From Deltaproteobacteria bacterium (lineage in GTDB: Bacteria > Desulfobacterota > Desulfobacteria > Desulfobacterales > C00003060): a stretch of 45,545 bases of DNA. The notes under the pieces are model-generated. The model saw nothing but the letters and a program-made list of their open reading frames with translations, was not told the DNA's origin and ran no database searches. Position 1 is the first letter of the stretch; every line of letters begins with the position of its first letter. This document shows, one piece after another, positions 1-45,545 of this stretch. The stretch spans positions 1 through 45,545 of the forward strand of contig JAUVJO010000002.1 in the NCBI GenBank assembly GCA_030592345.1. Direction: 5' to 3'. A program made the translations under genes and the position numbers.

Positions 1-1026
1 AGACGGCCCCTGAATATTGCCCTCATCGATAACACTCCAACCGGAAAAATCACCATCACTAAAATCATCCCACATGAGCACAGAGCCCGTTGAAAGATCC
101 TCTACACTCACATCATCAAAGGAGCTTCCACGGTTCGCCCAGGAGTACAGGGCTATGGTCCCATTGGAAAAGGTATCGTCAGTGACCGAGAAAACCGGGG
201 TGCCGTCAATCAAGACCTCAAGGGTGGTGCCATCAGCAACGATTTTTACCTCGTACGACTGCCCGGACACGTACCACTCATCATCCTCGGCCAGGAGTGT
301 AAAGACGCCGTTTTCACACTTGACAAGACGCCTGTAATCACGCTGCCTGTCCCACGAAAAACGGTAGTAGTTTTTAGGATCCTGGTAGCGGAACATGACG
401 CCAATGTCATCATTGTCGTCAGAGCGCATTGTAAACGTGACCTGATAGTCCGTCCAGGTCGCCTCTTGTGGAGTAGAAGCAGGATCTGAGGGATCACTCC
501 CGGCCCTGTACTCTTCACCGTCCGAAAAACCGTCATTATCCGCGTCCCAATCAAAAAGATTCCCCAGACCGTCATTGTCATAATCGTTATCCCAACGGTC
601 TTGCCAGAATTCCACTTCATCCCCATCATTCATCCCATCATCATCGGTATCCGGGTTATAGCGATCTGTATCGTAAATGTGGGTTTCGTCCCAATCTGAA
701 ACACCATCGCCGTCAGAATCGACAAGTTCTTCCGAATAATCGCTCTCACTGCCCTTGACATCGTAGGCTGTAACTGCGTAGAAATATATCTGGCCAGGTT
801 CAATATCTGAAAAGGTATAACTAGTCTGATTACCCACATCTTCAACAAAAGAGTAGTTCCTGCTTTCGGAACCACGGTGGACCCGATAACCGCCAAGGTC
901 TGATTCCGGGTTTGGGTCCCATGCCAGTTTGATCTGAGCGCAATAACCGTTCGGACCGGACAAGATTAGCCAAACGACAAAAGCCGCGAAAGCAGCTTTG
1001 GGTAAAACACGGTGTTGTTTTTTCAT
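1..1026 (-). CDS. Secreted FN3 / thrombospondin-type-3 (TSP3) Ca-binding repeat / LamG-like jellyroll protein; the 3' end runs off the window (342 codons visible)
   Basis: Absent from the ORF track because no stop lies in the window. My translation starts at ATG 1026, with GGAGG 6 nt upstream. It reads MKKQHRVLPKAAFAAFVVWLILSGPNGYCAQIKLAWDPNPESDLGGYRVH... (signal peptide plus FN3). Next come DSDGDGVSDWDE / DTDDDGMNDGDE / DNDGLGNLFDWDADNDGFSDGEE (DxDxDG repeats). The tail is WTDYQVTFTMRSDDNDDIGVMFRYQDPKNYYRFSWD...GTIALYSWAN...FDDVSV (LamG/concanavalin-like pattern). The frame stays open to base 1. Confidence 0.8.
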   Translation of the reverse strand, partial: MKKQHRVLPKAAFAAFVVWLILSGPNGYCAQIKLAWDPNPESDLGGYRVHRGSESRNYSFVEDVGNQTSYTFSDIEPGQIYFYAVTAYDVKGSESDYSEELVDSDGDGVSDWDETHIYDTDRYNPDTDDDGMNDGDEVEFWQDRWDNDYDNDGLGNLFDWDADNDGFSDGEEYRAGSDPSDPASTPQEATWTDYQVTFTMRSDDNDDIGVMFRYQDPKNYYRFSWDRQRDYRRLVKCENGVFTLLAEDDEWYVSGQSYEVKIVADGTTLEVLIDGTPVFSVTDDTFSNGTIALYSWANRGSSFDDVSVEDLSTGSVLMWDDFSDGDFSGWSVIDEGNIQGPS

Positions 1027-1395
1027 CAATAACCTCCCCTAGGATCTTTATAGTCGACTGATTGGCCCATCCCTGACGATAACAAGCACCAAGCTTTTGA
1101 TGTGAGCCAACTAACTGTTTTCGCTCAATTATGTTAAAAGTTGCAGGGCGTAGAGACTCTCACGATGTGCCCTTTACCACATTAGTCGTTAAAAGTCAAA
1201 GTTGAAAATCTCGTAAAAAACCGAAAAAATCCGAACTCGGGCCAAATCAAATGTTATGACAGCCCCCAAGGGGTAGAATCGGACTTTTTACGAGATCATC
1301 AAAACTAAAATTTTCTTATATCCTCACGCAGCATCTGACGTATGTCTGACACCATTCCACCCTGCCCTCCATCTTGTTGAACCACGGGTCAGTGG

Positions 1396-1436
1396 AAAAA
1401 ACCCCTGCCCCCCCGTTAACAAAGGGGGGGCAGGGG
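1396..1436 (-). terminator. Rho-independent terminator downstream of the 812-aa adhesin-like gene
   Basis: 13-bp GC-rich stem: cccctgccccccc (1402-1414) pairs with gggggggcagggg (1424-1436), with a 9-nt loop. On the minus strand it is followed by TTTTTT (plus-strand A-run 1396-1401). It lies 32 nt past the stop at 1468. Confidence 0.75.
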
Positions 1437-1467
1437 AAAGCGGGGGTAAACCAGCAAACATTCAGTT

Positions 1468-3906
1468 TTATTCTGCAGGAAACACCATGTATCCAACCAC
1501 CTCGGTCGTATGATTTGTTTCAGTGTTGCGGGATTGCTCTTCGTCTATTTGTACATCAACCCCATTGGCATCTTTCATTTTCCAGCGCACATTGGCCGTA
1601 TCGCGCCCGTCGGTCGTCTGCATGTCAGCAAGAAACACCGGAGGGTTTATAAACGACCCAGCGAAAGAAATCGCATGTAAGCCATGAGTTACGACATCCT
1701 GGGTCTTATTTACCGCAAAAGTCATGCCGTCTGTGGTCCCGGAGGAAGCTTCCCATGCAATAACGGATATCTCCTCCATGGCGTGTTCCTGAGCATTTGC
1801 TTCCTGCTCTTGCATCCGGAATTCAAAGCCGTTCGTGGTGATGTTTCTTACCCTGCTGCTGACAGCATCTGATTCGTTAAAGGTGGTGATAGCTGTGATT
1901 ACCACGGGAGGTTCATTAAAGACCTTATCAAAGGATAGTGCCGCAAAGGAGCTTGTATTATTCGTATTAAATCTACCGGCCTCCACCAGGGTCCCGTCCG
2001 CTAAGGTATAGCCGCCAGATTCCATGACAACATAGCTCACCGTCTCTTGGGGATGTGCTCCATCCAGATAACCCCACTCCTGAACACGGATCTCAAAACC
2101 GGACGTACCCGCATTGCGTATCCTGATCACGGCAGGGTCATCGTCATTGGAACTCATCGGCTTTGCAATCACGACCGGATCGAAAAATGCCTGACCAAAG
2201 TCTACCAGCTTCCAATCGTGATCCACCTGGATTTCACCGATTTTCATAAGGGGAAACCCGGGCCTTGACACAGGATCGGACGGGTCAAAGTTGTAATGGA
2301 CCTCAACGCCATCTCCAAGCCCGTCAGCATCCGAATCAAGGTCCAAGAGATTCACCAGGCCGTCACTATCATCGTCGGCATCCCATCCGTCTTCTGTCCA
2401 GAAGTTCACTTCGTCTCCATCATTCATCCCGTCTCCATCAGTATCCGCGACGCTGGGGTCTGTGCCGTAATGATCGAGCTCTTCTATGTTTGACAAACCA
2501 TCGCCATCAGTGTCTGCGGTTGGGTCTATTGGAGAAAACACCATGTACCCTACGACTTCCGTAGTATGCGCTGTTTCGCTGTCGCCGGATTGCTCTTCGG
2601 ACACATTCACATCGACCCGATACAAATCCTTTTCGCCACGGCGCAGATTGGCCGTATTGCTCCCGTCGGTTGTCTGCATGTCAGCAACAAAAACCGGAAC
2701 GTTCATGAACGATTCATTGAAAGAAATCGTATGAGACTGATCAGTTACCACATCCTGGGTCTTATCCACCTCAAAGGCAATACCATCCATAGTTCCGGAG
2801 GAAGTTTCCCATGCGATAACCGATATCTCCTCTGTAGCATGCTCCTGAACATTCGCTTCTTGCTCTTGCATGTAAAACTCAAAGCCGTTCACGCTGATAT
2901 TTCTTACCCTGCCACAGACCGCGTCAGCTTCGTTAAAGGTGGTGATAGCTGTGATTACCACCGGCGGTTCATTGAAGGCTCGATCGAAAGATACTGCCGC
3001 AAATGAGCCTGTATTATTCGTTTCAAACTTACCGGCCTCTACCAGGGTCCCGCCCAAGGTGTAGCTACCGGATTCCATGACAATATAGCTCACAGTCTCT
3101 TCGGAACGTGCTCCGTCCAGATAGTTCCATTCCTGAACACGTATTTCAAAACCGGTCCTGTCCACATCGCGGATCCTGATTACGGCAGGGTCATCATCAT
3201 TGGAGCCGATAGGTTCGGCAACCACGACCGGGGCAAAAAACATCTTATTGAATGCAACCCTCTTCCAATTGTGATCCACACTCGTTTCACCAATCTCCAG
3301 AATGGGAACCTGAGGCATTGACTCAGGATCAGACGGATCAAACCCGTAATGGACTTCTGTACCATCCGCAAAACCGTCATCATCTGCATCCCAATCCAAG
3401 AGATTCACCAAGCCGTCACCATCGTCATCCGCATTCCAGCCGTCTTGCCAAAGGTCCACTTCATCCCCATCATTTATCCCGTCGCCATCCGTATCCCTGT
3501 TGTTGGGGTCTGTACCGTAGACACCTGTTTCATCTTCATCGCAAATCCCGTCGCCGTCAGAATCGACAAACTCAAGCGTACGAGCCACCTCGTTGGAATA
3601 TTCACCCTCATTACCATAAGTATCGTAAGCAGTTGCCGCGAAGTAATACGTGTTGCCACCCTGAAGGTTGGCGACTGTGCATGTAGTTTCGTTACCCACA
3701 TCCATACAAAATTCGTAATCTCCGCTTACATTACCGTAATGGACCTTATAGCCACTGAGGTCTTGCTCGGTATTTTGATTCCAGGCCAGATTCACCTGGG
3801 CTGAATGCGCACTTGCACCAAGCATAAGTATCAGGCCTAACGCTAATACGTAGGGCAATGCCCCTGGTTTGAGAAACCTGGCAAAAACAAACCGTAACGA
3901 TAACAT
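1468..3906 (-). CDS. Secreted 812-aa adhesin-like protein: signal peptide, FN3, then two copies of a module made of TSP3 Ca-binding repeats plus three H-type-lectin-like beta-sandwich sub-repeats
   Basis: The long ORF has an N-terminal hydrophobic signal (LALGLILMLGASAHSAQ). FN3-like segment: VNLAWNQNTEQDLSGYKVHYG...YYFAATAYD. DxDxDG repeats: DSDGDGICDEDE, DTDGDGINDGDE. The sub-repeats take the form PVVITAITTFNEADAVCGRVRNISVNGFEF...EEISVIAWE. The H-lectin assignment is tentative. Confidence 0.9.
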   Translation of the reverse strand: MLSLRFVFARFLKPGALPYVLALGLILMLGASAHSAQVNLAWNQNTEQDLSGYKVHYGNVSGDYEFCMDVGNETTCTVANLQGGNTYYFAATAYDTYGNEGEYSNEVARTLEFVDSDGDGICDEDETGVYGTDPNNRDTDGDGINDGDEVDLWQDGWNADDDGDGLVNLLDWDADDDGFADGTEVHYGFDPSDPESMPQVPILEIGETSVDHNWKRVAFNKMFFAPVVVAEPIGSNDDDPAVIRIRDVDRTGFEIRVQEWNYLDGARSEETVSYIVMESGSYTLGGTLVEAGKFETNNTGSFAAVSFDRAFNEPPVVITAITTFNEADAVCGRVRNISVNGFEFYMQEQEANVQEHATEEISVIAWETSSGTMDGIAFEVDKTQDVVTDQSHTISFNESFMNVPVFVADMQTTDGSNTANLRRGEKDLYRVDVNVSEEQSGDSETAHTTEVVGYMVFSPIDPTADTDGDGLSNIEELDHYGTDPSVADTDGDGMNDGDEVNFWTEDGWDADDDSDGLVNLLDLDSDADGLGDGVEVHYNFDPSDPVSRPGFPLMKIGEIQVDHDWKLVDFGQAFFDPVVIAKPMSSNDDDPAVIRIRNAGTSGFEIRVQEWGYLDGAHPQETVSYVVMESGGYTLADGTLVEAGRFNTNNTSSFAALSFDKVFNEPPVVITAITTFNESDAVSSRVRNITTNGFEFRMQEQEANAQEHAMEEISVIAWEASSGTTDGMTFAVNKTQDVVTHGLHAISFAGSFINPPVFLADMQTTDGRDTANVRWKMKDANGVDVQIDEEQSRNTETNHTTEVVGYMVFPAE
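1471..3582 (-). repeat. Internal tandem duplication, 2 x 1056 nt (352 codons), inside the 812-aa gene
   Basis: Nucleotide anchors recur at exactly +1056: aacaccatgt at 1481 and 2537, and gttaaaggtggtgatagctgtgattaccac at 1876 and 2932. The two protein modules are highly similar by eye. Confidence 0.85.
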
Positions 3907-4188
3907 GATAGTACCTCCTCTGATTTATTATTTTTCCCAGGGGACGCGCACCCCAAAGGAGGTACTATGTCCCGCCCGGCAGCCCTGCTGCCATATCCGT
4001 GTCATGCGGACTTAGGTCAGTAGCTTTGCGCCCCACCCTTTCAAGTGGTTTGCCTTTTTCAAACGGTAAATGTCTCAAAGAGCTTTTCTGGCAAGCGGAT
4101 GATGCAAGATGAGTGCCAATGAAAAAACGACCTGGGGGCGTTACCAATCGATCTTGCTAGTCGAACCAATTTTTGTTACAAAGGGCCC

Positions 4189-6594
4189 ATGATGCGTTCC
4201 AAGAGTCGATCCCAAGGAATCATAACAAAGTCCGAACGGGCCAAAAAACGAACCGTCGGGAAGTTGCTTTACCTTTTTTACGGGACCGTTGCCGTTATCT
4301 GTATTGCTGTAGGACTTTTTGTGGGTGGGGCCTATTTCTACTTTATCAATGACCTTCCCAAGATATCCTCCCTCAAGGACTACCGCCCCCCCATTGTCTC
4401 CACAGTTTATTCGGATGACAATCGCAAAATTGCAGAGTTCTATAAGGAACGAAGGATTGTAGTCCCCCTTTCCAAAATGCCAGGAATGCTTATAGATGCC
4501 TTTGTTGCTGCCGAAGATGCCCGCTTTTACAAACACGAGGGGGTCGACTTTTTCAGTATGGTCCGAGCATTTCTCAAAAACATTGAGGCAGGTACAATCA
4601 TTCAAGGAGGAAGTACCATTACCCAGCAGGTCGCAAAATCGTTTTTCCTGTCGTCGGAGAAAAGCTATTCCCGCAAGGCTCGAGAAGCTATCCTTGCCTA
4701 TCGCATAGACAAGGCCCTCACCAAGGAAGAGATCTTATTCCTCTATCTGAACCAGATATACCTGGGACATGGCGCTTATGGGGTCGAAGCTGCGGCTGAA
4801 AACTATTTTGGCAAATCCGTCTCTGAGCTCAGCCTTGCTGAATGCTCTCTGCTCGCTGGCCTCCCCCAGGCCCCAAGCCGTTACTCACCGTTCTTGCATG
4901 CTGAACAGGCCAGGCAGAGGCAGATCTACGTGCTGAACCGGATGATCGTAGAAGGCTACATCACGAAATCCCATGCTGCGGAAGCCGTCAACACGAAGCT
5001 CGACATCAAGCCGAGACGCAACTGGTACATCGAAGAAGTCCCATGCTATACAGAGTATGTTCGGCAGTATGTGGAGAAAAAATACGGCAAAAATATACTC
5101 TATAAGGAGGGGCTCGAGATATACACGGCCGTCAATATCGAGATGCAAGAGATCGGACGAGTCGCTCTAACGAGCGACCTCAGAGCACTGGACAAGAGGC
5201 AGGGATACAGAGGCCCACTCAACAAGCTGCAACCCGAGGATATTGAAGCTTTTTCTAAGCAAACAGAGGATAATCATGAGACAATGCCTCCGAAGCCGGA
5301 CGACGTCCTTGACGGAGTCGTGGTTTCAGTCAATGATGATGAAGCAACGGCCATTGTTCGGATAGGAACCGAGCGTGGGCACCTTCAACTCGACGATATG
5401 AAGTGGGCCAGGCAACCCGACCCGGAAGTGCCTTACCAGAACGCAACAGTGGATAAAGTTAGTGATGTCCTAACCGTAGGAGACGTGATCTCAGTCCGTC
5501 TAAAGGCAAAGAAAACAGATACAGAGGCGTGGGAGCTTGCTTTGGAGCAGACTCCGGCTGTTGAGGGCGCACTCCTTTGCTTGGAGTCTGAAACCGGCTA
5601 TGTAAAGGCCATGATCGGAGGGCGAGACTTCAAGGTAAGCCAATTTAACAGGGCCACCCAGTCAAGACGTCAACCAGGCTCTGCCTTTAAGCCAATTATT
5701 TACGCTGCGGCCCTTGACAAGGGCTACACACCGGCCACGATCATCATAGATTCCCCTCTCGTATTCGAAGATACCGAAAGAGAGTTCACCTGGAAACCGA
5801 GAAACTACGAGGAGACGTTTCACGGCCCCACCCTTCTCCGGACGGCCCTGGCCCGATCGCGAAACGTCGTAACCGTAAAGATACTCAGGGATATCGGAAT
5901 CAATTACATGATCGACTATGCGAAAAAGCTGGGAATCGAATCGAAGCTCAGCAGAGACCTTTCGATCGCCCTTGGATCTTCAGGGACCTCACTTATTGAA
6001 CTGGTTCGCGCCTATTCCGCGTTTGCCAATAAAGGACAACTCATAACACCGTGTTTTGTCACCATGATACTCGACCGGGATGGAAACGTCCTAGAGGAGA
6101 ACTGTCCTGAAAGTACAAAAGTCATTGAAGAAAATACGGCTTACATTGTAACGAGCCTTCTTCAAAGTGTGGTTAAAGACGGAACGGGCTGGCGGGTAAA
6201 GGCACTGAATCGTCCGGTCGCTGGAAAGACAGGCACAACCAACAACCTTGATGATGCGTGGTTTGTGGGATATACCCCGGGTTACGTCACCGGAGTATGG
6301 GTCGGGTTTGATGAAGAAAAGTCACTCGGCCTTGATGAAACAGGTTCCAGGGCCGCCAGCCCGATCTGGCTGGCATTCATGCGTGCCATCCTTAAGGACA
6401 AGCCCGTGCGCGCCTTTGCGGTCCCAAGCGGCGTGGTCTTTGCCAAAATAGACGCAGAGACCGGATTGTTGGCCATACCCGAATCCAGGCGCACCATATT
6501 TGAATGCTTTAAGGAAGGAACAGCTCCCACAGAGTACGAAAAAAGGCCCGGCTCCATCACGGGCCCGAGCCAGTTCTTCAAATCAGATATGTAA
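4189..6594 (+). CDS. mrcA: Bifunctional class A penicillin-binding protein (PBP1A: glycosyltransferase GT51 plus transpeptidase)
   Basis: 801 aa with an N-terminal TM anchor. GT51 motifs: EDARFYKHEGVD, GGSTITQQ, RKAREA. Transpeptidase motifs: SAFKP (SxxK), SRN, KTGTT. Confidence 0.95.
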   Translation: MMRSKSRSQGIITKSERAKKRTVGKLLYLFYGTVAVICIAVGLFVGGAYFYFINDLPKISSLKDYRPPIVSTVYSDDNRKIAEFYKERRIVVPLSKMPGMLIDAFVAAEDARFYKHEGVDFFSMVRAFLKNIEAGTIIQGGSTITQQVAKSFFLSSEKSYSRKAREAILAYRIDKALTKEEILFLYLNQIYLGHGAYGVEAAAENYFGKSVSELSLAECSLLAGLPQAPSRYSPFLHAEQARQRQIYVLNRMIVEGYITKSHAAEAVNTKLDIKPRRNWYIEEVPCYTEYVRQYVEKKYGKNILYKEGLEIYTAVNIEMQEIGRVALTSDLRALDKRQGYRGPLNKLQPEDIEAFSKQTEDNHETMPPKPDDVLDGVVVSVNDDEATAIVRIGTERGHLQLDDMKWARQPDPEVPYQNATVDKVSDVLTVGDVISVRLKAKKTDTEAWELALEQTPAVEGALLCLESETGYVKAMIGGRDFKVSQFNRATQSRRQPGSAFKPIIYAAALDKGYTPATIIIDSPLVFEDTEREFTWKPRNYEETFHGPTLLRTALARSRNVVTVKILRDIGINYMIDYAKKLGIESKLSRDLSIALGSSGTSLIELVRAYSAFANKGQLITPCFVTMILDRDGNVLEENCPESTKVIEENTAYIVTSLLQSVVKDGTGWRVKALNRPVAGKTGTTNNLDDAWFVGYTPGYVTGVWVGFDEEKSLGLDETGSRAASPIWLAFMRAILKDKPVRAFAVPSGVVFAKIDAETGLLAIPESRRTIFECFKEGTAPTEYEKRPGSITGPSQFFKSDM

Positions 6595-6630
6595 CAAGAA
6601 GAAGAAAAAGCTGAAAGGGGAAGGAAATAA

Positions 6631-7326
6631 CTACACCACCCGGAATCTTCGTTTTTCCACCTCATCAATCAAGTCCTTGGATGTGTAAAGCACTACGAAC
6701 TTCTCTTCCAGTTCTTTAACCAGGTCCCTCAACTTATTATCCGGCAGGGCACCACAACGAACGTATACATTCCTGCGCCCCTCTTCAGCGATTTCACGTG
6801 TTGACAGGATACTCACAACACGCCCACCATAGGAGCGAATCACATCACAACACTCTTGGATTGAGCCCGGATAATCCTCGAGACTGAAAGCGAATTGAAT
6901 GCCACCAGTGTACACCCCTGTAATATTGATCAGCACCTTGAAAATGTCAGTCTGGGTGATAATCCCCACCAATATGCCCTTGTTATTGATAACCGGAAGT
7001 GACGAGATCTTGTTCTCAAGCATCAAGATGGCAGCAAATTCCACGGTCTCATCGGCCTTAACATAAACCAGGTCTTTGGTCATGATGTCTTTGATCTTCA
7101 TAGAAGAAAGGAGATAATTCAGTTCGTATACGTCCAAAGTCGTTGCTTTGGACGGTGAAGCATCCTTTAAGTCCCGGTCACTGATAATCCCTATGGGCTC
7201 ACCTTTCTTGTTCACCACAGGCAGGCACCGAATCTTCCTCTCCTTCATGATGATAGAGGCCTTCATCATGGAAGTATCCTCATCTATTGTAATCACATCC
7301 GCAGTCATCCAGCCTTGTATTAGCAT
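6631..7326 (-). CDS. CBS-pair domain protein with a C-terminal ACT-like domain (AcuB-like)
   Basis: 231 aa with two CBS repeats (MTADVITIDEDTSMMKA...RCLPVV and IMTKDLVYVKADETV...SSLPVI). GGGAGG Shine-Dalgarno sequence upstream of ATG 7326. Confidence 0.85.
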   Translation of the reverse strand: MLIQGWMTADVITIDEDTSMMKASIIMKERKIRCLPVVNKKGEPIGIISDRDLKDASPSKATTLDVYELNYLLSSMKIKDIMTKDLVYVKADETVEFAAILMLENKISSLPVINNKGILVGIITQTDIFKVLINITGVYTGGIQFAFSLEDYPGSIQECCDVIRSYGGRVVSILSTREIAEEGRRNVYVRCGALPDNKLRDLVKELEEKFVVLYTSKDLIDEVEKRRFRVV

Positions 7327-7484
7327 GAACGTATCCTCCCTCTCGTCAGCTCAACCGTCATAATGCTGTCGTCCAAACGCCACCGGGCCTGTCCACAAGA
7401 GCACAAAAAGCTTTTTATTGTCAATAATGCGAAACCATTATCTCATTTCAATCAATAAATAAATAGAATAAATTTAAAAGTTCA

Positions 7485-7706
7485 GTAACTTCTCAAAAAG
7501 TCCGGGTAATCTCCCGATAGTCGTTAATGTGTTGCTACGTAGGGCAAGGAGAACCGCTGAACGCAGGCATCCAGCCATTTCCTATGATACCTAACCAGCC
7601 AGCTACTTAAGGCATTGGAGGCCGAAGTTCATCCCGCCCAAGGCGGGACTTGCCTGGAGGCTTGTTGCCATAACCTCAAGCTTACTCGGACTTTTTGAGA
7701 AGTTAC
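7485..7706. mobile_element. 222-bp MITE-like element with perfect 20-bp terminal inverted repeats and an 8-bp target-site duplication
   Basis: Left TIR gtaacttctcaaaaagtccg (7485-7504). Right TIR cggactttttgagaagttac (7687-7706). The flanking direct repeat aaagttca occurs at 7477-7484 and 7707-7714. No ORF inside. Internal hairpin cccgcc-caa-ggcggg. Confidence 0.75.
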
Positions 7707-7734
7707 AAAGTTCACCCCAAACACAAGGTTCTCG

Positions 7735-8679
7735 TTAAGAAATGATCCACACTGCCATATCCCTTGCTTCTTGAACGATCTTGTTGGAAACGCTGCCAAA
7801 CAAGAAACGTTTTGTACGTGAAATACCACGCCGACCGATCATGACGGAGCCATAGCCACCTTCCCGTGCCTCTTTAAGGATGGTCTGTGCAACGCCGGCC
7901 GCCCTTGTCTCAAGCCTGGTCTTGATACCAAAGGCAGGCACGTCCATTTCTGTCAAATAGGTCTTGGCCTGAGAGAGCATGTCCTGTGCATCATCGATCA
8001 ATCGCTTTTCAATTGTGGCCTCCATCTCTATCAGTCCTGTCCACATGGATGCCATCTCCTTGGCAATTTGCGGGGAGACGACATGCAGGATCATCACTTC
8101 CATAGGACCCGCCTCACCAAGAAGCCATCCCGCCTTGTCCAAAACTCGTTTGGAATTCTCACAGCTATCCACTGTGACCAGAAACTTTCGCGCCTCAATC
8201 TTGCCATGAACCACACACAGAGGCACTCCGCTTGCGTGCTGGAGCACCTTGTGTGTAACACTTCCCATTACAAATTGCTCAACAGCACTCATTCCGTGAC
8301 GTCCCAGCACCATGACATCGTACGTGCCCTTATGTTCCATCTCCAGGATATCCCTGGCCACGCCAAAAGAGCGCTCCTTAATTAACGGTTGGATCTTTGC
8401 CGGATCAATACCGGCCATGGTCAAGATCCCCTTGGCCTCCTCCATCATGGAGGCAGCTTTGTTGCGATTTTCCTCCTCCACGCGCCCGGCAAAATCCTGG
8501 AGCAGCATCAGCTCAGCCATGTTTTCCCCTGGCTCCAAAAAAAGTGGTGGAATGCCAGGCAGTATATGGAGCAGATCTATCTTCACCCGTGCGTTTTTCC
8601 CCAGAACAAAACCAAGGTATCCCACGGCCGCCATGCTCGCCTGCGACCCATCTATGCCGACTAAAATGTGTTTTTCCAT
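7735..8679 (-). CDS. Tandem universal stress protein (two UspA domains)
   Basis: MEKHILVGIDGSQAS... and a second domain FLVTVDSCENS...GSVSNKIV. I prefer ATG 8679, which has AAGGGGG 7 nt upstream. The track start at 8706 lies inside the ATGAC word repeat. Confidence 0.85.
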   Translation of the reverse strand: MEKHILVGIDGSQASMAAVGYLGFVLGKNARVKIDLLHILPGIPPLFLEPGENMAELMLLQDFAGRVEEENRNKAASMMEEAKGILTMAGIDPAKIQPLIKERSFGVARDILEMEHKGTYDVMVLGRHGMSAVEQFVMGSVTHKVLQHASGVPLCVVHGKIEARKFLVTVDSCENSKRVLDKAGWLLGEAGPMEVMILHVVSPQIAKEMASMWTGLIEMEATIEKRLIDDAQDMLSQAKTYLTEMDVPAFGIKTRLETRAAGVAQTILKEAREGGYGSVMIGRRGISRTKRFLFGSVSNKIVQEARDMAVWIIS

Positions 8680-8743
8680 GTCAGTCGCCCCCTTGTCTGT
8701 CGTCATTTGTCATTGGTCACTTGTCATTTGTCACTCTTCATTC

Positions 8744-10450
8744 TTAACTCTTCACTCTCCCAATCATCTCCCGTGCATGATCCATGGCCTTCTTTGTGAT
8801 CTCGACCCCTGCCAGCATGCGGGCCATCTCCTCAACGCGGGCCTCCCCGTCTAGTGGCGTGATCGTGGTGCGGGTACGTCCTTTGTAAACAGCTTTGGCA
8901 ATCCTAAAATGGGATTTTCCAAACTGAGCGATCTGGGGCAGATGAGTAATGCATATGACCTGATGAAAACCGGCCAGGGACTCTAACTTGTGACCCACCA
9001 TTTCCGCCACACCGCCGCCAATACCTGCATCCACCTCATCGAATATGATGGTCTCAACAGACTCCCTGGTCGCCAACATTGCTTTCAGGGCAAGGATAAT
9101 TCGGGAAAGCTCTCCGCCTGAGGCAATCTGGGCAAGCGGCCTCAGATCTTCACCCACGTTCGGGGCGATCAGGAACTCAACACGGTCTATACCTGTGGCC
9201 TCAATGCCGCAACTACCCAAGGCCAGATGAGGGTCCGAATTCTCATCAACCGGCACCTCTTTGAACCTGATATCAAAGCGGGTCTTTGGCATCCCCAAAG
9301 ATGCCAACTCGTTTTGAACCTTTTCAGCGAGACTTTTGGCAACCCGTTTTCTCTGCTCAGATAACTTGCGGCACTGGCTTGCCAACTCCTCATACAACCT
9401 CCCTAGCCTTAGCTCTGTTTCAGTGATCTCATCCGGCAGAGAGGATACACGCCTCAGCTCCTTTTCGGCCTCCTTGCCGTGGGCGAGCACTGACTCAAGG
9501 GACCCTCCGTACTTTCGCTTCAGTCTGCCAAGTGTGTCCAGCCGAAGCTCTACAGCTTCCAGCCGCTGGCTGTCAAAGACAACACCCTGAACGTAGCTGT
9601 GGAGTTCATTGGCAACGTCTTCCAACTCAAAAGAGGCCGTCTCCACCCTGTTTGCCAAAGTACTCAAAGCACGATCAATCTCGGCCAGTGCCTGAAGCTC
9701 CCTCCCGATCACGGTGAGCTGTTCAATTACGGCCCCCTCGGCCCCGTACAGGCGGTCTACGCACAGGCCCGCAGCCTTATACAGACGTTCGGCATGCTTC
9801 AGGCGCTCGCGTTCTTGCTCAAGCTCGTTGTCTTCGCCCGGCACGATTTCGGCCTGTTGTATCTCGACTACTTGAAACTCAAGAAGTTCACGGCGACCTG
9901 ATTGTTCTGCCAACTCGCGCCTTAAGGTGGCAAGTCTCCTGATCAATGGAAGCATCTCATGATAATACCCGGACACCTTTCCCCGGAGTTCGGTCAACCC
10001 GGCGAACTGATCAAGGACCACAAGGTGGTATTCTGATTTTAGCAAACTCTGGTGGGCGTGTTGACCGGCTATGCTTGCAAGGTGCTCATTGATGCTGGAA
10101 AGCAATTGCGTGGTGGCCAGTCGGCCGTTGATATAGACCTTGTGGCGACCATTTCTCTGGATCATGCGCCGGACCAGAAGACCCTCTGACATATCGAACC
10201 CCAGTTCCCCGGCGCTCCTTGCTGCCGGGCTCTCAGGAGGGACTTCAAAGAGTGCTTCCAGTTCGGCCGTCTTTTCAGAGGTCCGAATCAGTTCGGGCGA
10301 GGCCCGGCTCCCGAGAATCAAGTTAACAGCATTGATAATAATCGATTTTCCGGCCCCTGTCTCTCCGGTCAACACTGTGAGGCCGTCGTCAAAACTGATC
10401 GAAAGGTCGTCAATGATAGCGAAATTTCTTATGGCGAGTTCTCGAAGCAT
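8744..10450 (-). CDS. recN: DNA repair protein RecN
   Basis: 568 aa. Canonical N-terminus MLRELAIRNFAIIDDL, Walker A GETGAGKS, C-terminal SGGELSRI signature and a coiled-coil middle. Confidence 0.95.
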   Translation of the reverse strand: MLRELAIRNFAIIDDLSISFDDGLTVLTGETGAGKSIIINAVNLILGSRASPELIRTSEKTAELEALFEVPPESPAARSAGELGFDMSEGLLVRRMIQRNGRHKVYINGRLATTQLLSSINEHLASIAGQHAHQSLLKSEYHLVVLDQFAGLTELRGKVSGYYHEMLPLIRRLATLRRELAEQSGRRELLEFQVVEIQQAEIVPGEDNELEQERERLKHAERLYKAAGLCVDRLYGAEGAVIEQLTVIGRELQALAEIDRALSTLANRVETASFELEDVANELHSYVQGVVFDSQRLEAVELRLDTLGRLKRKYGGSLESVLAHGKEAEKELRRVSSLPDEITETELRLGRLYEELASQCRKLSEQRKRVAKSLAEKVQNELASLGMPKTRFDIRFKEVPVDENSDPHLALGSCGIEATGIDRVEFLIAPNVGEDLRPLAQIASGGELSRIILALKAMLATRESVETIIFDEVDAGIGGGVAEMVGHKLESLAGFHQVICITHLPQIAQFGKSHFRIAKAVYKGRTRTTITPLDGEARVEEMARMLAGVEITKKAMDHAREMIGRVKS

Positions 10451-10453
10451 TCA

Positions 10454-10502
10454 ATTGGTCATTGGTCATTGGTCACTGGTCATTGGTCATTGGTCATTGG
10501 TC
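10454..10502. repeat. Seven tandem heptamers: attggtc on the plus strand, ATGACCA-type on the minus strand
   Basis: Read directly: attggtc x3, actggtc, attggtc x3. The array ends 3 nt from the recN start codon (10450). Confidence 0.95.
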
Positions 10503-10574
10503 AAATATTAGGCGTTTACAGGTTCAGAGTTTCGGTGAACCCTGAACCCCGAACCCGTGAACGGTTACCAATCA

Positions 10575-11330
10575 TCAATCATCAATCCTAACGATCGCCT
10601 CGAAAATCTGATTCAGCGCCACAACCGACCTGGCATTATCGGGCAATTCTATGGTGGGCCGTCCTTCGGTGTCGTATTGGGCGATCAACTCGTCTTCCGG
10701 CACACACCCGGCCAGGTTCAACCCGGCAGCTTTGACGGCGGCCTTGATCGCAGCGGGTAGCTCGCCGTTGACACGGTTTATGATCACATAGTCATTCTTG
10801 ATACCAAGCTTAAGCTCCCTGGCAAGATCACGAATCCGCTTTGCTGCAATGATCCCCCTTTGGGTAGGATCAGATACGATGAGCAAAATGTCAGCGCGAC
10901 GGGCGACCAGCCGACTGATATGCTCCATGCCTGCCTCATTGTCCATCACAATAATACGGTAGTTTTCGCACAGTATCTCCATGAACCGGGAGAGAAGCGT
11001 GTTGGCATGACAATAACACCCCGGGCCTTCAGGACGTCCCATAACGATCAGGTCATACCCCTCTGCCTCTATCAGAGACTCGGCAACCTTATATTCCATA
11101 TAAACATCCCTGGTCATCCCAGGGGGCACACCATCTTTGAGCCCCTCCCTGGCCTCACCCAGGGTTGTCTCTACCTCGAGGCCAAGGACCTCATTTAAAT
11201 TCGCGTTGGCATCTGCATCCACAGCCAGGACAGGCTTAATATCATTTTTCAAGAAAAACTTTATTAAAAGACCTGCAACCGTGGTCTTACCGGTGCCGCC
11301 CTTGCCGGCCATGGCAACGATCATCGTCAT
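10575..11330 (-). CDS. cooC: CooC/AcsF-type Ni-insertion ATPase (CO dehydrogenase/ACS maturation factor)
   Basis: MTMIVAMAGKGGTGKTTVAGL (deviant Walker A) and the CxC motif GPGCYCHAN. Its ATG 11330 overlaps the upstream stop as ATGA (11327-11330), with GGAGG upstream. The 75-codon N-terminal extension in the ORF track overlaps the previous gene and is rejected. Confidence 0.85.
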   Translation of the reverse strand: MTMIVAMAGKGGTGKTTVAGLLIKFFLKNDIKPVLAVDADANANLNEVLGLEVETTLGEAREGLKDGVPPGMTRDVYMEYKVAESLIEAEGYDLIVMGRPEGPGCYCHANTLLSRFMEILCENYRIIVMDNEAGMEHISRLVARRADILLIVSDPTQRGIIAAKRIRDLARELKLGIKNDYVIINRVNGELPAAIKAAVKAAGLNLAGCVPEDELIAQYDTEGRPTIELPDNARSVVALNQIFEAIVRIDD

Positions 11331-13321
11331 GCGGCCTCCCTCGCCTTGTAGATCATTTGACAGTTCGATTGAAGGAGCTTGCTTACATGCGGAAAAAAAC
11401 GGGCTTCTGTGTGAGGAAGAAAAAGGGCGCCTATATAGTTGTCCATGAATGATTGGTTGTCGCTCAACTCGACATTGGTCATCATTTTTGCAATCCGTTC
11501 TGCCTCGCTGACCATGCCTTTGGAAAGACAAATCAGTCGTGCCCCCAGAAGGCATCCGTTTCCAAGGAAGTGGAACTTTTTAACTGGAATGTCCGGAAAC
11601 AAACCGATCCGTTTTCCCTTTTCAAGGTTTATGTACCGGCCAAAAGCACCAGCCACGATCACCCTGTCCAGGTCATCGAAAGAAAGTGACATAGTATCAA
11701 GGAGTGTCAAACATCCGGCAAAAAGTGCACTTTTGCCGCGCATCAGATTCTCAATATCGACCTCGGTAATGACGATATCATGCCCGGTGCCTGAGTCTCT
11801 AGCCCATGCCAATACATATTCGCACCCGAACCGCCCTTGCCGCATGCGATCTGAAGACAGGTTGATATAAAACTTGCCATTTGGATCAATAACACATCCG
11901 CTGAGCAACTCTGAAAGGATGCTGATCAGGCCGGACCCGCAGATACCACGGGGCTTTTTCCTGTCGACCGTAATAACCATAGGCTCCAGGGTGAGCGGAT
12001 TGAGGTGGAACCCTTCAATAGCCCCCTTGTCCGCCCGCATACCATGTTTGATGCCACCCCCCTCAAAGGCAGGCCCCATGGAGCACGCTGCGCACACCAG
12101 CCAATCACTGTTTCCGAGAACGATCTCACCGTTGGTGCCGATGTCCATATAGAGGGTGAGTTCCTTTTTTTGAAACACGCCAGAGCCCAGTATGCCAGAG
12201 ACAATATCTCCCCCAACATAACTCGCTACCAAAGGAAAACTCTGAAGCCGCACACGATCTGGCACATCAATGCCAATATCGGACGCCCAGACCGATGGCA
12301 CGTAATTGGCTGCCGGCACATACGGCGATTCCCGAATATAGCGTGTTTCCAAACCGAGCAAAAGATGTGTCATAGTAGTGTTGCCGGCGCAAGCAATGTA
12401 TGAGACACTTTCTTTTGAGCTCCCCGTCTGGGTCAAGATCTCGCTAATCACCTGATTGACCGAAGATACGACCAGGGATTGCAGCTTTTCTCTCCCCCCG
12501 GGCTTTTGCGCATACACGATACGGGTAATTACATCCTCTCCATAATCAGCCTGCTTGTTATATTCAGCCGTCTCGGCAATGACCTTTCCGGTCTTAAGAT
12601 CAAGAAGCTCAGCGCACACTGTGGTCGTTCCAATGTCCAACACAATGGCAAGATTCTGGCCCGAGGTGTCGCCAGGCTCCAAACGGACCAGTCTCAATGG
12701 TCGGGTCTGGCCTTGTGAGGATGATATGGTCCCAGACTCCGGGGCTGCCACCATCGTAGCCGTAACAGACCAATCACTCTTCCTCAAAAGCCGTGGCATG
12801 GTCCTGAGATCTCCGATGTCTACCGCAATATTGTCAATATGATGCTCTTTCCTCAGGCCCTTTAAAAGGCGAGCCAGGTCGCTTATGTTATCCTTCAGCG
12901 TGGGCGGGGTAAGTCGTACCGGCACCTTGATGGTGGCAGGGTCAAACTGCCAGCCTACAGCCAAGACCTTTGTATCAAGGGGAGAAATCTTGCGCTCAGT
13001 CTTACTCATGTCGAGTTGTTGCGTGACAACCCGTTTCAGGCCCCTTGACTCAACAGGAATCCGCACAGTGCAGTCAGAAAGAACAAAGGTCTTACAGGCC
13101 TGGCGCCATCGCTGTTCGTATTTTTCCTGACTTATCATTTCCGTCTTTTCGCTCTCAACATCCCCTGCCTCTATGATGACCTGGCACTTGCCGCAAACAC
13201 CCTGCCCGCCGCACGAGGCATTGATGTGCACGCCGGCCGCAAGGGCCGCCTCCAACAAGTTCGTGCCCCTGTCAACACGAATCGAAACATTTGACGGTTC
13301 AAAGGTGATGGTGTGTTGCAT
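11327..13321 (-). CDS. acsV: Corrinoid activation/regeneration protein (RACo/AcsV-type): N-terminal plant-type [2Fe-2S] ferredoxin domain plus an ASKHA-fold ATPase
   Basis: 664 aa. SCGGQGVCGKCQV cluster motif near the N-terminus. The long C-terminal region has ASKHA-like DIGTTT and DIGTNGE phosphate motifs. Confidence 0.8.
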   Translation of the reverse strand: MQHTITFEPSNVSIRVDRGTNLLEAALAAGVHINASCGGQGVCGKCQVIIEAGDVESEKTEMISQEKYEQRWRQACKTFVLSDCTVRIPVESRGLKRVVTQQLDMSKTERKISPLDTKVLAVGWQFDPATIKVPVRLTPPTLKDNISDLARLLKGLRKEHHIDNIAVDIGDLRTMPRLLRKSDWSVTATMVAAPESGTISSSQGQTRPLRLVRLEPGDTSGQNLAIVLDIGTTTVCAELLDLKTGKVIAETAEYNKQADYGEDVITRIVYAQKPGGREKLQSLVVSSVNQVISEILTQTGSSKESVSYIACAGNTTMTHLLLGLETRYIRESPYVPAANYVPSVWASDIGIDVPDRVRLQSFPLVASYVGGDIVSGILGSGVFQKKELTLYMDIGTNGEIVLGNSDWLVCAACSMGPAFEGGGIKHGMRADKGAIEGFHLNPLTLEPMVITVDRKKPRGICGSGLISILSELLSGCVIDPNGKFYINLSSDRMRQGRFGCEYVLAWARDSGTGHDIVITEVDIENLMRGKSALFAGCLTLLDTMSLSFDDLDRVIVAGAFGRYINLEKGKRIGLFPDIPVKKFHFLGNGCLLGARLICLSKGMVSEAERIAKMMTNVELSDNQSFMDNYIGALFLPHTEARFFPHVSKLLQSNCQMIYKAREAA

Positions 13322-13462
13322 AATTAAGTTGAAAGTGCCTAAAGTTGGTTGTTATTGATCAGTGGTCATTTGTCACTAGAGACACAATCCGCAGCAAGTC
13401 ACAAATGACGAAAAAAGCCGCTCGGGTCAATCGCCCAAGCGGCCTGTCTGTTCAGGTCAGGA

Positions 13463-17133
<3,671 letters not shown>

Positions 17134-17379
17134 TCAATTACTTTTTTTTAGCCTTAAACTATATGCCATCAAAAAGTCAACTATTTAACGCTTGAAAATT
17201 GCGACCCGGATCAGACGGAGGCGAAGAACCAAGGAGTGAGAAAGTGGAAGGACGATGCTGAAAGCTCAAAGCTCAAAGCTGAATGCTGAATGCTGAATGC
17301 TGAAAAAAGGGAATTCCCCTTGTTTGACAGCGTACAGCATCACAAAACAACGTAGAGCGACTCTGCAAATCGTTGATCT

Positions 17380-17492
17380 TTACCTTTCAGCCTTGAGCTT
17401 TCAGCCTTTACCTTTCAGCCTTGAGCTTTCAGCCTTGAGCTTTCAGCCTTGAGCTTTCAGCCTTGAGCCTTCAGCTTTGAACCTTCAGCTCC
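17380..17492. repeat. About eight tandem copies of a 14-nt unit (ctttcagccttgag), opposed by an inverted array at 17257-17307
   Basis: Read directly. The array at 17257-17307 (gctgaaagctcaaagctcaaagctgaatgctgaa...) is approximately its reverse complement. Confidence 0.9.
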
Positions 17493-17496
17493 TACA

Positions 17497-18363
17497 TCAA
17501 AACACCTCTCTGGCCTCCTTGCCCAGCTCTCCTAAGTGTTCCACCACGTGAATGCCGCTCTTTTTCATGGCAGCGATCTTTTCTTTGGCTGTTCCTCCGC
17601 TCCCTGATATGATGGCACCAGCGTGACCCATACGCTTTCCTGGCGGGGCGGTAAGGCCTGCAATGAATCCGAGCACAGGCTTTTTGAAATAGTTTTTGAT
17701 GTATTCGGCAGCCACTTCCTCATCGCTGCCACCGATCTCTCCGATGAGCACCACACCTTCGGTCTCAGGGTCTTTGTCGAACAACTCCAGGATATCCACA
17801 AACGTGGAACCGATGATAGGATCGCCCCCGATCCCGATGCACGTGCTCTGCCCAAGTCCGCTCTGGGTAAGTTGATTGACCACCTCGTAGGTAAGCGTCC
17901 CGCTCCTTGATACCACGCCTATGGAACCCTCCTTATGGATCTGTCCGGGCATGATACCGGCCTTTGAGAAACCAGGTGAAATCACTCCCGGGCAGTTCGG
18001 GCCGATGAGGCGGCAGTTATGGCGTTTCAAAAACGGGACCACCTTCATCATGTCATGGATAGGGATCCCCTCTGTAATGCAAACGGTCAGTTCAAGCCCT
18101 GCTGCAGCAGATTCCATGATCGCATCTGCCGCAAATGGAGACGGCACAAAAATTAAGCTGGCATTGGCACCGGTCTTTTCAACTGCCTCATGAATCGTGT
18201 TAAAGACCGGTATCCCGTCCAGATTCTGCCCCCCCTTGCCAGGGGTTACCCCTGCCACCACGTTCGTCCCGTAGGCCACGCACTGCCTCGTATGAAAACT
18301 TCCTTCCCTCCCCGTGATTCCCTGGACAAGAAGGCGCGTGTTTTTGTCAATTAATATAGTCAT
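17497..18363 (-). CDS. sucD: Succinyl-CoA synthetase alpha subunit
   Basis: 288 aa. [21 protein letters not shown] and the phosphohistidine loop GHAGAIISG. Confidence 0.95.
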
Positions 18364-18453
18364 TTGTCACTCGTCATTTATCATTGGTCATTTATCATTT
18401 ATCATTGGTCATTTGTTACTTATTCCACTCTCCGCATTCCACACTCCGCAACA
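18364..18453. repeat. ATGAC/ATGAT word repeats filling the sucC-sucD intercistronic spacer
   Basis: Plus strand: tttgtcactcgtcatttatcattggtcatttatcatttatcattggtcatttgttac, then ttccactctccgcattccacactccgc. Confidence 0.85.
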
Positions 18454-19611
18454 CTATACGATTCCCCTGACCTTCTCCGCTGCATCAGCCATGCTGTCGG
18501 CAACCACAAAATCGAGTCCGGAGGCTGCCAGGATATCACGGCCTTCCTCCACATTTGTGCCGTCGAGACGGACCACCACGGGCACATTGATCGCCACGTT
18601 CCTGGCTGCCTCCACCACCCCATTGGCCAAAACGTCACATCTAAGTATGCCGCCAAATATGTTGATCAGGATACCCCGAACACTTTTGTCCCCAAGAATG
18701 ATCTCAAAGCCCTTGGTCACCATCTCTGTGGTGGCCCCGCCACCCACGTCCAGGAAATTGGCCGGCTTTGCCCCGGCCTGCTTGATCAGGTCCATGGTCG
18801 CCATGGCAAGCCCTGCGCCATTTACCATGATCCCAACGTTTCCCTCCATGCGGATGTAGTTCAGGCGGTGCTCTGAGGCTTCGAGCTCCAGGGATTCCTG
18901 CTCGCCGGGATCGTCCAGCTCCTGCAGGTCCTTGTGGCGATACCGGGCATTATCATCGAACTCGATTTTGGCATCCAGGGCAAAGATCTGGTTTGCCTCT
19001 GTCACAACCAGTGGGTTGATCTCCACCAGCATACAATCGAACGATTCAAAAAGCCTGTAGAGTTGTAAAAATATCCCTGTGCCGACCCGCACAAGACTCG
19101 CGTCTATCCCCAGCCCAAAGACAAGATTTCGTGCCTGAAAGGCCGGAAGCCCGATACCTACATCGACCCACTCTCTGACGATTGCCTCAGGACGGCTCGC
19201 GGCCAACTCCTCGATTCCCATGCCGCCTTCGGAACTTCCGATCATTACCGGCGATTGTCTTGCCCGATCAACGGCTGCCCCAACATAAAACTCCTGTTTG
19301 ACAGCAAGGGCCTCTTCCACCAGGACTTTGCTGACCCGTCTTCCCTGCGGGCCTGTCTGAGGGGTCACCAGGGTCATGCCGAGCATCTCTTTGGCTGTCT
19401 CGGCCACGGCCTCCGGCGTTTCTGCCACACGCACGCCACCACCTTTGCCACGGCCTCCGGCATGTATCTGGGCCTTAACCACCCAACGACTGCCACCGAT
19501 CTCCTCAGCGATATTCCCGGCCTCTTTTGCATCAAAGGCCACCGAGCCCCGAGGGACAGGGATCTTAAATCGCGAAAAGATCTCCTTTGCCTGATATTCG
19601 TGAATCTTCAT
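18454..19611 (-). CDS. sucC: Succinyl-CoA synthetase beta subunit
   Basis: 385 aa. MKIHEYQAKEIFSRFKIPVPRG (ATP-grasp N-terminus). Confidence 0.95.
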   Translation of the reverse strand: MKIHEYQAKEIFSRFKIPVPRGSVAFDAKEAGNIAEEIGGSRWVVKAQIHAGGRGKGGGVRVAETPEAVAETAKEMLGMTLVTPQTGPQGRRVSKVLVEEALAVKQEFYVGAAVDRARQSPVMIGSSEGGMGIEELAASRPEAIVREWVDVGIGLPAFQARNLVFGLGIDASLVRVGTGIFLQLYRLFESFDCMLVEINPLVVTEANQIFALDAKIEFDDNARYRHKDLQELDDPGEQESLELEASEHRLNYIRMEGNVGIMVNGAGLAMATMDLIKQAGAKPANFLDVGGGATTEMVTKGFEIILGDKSVRGILINIFGGILRCDVLANGVVEAARNVAINVPVVVRLDGTNVEEGRDILAASGLDFVVADSMADAAEKVRGIV

Positions 19612-19639
19612 ATCTGCCTAACCCGGACAAGCCGGAACT

Positions 19640-19720
19640 AAAAAAAAATATCACGAAAGTACGAAGGTACGAAAAAAGAAAATAACATTTCGTGTTTTCC
19701 CTCTTTCGTGTTTTCGTGAT
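19640..19720 (-). terminator. Imperfect long hairpin built from cacgaa/tacgaa words and followed by a T-run (possibly a bidirectional terminator)
   Basis: The outer arms atcacgaaa (19650-19658) and tttcgtgat (19712-19720) are perfect. On the minus strand the hairpin is followed by T9 (plus-strand A-run 19640-19648). It lies between the 155-aa gene stop (19770) and the sucC start (19611). Confidence 0.45.
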
Positions 19721-19769
19721 TGTCTTTATTTTTTTCCCCAGAAAAAGCACTGATTTTAAAACTGAGGAA

Positions 19770-20237
19770 CTACATATTCACCGGCCGCTCTTCTATTTCG
19801 CCCATGGATCTTCCGTTTAGACGGTCGATGGCGGCCCCCAGGGCCTTCATGATCTCGATCTTGTCAGGGCCTCGCACTTTCAGGCTATCGTGTTCCGGTA
19901 GATGGAAGTAGAAGAGATTCTTCAGCTTCCGGATTCCACCCAAATACCTGCGGATCTTCCATTGGCTGCTGACAGGCAATGTCGTATTCCTGAAAACCGA
20001 CAAAAAGCCGTAATGAATCTCAAGGCCCTTAGGGCTGGCCGTTACTGCACTGAACCCCCAGAAAGGGCCGTTAAAAAACCATAAGGCAATCAGCCCCCAG
20101 GCAACCACAAGGATCACGTGAGTGAAGTTCTGCTTCCGGATGCAACGGACCAGAACCACCACAATAATCGCCACGATAACCCCCATGATGACATTCTGGA
20201 CCATCACGGAGCGGATAAAAAAGGTTTCAGGTTCCAT
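19770..20237 (-). CDS. Hypothetical membrane protein (two N-terminal TM helices)
   Basis: 155-aa ORF. Hydrophobic segments VIMGVIVAIIVVVLV and VILVVAWGLIALWFF. I recognise no family. Confidence 0.55.
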   Translation of the reverse strand: MEPETFFIRSVMVQNVIMGVIVAIIVVVLVRCIRKQNFTHVILVVAWGLIALWFFNGPFWGFSAVTASPKGLEIHYGFLSVFRNTTLPVSSQWKIRRYLGGIRKLKNLFYFHLPEHDSLKVRGPDKIEIMKALGAAIDRLNGRSMGEIEERPVNM

Positions 20238-20660
20238 ATAACTCTCAAGGCCAACGTTTCGGAATTTCTACAACCTGTTGAAATACTAGCACTTTCTGAT
20301 TATCTACTACCTGATACATGGAATAATGGAAGGGTGAAATACTGAGGCTAGAAACGGAAAAGGATCATCTTTTGATTGTTTTCATTCCTTTCAACCCATT
20401 ATTCCATCATTCCATCATTCCACTATTCCATTGGGGCGAAGCCCCTAGTTCATCCCCTACCACCCACCAGCTATCGTGTCAAATCGTAAAATCCGCCCAT
20501 CAATGCTACACAAAGTACACTACCATGCTCAAAAATAGATTGACCGAAGAATCGTTTTATGCTATCAGCCCAAAGTAATTTTGGTAAAATAACTATGCTT
20601 CCGGGTAGGTCTTTGAGGGGGACCTTTACTCAGGAAAAAAGGGGAAGAGGAGGATCTTTC

Positions 20661-22409
20661 ATGCGTACACAAAAATCTCTATTGTTTGCGACAGTAACGA
20701 TTTTACTGTCTTTTCTATGCACGTTTGCCTTTGCCGGTCACGGGGGAAAGAAGGGCCACGAGGCGGTCCATATCGAAGGTGGAGACCATGTGACCATCTC
20801 GGGGACCATCATCGATTCCCATAAAGAACCGGTCTCAGAAGCAGTGATCACGGTGCATATGAATGGCCATGACATGGCCCATGTTGAGACAGGAGGAAAC
20901 GGACACTATCTGATCGAGTTCATGGTCGAAGCAGGCACCATGCAGGCTGCCAAATTCGACATGAAGATCCGCAAAACAAGCTTCGGGACCAAAACCATAC
21001 ACTTTCCCGGAGAGGACTTTGCCCGAAAGGACAAGCACTACTATGTGGCCGAGGAGGTCTCCCTCGACCGGGTCCTGGGTCCTGCGTTCTGGATCTCCAC
21101 TGTTGTCTTTATCCTGGCTTACGTGCTGATCGCCTTTGAGCTCCTGCATCGTACGATTGCTGCCATGCTGGGGGCCGCAATGATGATGTGCCTCTCATAT
21201 ACCGTCGGCACGGTTTGGCCCGAGTGGCGCATCTACTCCTTTGAGCGGGCCATCCGTTCCATTGACATGAATGTGGTCTTTCTCTTGATGGGCATGATGA
21301 TCATCGTGGGTGTGCTTAAAAACACCGGTGTCTTCCAATGGTGTGCCTATATCTCCTACAAGCTGGCCAAAGGAAAGGTCTTTATCTTGACCATCCTCTT
21401 GATGACCTTTACGGCAGTCTCCTCGGCATTTCTCGATAATGTGACGACCATGCTGCTACTGACCGGTGTGGCCATCGAGATATCCCTTTCCTGTAGTCTC
21501 AATCCCCTCCATTTGTTGATCCCGCTGGTCCTGGCATCTAACGTGGGAGGCACGGCTACCCTGATTGGCGACCCGCCCAATATCATGATCGGCTCTTTTG
21601 CAGGCCTCTCCTTTATGGACTTCGTGATCGCCCTGGCCCTGGTTTGCACGGTCTGCATGGGCGTCTTGTTCGTATACACCAAGCTGGTCTGGGGCAAGGA
21701 ATTTACAAAGGCCCAGGCCTCGGTTGCCAATGTGGAGGAATTTACGGCAGAATTGAAAGAAAAATACAAGATCTACGATCCCACCCTGCTCACATACGGT
21801 CTGATTGTCTTGGGCTTTGCTGTCTTTCTCTTCCTTTCCCACGGTTACTGGCACATGGAAGTCAGCATCGCGGCCCTCACCGGCGCGAGCATCCTCTTTA
21901 CCATAGGTGTTGTCACGGGAAAGGTGGATATTCTCCATCTGATTGAAAAAGATATTGAATGGCCCACCCTGATGTTCTTTATCTTCCTCTTTATGTTGGT
22001 GGGTGCGGTGGAAGAGGCCGGTCTCCTTGCCGTTGTTGCCGACTGGATACTGGATCTTTCAGGTGGGAATTATCTGATGTCCATGACCTTGATCCTCTGG
22101 GTCGCAGCCATCATGTCCGCCTTTGTGGACAACATACCGTTTACGGCCACCATGCTCCCGATCGTGGCCTATCTTACAAAGGTCATTCCGGGCGCTGAAA
22201 ACACACTGTGGTGGGCATTGGCCCTGGGTGCGTGCTTTGGCGGTAACGGCACCATCATCGGCGCTTCGGCCAACGTGGTCACCATGGGTATTGCAGAGTC
22301 CAAGGGCTACAAGATATCCTTTGGCGGCTTCATGAAAACGGCCTTTCCATACATGATCATAAGCATAATCATTGCCCAGGTGTGGCTCATGATCTTTAAG
22401 CCGGCATAG
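20661..22409 (+). CDS. ArsB/NhaD (CitMHS-like) superfamily permease with an N-terminal signal peptide and a carboxypeptidase-regulatory-like beta-sandwich
   Basis: Start moved to ATG 20661 (GGAAGAGGAGG upstream; MRTQKSLLFATVTILLSF signal). More than 10 TM segments. FLDNVTT and FVDNIPFTA repeats are typical of this superfamily. Confidence 0.8.
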   Translation: MRTQKSLLFATVTILLSFLCTFAFAGHGGKKGHEAVHIEGGDHVTISGTIIDSHKEPVSEAVITVHMNGHDMAHVETGGNGHYLIEFMVEAGTMQAAKFDMKIRKTSFGTKTIHFPGEDFARKDKHYYVAEEVSLDRVLGPAFWISTVVFILAYVLIAFELLHRTIAAMLGAAMMMCLSYTVGTVWPEWRIYSFERAIRSIDMNVVFLLMGMMIIVGVLKNTGVFQWCAYISYKLAKGKVFILTILLMTFTAVSSAFLDNVTTMLLLTGVAIEISLSCSLNPLHLLIPLVLASNVGGTATLIGDPPNIMIGSFAGLSFMDFVIALALVCTVCMGVLFVYTKLVWGKEFTKAQASVANVEEFTAELKEKYKIYDPTLLTYGLIVLGFAVFLFLSHGYWHMEVSIAALTGASILFTIGVVTGKVDILHLIEKDIEWPTLMFFIFLFMLVGAVEEAGLLAVVADWILDLSGGNYLMSMTLILWVAAIMSAFVDNIPFTATMLPIVAYLTKVIPGAENTLWWALALGACFGGNGTIIGASANVVTMGIAESKGYKISFGGFMKTAFPYMIISIIIAQVWLMIFKPA

Positions 22410-22432
22410 AATTCGGCAAATAACATCAGACA

Positions 22433-22469
22433 AAAAAAGCCCGACCTTTTAACAGGTCGGGCTTTTTTG
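22433..22469 (+). terminator. Rho-independent, potentially bidirectional terminator after the permease gene
   Basis: aaaaaaa-gcccgacc-ttttaaca-ggtcgggc-tttttt (stems 22440-22447 and 22456-22463). Confidence 0.8.
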
Positions 22470-22489
22470 TTCTTAGCGGGGGTAAAGTC

Positions 22490-22585
22490 TATTCAAGTCT
22501 TTTCGGGCGGGCACGGTACATCTTCAAAATGACATTATCATAAAAACGGAACCATAAGGAAAATCCCGCGATCTTGTTGGCCATG
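22490..22585 (-). pseudogene. Possible remnant of an htpX-like 5' end (31-codon ORF)
   Basis: It translates as [31 protein letters not shown]. Compare the intact HtpX in this window, ...[19 protein letters not shown]. The DNA shares gtacatcttcaaaa with 31617-31630. Upstream, another frame reads FMIMSF against HtpX AMIMNF. This is a short, weak match. Confidence 0.3.
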
Positions 22586-22818
22586 ATTGGCTCCCGGGCT
22601 GCCCTGGAAGGGTGCTCAGTGGGGCTGTTGGGCCCGGCTTTTCCTTCACTGCTCTGGAAGGGCTACGATGTAGTGAACGAACGTCATTTGCATTTCGGCA
22701 CACTTCATGTCAAAACCCCAGGCCAAAAAGGGCAGCCCCTGTTGCAACCCCAAAGGCAAGATTGAATATCTTGATAAGGATGGAATCTTTGACGCTGTGG
22801 GAAAACAACTGTTTGGCG

Positions 22819-23175
22819 CTATTTCTCCACCTCAAGGGAGTTTCCCCACAACCCATGGATATTGCAGTAGGTCAGAGCGTAAAAAGACTTAAAATCGCCG
22901 ATCTGGTTAATTTGAAAGCGGACGTTAGGGTTGCTGTAGACCGGAGCCCAGGCGGCACGACCCAGAGTAATCACCTGATTGTTGTCCTTTCTCACTCCAT
23001 AGAGTTCAATCCATACAATGTGGTGTTCAAGCGTGTTAGGGTGAGGTGTATCATGACCCACAACTACACGCACGATGTCTTTCCCTGATTTATATCCCGT
23101 ACCGATCTCGATGTCAGGGACATGTTTCTCGCTTCCTTCATCGCTGGGCGCCTTGATGAGTTCTTCAAAATTCAT
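22819..23175 (-). CDS. sor: Superoxide reductase, 1Fe type (neelaredoxin-like)
   Basis: 118 aa from ATG 23175 (GGAGGGAG Shine-Dalgarno sequence). Motifs EKHVP, HPNTLEHHIVWIE and CNIHGLW. Confidence 0.85.
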   Translation of the reverse strand: MNFEELIKAPSDEGSEKHVPDIEIGTGYKSGKDIVRVVVGHDTPHPNTLEHHIVWIELYGVRKDNNQVITLGRAAWAPVYSNPNVRFQINQIGDFKSFYALTYCNIHGLWGNSLEVEK

Positions 23176-23176
23176 T

Positions 23177-24037
23177 TTATTCTCCCTCCATAATTTTTTC
23201 AACAACTTGGTTGAATGCTCTGGTTACCTCTGAATCCGGATATTTTTCCATGTACGATTCCCCCGCGTCAGCAGACTTCACCATTTTACCGTCCAGAGGG
23301 ATTTGACCCAAAAAAGGGATATTCATTGCCGTGGCAGTTCTGGAACCGCCTCCGGTACCAAACAAATCAATAGACTTCCCGCAATGAGGGCACACAAAAC
23401 CGCTCATATTTTCTATCAATCCAAAGATTTGCATTTTAACGGTCTTGCAGAAATTGATCGATTTCCTGACGTCATCTAAAGACATCTCCTGGGGCATGGT
23501 CACGATGATCGCCTTGGCATCTGGAATGGTTTGAGCCACGGTGAGCGGCTCATCCCCCGTTCCGGGTGGCGAATCAATGATGAGATAATCCAACTTTCCC
23601 CACTGTACGCCAGAAATAAACTGCCGGATGACTTGCAGCTTCAAAGGTCCACGCCAGATCACGGCCTTATCCGGATCTCCGGCCATTGATCCAACGGAGA
23701 CGACTTCCAGGTTATCTGAATAAGGCTTGGGTTTTATTTGTCCATCAACGCTAGCCTCAAGAACCCCCTTAAGACCCAGTATTCTGGGAATGTCAGGGCC
23801 ATGTAGATCTACATCCATAAGGCCCACTCTGGCCCCCTGCCTTGAAAGGGCCATGGCCAGATTAGCGGCAACGCTTGTCTTGCCAACACCTCCTTTGCCA
23901 CTCATGACCAGGAATTTGTGTTTTACTAAGGATAAGGAGTCTTTGATGATCTGATCTTGTGCGGCCATGGCCGCCTCCCGTTCAGACAAAGGTCGGTCGC
24001 CTTTCTTTTTCTTGCTAATATGGAGGGTCTTGACCAT
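23177..24037 (-). CDS. mrp: Mrp/NBP35/ApbC-family Fe-S cluster carrier ATPase
   Basis: SGKGGVGKTSVAANLA, IIDSPPGTGDEPLTVAQ and CPHCG. Its stop is 1 nt from the sor start. Confidence 0.9.
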   Translation of the reverse strand: MVKTLHISKKKKGDRPLSEREAAMAAQDQIIKDSLSLVKHKFLVMSGKGGVGKTSVAANLAMALSRQGARVGLMDVDLHGPDIPRILGLKGVLEASVDGQIKPKPYSDNLEVVSVGSMAGDPDKAVIWRGPLKLQVIRQFISGVQWGKLDYLIIDSPPGTGDEPLTVAQTIPDAKAIIVTMPQEMSLDDVRKSINFCKTVKMQIFGLIENMSGFVCPHCGKSIDLFGTGGGSRTATAMNIPFLGQIPLDGKMVKSADAGESYMEKYPDSEVTRAFNQVVEKIMEGE

Positions 24038-24099
24038 GTGAAAACCTCCTATTATTAAGGAATTGGGCCCGCAAGCTCTATATCGTGTCTTCTAAAATC

Positions 24100-24191
24100 T
24101 TGGAGGCCGAAGTTCATCCCACCCAAGGCGGGACTTGCCCGGAGGCTTGTTGCCATAACCTCAAGTGTACCCGGACTTTTTGAGAAGTTAC
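24100..24191. mobile_element. Truncated copy (right half only) of the 7485-7706 MITE
   Basis: Aligns with 7615-7706 at roughly 92% identity by eye, including the right TIR cggactttttgagaagttac. The left half and TSD are absent. Confidence 0.7.
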
Positions 24192-24204
24192 AGAGTTATT
24201 ATAA

Positions 24205-24414
24205 TCAGGCTATTATAATTCTATTTTCCATATATACATCTTGGATTGCATTTATTAATTCAATACCGACATCCATTGGTTTTTGGAAAGCTTTACGTCC
24301 GCAAATCAGTCCCATCCCGCCGACGCCTTTGTTAATTACGGCTGTCCGTACAGCCTGCGCCAGATCGTTTTTACCGGAGGCTCCGCCTGAGTTGATTAAT
24401 CCAACCCGCCCCAT
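24205..24414 (-). pseudogene. fbaB: C-terminal remnant (about 69 codons) of a class I fructose-bisphosphate aldolase (FbaB/DhnA type)
   Basis: [42 protein letters not shown]...[17 protein letters not shown] matches my recollection of the FbaB C-terminus (about 350 aa full length). The upstream 57 nt contain stops in frame. Confidence 0.55.
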
Positions 24415-24471
24415 ATAACAGTTGACTATTTGATAGCGGGTTAAATCGATTAGTTGTAGCTGACTTACGGC

Positions 24472-25128
24472 TTATCTCTTATGCAATTTATTGGCTTGCT
24501 CAATAAGCAGGGACTTGAAACGATCCAGTGTAACAGGATAGGCATGGATAGGTATCCCCATCCAGTCAGAGTATTCCAGGAACTCTTCAGGGCGTTCGGC
24601 CATATATCGCTCAATGTAGCCCACTGCATCAAGGACAATGGCCCCTCCGGTATGCCGTGGGAAATTCTCATTGGCAAGCCCCTTATCCCACCCCTTAAAC
24701 ACATAATGCCGAAACTTGACCCAGCCCGGCGTCATCCACCACACCTTTTCCCCGCCGGCCATTTCCTGTGCGATTTTTTCCCGTTGTTCTTCGTTGGCTA
24801 GCATGTCCATGCAGTGGGTGGCATCAACCCTCACCACATTGGGTCCCTGCTCTTCGATGATCTTTTTAATAGTTCGAGTGGGGTTATGTCCATTAACGTA
24901 GCAGAACTTGCCACCATAGACCACGAGTACCCTGTCCGCCTTTTCCTTGGCCTTGCTGATTCTATGGATCAGTTGTCGCTCCAGTTCTCGTGGTCTCTCG
25001 TGAAGCCCTGGAGTGCTATAAAAGACGTGTCTTGCATCCAGAAATCCACTTTTCTGTAAATATCTGAGCTCGAGACTCAGAGTTCCGCATGATACTATTA
25101 CAATATCTGAAAACGATGCCTGACCCAT
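24472..25128 (-). CDS. Conserved hypothetical protein, tentatively DUF1638-like
   Basis: 218-aa ORF with a strong Shine-Dalgarno sequence (GGAGGAG) before ATG 25128. The family assignment is from memory only. Confidence 0.55.
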   Translation of the reverse strand: MGQASFSDIVIVSCGTLSLELRYLQKSGFLDARHVFYSTPGLHERPRELERQLIHRISKAKEKADRVLVVYGGKFCYVNGHNPTRTIKKIIEEQGPNVVRVDATHCMDMLANEEQREKIAQEMAGGEKVWWMTPGWVKFRHYVFKGWDKGLANENFPRHTGGAIVLDAVGYIERYMAERPEEFLEYSDWMGIPIHAYPVTLDRFKSLLIEQANKLHKR

Positions 25129-25152
25129 CCCACTCCTCCGTTACCAGTTACC

Positions 25153-25410
25153 TCAGCCTTTCAACGTCTGCTCGACCTTGTGCCATATTCCCTTAATGGC
25201 ATTAAATACACTGCCATCGGTGAATTCGACAACACTCTTTCCGGCTACCATGGCGTGGGTGACTGCCGTAACATAGGGAATACGACCCACGATCTCGATT
25301 TGGTGTTTTACACAATAGTCTTCGATCTGATCTGTCATCTCCTCATTCAGATCAAATTTGTTGACGCAGGCCATGGTGGGTATCTTAAAGAATGCAGCCA
25401 ATCCTCTAAC
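25153..25410 (-). pseudogene. C-terminal fragment of a MinD/CooC-superfamily ATPase of the kind found next to NifX-like/DUF5320 genes
   Basis: LAAFFKIPTMACVNKFDLNEEMTDQIEDYCVKHQIEIVGRIPYVTAVTHAMVAGKSVVEF. The P-loop N-terminal two-thirds is missing. Upstream there is only repeat sequence. Confidence 0.55.
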
Positions 25411-25478
25411 GGGCGTATCTAACAGTTGGGGGGAGACAACAACTTTTCCGCATCCTTCTGGAATTTGGCAGGCAATGG
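25411..25478. repeat. 68-bp direct repeat, copy 1
   Basis: gggcgtatctaacagttggggggagacaacaacttttccgcatccttctggaatttggcaggcaatgg. 66 of 68 positions are identical to 27016-27083. Confidence 0.9.
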
Positions 25479-25619
25479 GTCGCGGAGTATTGGAGTGGTG
25501 GGCAGCAAACAATGTGTCCTGATTCCAGTACTCCAGTACTCCATCACTCCAACACTCCCTCCGGGGCGTAGGCCCTACGGGCCGGAGGCCAATTGGGGCG
25601 AAGCCCCTAAGCTCAACAC

Positions 25620-25841
25620 CTACCCCCGTGTCATGGTGGCCCCGCACTTGGGGCATTTTTGCTCAAAGCAAGGGGTTCCAATTTGGTGGGGGACCCGTTC
25701 ACCACAGCTTGGGCAAACGCAATCTCCACCAGGGCCTGCGGCAAAGCCGCCAGATCTGCCGCGTCCACCGCCGCCTCGCCCCATGTCTCTACCTGTTCCA
25801 GCGCCTTGACCTCTTGGACCTGTTCCATCTCCTCTTGGCAT
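25620..25841 (-). CDS. DUF5320-like small protein with a C-terminal CxxC...CxxC zinc ribbon
   Basis: MPRGDGTGPRGQGAGTGRDMGRGGGGRG...CVCPSCGERVPHQIGTPCFEQKCPKCG. AGGAGGGAAG Shine-Dalgarno sequence before ATG 25841. Confidence 0.65.
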   Translation of the reverse strand: MPRGDGTGPRGQGAGTGRDMGRGGGGRGRSGGFAAGPGGDCVCPSCGERVPHQIGTPCFEQKCPKCGATMTRG

Positions 25842-25989
25842 TTTACTTCCCTCCTTATTTAGTGTTTTTAGTGCTGTCAAATTCCACAATGGCTTCGGGG
25901 TGAAGCATGGCCCTGGTAAAGCCGGGATCAAAGTGGACCTTCCCAAAAAGGCCACGCGTTCCATGTCATTTTTCACGCCCTTTCGGCTC

Positions 25990-26547
25990 TCACTTTTTCT
26001 CTACATCCTTGATCCTGGATTCAATGACTTCAATTTGATTGTGTAACTCATCCACCTTGTCCTTCAATTGATTCAACTCTTCCTCTCTGGATAGAGGGCC
26101 GGAACCGCCCGTGACGCCCCCCATACCCATACGCCGACCCATGCCACGCCCCATACCCATACCATAGCCCTTACCATAGCCGCCCCCCATACCATAATGA
26201 TCAGCCACATTGGCCCCGGTTGTGGACGTCATGTCACCCTTTTTATACCTTTCTACGGCATCCCTGACTCCTCCGTTTTGACCTACAAATATTTCAATGC
26301 CGGCAGCAGAAAGGACTTGCACTGCATTGGGGCCGCAATTTCCCGTTATTACAGCTTTAGCGCCCCTTGATGCCACGAACTGTGCCGATTGAATGCCAGC
26401 GCCTCCAGCCAGTGCAAGATTGTCATTTTTGAAGGCCTCAAAATTCATATCATCTGTCTCGATGATCAAGAAATACGCACATCGACCAAAACGCGGATCG
26501 ATTTGTGAATCCAGGTTCTTCCCGTTGGAGCTTACAGCAATTTTCAT
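25990..26547 (-). CDS. NifX/NifB-family (dinitrogenase FeMo-cofactor-binding fold) protein fused to a Gly/Met-rich tail and a coiled coil (DUF5320-like)
   Basis: MKIAVSSNGKNLDSQIDPRFGRCAYFLIIE...GAKAVITGNCGPNA, then GMGGGYGKGYGMGMGRGMGRRMGMGG and LNQLKDKVDELHNQIEVIESRIKDVEKK. GGAGGA Shine-Dalgarno sequence. Confidence 0.8.
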   Translation of the reverse strand: MKIAVSSNGKNLDSQIDPRFGRCAYFLIIETDDMNFEAFKNDNLALAGGAGIQSAQFVASRGAKAVITGNCGPNAVQVLSAAGIEIFVGQNGGVRDAVERYKKGDMTSTTGANVADHYGMGGGYGKGYGMGMGRGMGRRMGMGGVTGGSGPLSREEELNQLKDKVDELHNQIEVIESRIKDVEKK

Positions 26548-26584
26548 GTTTGATTCCTCCTGTCAGACTGAAGTCTCTACACGA

Positions 26585-26665
26585 TTTTTTTGGCAAAGTC
26601 ACGACGATTGCCCTGGCATCCGGGATATTTTGAGCAACAGTCATCGGAGAGGCGGGCGGCCTTCC
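26585..26665 (-). pseudogene. About 27-codon relic of an Mrp/NBP35 paralogue
   Basis: GRPPASPMTVAQNIPDARAIVVTLPKK compared with the intact Mrp GTGDEPLTVAQTIPDAKAIIVTMPQE. 14 of 21 residues are identical over the core. Confidence 0.45.
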
Positions 26666-26821
26666 CAATGGCTTCCGCCACAGAGGGAACAACCTGAGGT
26701 CGGAGGTCAGAGGACAGATGTCGGAGCAGACAACGAATAACCAATAACGGACAACGGACAACAGTGAACTGTGAACGGGTACCAGGGAAATTAGGCATCT
26801 TTCCCGCACGGAGGTACTTGA

Positions 26822-26953
26822 ACCCAAGGACTTGATCTTGCGGAATAGTGTGGTCTTGTGGATGCCGAGCTGACTGGCCGTTTGCAGGCGGCTCCAGTTG
26901 TTACGTCGAAGAGCGTTCATCAGGAAGGCGGCTTCCATCTGCTTGAGGGACAT
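26822..26953 (-). pseudogene. Isolated C-terminal Fis-type HTH of a sigma-54-dependent (NtrC-family) activator
   Basis: MSLKQMEAAFLMNALRRNNWSRLQTASQLGIHKTTLFRKIKSLG is the classic HTH_8 pattern. No AAA+ domain lies upstream. The ORF then reads on into repeat sequence. Confidence 0.6.
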
Positions 26954-27015
26954 GAACTCTGTCTGTTTCGGGCAGTTAATGCAGGCAGAGGAACATAGCG
27001 GCTCGGGGAGATGCC

Positions 27016-27083
27016 GGGCGTATCTAACAGTTGAGGGGAGACAACAACTTTTCCGCATCATTCTGGAATTTGGCAGGCAATGG
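27016..27083. repeat. 68-bp direct repeat, copy 2
   Basis: gggcgtatctaacagttgaggggagacaacaacttttccgcatcattctggaatttggcaggcaatgg. Confidence 0.9.
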
Positions 27084-27175
27084 AAGAAAAGTGAGCTAAA
27101 GTGCCTAAAGTGTCTAAAGTGAGCTAAAATTAAGGATTTGAAAAACTGTTTTATTACTCGTTTTGTCTTTCAACT

Positions 27176-27376
27176 TTAGGCACTTGATGTACTCCAATAC
27201 TCCACAAATGCGGCGCAGGTGATTTCAAGAGGATGCATCCCCCAAGTTCTGGATACGCCCGTAAAAACACCCTCGGTAGTTGAATCGAGGATTATATCCC
27301 GTTCTTTTGTGGGCATACGATGAGACATGACCTTTAATATATTGGACTTTTCAAATGAAATCGTCTCAAGTCGCAC
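27176..27376 (-). pseudogene. Possible N-terminal PAS-like fragment of the same decayed sigma-54 activator
   Basis: ERDIILDSTTEGVFTG resembles the ILDSxxEGVFTVD start of PAS domains in NtrC-family regulators. The ORF ends inside a tactcca word repeat. Confidence 0.3.
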
Positions 27377-27396
27377 CCTCCCTGATCGTCTCTGCC

Positions 27397-28056
27397 CTAC
27401 GGACCACTGAGTCCTTTCATCTCTTGCAGGTGTGCCTGTTTGCCCAGAATGATTAGCCTGTCAGTTGCTTTGATCGGTTGGCTGGGAGAAACGACCATAC
27501 TGATTACGTCTTCCACTGTGTCTTGTATGCCGATAACCTGGATCTGATATTTTTTTCTTAAATCAAGATCGCTCAAGGACTTTCCCACAAAGTCCTTGGG
27601 TGGAATGACCTCCATGATGGAAAAAGTATTCGTTAAAGGAAGATAATCCAGAACATTGGGCGTGGTGATGCTTCGTGCTAATTTTAGGGCCATCTCCCTT
27701 TCAGGGAACATGACCTGGGTGGCGCCCACCTTTTCCAGGATCTTCTTGTGGTCATCATCGATCGCCTTGACGATTATATGCTTCACCCCAAGCTCGTTAA
27801 GGTGCATAGTTGCCAGGATGCTTCCCGAGAGATTGTTCCCCATACTAACAACGGCAGTCTCAACCGTTGAAAGCCCAAGATTCTCCAGGACCTCTCTTTC
27901 AGTGCAGTCAGCAACAACCGACCTGGAGGAAAACTCCTGGCACTTCTGAACAAGGGCGTCTCTCTCATCAACAGCCAACACGTCATGTCCAAAAACATAC
28001 AATTCCCTGGCAACGTTCATCCCAAAATTGCCCAAGCCCAACACCGCTATCTTCAC
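27397..28056 (-). CDS. trkA: Trk/Ktr K+ uptake system NAD-binding subunit
   Basis: MKIAVLGLGNFGMNVAREL (GxGxxG Rossmann fold) plus a TrkA-C domain. GTG start with AGGGGTG upstream. Confidence 0.9.
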   Translation of the reverse strand: MKIAVLGLGNFGMNVARELYVFGHDVLAVDERDALVQKCQEFSSRSVVADCTEREVLENLGLSTVETAVVSMGNNLSGSILATMHLNELGVKHIIVKAIDDDHKKILEKVGATQVMFPEREMALKLARSITTPNVLDYLPLTNTFSIMEVIPPKDFVGKSLSDLDLRKKYQIQVIGIQDTVEDVISMVVSPSQPIKATDRLIILGKQAHLQEMKGLSGP

Positions 28057-28097
28057 GTGACACCCCTGATAGATCTAGTTAGCATCCTCCGAACCTT

Positions 28098-29462
28098 TCA
28101 ACCGATCATAACAGCCTCTTCGCTGTACTTCAAGTGAGCGGCTGTTTCTCTGGGGCGGATAGAAAATGCAAGCGTCAGCGGCCCGAGCCGTCCAACAAAC
28201 ATCAGTACGATGATCAGCGACTTTCCGATAGCATCCAGGCCGGACGTCTTGCCCATAGACAGCCCCACTGTGCTAAAGGCTGATACGGCCTCAAAAAAAT
28301 ACTCAAGAAACATCCCCCGGCTCTGCACATGTGAGATGCCGCCAAGCTGCGTTAACAGAAGAATAACCACCATGGCCGTAATAACGAGGCCAGAGGATAT
28401 CACGACCGCGACCGCCCTTGCTGTGGCTTGCTTGGAAATGGTTCTATTCATAATCATCGTATCCGTTTGTCCCCTCAGCCGGGACAGAACAAGCGCAAAG
28501 AATACCGCTGCTGTTGTGGTCTTGATACCACCGCCACAGGAGCCGGGTGAAGCCCCAATAAACATGAGGATAATGAAGAAAAAGAGGGTTGCATTTGATA
28601 ACAGACTGAAATTTACCGTGTTAAAACCAGCGGTTCTCGCGGTGACCGATTGAAAAACCGATATGAGAACCCTATCAGAGAAATCCATACCACTTAGAGT
28701 GTCATTGTATTCGACAAGGAAGAAAAACACGGCCCCTCCCAGGATCAAGATCGACGTGGTTAAAAGCGTGAGTTTGGCATGCAGGGAAAGACTCTTCCTT
28801 CGTCGCCCATTTTTTCCCTTATTTCGTCCAAAACGTTGGTAGAGTTCAAGGAGAACCAGAAATCCTATGCCACCGGCAATAATGAGAAAAACGGTATTGA
28901 GATTTATGAGTATATTTCCCTGGTATCTTGTGAAACTATCCGGAAAGAGGCAGAAACCTGCATTGCAAAAGGCAGAAACCGCATGAAAGAGGGAGATGAA
29001 CATGGCGTCATTGACGGAAACTTCACGTATCCAGTGCAAAAAATAGAGCGCCACACCCACGAATTCCACAGCAAAAGTAAACAACACAACCGGAACGATC
29101 AGGGTGCGGGGGCTCCTCATGGGAGAGCAGGCAAAAGTGTCTTGAAGCACCGTATCCTGGGTCAGTGAGGGTTGCTTGCCCAGAATGAGAAGAAAAATCG
29201 TTGAGAAGGTCATGATCCCAAGCCCTCCCAACTGGATCAACGCCAGGAGCACCCATTGGCCGAGTCTTGTAAAATCTCCTCCTGTGTCCTTTACGACAAG
29301 CCCTGTGACGCATACCGCAGACGTGGAAGTAAAAAGGGCATCTATATAGGACATACCGGCATTCGTTGTCATGCCGGGAAGCATCAGGGTGACGGAACCG
29401 ACAAGGATCAGAAGAATGAAACTGGCGATCAACTGTTGCTGGGGTGTTGATTTTCTTATCAC
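28098..29462 (-). CDS. trkH: Trk/Ktr K+ transporter membrane subunit
   Basis: 454 aa, polytopic, with repeated pore-loop motifs (SAVCVTGL, NAGF, RTAGFN, STVGLS). GTG start at 29462. Confidence 0.9.
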   Translation of the reverse strand: MIRKSTPQQQLIASFILLILVGSVTLMLPGMTTNAGMSYIDALFTSTSAVCVTGLVVKDTGGDFTRLGQWVLLALIQLGGLGIMTFSTIFLLILGKQPSLTQDTVLQDTFACSPMRSPRTLIVPVVLFTFAVEFVGVALYFLHWIREVSVNDAMFISLFHAVSAFCNAGFCLFPDSFTRYQGNILINLNTVFLIIAGGIGFLVLLELYQRFGRNKGKNGRRRKSLSLHAKLTLLTTSILILGGAVFFFLVEYNDTLSGMDFSDRVLISVFQSVTARTAGFNTVNFSLLSNATLFFFIILMFIGASPGSCGGGIKTTTAAVFFALVLSRLRGQTDTMIMNRTISKQATARAVAVVISSGLVITAMVVILLLTQLGGISHVQSRGMFLEYFFEAVSAFSTVGLSMGKTSGLDAIGKSLIIVLMFVGRLGPLTLAFSIRPRETAAHLKYSEEAVMIG

Positions 29463-29628
29463 GGGGTTATACCTCGAAAGGCCATAAATGACACTTTTTC
29501 GCCGGCCATGAACATCAATAGCCGCGTTGCTCAGGCTTGCAATAGCCAGCTATTCCGTGCCTTCGCGCCTTGCTCTTGATGCTCATGACTCACCGAGAAA
29601 ATCGCCATTTATGACCTTCCGAGGTATA
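29463..29628 (-). promoter_or_regulatory. Structured trkH 5' leader: a 25-bp helix whose 3' arm contains the Shine-Dalgarno sequence
   Basis: On the minus-strand RNA, UAUACCUCGGAAGGUCAUAAAUGGC (rc of 29604-29628) pairs with GUCAUUUAUGGCCUUUCGAGGUAUA (rc of 29468-29492). That gives 22 Watson-Crick pairs plus 3 G-U pairs. The GAGG is 9 nt from the GTG start. Confidence 0.45.
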
Positions 29629-29667
29629 GCAAGAGGGGAATCTAAAGCCCCGTCCATGGAATCGAGT

Positions 29668-29802
29668 GCCCCACACATATAGGCTTTAAGATAAAGATTT
29701 TGGGAAGGCTAGAGGGAGGAAGGCGTACTCGTCGTACGTTGACGACCGATAACGCATCCAAAATCTTTATCTTAAAGCCTATAGCGAAACGCCGTGTGGG
29801 GC
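29668..29802. repeat. Large inverted repeat (9 + 25 bp arms, about 54-nt centre)
   Basis: gccccacac...ataggctttaagataaagattttgg (29668-29703) pairs with ccaaaatctttatcttaaagcctat...gtgtggggc (29758-29802). Confidence 0.85.
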
Positions 29803-29882
29803 ACGGGTTTACTTATATCTCCTTGAAAAATATTCCTGTACTCACACGCCCCGACAATATCTTGGACTATATTGCACTTTAT

Positions 29883-30131
29883 CTAAAGTAGTCGACCATC
29901 AACTTGGCCGGGGCCTCCGCACTCTGGCGTATAGCAGGTGACGTTTAAAAAATCTGTCTTCTCACCACATGAAGGGCAAACCTCCGGTGGGTTTCCGGCT
30001 GTCACCAGGAATCTGCACTTACTACATTTCCAGTAGGTCATGTTACACTGGGGGCAGATATCCCCAACGAATTTGCCTGAAGCCGAGTAGCCACATAGGG
30101 CACATTCAATCTTGCGTTCTGTCTCTGCCAT
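29883..30131 (-). CDS. Rubredoxin-like / zinc-ribbon protein (four CxxC pairs)
   Basis: MAETERKIECALCGY...CPQCNMTYWKCSKCRFLVTAGNPPEVCPSCGEK. ATG 30131 has GGAGG 8 nt upstream. The track start at 30140 is a GTG inside the Shine-Dalgarno sequence. Confidence 0.7.
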   Translation of the reverse strand: MAETERKIECALCGYSASGKFVGDICPQCNMTYWKCSKCRFLVTAGNPPEVCPSCGEKTDFLNVTCYTPECGGPGQVDGRLL

Positions 30132-30513
30132 CTTGTCCACCTCCTTTTCGTTAATGGATTTAGCCGCCTAATGAAATTACAATTTATCTTACCACTTTTA
30201 TTACAGATTGTAAAGAGCCGAGCAAGGACTTCAACCAAGAATTTGCCAAAGGATTCCCAAAAGGCTATGATATTCTGAAACTTGCGGTGAGGCCCGTAGC
30301 AAGAGGGGGGTGCAATATACAAACTGTAAGGCATGTGTTTTGAATAGCGACACTGAGAATGCGTCGTAATGGTTGTTAGGGCTCTTCAACCGGGAACCGT
30401 GAACATTGAACCGCTCAACCCAGGTGTCAGTGTGTCAGTCATCACCGATTGCTCAAACCAGAAATGTCATGCGCCGGCATGTCGAGTAGGCGTTAGGAAA
30501 GAGAGGGAAGTTA

Positions 30514-30663
30514 ATGAATCCAATAGCTGCGATGGCGTGCGCAATTTTTTTACGTAAACGGACGTGTCCTAAATGTAAGAGAAACCAAGTTGTCCCTGCG
30601 AGCAAAAGACTCGAAAGTGTGCGTTGTAAATTCTGCGGTGCAGATGTGCCTCCGCCCAAGTAG
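30514..30663 (+). CDS. Candidate 49-aa zinc-ribbon small protein (below the ORF-track cutoff)
   Basis: My translation: MNPIAAMACAIFLRKRTCPKCKRNQVVPASKRLESVRCKFCGADVPPPK. GAGAGGGAAG lies 4 nt upstream of the ATG. Confidence 0.4.
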   Translation: MNPIAAMACAIFLRKRTCPKCKRNQVVPASKRLESVRCKFCGADVPPPK

Positions 30664-30880
30664 CTCATACGTAATAGTTCACCCCCACAGGGCAAGGGAA
30701 ATCACTGAACGTAGGCATCCAGCCATTTGTAGCAGGAAAGGCATAGCGCATAGCGCATAGCGCATGGAGCAGAGGGCATGACACGTGCTTTTTCTTGATA
30801 TTGCTCTATGCTCTTTGCGCTCTGCTCCATGCGGCATATAAGGCATTAAAGGCCAACGCGAGCAGAGTAGCCCACACACC

Positions 30881-30914
30881 AAAAAGCCCGACCTGATGGG
30901 TAGTCGGGCTTTTT
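30881..30914 (-). terminator. Rho-independent (bidirectional-looking) terminator downstream of htpX
   Basis: aaaa-agcccgac-ctgatgggta-gtcgggct-tttt. Confidence 0.75.
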
Positions 30915-30945
30915 GGTTCATACACATGATTGAGGTCTACCAGTA

Positions 30946-31788
30946 TTACCTGCCTGTTAGTCTTTCTATCCTCTTTTCAACCGGCGGGTGGGTGGCAAAA
31001 AGGTTCATGAAGCTCTTTCCCGACAATGGATTCATTATAAACATGTGGGCCGTGGCAGGCTCTGCATTCATAGGTATCTGCCGGGAGGCCGAAGATATCT
31101 TTTGTAAGGCACGCGCAAGCCCCTGTGGGCTCCCTGCATAAGAGGCCCCTGCTGCATCGGCCGCGTATTCCCTGGACCGGGATATGGCCATCTGGATGAG
31201 CATGGCCGCCAAAGGCGCAAGGATAGACATGGCAATAAGGCCAATCATACCGCCTCCGTTATCATCATCCCGGCTGCCAAAGCCACCAAACAGGGCAGCC
31301 CATCTGGCCATACTGGCGACCATCATGATGACTCCGGCCAACGTGGCTGCAACAGAGCCGATCAGGATGTCCCGGTGCTTCACGTGGGCCAATTCGTGGG
31401 CCAACACGCCTTTGAGCTCGTTTTCGTCCAATAATTTTAAGATACCCTGAGTAACTGCCACTACTGCGTGCTCCGGGTTGCGGCCCGTGGCAAAGGCATT
31501 TGGGGATTCAGATGGCATGATGCAAATCCTGGGCATGGGAAGGCCTGCTTGCTGGGCCAGTTGTCTCACAGTCCGGTGCAACCCAGGTGCCTCGGCCTCG
31601 GAAACCGGTCTGGCCCTGTACATCTTCAAAACGATTTTGTCAGAAAACCAGTAGCTGCCAAAATTCATGATCATGGCAAAGAAAAACGCGATGACCATCC
31701 CATGACTTCCACCCAGGTACCGGCCTATGACCATGATCAGGCCGGTCAATGCCCCTAAAAGAAGTGCTGTCTTTACTGAATTACCCAT
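30946..31788 (-). CDS. htpX: Membrane zinc metalloprotease HtpX (M48)
   Basis: 280 aa with the [10 protein letters not shown] (HExxH) motif, four TM segments and a C-terminal [11 protein letters not shown]. Confidence 0.95.
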
Positions 31789-31804
31789 AATTCCTCCTTA
31801 TCGG

Positions 31805-31878
31805 ATTTTGGATTGCGGATTGCGGATTGTGGATTCACAACTTTAGACACTTTAGCTCACTTTAGCTCACTTTAGGCG
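31805..31878. repeat. Word arrays (gattgcg x3, then ctttagctca/ctttagacac x4) in the clpB-htpX spacer
   Basis: Read directly: ggattttggattgcggattgcggattgtggattc...ctttagacactttagctcactttagctcactttaggc. Confidence 0.85.
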
Positions 31879-31885
31879 CTTTTTA

Positions 31886-34474
31886 TTACATCCTCTTGAA
31901 AACGATCTTCCCCTCATCCACATCGGCAACTATGTTGACACCTTCCCCGAAACGCCCCTGGAGCATCTCCATAGCCAGCGGGTTTTCAATGTGTTTCTGG
32001 ATGGCCCGCTTCAGGGGGCGAGCCCCGTACGTTGGGTCGAAGCCTTCTCGTGCCAAAAGGGCCTTGGCTGCATCCGAAAGCTCCAGGGTGATGTGCTGGT
32101 CTTCAAGCCTTTTCTTCACGCTTCTGAGCTGGATATCCACAATGGCACTGAGCTGCTCTGGTGCCAGATTGTGGAAGATGATGATGTCATCGATCCGGTT
32201 TAGAAACTCTGGTTTGAAACTGGCCTGTAAGGCATCCATGACACGCTTTTCCATCTCGTCTCGCTCATTTGCACCCAGCTCATGGATCCAATGGCTTCCC
32301 ACGTTGGAGGTCATGATGATGATGGTGTTCTTGAAATCAACGGTTCGGCCATGACCGTCGGTCATGCGGCCATCATCTAAGATCTGCAAGAGCACATTGA
32401 AAACCTCGGGGTGGGCCTTTTCGATCTCGTCAAAGAGGACCACTGAGTACGGGCGACGTCTGACCGACTCGGTGAGATACCCACCCTCCTCGTAACCCAC
32501 ATAGCCCGGCGGGGCCCCGATGAGGCGCGAGACCGAGTGCTTTTCCATATATTCAGACATGTCCACACGGACCATGGCCTGCTCGTCGTCAAAAATAAAC
32601 TCGGCCAGGGCCTTGGCAAGCTCGGTTTTACCCACGCCAGTGGGTCCCATGAAAATAAACGAGCCAATGGGCCGGTTAGGATCCTGCAACCCAGAACGTG
32701 CCCGCCTCACCGCATTAGATACGGCCACAATCGGCTCGTCCTGGCCCACCACCCGTTTTGAGAGCCGTTCTTCCATATGAACAAGCTTTTCCCGCTCACC
32801 TTCCATCATCCTGGAGACAGGGATCCCCGTCCACCTGGAGACCACCTCGGCCACGTCCTCTGCGTCCACCTCTTCCTTGAGCATCTTGCGGCCGGACTGT
32901 AGTTCGGAAAGTCTCTCATTGGCCTCTTCCAGGCGTTTCTTAAGATCGCTTGACACCCCGTAACGAAGCTCTGCGGCCCTGGCAAGATTTCCCTCGCGCT
33001 CGGCCTGCTGGGCCTCAACGCCGACGCGCTCGAGATCTTCTTTCACCTTGCGAATCGTTTGGATCGCCTCTTTTTCATTCTGCCAGTGTGCCTTCATCTC
33101 GTGGCTTTTCTCCTGCATAGACCCGAGGTCTTTTTCGAGTTTTTCCAACCGCTCCTTTGATGCCTTGTCTGTCTCTTTTTTCAGGGCCTCGCGCTCGATC
33201 TCGACCTGGACGATCTTGCGCTCCACCTCGTCAATCTCGGCAGGCATGCTGTCGATCTCGATCCTGAGCCTTGAGGCCGACTCGTCTATGAGATCAATGG
33301 CCTTATCCGGCAGGAATCGATCGGATATGTACCGCTGTGACAGTGTGGCTGCCGCCACAATGGCGGAATCCTTGATCCTGACCCCGTGATGGACCTCGTA
33401 TTTCTCTTTCAAGCCTCGCAAGATGGAAATCGTGTCTTCCACCGTAGGTTCTTGAACAAGCACAGGCTGAAAACGCCGCTCCAGGGCAGCATCCTTTTCC
33501 ACGTATTTGCGGTACTCGTTTATCGTAGTGGCCCCTACGCACCGGAGGGTGCCGCGAGCCAGGGCCGGCTTTAGCATGTTTGATGCATCTACAGAGCCCT
33601 CAGCAGCCCCGGCCCCGACCATGGTGTGAAGCTCATCAATGAACATAATTATTTCGCCCTCGGCATCCTCCACTTCTTTTAACACTGCCTTAAGACGGTC
33701 TTCAAATTCGCCACGATATTTTGCCCCTGCCACCAGGGTACCCATATCAAGGGCAACCAGACGCCTGTTCTTGATCGTCTCAGGCACGTCGCCGTTTACG
33801 ATACGCTGGGCCAGTCCTTCCACAATGGCGGTCTTGCCAACGCCAGGCTCGCCAATGAGGACCGGGTTGTTTTTGGTGCGCCGGGAAAGGACCTGTACGA
33901 CACGGCGGATCTCCTCGTCCCTGCCGATGACCGGGTCTATCTTTCCGAGGCGGGCGAGGTCGGTCAGGTCCCTGCCGAACTTCTGCAGGGCTTGATATTT
34001 CTCCTCAGGGTTGGGATCAGTAATTCGCTGTGTGCCCCTTATATTCACCAGGACCTTTAAAATCGTGTCGCGGTTCACCCCGGCACTGGCCAGGATGCGG
34101 GCGGCCTCTGTTTCTTTCCGATCTGTTATGGCCACAAGGATGTGTTCTATGCTCACATATTCATCCTTCAGCTTGGCCGCTTCGGCAAAAGCACCATCAA
34201 GCACCCTCTTGGTTGTCGGAGAGACATGCACCTCTCCCATGCCCCCCCCACTCACTTTAGGCGTCTTGTCAAGGCTCTGAGACACTTCCTGAAGGACCGA
34301 CTCAGGGGATGCACCCAGTTTCTGGAGAATGGACCGGGCAATCCCCTCTGGCTGCTCCAGCATAATCTTCAACAGATGCTCTGGCTCTATTTGCTGATGC
34401 CCCAATTGACTTGCTGAGGTCTGGGCACCTTGAATCAGTTCCTGAGATTTTATGGTAAATTTATCAAAGCGCAT
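31886..34474 (-). CDS. clpB: Chaperone/disaggregase ClpB
   Basis: 862 aa from ATG 34474 (AAAGGAGAAAG Shine-Dalgarno sequence). Two AAA+ modules ([17 protein letters not shown]) and a long middle coiled coil. Confidence 0.95.
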
Positions 34475-34875
34475 GGCTTTCTCCTTTGCCTTTTTCCATA
34501 AATCGCCGTTGGTTCTAACTTCGGCCAATATATTGAACCACGAAGGACACGAAGGGGCACGAAGGGGCCTATTTCACAAATAATTCTTCGTGTTCTTCAA
34601 AAAATAAGCATCGGGCATCTATTGTCAAACCTCACCAAGAAAGCGCACAAATGTCTCTGGACAAACCAGCCCCTGTTTTTTCTCGACATCGTGGACTACT
34701 CTGATATACTCAGCATGCTCTGTCCCCTGGAGAAAGCATAGAGTGCTTCATTTCACCATAATTCCTGCAACCGGCAATACACCTCAGCCCTCTCACCCAA
34801 AGAATGGGGGAAAGGGAGATATGAGCAAGGACTAGCTTGCAGGAGGAGAGTTTGGCCTCCGTTCACGGGGGGGCT

Positions 34876-36873
34876 ATGCCTATGATGCAATATCTTCTCA
34901 TTCTGTTGGCTCTCATGTTCTCATTGTTAAATGGTTGTGCACTGCAACCAGGCCCTGTTTGTGTAAAGAATGGAAAAATCTATGGCACGACAAGCGGAAT
35001 CTTTCGAAGCCAGTGGGATGATTACTATGAGCGCGCTCTTTCCTATATGGAAGGGGAGTGTTATCCGGCGGCCCTCTGTGACCTGAATGAAGCTTTAAAA
35101 CAGAGGTTCAGGGATCAGTGGATGGCACGAACCTATGGGATTCATTTCATTGATTACTTTCCCCACCGGGAAAAAGGCCTGATCCATTATTTGACGGGTG
35201 ATTATGATGCTGCCAAATTAGAACTGGAGATCTCCCTGCAACATGAACTATCTGCAAAAGCCTTTTTCTACCTCGACAAGGTCCGCAAACGCATCATGGA
35301 ACAGGAAAAACACGTCGTATCCGTTCCTCGCCTTATAGTTAAGCTCCCATCCGGTAGATCTGAAGGATCTGATGAAGTATGGACTAGAGATGACCCTGTT
35401 ATTATTTCGGGAATAGCAAAAGACGAACAACATATCTCGGAGATTGTCCTGGCAGGAAGACCTGTTTTCATAGAGGTCTCTGCGAAGCGTGTGGAGTTCA
35501 GGGAGGATTTAAAGCTGACTCAGGGCAGACATGAGATCGATATAACGGCCCGAAACCTTTTGGGCGGTACTGCAAAAAGTAAGATCATCATACATGTTGA
35601 CAGAACAGGCCCACTTATCATGCTGGAAAAATTCGATCCGGATGTTGGGATAGATGGATATATTTATGACGAATCCGGTCTCATATCCCTCGTTGTGGAC
35701 GGAGAACCGGTGTTTGTCCCAAAGGGAAAGGAAGTGGCTTTTACTGTGCCCATAAGGCCTGGTATCAAAAGCGTGACCCTTTTGGCGACGGATAAACTGG
35801 GGAATCAAACAAAGGCCCGGGCAAACGCAGGCATGTCGGCCCACAGCCCATATCCGCTACTGCTGGCACAAAACTTAGTGGACCTTGCAACGTCTGCCGG
35901 GCAATCTCCCCTGGCCCTTCTGGGTTCCAAGATCACCCGAAAACCTGAAATCACGCTGAGTGGATGGCCGGATCAAGAGACTGCGTTCTTAGAAAGGATA
36001 TATATTGACGGACAGGTAAGAGGTCAAAGCAATATAGAAGAGCTGATCATAGACAACATGCCAGTTAGCCAGCGGGCAGGCCGCATCATATTCTTCAATC
36101 ACCTCATTACGCTGAAAGAAGGGAAAAATACGATCAGAATCAGGGCCAGGGATGAGTCAGCCAACACAAGCATAAAAGAGATCTGCATTACACGGCGCAT
36201 TCCCAGGGTATTTCAACTGGAACAGCGCTACAGCCTTGCCATGTATCCTTTTGACAATACATATCTGACCGCTGAGCCGGGACTGTTCCAATATCTTTTC
36301 TTAAGGAATCTTGCAGACCGGAATCGCTTTCAGATTATGGTAAGGAAAAAACTAAAAAAGATCCTGCATGAACAGAAACTTGACCTTGGCAGTAAATCCC
36401 TGCCTCAGGAAGTAAAACCACCCCTTTCCACGTTTTTAGGGACTATTTACGAAACAAGAAACGGGATTGAGATTGTTACACGCCTTATTGATAATAAAAC
36501 GTCCAAGATACTGGCCGTTAAGGATGTCTACAACGATTCTAAAGATCGTACCGCATTAACGTCCCTTGCAGACAAGCTGGCTGAAAAATTCCACAGGGAG
36601 TTTCCCTTGATAGACGGCATTATCACTCAAAACACAGAAAAAAGGCTTATTACAGACTTTGGAGAAGAGAAACTAAGGATGGGATGGCCCTTAATCGTGT
36701 ATCGTGAAGAGGAGCCTGGACGCGGTCTTATCACAGGCAGTATACTGGGCTCTGATACGGAAATCATCGCACATGCTTGCATTGATCAGTTGATGAAGGG
36801 AAAATATGGGGCCACGCTTGTAAACGATCAAGAACTTGAAGTCAGAATAGGGGACAGAGTGATAACTCAATGA
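34876..36873 (+). CDS. Large lipoprotein: TPR-like N-terminal region, Ig-like repeats and a C-terminal CsgG/LpoB/FlgT-like module
   Basis: Lipobox ...FSLLNGC. Ig-like pattern ISGIAKDEQHISEIVLAGRPV...LTQGRHEIDITARNLLG. C-terminus RYSLAMYPFDNTY...FQIMVRKKLKKILHEQKL...PLIDGIITQ. The start is ambiguous (track TTG 34837, or ATGs at 34876, 34882 and 34885). Confidence 0.8.
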   Translation: MPMMQYLLILLALMFSLLNGCALQPGPVCVKNGKIYGTTSGIFRSQWDDYYERALSYMEGECYPAALCDLNEALKQRFRDQWMARTYGIHFIDYFPHREKGLIHYLTGDYDAAKLELEISLQHELSAKAFFYLDKVRKRIMEQEKHVVSVPRLIVKLPSGRSEGSDEVWTRDDPVIISGIAKDEQHISEIVLAGRPVFIEVSAKRVEFREDLKLTQGRHEIDITARNLLGGTAKSKIIIHVDRTGPLIMLEKFDPDVGIDGYIYDESGLISLVVDGEPVFVPKGKEVAFTVPIRPGIKSVTLLATDKLGNQTKARANAGMSAHSPYPLLLAQNLVDLATSAGQSPLALLGSKITRKPEITLSGWPDQETAFLERIYIDGQVRGQSNIEELIIDNMPVSQRAGRIIFFNHLITLKEGKNTIRIRARDESANTSIKEICITRRIPRVFQLEQRYSLAMYPFDNTYLTAEPGLFQYLFLRNLADRNRFQIMVRKKLKKILHEQKLDLGSKSLPQEVKPPLSTFLGTIYETRNGIEIVTRLIDNKTSKILAVKDVYNDSKDRTALTSLADKLAEKFHREFPLIDGIITQNTEKRLITDFGEEKLRMGWPLIVYREEEPGRGLITGSILGSDTEIIAHACIDQLMKGKYGATLVNDQELEVRIGDRVITQ

Positions 36874-37472
36874 ATAGACTCTCTCCTGAAGAAGAACGGC
36901 AACTCCTTTACGAATGCATAATCAGTGGCAAGAAGCATAAACTGGTTCAGCAATACTGGAACCTGGTGTACCATACTGTTCGGAAAACATTCACCGTCAA
37001 ACACGTCCCCTTTACTCAGGAGGACATAGAAGATCTTCGGAATGAAGTATTTGTACAGCTTTTTGATAAGGGATGTTGGCGATTGAGGCAGTACAGAGAG
37101 GAACTCGGCCATGGGCTTGCAGGATGGATCACGTTGATTGCCAACCGGACCGTGCTGAATTATCTCAGGAAAAGAGGCTTTGACAGCCTGTCATGGCAGA
37201 ACACCAGGGTTCCGATTGAAGAAATACTTGACCTGAAGCAGGAAAAGAACAGTTTAGAAGTCATGGAAGAGAGGCGTCTCATTCAAGATGCTATGGAAAA
37301 ACTCCCTTCACGAGACCGGTTGGTTCTAAAGCTCCATTATTATCATGAACTATCTTTGCTAGACGTTGCTTCTGCTATCCACAGAACTGCCGGCGCTACC
37401 TATACGATCAAGTCGAGAGCGATCAAGCGACTAAAGGCGCTGATTAACGTAAGCTCCAAAAGTGGTATATAA
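36870..37472 (+). CDS. ECF-type RNA polymerase sigma-70 family factor
   Basis: Region 2 (EDLRNEVFVQLF...GWITLIANRTVLNYLRKR) and region 4 (LPSRDRLVLKLHYYHELSLLDVASAI...YTIKSRAIKRLKAL). Its ATG overlaps the lipoprotein stop (ATGA, 36870-36873). Confidence 0.85.
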   Translation: MNRLSPEEERQLLYECIISGKKHKLVQQYWNLVYHTVRKTFTVKHVPFTQEDIEDLRNEVFVQLFDKGCWRLRQYREELGHGLAGWITLIANRTVLNYLRKRGFDSLSWQNTRVPIEEILDLKQEKNSLEVMEERRLIQDAMEKLPSRDRLVLKLHYYHELSLLDVASAIHRTAGATYTIKSRAIKRLKALINVSSKSGI

Positions 37473-37528
37473 AGAAATTTTGTTTGAAAATCCCGTTTTC
37501 TGTGTATTCATATTAAAAAGGGATCATC

Positions 37529-38158
37529 ATGAAATCACGATGTATTGAGATAGCAGTGCTTGCCAAGTATATCGAGGGCCGTCTTTCTGATAAAGACAGG
37601 GACAGGATTGAGGAACATCTATCAGAGTGTGATACATGCCTGGAGGAGTTTGTGATTGCAAACACCCTTCTTAAGGACCATGATTTGATCGAATGTGAGC
37701 CCGTGTCGGAAGAGGTTGCCCTGTCTGCCTTGAAAAGCTTGAGCATTCCAAAAGAATTAAAGAAATTCTACGCCTGGATCACAAAGGTATTAGTCCCTGA
37801 TTCAGCAGGGCAACCCGCCTTTGCCACTGTCCGGAAGCCAGATGCAGCATCATCCATGGATTATATCAGCATTAAAAAGGATATGAATGATCTGCAGGCA
37901 GAGATGTATATTGAAAAAACACAAGATAATAAAGTCGGCATCCGGGTTAGAGTGCTCAAGGACAATATAAGCGCAAGGAATGTCAGGCTCACTTTGATAC
38001 GGCAGGGAGGAGGGATTGTGTCACGTCTTTTAAAAGGCGATTATGTGCTTTTTGAGGACCTTCCCTTTGGCTCTTATCGCTTTGTTGTTGAACAGGATGC
38101 ATTGGAAAAGGGAGAGTACCTTTTTGAAATCAATGAGGCAGGTCTCAATGAAGAATAA
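37529..38158 (+). CDS. Putative anti-sigma factor (N-terminal zf-HC2) with no obvious TM helix and a C-terminal beta-sandwich-like domain
   Basis: CIEIAVLAKYIEGRLSDKDRDRIEEHLSECDTCLEEF (Hx3Cx2C). I see no hydrophobic stretch of 15 or more residues in its 209 aa. It sits directly downstream of the ECF sigma gene. Confidence 0.7.
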   Translation: MKSRCIEIAVLAKYIEGRLSDKDRDRIEEHLSECDTCLEEFVIANTLLKDHDLIECEPVSEEVALSALKSLSIPKELKKFYAWITKVLVPDSAGQPAFATVRKPDAASSMDYISIKKDMNDLQAEMYIEKTQDNKVGIRVRVLKDNISARNVRLTLIRQGGGIVSRLLKGDYVLFEDLPFGSYRFVVEQDALEKGEYLFEINEAGLNEE

Positions 38159-38159
38159 G

Positions 38160-40205
38160 ATGGCCCGGACTCTCTGTCTTGAGGCCACCCTGGAAAAGGG
38201 CCGTCTTAAGATCAGCATCCACAAACCGGATGATGTGATCTGGTCTTATGAGGATATTCCAGCCCCTATGGACAGGATCGAGACACGCTGCCGCAAAATG
38301 ATAGAGACCTTGAACAGAGCCACCGGTGAGGGCTCTACCTGTGGCTCTGACGTATTGACAAAGCTCAAAGCAGTGGGCCGCATGCTGTCCGACGAGTTAT
38401 TGACACAGGACATCAAAAAAGATCTCAAAAAAACCCGCGCCAATTACTTGATCTTGAGACTTGATGATCATCTGGTTCATATTCCATGGGAATTGCTCTG
38501 TGTTGGCGAGGGATTTCTCTGCCAGCGTTTCAACATGGGCCGATTGGTCAGGACCCGGCAGAAAACAGCACAGAGCAGTCATCGGAACTTGAGTAGACCG
38601 TTAAAGATGTGGATATTGTCTAATCCCAGCGGTGATCTGGCCAGCGCCGGCCTGGAAGGGCTTGAGATTTGCCGGTGCATGGATCGGATGAATCAGGAAA
38701 AAACCGTTGTTGACGCTTCTCTTGATTCTGACGTAACACACGATGAAATTAGAGAGAACATAAGGAACTATGATTTTGTCCACTTTGCAGGCCATGCTGA
38801 TTATGATTCGCAAAACCCGGGAGAAAGCGGATGGAAACTGGCGGGCGGTAATCTTACGGCCCGTGACATTTATAAGATGGCCGGCGGTTCGGCCATGCCC
38901 GCTCTTGTTTTTTCCAATGCATGTCAATCCGCCCGCACAGAGGCGTGGAAATGGAAAAAAAATGTTAAGGATGACTCCTTCGGGCTGGCCAATGCCTTTA
39001 TGCTTGCAGGTGTGAGACATTACGTGGGGACCTTCTGGGAGATATTGGATGAGCCGAGTAGTCGTTTTGCCTTTGAGTTTTATGAACACCTGCTTTCCGG
39101 CAGAACCGTTGGCGAAGCTGTTAGACTCTCCAGAGCGGTGTTGATCCGGGAATACGGTCCTGATTTCATTGGCTGGGCAAGCTATCTCCTGTATGGAGAC
39201 CCAACACTCGGTTATTTTGATCAAAACGAGGAGACCGAAGATCTGACAAAGCCAGAGCCCCCTGCCAGCCTAGATCCGGCAAACATCCATACAAGGGGAA
39301 AATGGTTCGGCTCTCATGGGAACATACCGAAATCAAAAGAGAAGCGGCATTGGTGGGCGGCTTCTCTGGTGATCCTTGGGTTGGTCTTTGGTGTGATGAC
39401 GGGCTACTATGTATACAAGCCGGATTTTTCCGGGCCGCCTACAGATTCAGAGACCCTTACAATCCTTCAAGAAGAGGCCGACAAAAAACGAGAGCGAATA
39501 GACCGGTTGTTCAAGGAGTTGGAGATCATTGCAGCATCGCCTGATGCCTTGGCTTATGATGAAGCGCCATCCGATGCTTGGACTTCCGGGCACTTAACCC
39601 TTGCAATGGATTTTGATTCACAAAGATGCTTCTTACACCGGGGAAAAGAAAAGCTCATTGCCTCGGTCATTGAGACCCAGATACTTGAGCACACCCGGGT
39701 TACATTGCTGGAGCGAATATCACTCGATATAATACTGGAAGAGCTAAAGCGGGCTAATTCCAAATTGGTGGCCCCGAAGAACAGGTTGCTGCCGGACCTG
39801 CTGACTGCAAAGCTTATCCTCTTTCTCGAAGTGGACCTTTCCGATGCGCAGCCCTTTGTCTTAATGCATCTGGCAGACACAAAAAAGGGGAGCGTTGTTG
39901 ACGTTCTGATTGAACCATTGGAGACCGCTCAACCTGTGTTAGCCCAGAAAAAAAAGTTATCCGAAAACCTTTTGAAAAAGCTGAACAATCTCTATCCGCT
40001 CAGGGGCAGGATTTCAGGAATAACAGGTAAAGCGATCAGGCTCAATATTGGAAGTGAGGCAGGTGTCACAATTGGTCAGCGGTTCAAGGTCGCTGATAAA
40101 GATTTAACCCTGGAAGTCGTCTCCATCCAACCGGACACAAGCACTGCCAGAGCGGAAAAGGGAGGATTGATCCTGGAAAAAGAATGGCGGGTAGAGGCAA
40201 TATGA
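38160..40205 (+). CDS. CHAT-domain (caspase-fold) protease with one TM helix and a C-terminal extracytoplasmic CsgG/FlgT-like module
   Basis: CHAT pattern LILRLDDHLVHIPWELL, catalytic-type His in VHFAGHA and Cys in LVFSNACQS, then ...GVRHYVGTFWEILD. TM helix WWAASLVILGLVFGVMTGYYVY. C-terminus LTLAMDFDS...LLERISLDIILEELK...PLRGRISGITGKAIRLNIGSEAGV. ATG 38160 is 1 nt after the anti-sigma stop. Confidence 0.85.
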   Translation: MARTLCLEATLEKGRLKISIHKPDDVIWSYEDIPAPMDRIETRCRKMIETLNRATGEGSTCGSDVLTKLKAVGRMLSDELLTQDIKKDLKKTRANYLILRLDDHLVHIPWELLCVGEGFLCQRFNMGRLVRTRQKTAQSSHRNLSRPLKMWILSNPSGDLASAGLEGLEICRCMDRMNQEKTVVDASLDSDVTHDEIRENIRNYDFVHFAGHADYDSQNPGESGWKLAGGNLTARDIYKMAGGSAMPALVFSNACQSARTEAWKWKKNVKDDSFGLANAFMLAGVRHYVGTFWEILDEPSSRFAFEFYEHLLSGRTVGEAVRLSRAVLIREYGPDFIGWASYLLYGDPTLGYFDQNEETEDLTKPEPPASLDPANIHTRGKWFGSHGNIPKSKEKRHWWAASLVILGLVFGVMTGYYVYKPDFSGPPTDSETLTILQEEADKKRERIDRLFKELEIIAASPDALAYDEAPSDAWTSGHLTLAMDFDSQRCFLHRGKEKLIASVIETQILEHTRVTLLERISLDIILEELKRANSKLVAPKNRLLPDLLTAKLILFLEVDLSDAQPFVLMHLADTKKGSVVDVLIEPLETAQPVLAQKKKLSENLLKKLNNLYPLRGRISGITGKAIRLNIGSEAGVTIGQRFKVADKDLTLEVVSIQPDTSTARAEKGGLILEKEWRVEAI

Positions 40206-40400
40206 TTGAACGGCCTGGAAGTTCTACAACTCACCGCAATTATAGATGATCTGAAAATCTATAGGGAAAAGGGGCTTGATAAGTCAATACGACGAAAAGC
40301 GCGCGCTGTTAACTAAATTTACAGAAACAGGGTATATCTGTATACTATCTTGACAATGGGCATGAACCTTCTTCGATTTTACAACGTATCTGGACCGCCG

Positions 40401-40426
40401 TTTAGAAAGAGAAATATATTTCTAAA
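40401..40426 (+). promoter_or_regulatory. Palindrome; candidate upstream activator site for the sigma-54 promoter
   Basis: tttagaaa-gagaaatata-tttctaaa contains the perfect 14-bp palindrome agaaatatatttct (40410-40423). Its centre is about 63 nt upstream of the -24 GG. Confidence 0.3.
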
Positions 40427-40477
40427 TCAATATATTATAGTCTTTCATCCGCAACAGCATCCCTCCTTTTTTCACCC

Positions 40478-40492
40478 TGGCACAATGCTTGC
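40478..40492 (+). promoter_or_regulatory. Sigma-54 (-24/-12) promoter
   Basis: TGGCACaatgcTTGC matches the consensus TGGCAC-N5-TTGC with correct GG-N10-GC spacing. It lies 215 nt upstream of the OMP gene on the same strand. Confidence 0.6.
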
Positions 40493-40573
40493 GTAATAGA
40501 CTTTTCAGCAAAACAAATCAGAAAATCAAACAACAAAGAACAAGTAATATTAGTGCCCTTCGGGAGGGCTTTT

Positions 40574-40629
40574 AGCTGTTAAGCTATTAAGCTATTAAGC
40601 TATTGAGCTATTGAGCTATTGAGCTGCTC
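40574..40629. repeat. Seven tandem 8-nt units (agctatta/agctattg) in the OMP gene leader
   Basis: agctgtta agctatta agctatta agctattg agctattg agctattg agctgctc. Confidence 0.95.
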
Positions 40630-40706
40630 GACTTATGTTATCTTATCAGCTTAATATCTTATCAGCTATGAGCTTATTTCTAGCTTCCTGCTGAGGAGGT
40701 GCAGCA

Positions 40707-42068
40707 ATGCAAAGGCATTTCTTTACTTTGAGTTTCTTGGTTATCCTTTGGCCTCTCCAGTTGAATTTTGTCTTTGCAGGTGGTGAGTATGTCCAAATCG
40801 CCTCATCTCCCAACCCTGTTGGCTCAGGAGCAAGGGCGCTGGGCATGGGCGGCGCGTTCATAGCAGTAGCCGACGATGCTACTGCAGCTTCCTGGAATCC
40901 GGGAGGTCTTATTCAATTGAAAAGGCCGGAAATATCTGTTGTGGGTAACTGGTTTCATCGAACGGAAGATAACGAGTTTGGAGACAATCCCGAAGCCAGC
41001 GGATCGCAGACCGTATCCGGGCAGGACATCAACTACCTCAGTATGGCCTATCCCCTCACTCTCTTCAATCGAAACATGATCGTTTCCCTGAACTATCAGC
41101 ATCTTTACGATTTCACACGCGAGTGGGGTCTTTCGTTTGCATTTACAAGCAAGCATAATGTTGGTGCCATATCAACGCGAAAGGAAAAAGTGGATTACCA
41201 GCAGAAAGGAGGCCTATCTGCTCTTGGTCTTGCCTATTGCATTCAGATTATTCCACAGCTTTCCTTTGGTTTTACACTAAACATCTGGGATGATGACATA
41301 ACCAGGAATAGGTGGCAGGAAAAGACCCACTTCAAAAGTTCAGAAACCGTTGAAGTACCAAGGCCTCCCCCTATGCCCCCTTTCAAACATACTAATGAAT
41401 TTCAATGCGACTGTATGCAGGAGTATTCATTCAGCGGTTTTAACACCAATATAGGCATTTCGTGGCGCGCCACTGATAAGTTAACGGTGGGGCTGGTCTT
41501 TAAGTCGCCTTTTACTGCAGATCTGAAGCATGAAACCACGACTGAAATCATTGAAAACAACAGCCCGAAAATCAGTACGAAAACAAGTCAAGATGAAAAA
41601 CTGGACATGCCTATGTCATATGGCGCTGGACTATCATACCGGTTTTCAGACAAGTTTACTATAGCGGCAGATATCTATAGGACCGAATGGCAGCATTTTG
41701 TCCTCACAGATTCAGATGGGTACGAGAAATATCCTATGACCGGGAAGTCTGTCAACGAATCTAATATAGATCCCACGTATCAGGTTCGACTCGGGGCAGA
41801 GTATCTGTTCATTAATCCGAAATCGCGCTATGTCATTCCTATCAGGTGCGGTCTGTTTTACGACCCTGCCCCGGCCGATGGAAGTCCTGATGATTATTAT
41901 GGCTTCAGCCTCGGCTCCGGTATTGGAATCGGGAGGTATGTCTTTGATGTCGCCTTTCAGTATCGGTTTGGCAATGATGTCGGCGATTCAATGGTTCAAA
42001 ATTATGATAATTTTTCCCAGGATGTGGACGAATATATGGTCTATTCATCATTGATTATCCATTTTTGA
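40707..42068 (+). CDS. Outer-membrane beta-barrel protein (FadL/TodX- or PorV-like)
   Basis: Signal peptide. GARALGMGGAFIAVADDATAASWNPGGL is the signature N-terminal motif of these barrels. Alternating beta-strand pattern with a terminal ...SSLIIHF. GAGGAGG Shine-Dalgarno sequence. Confidence 0.8.
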   Translation: MQRHFFTLSFLVILWPLQLNFVFAGGEYVQIASSPNPVGSGARALGMGGAFIAVADDATAASWNPGGLIQLKRPEISVVGNWFHRTEDNEFGDNPEASGSQTVSGQDINYLSMAYPLTLFNRNMIVSLNYQHLYDFTREWGLSFAFTSKHNVGAISTRKEKVDYQQKGGLSALGLAYCIQIIPQLSFGFTLNIWDDDITRNRWQEKTHFKSSETVEVPRPPPMPPFKHTNEFQCDCMQEYSFSGFNTNIGISWRATDKLTVGLVFKSPFTADLKHETTTEIIENNSPKISTKTSQDEKLDMPMSYGAGLSYRFSDKFTIAADIYRTEWQHFVLTDSDGYEKYPMTGKSVNESNIDPTYQVRLGAEYLFINPKSRYVIPIRCGLFYDPAPADGSPDDYYGFSLGSGIGIGRYVFDVAFQYRFGNDVGDSMVQNYDNFSQDVDEYMVYSSLIIHF

Positions 42069-42107
42069 CTAACGTGTAAGAAAGAAGCCTTCCCTGTGTA
42101 TTAGTAT
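42062..42107 (+). promoter_or_regulatory. Conserved box A (tttttgactaacgtgtaagaaa) plus downstream TAGTAT
   Basis: The 22-nt box at 42062-42083 overlaps the OMP stop codon. TAGTAT at 42102-42107. The next gene starts at 42168. Confidence 0.5.
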
Positions 42108-42167
42108 GGTAAGGGGGCTGGAAATTGAAAATGGGAACTCGAAAAAGCTAATAGGAGGTAATTTATT

Positions 42168-42878
42168 ATGAAAAGAATTACAATGGTTTTTGTCTGGTGC
42201 ATTATCTATTTGTTCTTGGTCCTGTTGAATCTAGGATTCACAGAAGACAAACACGCAAAATGCGCTGAAGATTGCAATCGGGATTTTCAGGTCGTTTTTC
42301 CCAAAGGACACTTTGTAGATCTCGACGGTAATCCTCCTCTGGTTTTGTCTTGGTATGACCCTCAAACTCAATTGAAAGATCCTGATGCTTACTTTGGGGT
42401 TAATCAGAGCTATAAGGTGTCGATCTCCGAAGATGAGTTTTTTGAGGAACTAATTTGTGTAGAGTGGATCTCGAATAAATCCGTCTGGGTGCTAAGCGAC
42501 TGGATCGTAAAGGAAATAGGTCTTGAGCGTGGAAGAATATATTATTGGAAGGCGCAGAAAGTCAGTCAAAGTCAAGGTTGTGTAGTATCGACGGATACGG
42601 GCTCATTTGTTGATGACTCACATATTATGGTTGGGTGGAATGTTTATATTTGGGGTGCAATATGTGATGACACTGTGGTGCAAGTGTATTCGCACACAGG
42701 TCCATGTGAGAACTCAACCGAGCTTCTAGCTGAATTTATACCATATGGGTGTTCGTGTGATTTCTGTTTATATAGTGGGTTTCTCCCTCCCAGAAAATCC
42801 TACTGCGTCCATTATCGAGACGAATGGAAGACTTTTTATGGGTCCGAGGTGATCTGTGATTTTTGGCCGTGTGAATGA
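42168..42878 (+). CDS. Secreted cysteine-rich hypothetical protein (236 aa)
   Basis: Signal peptide MKRITMVFVWCIIYLFLVLLNLG. 12 Cys in the mature part. AGGAGG Shine-Dalgarno sequence 8 nt upstream. I recognise no family. Confidence 0.7.
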   Translation: MKRITMVFVWCIIYLFLVLLNLGFTEDKHAKCAEDCNRDFQVVFPKGHFVDLDGNPPLVLSWYDPQTQLKDPDAYFGVNQSYKVSISEDEFFEELICVEWISNKSVWVLSDWIVKEIGLERGRIYYWKAQKVSQSQGCVVSTDTGSFVDDSHIMVGWNVYIWGAICDDTVVQVYSHTGPCENSTELLAEFIPYGCSCDFCLYSGFLPPRKSYCVHYRDEWKTFYGSEVICDFWPCE

Positions 42879-43076
42879 AACTTATTGAAAGAAACAAAGC
42901 GGGTGCGCTCATCATTTCAGCCAGAATGTGTTGACGACGGACAAAGGCCAAACTATAGGGGCACATTATGCTGTGCCCCTGTGGCCTTATTTGGCATCAA
43001 CAAAGGTTGCTCACCCAACACCCATCCTTTTTCCGAATCCGTCTCCCTTTTTGCCCAACAATGCCTGTCTACGATT

Positions 43077-43115
43077 GGATAGAGATATGCCCTCCCAAAG
43101 GGCATATCTCTATCC
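43077..43115 (+). terminator. Strong hairpin (16-bp stem, 7-nt loop), terminator-like, downstream of the 236-aa gene
   Basis: ggatagagatatgccc-tcccaaa-gggcatatctctatcc. It is followed by accgttttgaacctttt, which is only a weak T-tract. Confidence 0.45.
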
Positions 43116-43174
43116 ACCGTTTTGAACCTTTTGTCCCATCCTGACACCTGATCCTGTTTTCCCTCCTGATAATT

Positions 43175-43224
43175 TTTTTGACTGACGTGTAAGAAAAGAG
43201 GACTCTCTCGGGTATTCTTAGAAT
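43175..43224 (+). promoter_or_regulatory. Conserved box B (tttttgactgacgtgtaagaaa) plus downstream TAGAAT
   Basis: Box at 43175-43196. TAGAAT at 43219-43224. Confidence 0.5.
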
Positions 43225-43614
43225 AAAAGGAAGAGATTGAAACTGTCCACTTAACGGGTATGAAATGCCACTATTGCTTGCTCAAAGTAAGATATCAAAC
43301 TTAACAGAAAATTCTTTGGAGAATTAGCTTGGTCGGAGGCAGAGAATAAGTACCCGCCAGTTTAGACAGGAGATGACACCGATGTTTTCCCGCAATCAAT
43401 GGCTCAAGAAGCAAAGCAAGCACAATACCTTTATCCGGCACCGCCGTTCTGGCACTTAAACCCGTTGAAGGCCGGATTTCCTGAAGAAGGAAAGCTATCA
43501 ACTGTCTTCTTGTCCGAACGGCGCGTGAAGGAAGGGGAGCGTTTTTTTACTTCATGAAGTGCTTTACACGAGTAGCTATAAAAACAATTTTATCATCTAT
43601 TAATGGAGGATACA

Positions 43615-43968
43615 ATGATGTCAAAAAAACTCTTTATTGGTTTTGTCTCGATTATTGCGGTAGTAATGTTTATCTGTGCTCCTGGCTATTCTGAAACCAT
43701 GACTTTCCCCTTGGAGGAAACGGATTCAGAAATGATTCCTTTCCCCGAGGAAGGCTTTTTCCAGTCAGTAGACGAACTGAGTGAAACGACGGACGGGGAC
43801 TGCCGTGAAATTGGCAAGTTGTGTATCGAACGTAAATGCGGGTGTGATGGCGCAGATCACCATACGTACCGCAAATATATTAAAACATCTTATTGCGAGG
43901 GCTCGCCGCCTTACCTAAAAGTGGAGATATACGGGGTATGTGAGCATACGGGATCTTGTGCGCAGTGA
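43615..43968 (+). CDS. Small secreted protein: signal peptide, acidic region and a Cys-rich C-terminal domain (117 aa)
   Basis: GGAGG lies 5 nt upstream of ATG 43615. MMSKKLFIGFVSIIAVVMFICAPGYS, then an acidic stretch (EETDSEMIPFPEE...DELSETTDGD), then 7 Cys in the last 62 aa or so. Confidence 0.65.
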   Translation: MMSKKLFIGFVSIIAVVMFICAPGYSETMTFPLEETDSEMIPFPEEGFFQSVDELSETTDGDCREIGKLCIERKCGCDGADHHTYRKYIKTSYCEGSPPYLKVEIYGVCEHTGSCAQ

Positions 43969-44079
43969 ATCGGTACATAGGGTTATGGCTGACAGACCGC
44001 GGTTGAGGGATAACTATAGGAAAGGAATTCCCTTTTTGAGAGAAAGAAGTATGGCAAGAACTGGATTGTGGGGGGACTA

Positions 44080-44139
44080 GGGGACGGGTATTGATATATT
44101 GATATACTGTCCTTTATCAATATATCAATACCCGTCCCC
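44080..44139. repeat. Perfect 25-bp inverted repeat with a 10-nt loop
   Basis: ggggacgggtattgatatattgata (44080-44104) pairs with tatcaatatatcaatacccgtcccc (44115-44139). Confidence 0.95.
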
Positions 44140-44151
44140 AATCAGCCCCAT

Positions 44152-44505
44152 GAAGAAACAAAGGAAACCGCAACAACCGGGGAGTTCGCCTCCCTTGAAG
44201 ACTTAGTCACCTCCACGGATTCATTACTAATAGACGTGCCGGTTTTGATTATCATTGGCCGGTTTGATTATACGATATGCGGTGGCGATGTAGATTGCTC
44301 GGATCGTTACAGTGTAATTAATCACGAGCAGCCCTTTTTCTCGCCTGAGGCCTCTCTTCGAGTCTCTATTGTGCCCAACTCAGGTCATGATCTTAATTTG
44401 CACAAAAACGCTCCAAGGGCTTATTTCAGAATGCTGTTGTGGGCAAACCGGTATGTCGGTGCCGTTTCCAATCTACCGGCATCGTGTGATTGTCCACAAA
44501 ATTAA
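44152..44505 (+). pseudogene. C-terminal fragment of an alpha/beta-hydrolase
   Basis: ...VPVLIIIGRFDYT...IVPNSGHDLNLHKNAPRAYFRMLLW is the typical PVLxIxGxxD ... SGH(catalytic His) C-terminal pattern. The frame is open only back to 44095, inside the palindrome. There is no nucleophile-elbow region and no plausible start. Confidence 0.5.
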
Positions 44506-44583
44506 CCCGGAAAATTCGGGGACACCATACCTATTTCTGTTCGTTCTTTGGTCTTGTGCCCGCCTTAGTTTCAGGATGCGCCC

Positions 44584-44683
44584 AAGCAAAGGCAAGAAAT
44601 TACTATTGTGTCCCCAGATTCCACACACACAGATTCCACAAGCAAAGGCAAGAAATTACTATTGTGTCCCCAGATTCCACACA
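44584..44683. repeat. Two identical 44-nt direct repeats (period 56 nt) embedded in an array of a 17-nt motif
   Basis: aagcaaaggcaagaaattactattgtgtccccagattccacaca at 44584-44627 and 44640-44683 (44/44 identical). The motif gtgtccccagattccac recurs at 44608 and 44664, with a variant at 44696. Confidence 0.95.
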
Positions 44684-45157
44684 GATTCCAGTATGGTGTC
44701 CCCAGATTTCCACGTAGAATCATGGCATGCTGCCAATTAAATTTACACAAAACCTCTCTGCATGCATAGCAACTTGACAGCAGACCCGGATCTTATTCAG
44801 TCAAATGAGCTATTCCGCCGACCTGTTTCAACAAAAATTATGTTGACAGATCAAGAGGTTGTGACCCTCCGCCGCCGAGCAAATGCCTATTTTTTTCATC
44901 TTGGCACGATATTGGCTATTATAGCATTTTCAGGAAAACAAAAAAGGAAAGCCAAATTTGTAAACACCGTAGTAACGTAACACAGAGAAGACCATTGGCC
45001 GGGTCTCAACATTTGACATATCGTGATGCTTGTAATGTGCGTGAGAGGAAAAATGATATGACTGGAATGGGCCTCTCTTCAGGCAGAATATCGGGCAATT
45101 TCTGAACCAACGCTTTGCCCTAAGCGATCATGAGGCCCACTTCGTCTTCTCACGATT

Positions 45158-45206
45158 TTTTTGACTGACGTGTAAGAAATGAACCTCTTCCGGGTATTAT
45201 TAGTAT
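45158..45206 (+). promoter_or_regulatory. Conserved box C (tttttgactgacgtgtaagaaa) plus downstream TAGTAT
   Basis: Box at 45158-45179. TAGTAT at 45201-45206. No convincing downstream gene lies within the window. Confidence 0.45.
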
Positions 45207-45545
45207 AAAGGGCAGAGGAATGAAAATCTCCTTGTTCGGCGCTCCGTGCCTCACAACCAGCGGATTCAGCAGACTCGGCTTCACTAATTTCAGGCAGTTC
45301 AGGCTTGTTTCTTGCTGAAATGGTTATCCAGTAAGGCTTTCAGCCTAACCAGAAGGATTTCGAGCAAGCTTTAAGTAGAAACAGGGGTCGGAAGTTGAAA
45401 CGGTTCACTCAAATTTGAAATGTCGAGTAGACCGGTTTCTTCAAGCAACCAGATCGTGAAACGTCTTAGACTACGCCTCGCCGCACGCGGCTACAACATA
45501 TCATAAGATCACATCACCGTGGGTACTTGTTGGCCCCGGCCCCTC

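Follow-up and report, generated by a model that had tools for sequence, protein, structure and literature searches.

A proposed trans-envelope gene cassette in Desulfobacterales with a membrane-anchored CHAT protease and a candidate arginine cleavage site in a soluble anti-sigma factor

The gene content of a short cassette in a deltaproteobacterial genome raises the question of how an ECF sigma factor could be released from an anti-sigma factor that does not span the membrane. The window analysed here is the whole 45,545-nt stretch from Deltaproteobacteria bacterium (GCA_030592345.1, contig JAUVJO010000002.1, positions 1 to 45,545, forward strand). The cassette occupies positions 34876-40205 and consists of four forward-strand genes encoding, in order, a lipoprotein (34876-36873), an ECF sigma factor (36870-37472), a zf-HC2 anti-sigma factor without a transmembrane (TM) helix (37529-38158) and a CHAT protein (38160-40205). 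A first-pass annotation of the sequence had described these genes as co-directional and tightly packed, and both the open reading frames and their junctions were borne out. More specifically, cassette genes abut or overlap: the lipoprotein stop and the sigma start share an ATGA at 36870-36873, and the anti-sigma TAA at 38156-38158 is followed after 1 nt by the CHAT ATG at 38160. The motifs HLSECDTC, VHFAGHA and SNACQS, as well as WWAASLVILGLVFGVMTGYYVY, the claimed TM helix, were each found in the translations. Neighbouring genes in the window are of the housekeeping type (ClpB, PFOR, PBP1A, TrkH and succinyl-CoA synthetase), and no cas or CBASS genes are present within its 45,545 nt.

The 200-aa sigma factor belongs to the ECF group (group IV), with matches to Pfam Sigma70_r2 (E 2.5e-5), Sigma70_r4 (E 5e-9) and r4_2 and to TIGR02937 sigma70-ECF (77 bits, cutoff 42.9); none of the specific ECF subfamily models reached its own cutoff with this protein, and a search for an ECF-type promoter found none. 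Its gene adjoins that of the anti-sigma factor, an arrangement conserved across related loci. The 209-aa anti-sigma factor comprises an N-terminal zinc (CHCC) domain joined by a predicted disordered linker to a C-terminal Ig/FN3-like beta-sandwich, modelled by AF2 as helices at residues 8-51, a segment with pLDDT <50 at 84-110 and the sandwich at 112-208. The zf-HC2 assignment, which had been read from HLSECDTC, is supported by Pfam (E 4e-7), and the N-terminus matches RslA, RsiW, ChrR and, weakly, the RsrA model. The zinc ligands C5, H30, C34 and C37 are near-invariant across homologs, while the C-terminal domain returns generic Ig/FN3 fold matches only and is not a cupin. That this protein lacks a TM segment also held, the highest Kyte-Doolittle 19-residue window being 0.65 and TM helices being found in 0 of about 220 family members.

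The CHAT protein (681 aa; 1145 homologs collected; AF2 model mean pLDDT 76.9) is predicted to be anchored in the inner membrane, with a cytoplasmic CHAT domain that leads through a disordered segment into the one TM helix, beyond which lie a long helix and a periplasmic CsgG/LpoB/FlgT-like domain. Its catalytic domain (aa 71-347, 38370..39200) matches Pfam CHAT at E 7e-35, and the top Foldseek matches of the N-terminal part are separase, Csx29/TPR-CHAT, DdvA and SAVED-CHAT. The His/Cys dyad proposed earlier corresponds to His212 (38793-38795) and Cys255 (38922-38924); because both are invariant in an alignment of 120 homologs, the protease is probably active. E166, D205 and D297 are likewise conserved in 120/120, and E298 in 115/120. 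As had been claimed, one hydrophobic segment is present, at approximately aa 398-420 (39351..39419; model helix 395-418), and most of the 120 homologs have their first hydrophobic peak some 145-150 residues past the catalytic Cys. The C-terminal domain (aa ~478-681, 39591..40202), which the first-pass annotation had placed in the periplasm, lies past this helix and has FlgT, TolB-N, PelC and LpoB as top Foldseek matches, with Pfam CsgG and LpoB matched in homologs; the topology rests mainly on this domain logic, the positive-inside bias around the helix being only modest.

The likely specificity of this protease is suggested by its fold. The best fold match of the CHAT domain is separase, an Arg-specific protease, and the gingipain family Peptidase_C25, which includes Arg-specific and Lys-specific enzymes, exceeded its Pfam cutoff in two CHAT homologs. 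The acidic S1 pockets of clan CD enzymes with Arg specificity are formed by the alpha1 and L5 regions (PMC4357240); the invariant acidic residues E166 and D297 fall in these regions and are candidate S1-pocket residues. Csx29 has R-S at the aligned position of D297-E298, and a different P1 specificity is therefore suggested.

A candidate cleavage site for such an enzyme, A99-T-V-R102-K103 (37823..37837), is found in the anti-sigma linker, where Arg102 lies inside the disordered segment of the AF2 model. The family consensus is [A/S]-[P/A/T]-[V/I]-R-[G/S], from which the protein in the window departs by having Lys (K103) in place of the usual Gly or Ser at P1'. The Arg is present in 57 of 58 locus-derived anti-sigma homologs, although the surrounding linker is variable and gappy. 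Among 161 representatives clustered at 50% identity it is found in 159, with V/I at P2 in 145 and G/S at P1' in 127, a conservation of the Arg that equals that of the zinc ligands. The CHAT protease probably cuts the anti-sigma factor at or after this one residue. The earlier proposal that CHAT cleaves the soluble anti-sigma factor gains in precision from the near-invariant Arg and from a V/L-R island in related cyclase fusions described below; what we infer is that cleavage occurs, at which position, in which direction it acts on sigma and what kind of signal sets it off.

The association of the CHAT gene with the sigma/anti-sigma pair is conserved when approached from either side. Starting from CHAT, 49 of the 59 genome loci that could be assessed have an anti-sigma gene immediately upstream; in reciprocal fashion, starting from the anti-sigma factor, a CHAT gene lies directly downstream in 25 of 25 assessable metagenome contigs. 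Every short CHAT form with enough upstream sequence has an anti-sigma partner, and the 10 CHAT loci without the pair are all long forms. A scan covering six of these 10, plus one further locus (L023), found in all six a CHAT domain with a fused adenylate cyclase. With one or two exceptions, the cyclase-CHAT linkers of the long forms listed carry a P-x-[V/L]-R island, including those at loci without the sigma/anti-sigma pair. The two-residue V-R core common to these linkers and to the anti-sigma linker could be a coincidence or a structural feature. Because the cassette recurs across dozens of genomes and metagenome contigs that are independent of one another, its arrangement is not a matter of chance. 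The first-pass annotation had named a TM helix in the anti-sigma factor, loss of the dyad and loss of synteny as arguments against its own proposal; all three were examined computationally and none was found.

The most conserved partners of the cassette are envelope components. The first is the predicted outer-membrane lipoprotein (665 aa, 34876..36873, with a possible alternative TTG start at 34837), recognised by weak Pfam matches (TPR, Big_13, Glucodextran_B and CsgG) and by a hydrophobic signal/lipobox segment with Cys21 (codon 34936-34938), a Cys kept in homologs whose N-terminus is present. It begins with TPR, continues through Ig-like domains and ends in a CsgG/LpoB/FlgT-like domain, and its gene is found in 46 of the 49 related loci that extend 4 kb or more upstream. 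The second is a FadL/PorV/BamG-like outer-membrane beta-barrel (40707..42068, forward strand; Toluene_X E 2e-16, with BamG and PorV_fam matched below their cutoffs), a frequent fifth member located upstream or downstream in 23 of the 33 loci whose two flanks were long enough; here its gene seems to possess a sigma-54-type promoter of its own. The lipoprotein C-terminal domain is homologous to the periplasmic domain of the CHAT protein (hhalign probability 99.5%, E 9.6e-23, 188 columns). This homology fits the earlier suggestion that the lipoprotein takes part in gating the protease, a role that stays proposed.

Taken together, these features point, with somewhat better than even confidence, to a trans-envelope cassette in which an envelope-gated CHAT protease cleaves the anti-sigma factor after the conserved Arg and frees the ECF sigma factor. 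The lipoprotein, usually with the FadL/PorV-like barrel, would sense something at the envelope and signal to the homologous periplasmic domain of the CHAT protein, which would switch on the cytoplasmic caspase-fold domain, perhaps through induced proximity or through oligomerisation. The protease would then cut the disordered linker of the zinc-binding anti-sigma factor, here after A-T-V-R102, parting the N-domain that binds sigma from the beta-sandwich behind it, and the N-fragment would be lost to housekeeping proteases, as for RseA and Csx30.

Alternatively, and in our judgement improbably, the anti-sigma factor may be controlled on its own, by CHCC oxidation as in RsrA and RslA or by a C-domain sensor as in ChrR, with the CHAT protein, lipoprotein and barrel as regulon members or effectors. 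The zinc site, with its near-invariant H-x3-C-x2-C and N-terminal Cys, is compatible with redox control, and its domain has the RslA, RsiW, ChrR and RsrA matches given above. ChrR is a soluble two-domain ZAS anti-sigma factor, and ECF sigma factors commonly transcribe neighbouring genes; gene context alone cannot separate regulators from targets (PMC7826278). RsrA and ChrR are also TM-less. However, RsrA, RslA and ChrR react to oxidants or to singlet oxygen with no dedicated protease gene, whereas here the C-domain has a generic Ig/FN3 sandwich fold, the linker carries the conserved Arg and the CHAT neighbour is obligatory. Control by the anti-sigma factor alone leaves unexplained the conservation of the linker Arg, the similar island in cyclase-CHAT linkers, and why short CHAT forms all have an anti-sigma partner while the pair-less forms have a fused cyclase.

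Marginally less probable again is a non-proteolytic or reversed relationship, in which the linker Arg would act as a securin- or prodomain-like pseudosubstrate that inhibits or tethers a protease with real substrates elsewhere (sigma or housekeeping proteins, for example), or the CHAT protein would simply sequester the anti-sigma factor at the membrane, in the manner of partner switching. Separase is kept inactive by a pseudosubstrate, securin structures are among the fold matches, the S1 pocket of gingipain receives an Arg from the prodomain (PMC4357240), and a conserved Arg is equally compatible with S1 binding without turnover. Moreover, the PCaspase of a type III-B system cleaves sigma itself (bioRxiv 10.1101/2023.06.23.546230), but the sigma2-sigma4 linker of the sigma factor here has no conserved island comparable to the anti-sigma Arg motif. 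A small P1' residue within a disordered stretch is what a genuine cleavage site typically shows; catalysis is also favoured by the invariant dyad, which says nothing of the substrate. An anti-phage or abortive-infection module with CHAT as a cell-killing effector is very improbable, for although CHAT proteases serve as effectors in type III-E and type III-B systems (PMC10028731; bioRxiv 10.1101/2023.06.23.546230), DdvA/DdvS governs a defence island (PMC11506125) and PADLOC gave one weak match (BovA, E 3.7e-4), the remaining cassette proteins had no PADLOC match, the surroundings are housekeeping genes without cas or CBASS, the conserved partners belong to the envelope, and three or four paralogous cassettes in a single genome are typical of signalling families.

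The proposed cleavage mechanism can be compared with several known systems. In the type III-E Craspase, a system of Csx29, Csx30, Csx31 and CASP-sigma, Csx29 cleaves Csx30 and relieves inhibition of CASP-sigma (PMC10028731), so that, as proposed here, a cytoplasmic CHAT protease turns transcription on by cutting the inhibitor of an ECF-type sigma factor, a soluble protein that lacks a TM helix. Csx29 is among the best Foldseek matches and the sole PDB sequence match to the catalytic region. In contrast to the CHAT protein here, it is switched on when Cas7-11 binds target RNA, carries a TPR at its N-terminus, lacks both a TM helix and a periplasmic domain, and cuts a different type of site, with R-S in place of the acidic L5 residues; Csx30 has no detectable similarity to the zf-HC2 anti-sigma factor, and the present cassette has no cas genes. 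The Myxococcus xanthus anti-sigma factor DdvA (PDB 8rot; Foldseek E 1.6e-8) is structurally characterised and also combines a CHCC zinc domain holding an ECF sigma factor (DdvS) with a CHAT domain, which is proposed to initiate the proteolytic release (PMC11506125). DdvA is, however, a single ZAS-TM-periplasmic TPR-CHAT polypeptide with an incomplete active site, for which autoproteolysis followed by RseP is proposed (PMC11506125), whereas here the anti-sigma factor is soluble and the cytoplasmic CHAT domain lies on a separate membrane protein with a CsgG/LpoB-like periplasmic part. Canonical regulated intramembrane proteolysis (DegS/RseP-RseA-sigmaE; RsiW) similarly leads from an envelope signal through proteolysis of a class I anti-sigma factor to free ECF sigma, but the present cassette has neither a membrane-spanning anti-sigma factor nor site-1/site-2 protease genes, and it is the protease rather than the substrate that spans the membrane. 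In CalpL-CalpT-CalpS, in the summary given by a preprint, a dedicated, signal-activated cytoplasmic protease cuts a sigma-bound, soluble anti-sigma-like protein, although CalpL is Lon-type (SAVED-Lon), activated by cyclic oligoadenylate and found in a CRISPR context (bioRxiv 10.1101/2023.06.23.546230). CHAT proteins, like subtilase or carboxypeptidase genes, have also been noted in ECF54 neighbourhoods (PMC8999054, section 3.3), a bioinformatic association for which proteolytic control was proposed; ECF54 is described as actinobacterial and without an anti-sigma factor (PMC8999054), in contrast to the anti-sigma-bearing cassettes of Desulfobacterales, Nitrospirota and Nitrospinota.

The first-pass annotation was aware of no characterised mechanism of this kind, a statement contradicted by Csx29/Csx30/CASP-sigma, DdvA and the ECF54 neighbourhoods; its novelty was overstated, as protease-driven sigma release is already known. 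The layout itself, a soluble anti-sigma factor with a membrane-anchored CHAT protease, is an undescribed and uncharacterised variant. The cassette is widespread in sulfate-reducing Desulfobacterales; several metagenome-assembled genomes and D. magnum (L002/L007/L045) hold three or four paralogous copies each, and at one locus (L059) the entire cassette is in tandem duplicate. In the paralogous long forms the protease appears to be joined through the P-x-[V/L]-R linker to a class III adenylate cyclase, and this fusion suggests a second, interchangeable output of the same protease.

The cassette of the window comprises four co-directional genes on the plus strand, and the open reading frames bear out the coordinates assigned to them in the first-pass annotation. 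These are a lipoprotein gene (34876-36873, an ORF with weak Pfam TPR, Ig-like and CsgG matches), an ECF sigma gene (36870-37472, Pfam Sigma70_r2, r4 and r4_2), an anti-sigma gene (37529-38158, Pfam zf-HC2) and the gene for a CHAT protein (38160-40205, Pfam PF12770 CHAT, E 7e-35). A gene for a FadL/TodX-type (FadL/PorV-like) barrel, assigned with Pfam, lies downstream of the CHAT gene on the same strand (40707-42068). The ATGA overlap of the lipoprotein stop with the sigma start (36870-36873) and the TAA-G-ATG junction of the anti-sigma and CHAT genes (38156-38162) can be read straight from the sequence as described there, and the sigma, zf-HC2 and CHAT domains for which it had suggested a Pfam search were all found. 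The sigma factor consists of sigma2 and sigma4 domains only (~200 aa); it scores 77 bits with the NCBIfam model TIGR02937 (cutoff 42.9), and no NCBIfam ECF subfamily model reached its own cutoff. The first protein has, by hydropathy, a signal sequence up to a lipobox Cys (Cys21), which is kept in those lipoprotein homologs whose N-terminus is present.

On balance, and with slightly better than even confidence, we read this arrangement as a pathway in which an envelope signal, picked up by the lipoprotein, the barrel or both, would reach the periplasmic domain of the CHAT protein and activate its cytoplasmic CHAT domain. The activated protease would cut the anti-sigma linker after Arg102, the sigma-binding fragment of the anti-sigma would be lost and the ECF sigma would thereby be released; in relatives of the CHAT protein that carry an N-terminal cyclase domain, a parallel cut may act on the cyclase. 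The core of this reading, a CHAT protease gated from the periplasm that cleaves a soluble anti-sigma, had been put forward in the first-pass annotation and is partly supported and sharpened here: the checks on TM helix, catalytic dyad and synteny came out in its favor, and its claim that no such route had been characterised did not stand.

The synteny of the CHAT gene with the sigma/anti-sigma pair, on which that proposal depended, is conserved from either side. A word-indexed search with the CHAT protein gave 1145 homologs, and at least 520 relatives were confirmed in species-representative genomes; those listed are mostly from Desulfobacterales, with some from Nitrospiraceae and Nitrospinia. 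Among the matches listed, the nearest genome match to the window's cassette is locus L001 of a SEEP-SRB2 Desulfobacterales MAG (86% identity). The ORFs of 80 CHAT loci were searched with the window's proteins, and 59 of these loci, those in which the sequence extends at least 1.5 kb beyond the CHAT gene on its upstream side, were assessable for the anti-sigma. An anti-sigma homolog lies immediately upstream in 49 of the 59 (48 by search, plus L015, whose anti-sigma gene at 6676-7401 is interrupted by a masked run of N), and such masked assemblies make the synteny counts lower bounds. Every one of the other ten loci encodes a long form of the CHAT protein, and the six of them scanned with Pfam have the cyclase domain. 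In the 49 loci where at least 4 kb of upstream sequence is present, the partner most often retained is the lipoprotein, with 46 occurrences compared with 40 for the anti-sigma and 38 for the sigma, and the barrel is found in 23 of the 33 loci having both flanks. Reciprocally, a metagenome scan seeded with the anti-sigma alignment gave 31 family members, 22 of which have a CHAT match directly downstream; in three more (L094, L105 and L111) the gene after the anti-sigma opens with the cyclase part of a long-form CHAT protein, and the remaining six contigs end too early for the downstream gene to be assessed. A CHAT gene thus follows the anti-sigma in 25 of 25 assessable contigs. The entire four-gene cassette occurs twice in tandem in one Desulfobacterales MAG (L059, 1160-11797), the complete genome of Desulfonema magnum holds at least three cassettes (L002, L007 and L045) and several MAGs hold three or four, unlinked; the cassette therefore appears to be a modular unit.

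The N-terminus of the anti-sigma is a class I zinc anti-sigma domain that matches RslA, RsiW and ChrR, and its H-x3-C-x2-C motif and upstream Cys (C5, H30, C34 and C37) are near-invariant in the family. From this homology and the adjacency of the two genes, we infer that the protein binds and inhibits its cognate sigma. The family was revealed by an exhaustive HMMER search (728 representatives at E <= 1e-10), a word-indexed search with the same protein having given just 12; lengths are ~200-260 aa throughout the best 150 of the 728. As the first-pass annotation had noted, the window's protein has no TM helix (best 19-residue hydropathy window 0.65), and none was found in ~220 family members. 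The AlphaFold2 model comprises a three-helix bundle (residues 8-51), low-confidence helices to residue 88, a stretch at pLDDT <50 (84-110) and a confident beta-sandwich (112-208). The linker is variable and gappy except for an island, [A/S]-x-[V/I]-R-[G/S], whose Arg102 is kept in 57 of 58 locus-derived homologs and in 159 of 161 sequences from the HMMER family (of these 161, 145 have V/I before it and 127 have G/S after it). Its conservation equals that of the zinc ligands, and the candidate cleavage site in the window is A-T-V-R-K, encoded at 37823-37837. Alternatively, the anti-sigma could act autonomously under redox or ChrR-like control, with the CHAT protein a member of the regulon. ChrR is among the matches of the zinc domain and appears weakly in the fold search (E 0.07), but its C-terminal domain is a cupin-like sensor, whereas that of the present model is an Ig/FN3-like sandwich for which the fold search gave generic Ig/FN3 matches only and no functional clue; we regard such autonomy as rather unlikely.

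Cleavage by the CHAT protein, the reading that we favor, calls on a domain whose catalytic residues are well conserved. Foldseek matches to separase, Csx29/TPR-CHAT, DdvA and SAVED-CHAT (E 1e-13 to 1e-7) indicate a caspase-hemoglobinase fold, human and fungal separase being among the top matches of the N-terminal part. The His/Cys dyad recognized in the first-pass annotation, His212 (HFAGH) and Cys255 (SNACQS), is present in 120 of 120 homologs and aligns with the dyad region of Csx29. The AlphaFold2 model (mean pLDDT 76.9) has a confident CHAT domain (1-350), a disordered stretch (355-398), a TM helix (395-418), a long helix (430-458) and a C-terminal alpha/beta domain. Hydropathy agrees in giving exactly one hydrophobic stretch (~aa 398-420), and the single TM helix and lack of a signal peptide noted in the first-pass annotation are confirmed. 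The predicted topology is N-in, C-out, which puts the CHAT domain in the cytoplasm. Four points favor it: the protein lacks a signal peptide, its sole TM helix comes after a domain of 400 to more than 600 residues, paralogs carry an ATP-dependent cyclase at the N-terminus, and the families to which the C-terminal domain belongs are periplasmic. Across 120 homologs, positive-inside bias is weak (3.55 versus 2.48 K+R) and is not the main argument.

The CHAT proteins are of two architectures. Short forms (~590-740 aa), such as that of the window, have the order CHAT, TM, periplasmic domain, whereas long forms (~900-1100 aa) have an extra N-terminal class III adenylate/guanylate cyclase domain and often periplasmic TPRs ahead of the CsgG/LpoB-like domain. 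One large family, comprising the homolog P0024 and ~70 other proteins (L019, L022 and L040 are among the loci), is ~1050 aa long with the order cyclase-CHAT-TM-TPR-CsgG/LpoB; in P0024, Pfam places the cyclase at residues 35-193, CHAT at 302-576, TPR at 659-796 and CsgG/LpoB at 868-948. These proteins could be protease-gated cyclases. Wherever the sequence upstream of a short form is long enough, the sigma/anti-sigma pair is present, and Pfam found the cyclase fusion in all seven pair-less loci scanned; the CHAT domain thus comes in every case with one or more candidate outputs, in trans or in cis. In the long forms, the linker that leads from the cyclase to the CHAT-homologous region varies except at E-P-x-[V/L]-R-[A/T/S]. 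Only one or two of the long forms listed lack the Arg of this motif, and P-x-[V/L]-R is found also in loci without the sigma/anti-sigma pair. The short forms start just past this motif, and therefore resemble a long form that has been cut there.

The nearest non-CHAT profile relatives of the domain include separase (C50), which falls slightly under the Pfam cutoff in the window's protein, and gingipain (C25), which exceeds it in L060 and L064. Separase is Arg-specific, and members of the gingipain family are Arg- or Lys-specific. Acidic residues are located in the alpha1 and L5 regions of the CHAT domain (E166 and D297/E298, of which E166 and D297 are invariant), the regions that build the acidic S1 pockets of Arg-specific clan CD enzymes (PMC4357240). 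The position of D297-E298 is R-S in Csx29, whose cleavage site in Csx30 is of another type. The Arg islands, the C50/C25 kinship and the acidic residues are all consistent with cleavage after Arg, and the CHAT protein is probably a clan CD caspase-fold peptidase with predicted Arg P1 specificity. Alternatively, the anti-sigma might serve as a pseudosubstrate or a tether and not be turned over, or the protease might have another substrate. In the sigma itself, no conserved island was seen in the linker, and we consider these options, taken together, quite unlikely. A defence or abortive-infection effector is highly improbable, and anti-phage defence was rejected, since PADLOC gave only a weak BovA match for the CHAT region (E 3.7e-4, 17.6 bits) and matched no other of the five remaining proteins, and since the context is housekeeping (ClpB, M48 peptidase, TrkH, PFOR, RACo, succinyl-CoA synthetase and PBP1A), so that the window around the cassette is ordinary chromosome and no defence island.

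On the periplasmic side, Foldseek relates the C-terminal part of the CHAT model to FlgT, the TolB N-domain, PelC and LpoB, and profile-profile comparison shows the periplasmic domain to be homologous to the C-terminal domain of the lipoprotein (probability 99.5%, E 9.6e-23, 188 columns). Among related folds, CsgG and PelC are ring-forming, and LpoB and FlgT act as adaptors in the periplasm. A heteromeric contact of lipoprotein and CHAT protein in the periplasm is a reasonable candidate for the protease gate.

A sigma-54-type -24/-12 element (TGGCACAATGCTTGC, 40478-40492, plus strand) lies ~215 nt ahead of the barrel gene and is kept at the ortholog in L001, so that transcription of the barrel may be separate from that of the four-gene cassette. 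The sole second match to TGGCAC-N5-TTGC in the window (4104-4118, minus strand; 0.1 expected by chance) lies ~200 nt upstream of a minus-strand gene (1468-3906) for an 812-aa H-type lectin/TSP3/FN3 protein. Just before the barrel gene is a tandem repeat of an 8-nt unit (AGCTATTA, 6.5 copies, 40574-40625), and the ~1.5 kb spacer between the CHAT and barrel genes in L001 (12047-13600) has similar TTAGC/AGCT-rich repeats on its flanks. Two Cys-rich predicted secreted proteins are encoded 3' of the barrel on the plus strand (42168-42878, 236 aa; 43603-43968, 121 aa); the larger has no match in Pfam, NCBIfam or PADLOC, and L001 encodes a homolog of it in the corresponding place (E 1e-33). Searches for an ECF promoter gave only AT-rich noise, both in counts of bipartite k-mers ahead of 51 lipoprotein genes and in comparing the lipoprotein and barrel upstream regions of the window and L001, and a consensus promoter/terminator scan of 34400-43200 gave counts at shuffle level.

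The first-pass view that no such mechanism had been characterised fails, as CHAT or protease routes to sigma release have already been described (PMC10028731; bioRxiv 10.1101/2023.06.23.546230). In type III-E CRISPR, Csx29 (TPR-CHAT) cuts soluble Csx30, the inhibitor of the ECF-like CASP-sigma (PMC10028731). Both a sigma and its partner are cut in a SAVED-CHAT/PCaspase cascade, and CalpL/CalpT/CalpS is a Lon-based analogue (bioRxiv 10.1101/2023.06.23.546230). The Myxococcus xanthus anti-sigma DdvA has a periplasmic TPR-CHAT with proposed self-cleavage ahead of RseP (PMC11506125), and CHAT genes close to ECF54 sigmas were noted earlier (PMC8999054). None of the compared systems has the present layout. 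In contrast to Craspase, the window has no Cas7-11-sized ORF (the largest ORF is PFOR, 1186 aa), the Csx29 NCBIfam model scores 16.6 bits (cutoff 300), and the anti-sigma profile gave no Csx30 match at E <= 1 against the PDB, where Csx30 is in 8eey. DdvA combines zinc anti-sigma domain, TM helix and periplasmic CHAT in one polypeptide, whereas here anti-sigma and CHAT are separate genes and the CHAT domain, N-terminal to the sole TM helix, is predicted to be cytoplasmic. Unlike the canonical single-pass anti-sigmas of regulated intramembrane proteolysis (RseA/RsiW type), which site-1 and site-2 proteases cut, the present zinc anti-sigma is soluble, and an Arg linker joins its zinc domain to an Ig-like C-domain. 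It is accompanied by a separate inner-membrane protein with cytoplasmic CHAT and periplasmic CsgG/LpoB-like domains, an outer-membrane lipoprotein with the same domain, a FadL/PorV-like barrel and, elsewhere, cyclase-fused paralogs. This layout was not described in the full-text literature searched, the coverage of which is incomplete.

ECF sigma factors are one of the main bacterial signalling systems, and to our knowledge many ECF groups have no known activation route. The interest of the cassette lies in its inverted logic, in how large the uncharacterised family is and in a prediction that hinges on a single residue, namely cleavage after one conserved Arg, which R102A or C255A would block. 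Desulfonema magnum, with three cassettes in a complete genome, is a cultured host, and the cassette could yield orthogonal protease-gated transcription switches. If the model holds, the textbook arrangement would be inverted, the protease spanning the membrane and the anti-sigma being a soluble, cleavable adaptor, and the CHAT-to-sigma switch of type III-E systems would be one case of a wider envelope-sensing principle. More tentatively, and with somewhat less than even confidence, these proteins may be "receptor-caspases", a distinct class of trans-envelope transducer in which a ligand- or contact-gated transmembrane caspase-fold protease would free interchangeable cytoplasmic outputs by cutting a [V/I/L]-R linker motif. 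The outputs would be an ECF sigma, through a soluble anti-sigma in trans, or a class III adenylate cyclase in cis, and the cyclase-fused paralogs suggest a tie of caspase-like proteolysis to cAMP signalling. The family would have expanded to several paralogous cassettes per genome in Desulfobacterales, in hosts that include SEEP-SRB2-type syntrophs and filamentous Desulfonema.

Follow-up and report, generated by a model that had tools for sequence, protein, structure and literature searches.

The 45.5-kb stretch of DNA analyzed here (the window) raises the question of what a 22-nt box, present in three copies 5 kb downstream of a gene for an ECF-type sigma factor, might do and which protein might read it. 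Searching the window for the pattern TTTTTGACTRACGTGTAAGAAA returned exact matches at 42062-42083 (copy A), 43175-43196 (copy B), and 45158-45179 (copy C), all on the + strand, in agreement with an earlier note made on this DNA. Copies B and C are identical, also as that note described, and in copy A, box position 10 is A where the other two have G. Allowing up to three mismatches revealed no fourth box in the window, and 100 dinucleotide-preserving shuffles produced 0 matches, for a chance expectation of 0. Each box is followed by the blocks the note had listed: GKGTAT begins 34 to 35 nt after the box start (42096, 43210, and 45192) and TAGWAT 40 to 44 nt after it (42102, 43219, and 45201). 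AAGG..GAWTGAAA comes after TAGWAT at all three copies. The spacer between box and GKGTAT, 12 to 13 nt long, is poorly conserved, as had been claimed, but pyrimidine-rich, and for the spaced pair GTAAG-N13-19-GKGTAT, the window has 3 instances where 0.14 are expected.

Copy A overlaps the end of a gene for a FadL/Toluene_X-like outer-membrane protein (40707-42068, + strand), a conserved member of the gene cluster, whose TGA stop codon (42066-42068) lies inside the box. With the -35 core TGTAAGAAA at 42075-42083 and the -10 block GTGTATTAG at 42096-42104, transcription would start at about 42108-42111. The box ends 84 nt before the ATG (42168) of a gene for a 236-aa Cys-rich protein (42168-42878, + strand), the target proposed earlier, and in between, a third block (AAGGGGG-N7-TTGAAA, 42125-42151, + strand) opens an 8-codon mini-ORF ending in the Shine-Dalgarno sequence of that gene. 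The 236-aa protein has an N-terminal hydrophobic, signal-peptide-like segment, and its N-terminal ~140 aa are common to L014_242, L016_216, and the LamG-fused L009_449. Copy B (GTAAG at 43189-43193, -10 block GGGTATTCT at 43210-43218, predicted start at about 43222-43225) is followed by a 5-codon mini-ORF at 43237-43254. It lies upstream of the gene that had been assigned to it, which encodes another Cys-rich protein with a signal-peptide-like hydrophobic N terminus (116 aa, 43618-43968, + strand; 117 aa from the ATG at 43615), but the two are not adjacent; ~420 nt separate them, including a leader of ~390 nt, and the gene is a presumed target. Copy C (GTAAG at 45172-45176, -10 block GGGTATTAT at 45192-45200, predicted start at about 45204-45207) stands near the window end, as reported, and the source contig itself stops within ~2 nt of that point; a 32-codon ORF (45220-45318) follows, and no long ORF lies between the box and the window end. 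For both B and C, the nearest long ORF is at least ~390 nt away.

Long untranslated stretches downstream of B and C, and the conservation of the third block within the transcribed part, could suggest a structured RNA (leader, riboswitch, or sRNA) transcribed from upstream. We give this explanation almost no credence. RNAalifold found 0 conserved pairs across 14 sites, and 42000-45545 contains no credible Rfam match; none reached its gathering score, and at E<=1 only eukaryotic microRNA models were returned, on a palindrome at 44069-44150. At copy A, the RNA would also have to start within the 3'-terminal coding sequence of the gene upstream. The third block, which the earlier note had counted as part of the promoter architecture, is instead a Shine-Dalgarno sequence plus start codon; in the form AAAGGGG-N7-(A/T)TGAAA it is a 5'-proximal ribosome-binding site and start codon with the geometry of the anti-sigma gene start.

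The sigma factor gene (36870-37472, + strand) encodes 200 aa comprising sigma2 and sigma4 (TIGR02937, 77 bits). Downstream are genes for a 209-aa zf-HC2 (ZAS-type) anti-sigma factor with no evident membrane helix (37529-38158, + strand) and, overlapping it, a 685-aa CHAT (caspase-like) protease with His and Cys motifs and a single mid-protein membrane helix (38148-40205, + strand). In related Desulfobacterales contigs, the constrained sequence is bipartite, (C)RTGTAAGAA(A)-N11/12-(C)TTG(T/G)GTATTA, or in short form GTAAG-N15(14-16)-GKGTAT. Over all instances, GTAAG and GKGTAT are near-invariant at a fixed spacing of ~15 nt, which supports the ECF-like promoter TGTAAG-N14/15-GNGTAT offered earlier as one of two readings. 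An alignment of 14 sites from ~9 lineages has TGTAAG(A/G)A and G.GTAT as its invariant or near-invariant columns and a diverged, ungapped spacer, 15 nt at most sites and 14 or 16 nt at a few. Within the 22-mer, wide conservation is limited to the right third, TGTAAGAAA; the left half, TTTTTGACTGAC, is fixed in the lineage of the window alone, where it is probably a UP-like or accessory contact.

Motif copies are also linked to the sigma gene. Strong copies adjoin orthologues of the window's ECF sigma gene that are 49 to 100% identical, weaker copies stand beside orthologues at 41% identity, and the motif is absent at L032, where identity is 40%; copies are always co-directional with the next gene. 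A strong copy lies between the sigma and anti-sigma genes in four lineages (Desulfonema magnum [L021, CP061800.1] at 11034, L023 at 11110, L024 at 10930, and L031 at 8625), with the end of the -10 block 22 to 28 nt before the ATG and a Shine-Dalgarno sequence in between. In two more, the window and L016, the copy is degenerate and lies 21 nt before the anti-sigma ATG. This weak fourth site of the window (GTTTG-N15-GTGTAT, 37482-37507, + strand) scores 10.7 to 12.2 bits, which is not significant by score alone, but it is identical in L016 and occupies the position of the four strong sites. A motif placed directly before the anti-sigma gene typically marks a cognate ECF promoter, and these comparisons support the earlier proposal that the boxes are the output of the adjacent sigma. 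No motif was found upstream of the sigma gene itself in the window or the related loci scanned, so autoregulation would be restricted to the anti-sigma gene and would be weak in the window. The copy A layout, just after or overlapping the stop codon of a FadL-like gene, recurs in D. magnum (L021 -5895) and appears to be ancient, and genes behind the motif in relatives encode LamG, NHL, beta-helix, and cadherin-like surface proteins.

A matrix (PWM) built from non-window sites only ranked the three boxes highest in the 45.5-kb window, at 38.4 bits for A, 24.1 bits for B (matched with a 16-nt spacer), and 23.7 bits for C, followed by 10.7 bits, and placed no motif at the other ~35 window genes. 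The best score in 30 mononucleotide shuffles of the window averaged 8.4 but reached 28.3 once, above B and C, so the evidence lies in the ranking and not in the absolute score. Across 190 kb of loci selected for carrying the box or a sigma homologue, 24 matches scored 18 to 39 bits (95th percentile of shuffle best scores, 19.4), all of them intergenic, co-directional with the next gene, and adjoining the sigma cluster. A scan of a genome collection that lacks the source genome gave only two unrelated matches, in distant organisms.

The second reading offered earlier, an activator site plus a sigma-70 -10 element (TAGNAT), is not supported. It would involve a housekeeping sigma-70 promoter whose -35 is weak and whose -10 is TATTAT or TAGWAT, dependent on an activator (class II, MarA/SoxS-like) that binds across the -35 at the asymmetric 22-nt box. 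Across 7 copies from the window's lineage, the full 22-mer is unchanged even as the spacer drifts, and it does exceed the length of a -35 element; GTGTATTAT includes TATTAT (a 5/6 match to TATAAT), and the box centre falls ~41 to 45 nt upstream of the inferred start. However, a sigma-70 scan of the + strand gave no -35/-10 pair at the sites, the conserved letters are G.GTAT and not TAnnnT, and several strong sites read TATTAG, without T at -7. TAGWAT is unconserved, relatives carry TTTAAT, GAGAGT, TATGGT, AAGGGT, and others in place of TAGNAT, and the left half of the box is unconserved in D. magnum, L023, L024, L025, and L031. The cluster contains a conserved sigma gene but no conserved activator gene, and we regard the activator arrangement as unlikely.

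Could the box instead be a cassette boundary or mobile repeat without promoter function, within a repeated intergenic or recombination module? An intergenic module of ~200 nt (42974-43174, + strand, with a perfect 18-bp hairpin at 43076-43116) precedes copy B; the module and box together occur twice in L009, between consecutive genes, and recur in L008 and L014. At L013, the DNA upstream is C-like and the DNA downstream B-like, with the junction exactly at the box, although a repeat may have given rise to a metagenome chimera here, and several contigs terminate at or near a box. Against this very improbable origin, terminal inverted repeats and target-site duplications are absent, the cluster has no recombinase gene, and orientation always fits the downstream gene. 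Conservation in blocks, divergence of the spacer, and a fixed distance from the motif to the start codon of the anti-sigma gene form the pattern of a promoter and not of a repeat, and the earlier preference for a promoter element over a mobile repeat holds.

A promoter of this kind could also be read by an alternative sigma factor encoded elsewhere (e.g., sigma-28/FliA-like or general-stress), with the ECF sigma linked by position only. The sigma-28 (FliA/SigD) promoter consensus is TAAA-N15-GCCGATAA, and the SigB -10 is GGGTAT. TAAG-N15-GTGTATTA is spaced like the former, sharing the 15-nt spacing after TAAR and a similarly arranged 8-nt -10 block (GnnKATWA), and GGGTAT here resembles the latter; these likenesses are leads only, and 4/8 of the -10 positions differ from the sigma-28 letters. 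The lack of a motif upstream of the sigma gene would fit such a reader. But the motif accompanies the sigma orthologues in every sampled lineage down to 49% identity and then fades with them, it directly precedes the sigma's own anti-sigma gene, and its targets include no flagellar, chemotaxis, or stress genes. The FliA-like region 4 belongs to the ECF sigma itself, which lacks the region 3 of sigma-28; among solved structures, its region 4 is closest to FliA/WhiG, and it matches the FliA_WhiG model over region 4 only (41.9 bits; cut-off, 189.6). Since that region is in the neighboring sigma, the promoter resemblance supports this sigma as the reader, and a sigma encoded elsewhere seems decidedly unlikely.

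Linkage to the sigma and anti-sigma genes is, like the conservation, spacing, and orientation of the motif, directly observed; as an association, it does not tell which protein reads the site, and we infer the identity of the sigma, along with the start sites and release mechanism. From these comparisons, we consider it probable that the box is the upstream (-35) half of a bipartite promoter, most likely read by the neighboring ECF sigma and driving secreted-protein genes. The best reading is a cognate promoter of an ECF sigma/zinc-finger anti-sigma/CHAT-protease module for secreted or surface proteins. Counting against it, the motif has AAG and GTGT without the classical ECF signatures AAC and CGT, no copy precedes the sigma gene, region 4 of the sigma is closest to FliA/WhiG among solved structures, and copies B and C stand far from long ORFs.

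ECF (group 4) promoters, such as those of Escherichia coli sigmaE and Bacillus subtilis SigW, SigX, and SigM, share the bipartite -35/-10 form with a rigid ~16-nt spacer, the position before the anti-sigma gene, a compact local envelope or secreted-protein regulon, and a sigma2-plus-sigma4-only reader paired with a zf-HC2 anti-sigma. They differ in their -35 (GAAC/AAC versus GTAAG here) and -10 (CGTC versus G(T/G)GTAT); in the present system, no motif was found before the sigma gene, and region 4 of the sigma is closest to FliA among solved structures. A precedent is Myxococcus xanthus DdvS/DdvA, which has four promoters (PMC6061681, PMC11506125). Those mapped by 5'-RACE read GTAA-N16-CGT (PMC6061681), compared with GTAA-N16-GKG here, with several local promoters in both systems. 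In each system, an ECF sigma is grouped in a single module with a zinc-binding N-terminal anti-sigma domain and a caspase-like CHAT protease, and the -35 is preceded by an A/T tract; in M. xanthus, AT-rich tracts are bound by CarD (PMC6061681, PMC11506125). [quoted passage not shown] The targets (secreted/surface proteins versus CBASS/CRISPR) and host phyla (Desulfobacterota versus Myxococcota) also differ, and no chain named DdvS was among the PDB matches to the sigma at E<=10, although the PDB copy may hold none. The type III-E CRISPR Craspase of Desulfonema ishimotonii, from the same bacterial order, comprises Csx29 (TPR-CHAT), Csx30, and CASP-sigma; there, an ECF-like sigma whose inhibitor is cleaved by the CHAT protease activates a few promoters of its own locus, much as proposed here (PMC10028731). 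The present module differs in lacking Cas7-11, crRNA, Csx30, and Csx31 and in having a classical zf-HC2 anti-sigma as inhibitor; its CHAT protein resembles Csx29 only weakly, over roughly 100 aa (E about 2e-4).

We propose that the three boxes would be the -35 halves of one promoter type, TGTAAGAAA-N11/12-(C)TTGKGTATTA, at which region 4 of the ECF-type sigma (36870-37472) would recognize GTAAG and region 2 GKGTAT, with transcription starting ~6 to 9 nt past GKGTAT. In the resting state, the zinc-finger anti-sigma (37529-38158) would hold the sigma; upon a signal, the co-encoded membrane-anchored CHAT protease would probably cleave the anti-sigma, and the freed sigma would bring RNA polymerase to the motif promoters. 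These would drive the secreted Cys-rich proteins of 236 and 116/117 aa and the copy C target, and the LamG, NHL, beta-helix, and cadherin-like surface proteins in relatives, while the motif on the anti-sigma/CHAT operon would provide negative feedback. The promoter would then be a genuine regulatory element, though of a fairly ordinary sort, switching on a small set of secreted-protein genes.

Judged by comparison of related loci, the repeated 22-nt box belongs to a promoter motif that is real, beyond chance, and conserved in evolution, and we consider it likely that the adjacent ECF-type sigma factor reads this motif as its cognate promoter. The 22-mer TTTTTGACTRACGTGTAAGAAA was found exactly at 42062, 43175, and 45158, all on the + strand; as first described, copies B and C are identical and copy A differs by one base. 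No further match with three or fewer mismatches was present in the window, and none appeared in 100 shuffles. Aligning the flanks of the three sites recovered the blocks 3' of the box that the earlier note had listed, G(T/G)GTAT, TAG(T/A)AT, AAGG, and GA(A/T)TGAAA, as well as the poor conservation of the 12 to 13 pyrimidine-rich nucleotides that separate the box from G(T/G)GTAT. The window holds three pairs of the form GTAAG-N13-19-GKGTAT, where 0.14 would be expected, and transcription would begin at about 42108 to 42111, 43222 to 43225, and 45204 to 45207.

When a matrix of the -35 and -10 blocks, built only from sites outside the window, was applied to the 45.5-kb window, copies A, B, and C ranked first to third, at 38.4, 24.1, and 23.7 bits, with the fourth-ranked match at 10.7 bits. 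After mononucleotide shuffling of the window, the best score averaged 8.4 bits over 30 rounds and once reached 28.3 bits, so we place weight on the ranking and not on the absolute scores of B and C. Across 190 kb of related loci there were 24 matches of 18 to 39 bits, and in 200 shuffles the best score never exceeded 23.8, with 19.4 as its 95th percentile. All strong matches in the related loci were intergenic and pointed toward the next gene.

These loci were fetched around sigma homologs of 40 to 83% identity and then scanned for the bipartite motif; homologs of stated origin come from Desulfonema magnum, "Candidatus Magnetomorum," and Desulfobacterales or Desulfobacteraceae metagenome-assembled genomes (MAGs), which places the source organism in the Desulfobacterales. 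About 25 sites share GTAAG-N15 (14-16)-GKGTAT with a variable spacer sequence, giving the two blocks, rigid spacer of about 14 to 17 nt, and divergent spacer sequence by which ECF promoters are recognized. In a 14-site alignment the conserved columns were TGTAAG(A/G)A and G.GTAT(T), flanking a spacer that was free of gaps and divergent in sequence. Two strong sites, together with a weak one that precedes the anti-sigma gene, accompany the 83% identical sigma factor of locus L016/L017, two sites each were found in L018 (71%), D. magnum L021 (54%), L031 (49%), and L025 (45%), a single site in L023 (54%), and one strong site with weaker variants in L024 (48%). The two sites of "Ca. Magnetomorum" L026 (41%) were weaker, at 18 to 19 bits, which is where the 95th percentile of the best shuffle scores lies, and scanning of L027 (53%) and L032 (40%) gave only weak copies or none.

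Conservation does not extend to the entire box. Its left half, TTTTTGACTGAC, is invariant only among near relatives of the window; in L016 and L018 it reads TTTTTAAACCGAC, TTTTGTAACCGCA, or TTTAAACTTCCA, and from D. magnum outward it can no longer be recognized. The TAGWAT hexamer, proposed earlier as a conserved element, is replaced in relatives by unrelated hexamers. Scanning a metagenome collection with the box returned four real relatives (L008, L009, L013, and L014), in all of which the box is followed by GTGTATTAT or GGGTATTAT, along with four unrelated matches. Only two unrelated box matches, both in distant organisms, Photorhabdus and an Oscillospiraceae MAG, came from a representative-genome collection that does not include the source genome.

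The earlier note had left two readings side by side, an ECF-like bipartite promoter and an activator site combined with a sigma-70 -10 element. A housekeeping sigma-70 promoter, with or without an activator, would be expected to show a TTGACA-like -35, a spacer of 16 to 18 nt, and a TATAAT-like -10 in which A at -11 and T at -7 are conserved; a + strand scan gave no promoter-like match at any copy. TTGACT does occur in the box, at 34 nt from the unconserved TAGWAT; taken as a -35, it has no conserved -10 at 16 to 18 nt downstream and is missing in distant relatives. A SigB-like GTTTAA-N12-15-GGGTAT promoter does not fit the spacing of 16 to 17 nt measured from GTGTAA, and the sigma factor here has no region 3. 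The motif, with GTAAG and G(T/G)GTAT, also lacks the classical AAC of the -35 and CGT of the -10, a signature that is typical of ECF promoters but not universal.

RNAalifold found 0 consensus pairs over 14 sites, arguing against a structured cis-regulatory RNA. An Rfam search of 42000 to 45545 gave nothing at the gathering threshold, and relaxing it to E<=1 brought up no models other than those of eukaryotic microRNAs, on the palindrome of this region. The earlier note had favored a protein-binding or promoter element over a mobile repeat because the nucleotides between the box and the motifs are not conserved. We too find against a mobile repeat: all copies run in the same direction as the next gene, only the blocks are conserved, the box is not palindromic, and no MITE- or REP-type terminal-repeat structure exists. 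For a CRP/FNR-like palindrome, inspection found only a CACGTG core to be symmetric, in some copies, within asymmetric flanks.

An ECF-like promoter read by the adjacent sigma factor, the other reading offered earlier, is supported by a conserved bipartite element of rigid spacing that is inherited together with the sigma gene and placed as a promoter would be. Between their sigma and anti-sigma genes, D. magnum, L023, L024, and L031 have a strong copy whose -10 block ends 22 to 28 nt short of the anti-sigma ATG, leaving room for a Shine-Dalgarno sequence that is present there, a geometry that would be expected for the promoter of a short-leader mRNA. Location at the sigma/anti-sigma operon, as in autoregulation, and joint inheritance with the sigma gene are both features of ECF promoters. 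The gap between these two genes is only 57 nt in the window and in L016, and a degenerate copy, TTTTGTTTGAAAATCCCGTTTTCTGTGTATT, is found there (37478 to 37508, 21 nt before the anti-sigma ATG in the window); its score alone is not significant, yet it is common to both species at a homologous position. The association of the motif with the sigma/anti-sigma operon is therefore by way of the anti-sigma gene, as no motif was found before the sigma gene itself in the window or the scanned loci, nor before the 678-aa gene in the window. Copy A occupies another recurrent location, the end of the FadL-like gene, seen again in D. magnum (L021 -5895); in the window, the TGA stop codon of this gene (42066 to 42068) falls inside the box.

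The gene proposed to read these sites (36870 to 37472, +) encodes a 200-aa protein with sigma regions 2 and 4 only, matching Pfam r2, r4, and r4_2 models and TIGR02937 (sigma70-ECF) at 77 bits against a cutoff of 42.9. It is overlapped by the gene for a 678-aa TPR/Ig-like protein (34837 to 36873) and followed after 57 nt by a gene for a 209-aa zf-HC2 anti-sigma factor (37529 to 38158, +), which in turn overlaps that of a 685-aa CHAT protease (38148 to 40205). Possession of sigma2 and sigma4 alone in about 200 aa, next to a cognate anti-sigma gene, is the makeup of a group 4 sigma factor. The nearest solved relatives of its region 4 are FliA/WhiG (E = 2e-6), with SigW the best ECF structure (E = 0.02), and its scores against the Pfam r4 and r4_2 models are nearly the same. 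The protein is an atypical ECF-sized sigma factor. As a lead only, the motif spacing equals that of the sigma-28 consensus. Literature on TGTAAG together with ECF yielded nothing relevant, and the main text of the ECF reclassification paper (PMC7826278) does not mention CHAT. Other genes in the window are ordinary chromosomal ones, such as those for PFOR, RACo, PBP1, ClpB, and TrkH.

These features suggest a model in which region 4 of the sigma factor would contact GTAAG and region 2 would contact GKGTAT, the anti-sigma factor, of the ZAS type, would hold the sigma factor, and the CHAT protease would remove the anti-sigma factor. The CHAT protein carries both catalytic motifs (HFAGHA and SNACQS) and a single mid-protein membrane helix. 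Reading the sequences, the CHAT domain is N-terminal to this helix, an N-terminal signal peptide is absent, and the anti-sigma factor has no helix. If the N terminus is cytoplasmic, which fits the lack of a signal peptide, the CHAT domain would lie on the same side as the anti-sigma factor, making cleavage topologically possible.

The FadL/Toluene_X-like outer membrane protein (OMP; 40707 to 42068, +) also matches BamG (89 bits) and PorV/PorQ (51 bits), all below cutoffs. It is a constant companion of the sigma/CHAT cluster and of large adhesin-like proteins, a hint that it serves surface-protein export or anchoring and not fatty-acid uptake. Two tandem repeats are found nearby, AGCTATTA in 6.5 copies in the intergenic DNA upstream of the FadL-like gene (40574 to 40625) and CACGAAGGGG in 3 copies between clpB and the 678-aa gene (34539 to 34568).

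Genes downstream of the motif vary in family. The 236-aa protein has an N-terminal domain of about 140 aa in common with L014_242, L016_216, and a LamG-fused 449-aa protein of L009. The 116/117-aa protein is Cys rich, with a hydrophobic N terminus that is signal-peptide-like by eye; box B does lie upstream of its gene, as claimed, but at a distance of about 420 nt and not immediately adjacent. Copy C is followed by no long open reading frame (ORF), in keeping with its description as facing the window end, which is within about 2 nt of the end of the source contig, JAPVWL010000002.1 of assembly GCA_028572105.1; a search for contigs that reach further and could reveal its target found none. In relatives, the motif stands before genes for NHL-repeat and beta-helix proteins (L014), LamG proteins (L009 and L016), and the FadL-like OMP (L026), and in L021, L024, L025, and L031 it is followed by 98- to 111-aa beta-sandwich-like proteins and then by very large cadherin/LamG/pentraxin proteins of up to about 1,900 aa. 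These families suggest that the local output consists of envelope, surface, or secreted proteins.

Each copy in the window has a third block, AAAGGGG-N7-(A/T)TGAAA, beginning about 9 to 10 nt past the -10 block. It places a start codon 21 to 23 nt after the -10 end, matching the Shine-Dalgarno/ATG-AAA spacing of anti-sigma genes in relatives, and, behind its Shine-Dalgarno-like AAAGGGG, opens mini-ORFs of 8 codons at copy A (42125 to 42151, +), 5 at copy B (43237 to 43254, +), and 32 at copy C (45220 to 45318, +). We infer that the promoter copies may descend from the anti-sigma promoter along with its 5' end, and that a 5'-proximal ribosome-binding site was kept, perhaps for leader stability or regulation.

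An intergenic module of about 200 nt lies upstream of the box in the window (42974 to 43174, with a perfect 18-bp hairpin at 43076 to 43116), L008 (1442 to 1660), L009 (10 to 215 and 1999 to 2055), and L014 (3214 to 3417); it flanks one L009 gene on both sides, and what is repeated in those genomes is thus a longer unit than the promoter alone. At L013 1129 to 1236, upstream DNA like that of box C (45119 to 45225) is joined exactly at the box to the leader and gene that follow box B (43173 to 43242). Either the strain has undergone a rearrangement or duplication at the repeat, or the metagenome assembly is chimeric here. All other public contigs with the 116-aa gene end inside a palindrome at 44069 to 44150, which has 36-nt arms (86% complementary), a 10-nt loop, and internal TATTGATA repeats. 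An 89-aa ORF (44236 to 44505, +), with no called gene and no Pfam match, reads like what is left of a hydrolase C terminus. In a 1.2-kb stretch without a called gene, two direct repeats of 45 nt, exact copies of each other (44583 to 44627 and 44639 to 44683), are bracketed by a 19-nt inverted repeat, GGGGACACCATAC / GTATGGTGTCCCC (44512 to 44530 / 44691 to 44709). From the 116-aa gene to box C, the DNA looks like decaying sequence. Elsewhere in the window, a full-length c-di-GMP-I riboswitch (RF01051, 79 bits; 3975 to 4064, -) sits directly upstream of an 812-aa ORF (1468 to 3906, -) whose fn3, bacterial TSP3, and H-type lectin domains mark it as a surface protein, likely under c-di-GMP control.

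The closest characterized system is DdvS/DdvA of Myxococcus xanthus, in which an ECF sigma factor is paired with a zinc-domain anti-sigma factor fused to a periplasmic TPR-CHAT region, and DdvS has four local promoters, mapped by 5'-RACE, with GTAA-N16-CGT in common (PMC6061681, PMC11506125). The GTAA and its spacing are alike in the window, but the -10 letters differ (GTAA-N16-GKG(TAT)). DdvA is one transmembrane protein, whereas here the zf-HC2 and CHAT domains are on two; this pair (37529 to 40205, +) resembles a split DdvA and is kept in D. magnum and several metagenomic relatives. Its topology is probably inverted compared to DdvA, and the likeness is in function only; the targets differ. 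No chain named DdvS was among the PDB matches to the sigma factor, in a PDB copy that may not include one. In the type III-E Craspase/CASP-sigma system of Desulfonema ishimotonii, a CHAT protease frees a sigma factor (PMC10028731), the logic proposed for the window, but the CRISPR parts of that system are all absent here.

A more elaborate possibility is that Desulfobacterales have a sigma switch of a kind not described before, split and controlled by CHAT, and that the promoter is its output. The soluble zinc-finger anti-sigma factor would be cut by a membrane-anchored protease whose caspase-like CHAT domain faces the cytoplasm, the reverse of DdvA, and which needs no CRISPR system. The freed ECF-sized sigma factor, with a sigma-28-like -35-reading domain and promoter geometry (TAAG-N15-GTGTATTA), would then activate a set of interchangeable genes for secreted Cys-rich, lectin-like, or adhesin proteins. 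A portable cassette of promoter, Shine-Dalgarno sequence, and mini-ORF, copied from the anti-sigma start and reshuffled at the box, would come with each of these genes. We regard this scheme as a whole as speculative and rather unlikely.

The promoter itself is an ordinary kind of element, and it is of interest chiefly for the unusual module it reports on, with CHAT and anti-sigma split. To our knowledge, M. xanthus DdvA and the type III-E CRISPR systems are so far the only characterized cases of CHAT-linked control of ECF sigma factors, and the module described here would be a split, nondefense form. A comparatively validated promoter motif is now available for an uncharacterized sigma/anti-sigma/CHAT/OMP module that several lineages of Desulfobacterales carry, among them Desulfonema magnum and possibly "Ca. 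Magnetomorum," making its regulon predictable by a simple genome scan and providing promoters that are ready-made reporters in the hunt for the inducing signal. The predicted local targets, with signal-peptide-like N termini and including Cys-rich, LamG, NHL, beta-helix, and giant cadherin-like adhesin proteins, suggest that what is controlled is cell-surface remodeling in filamentous or multicellular sulfate reducers.
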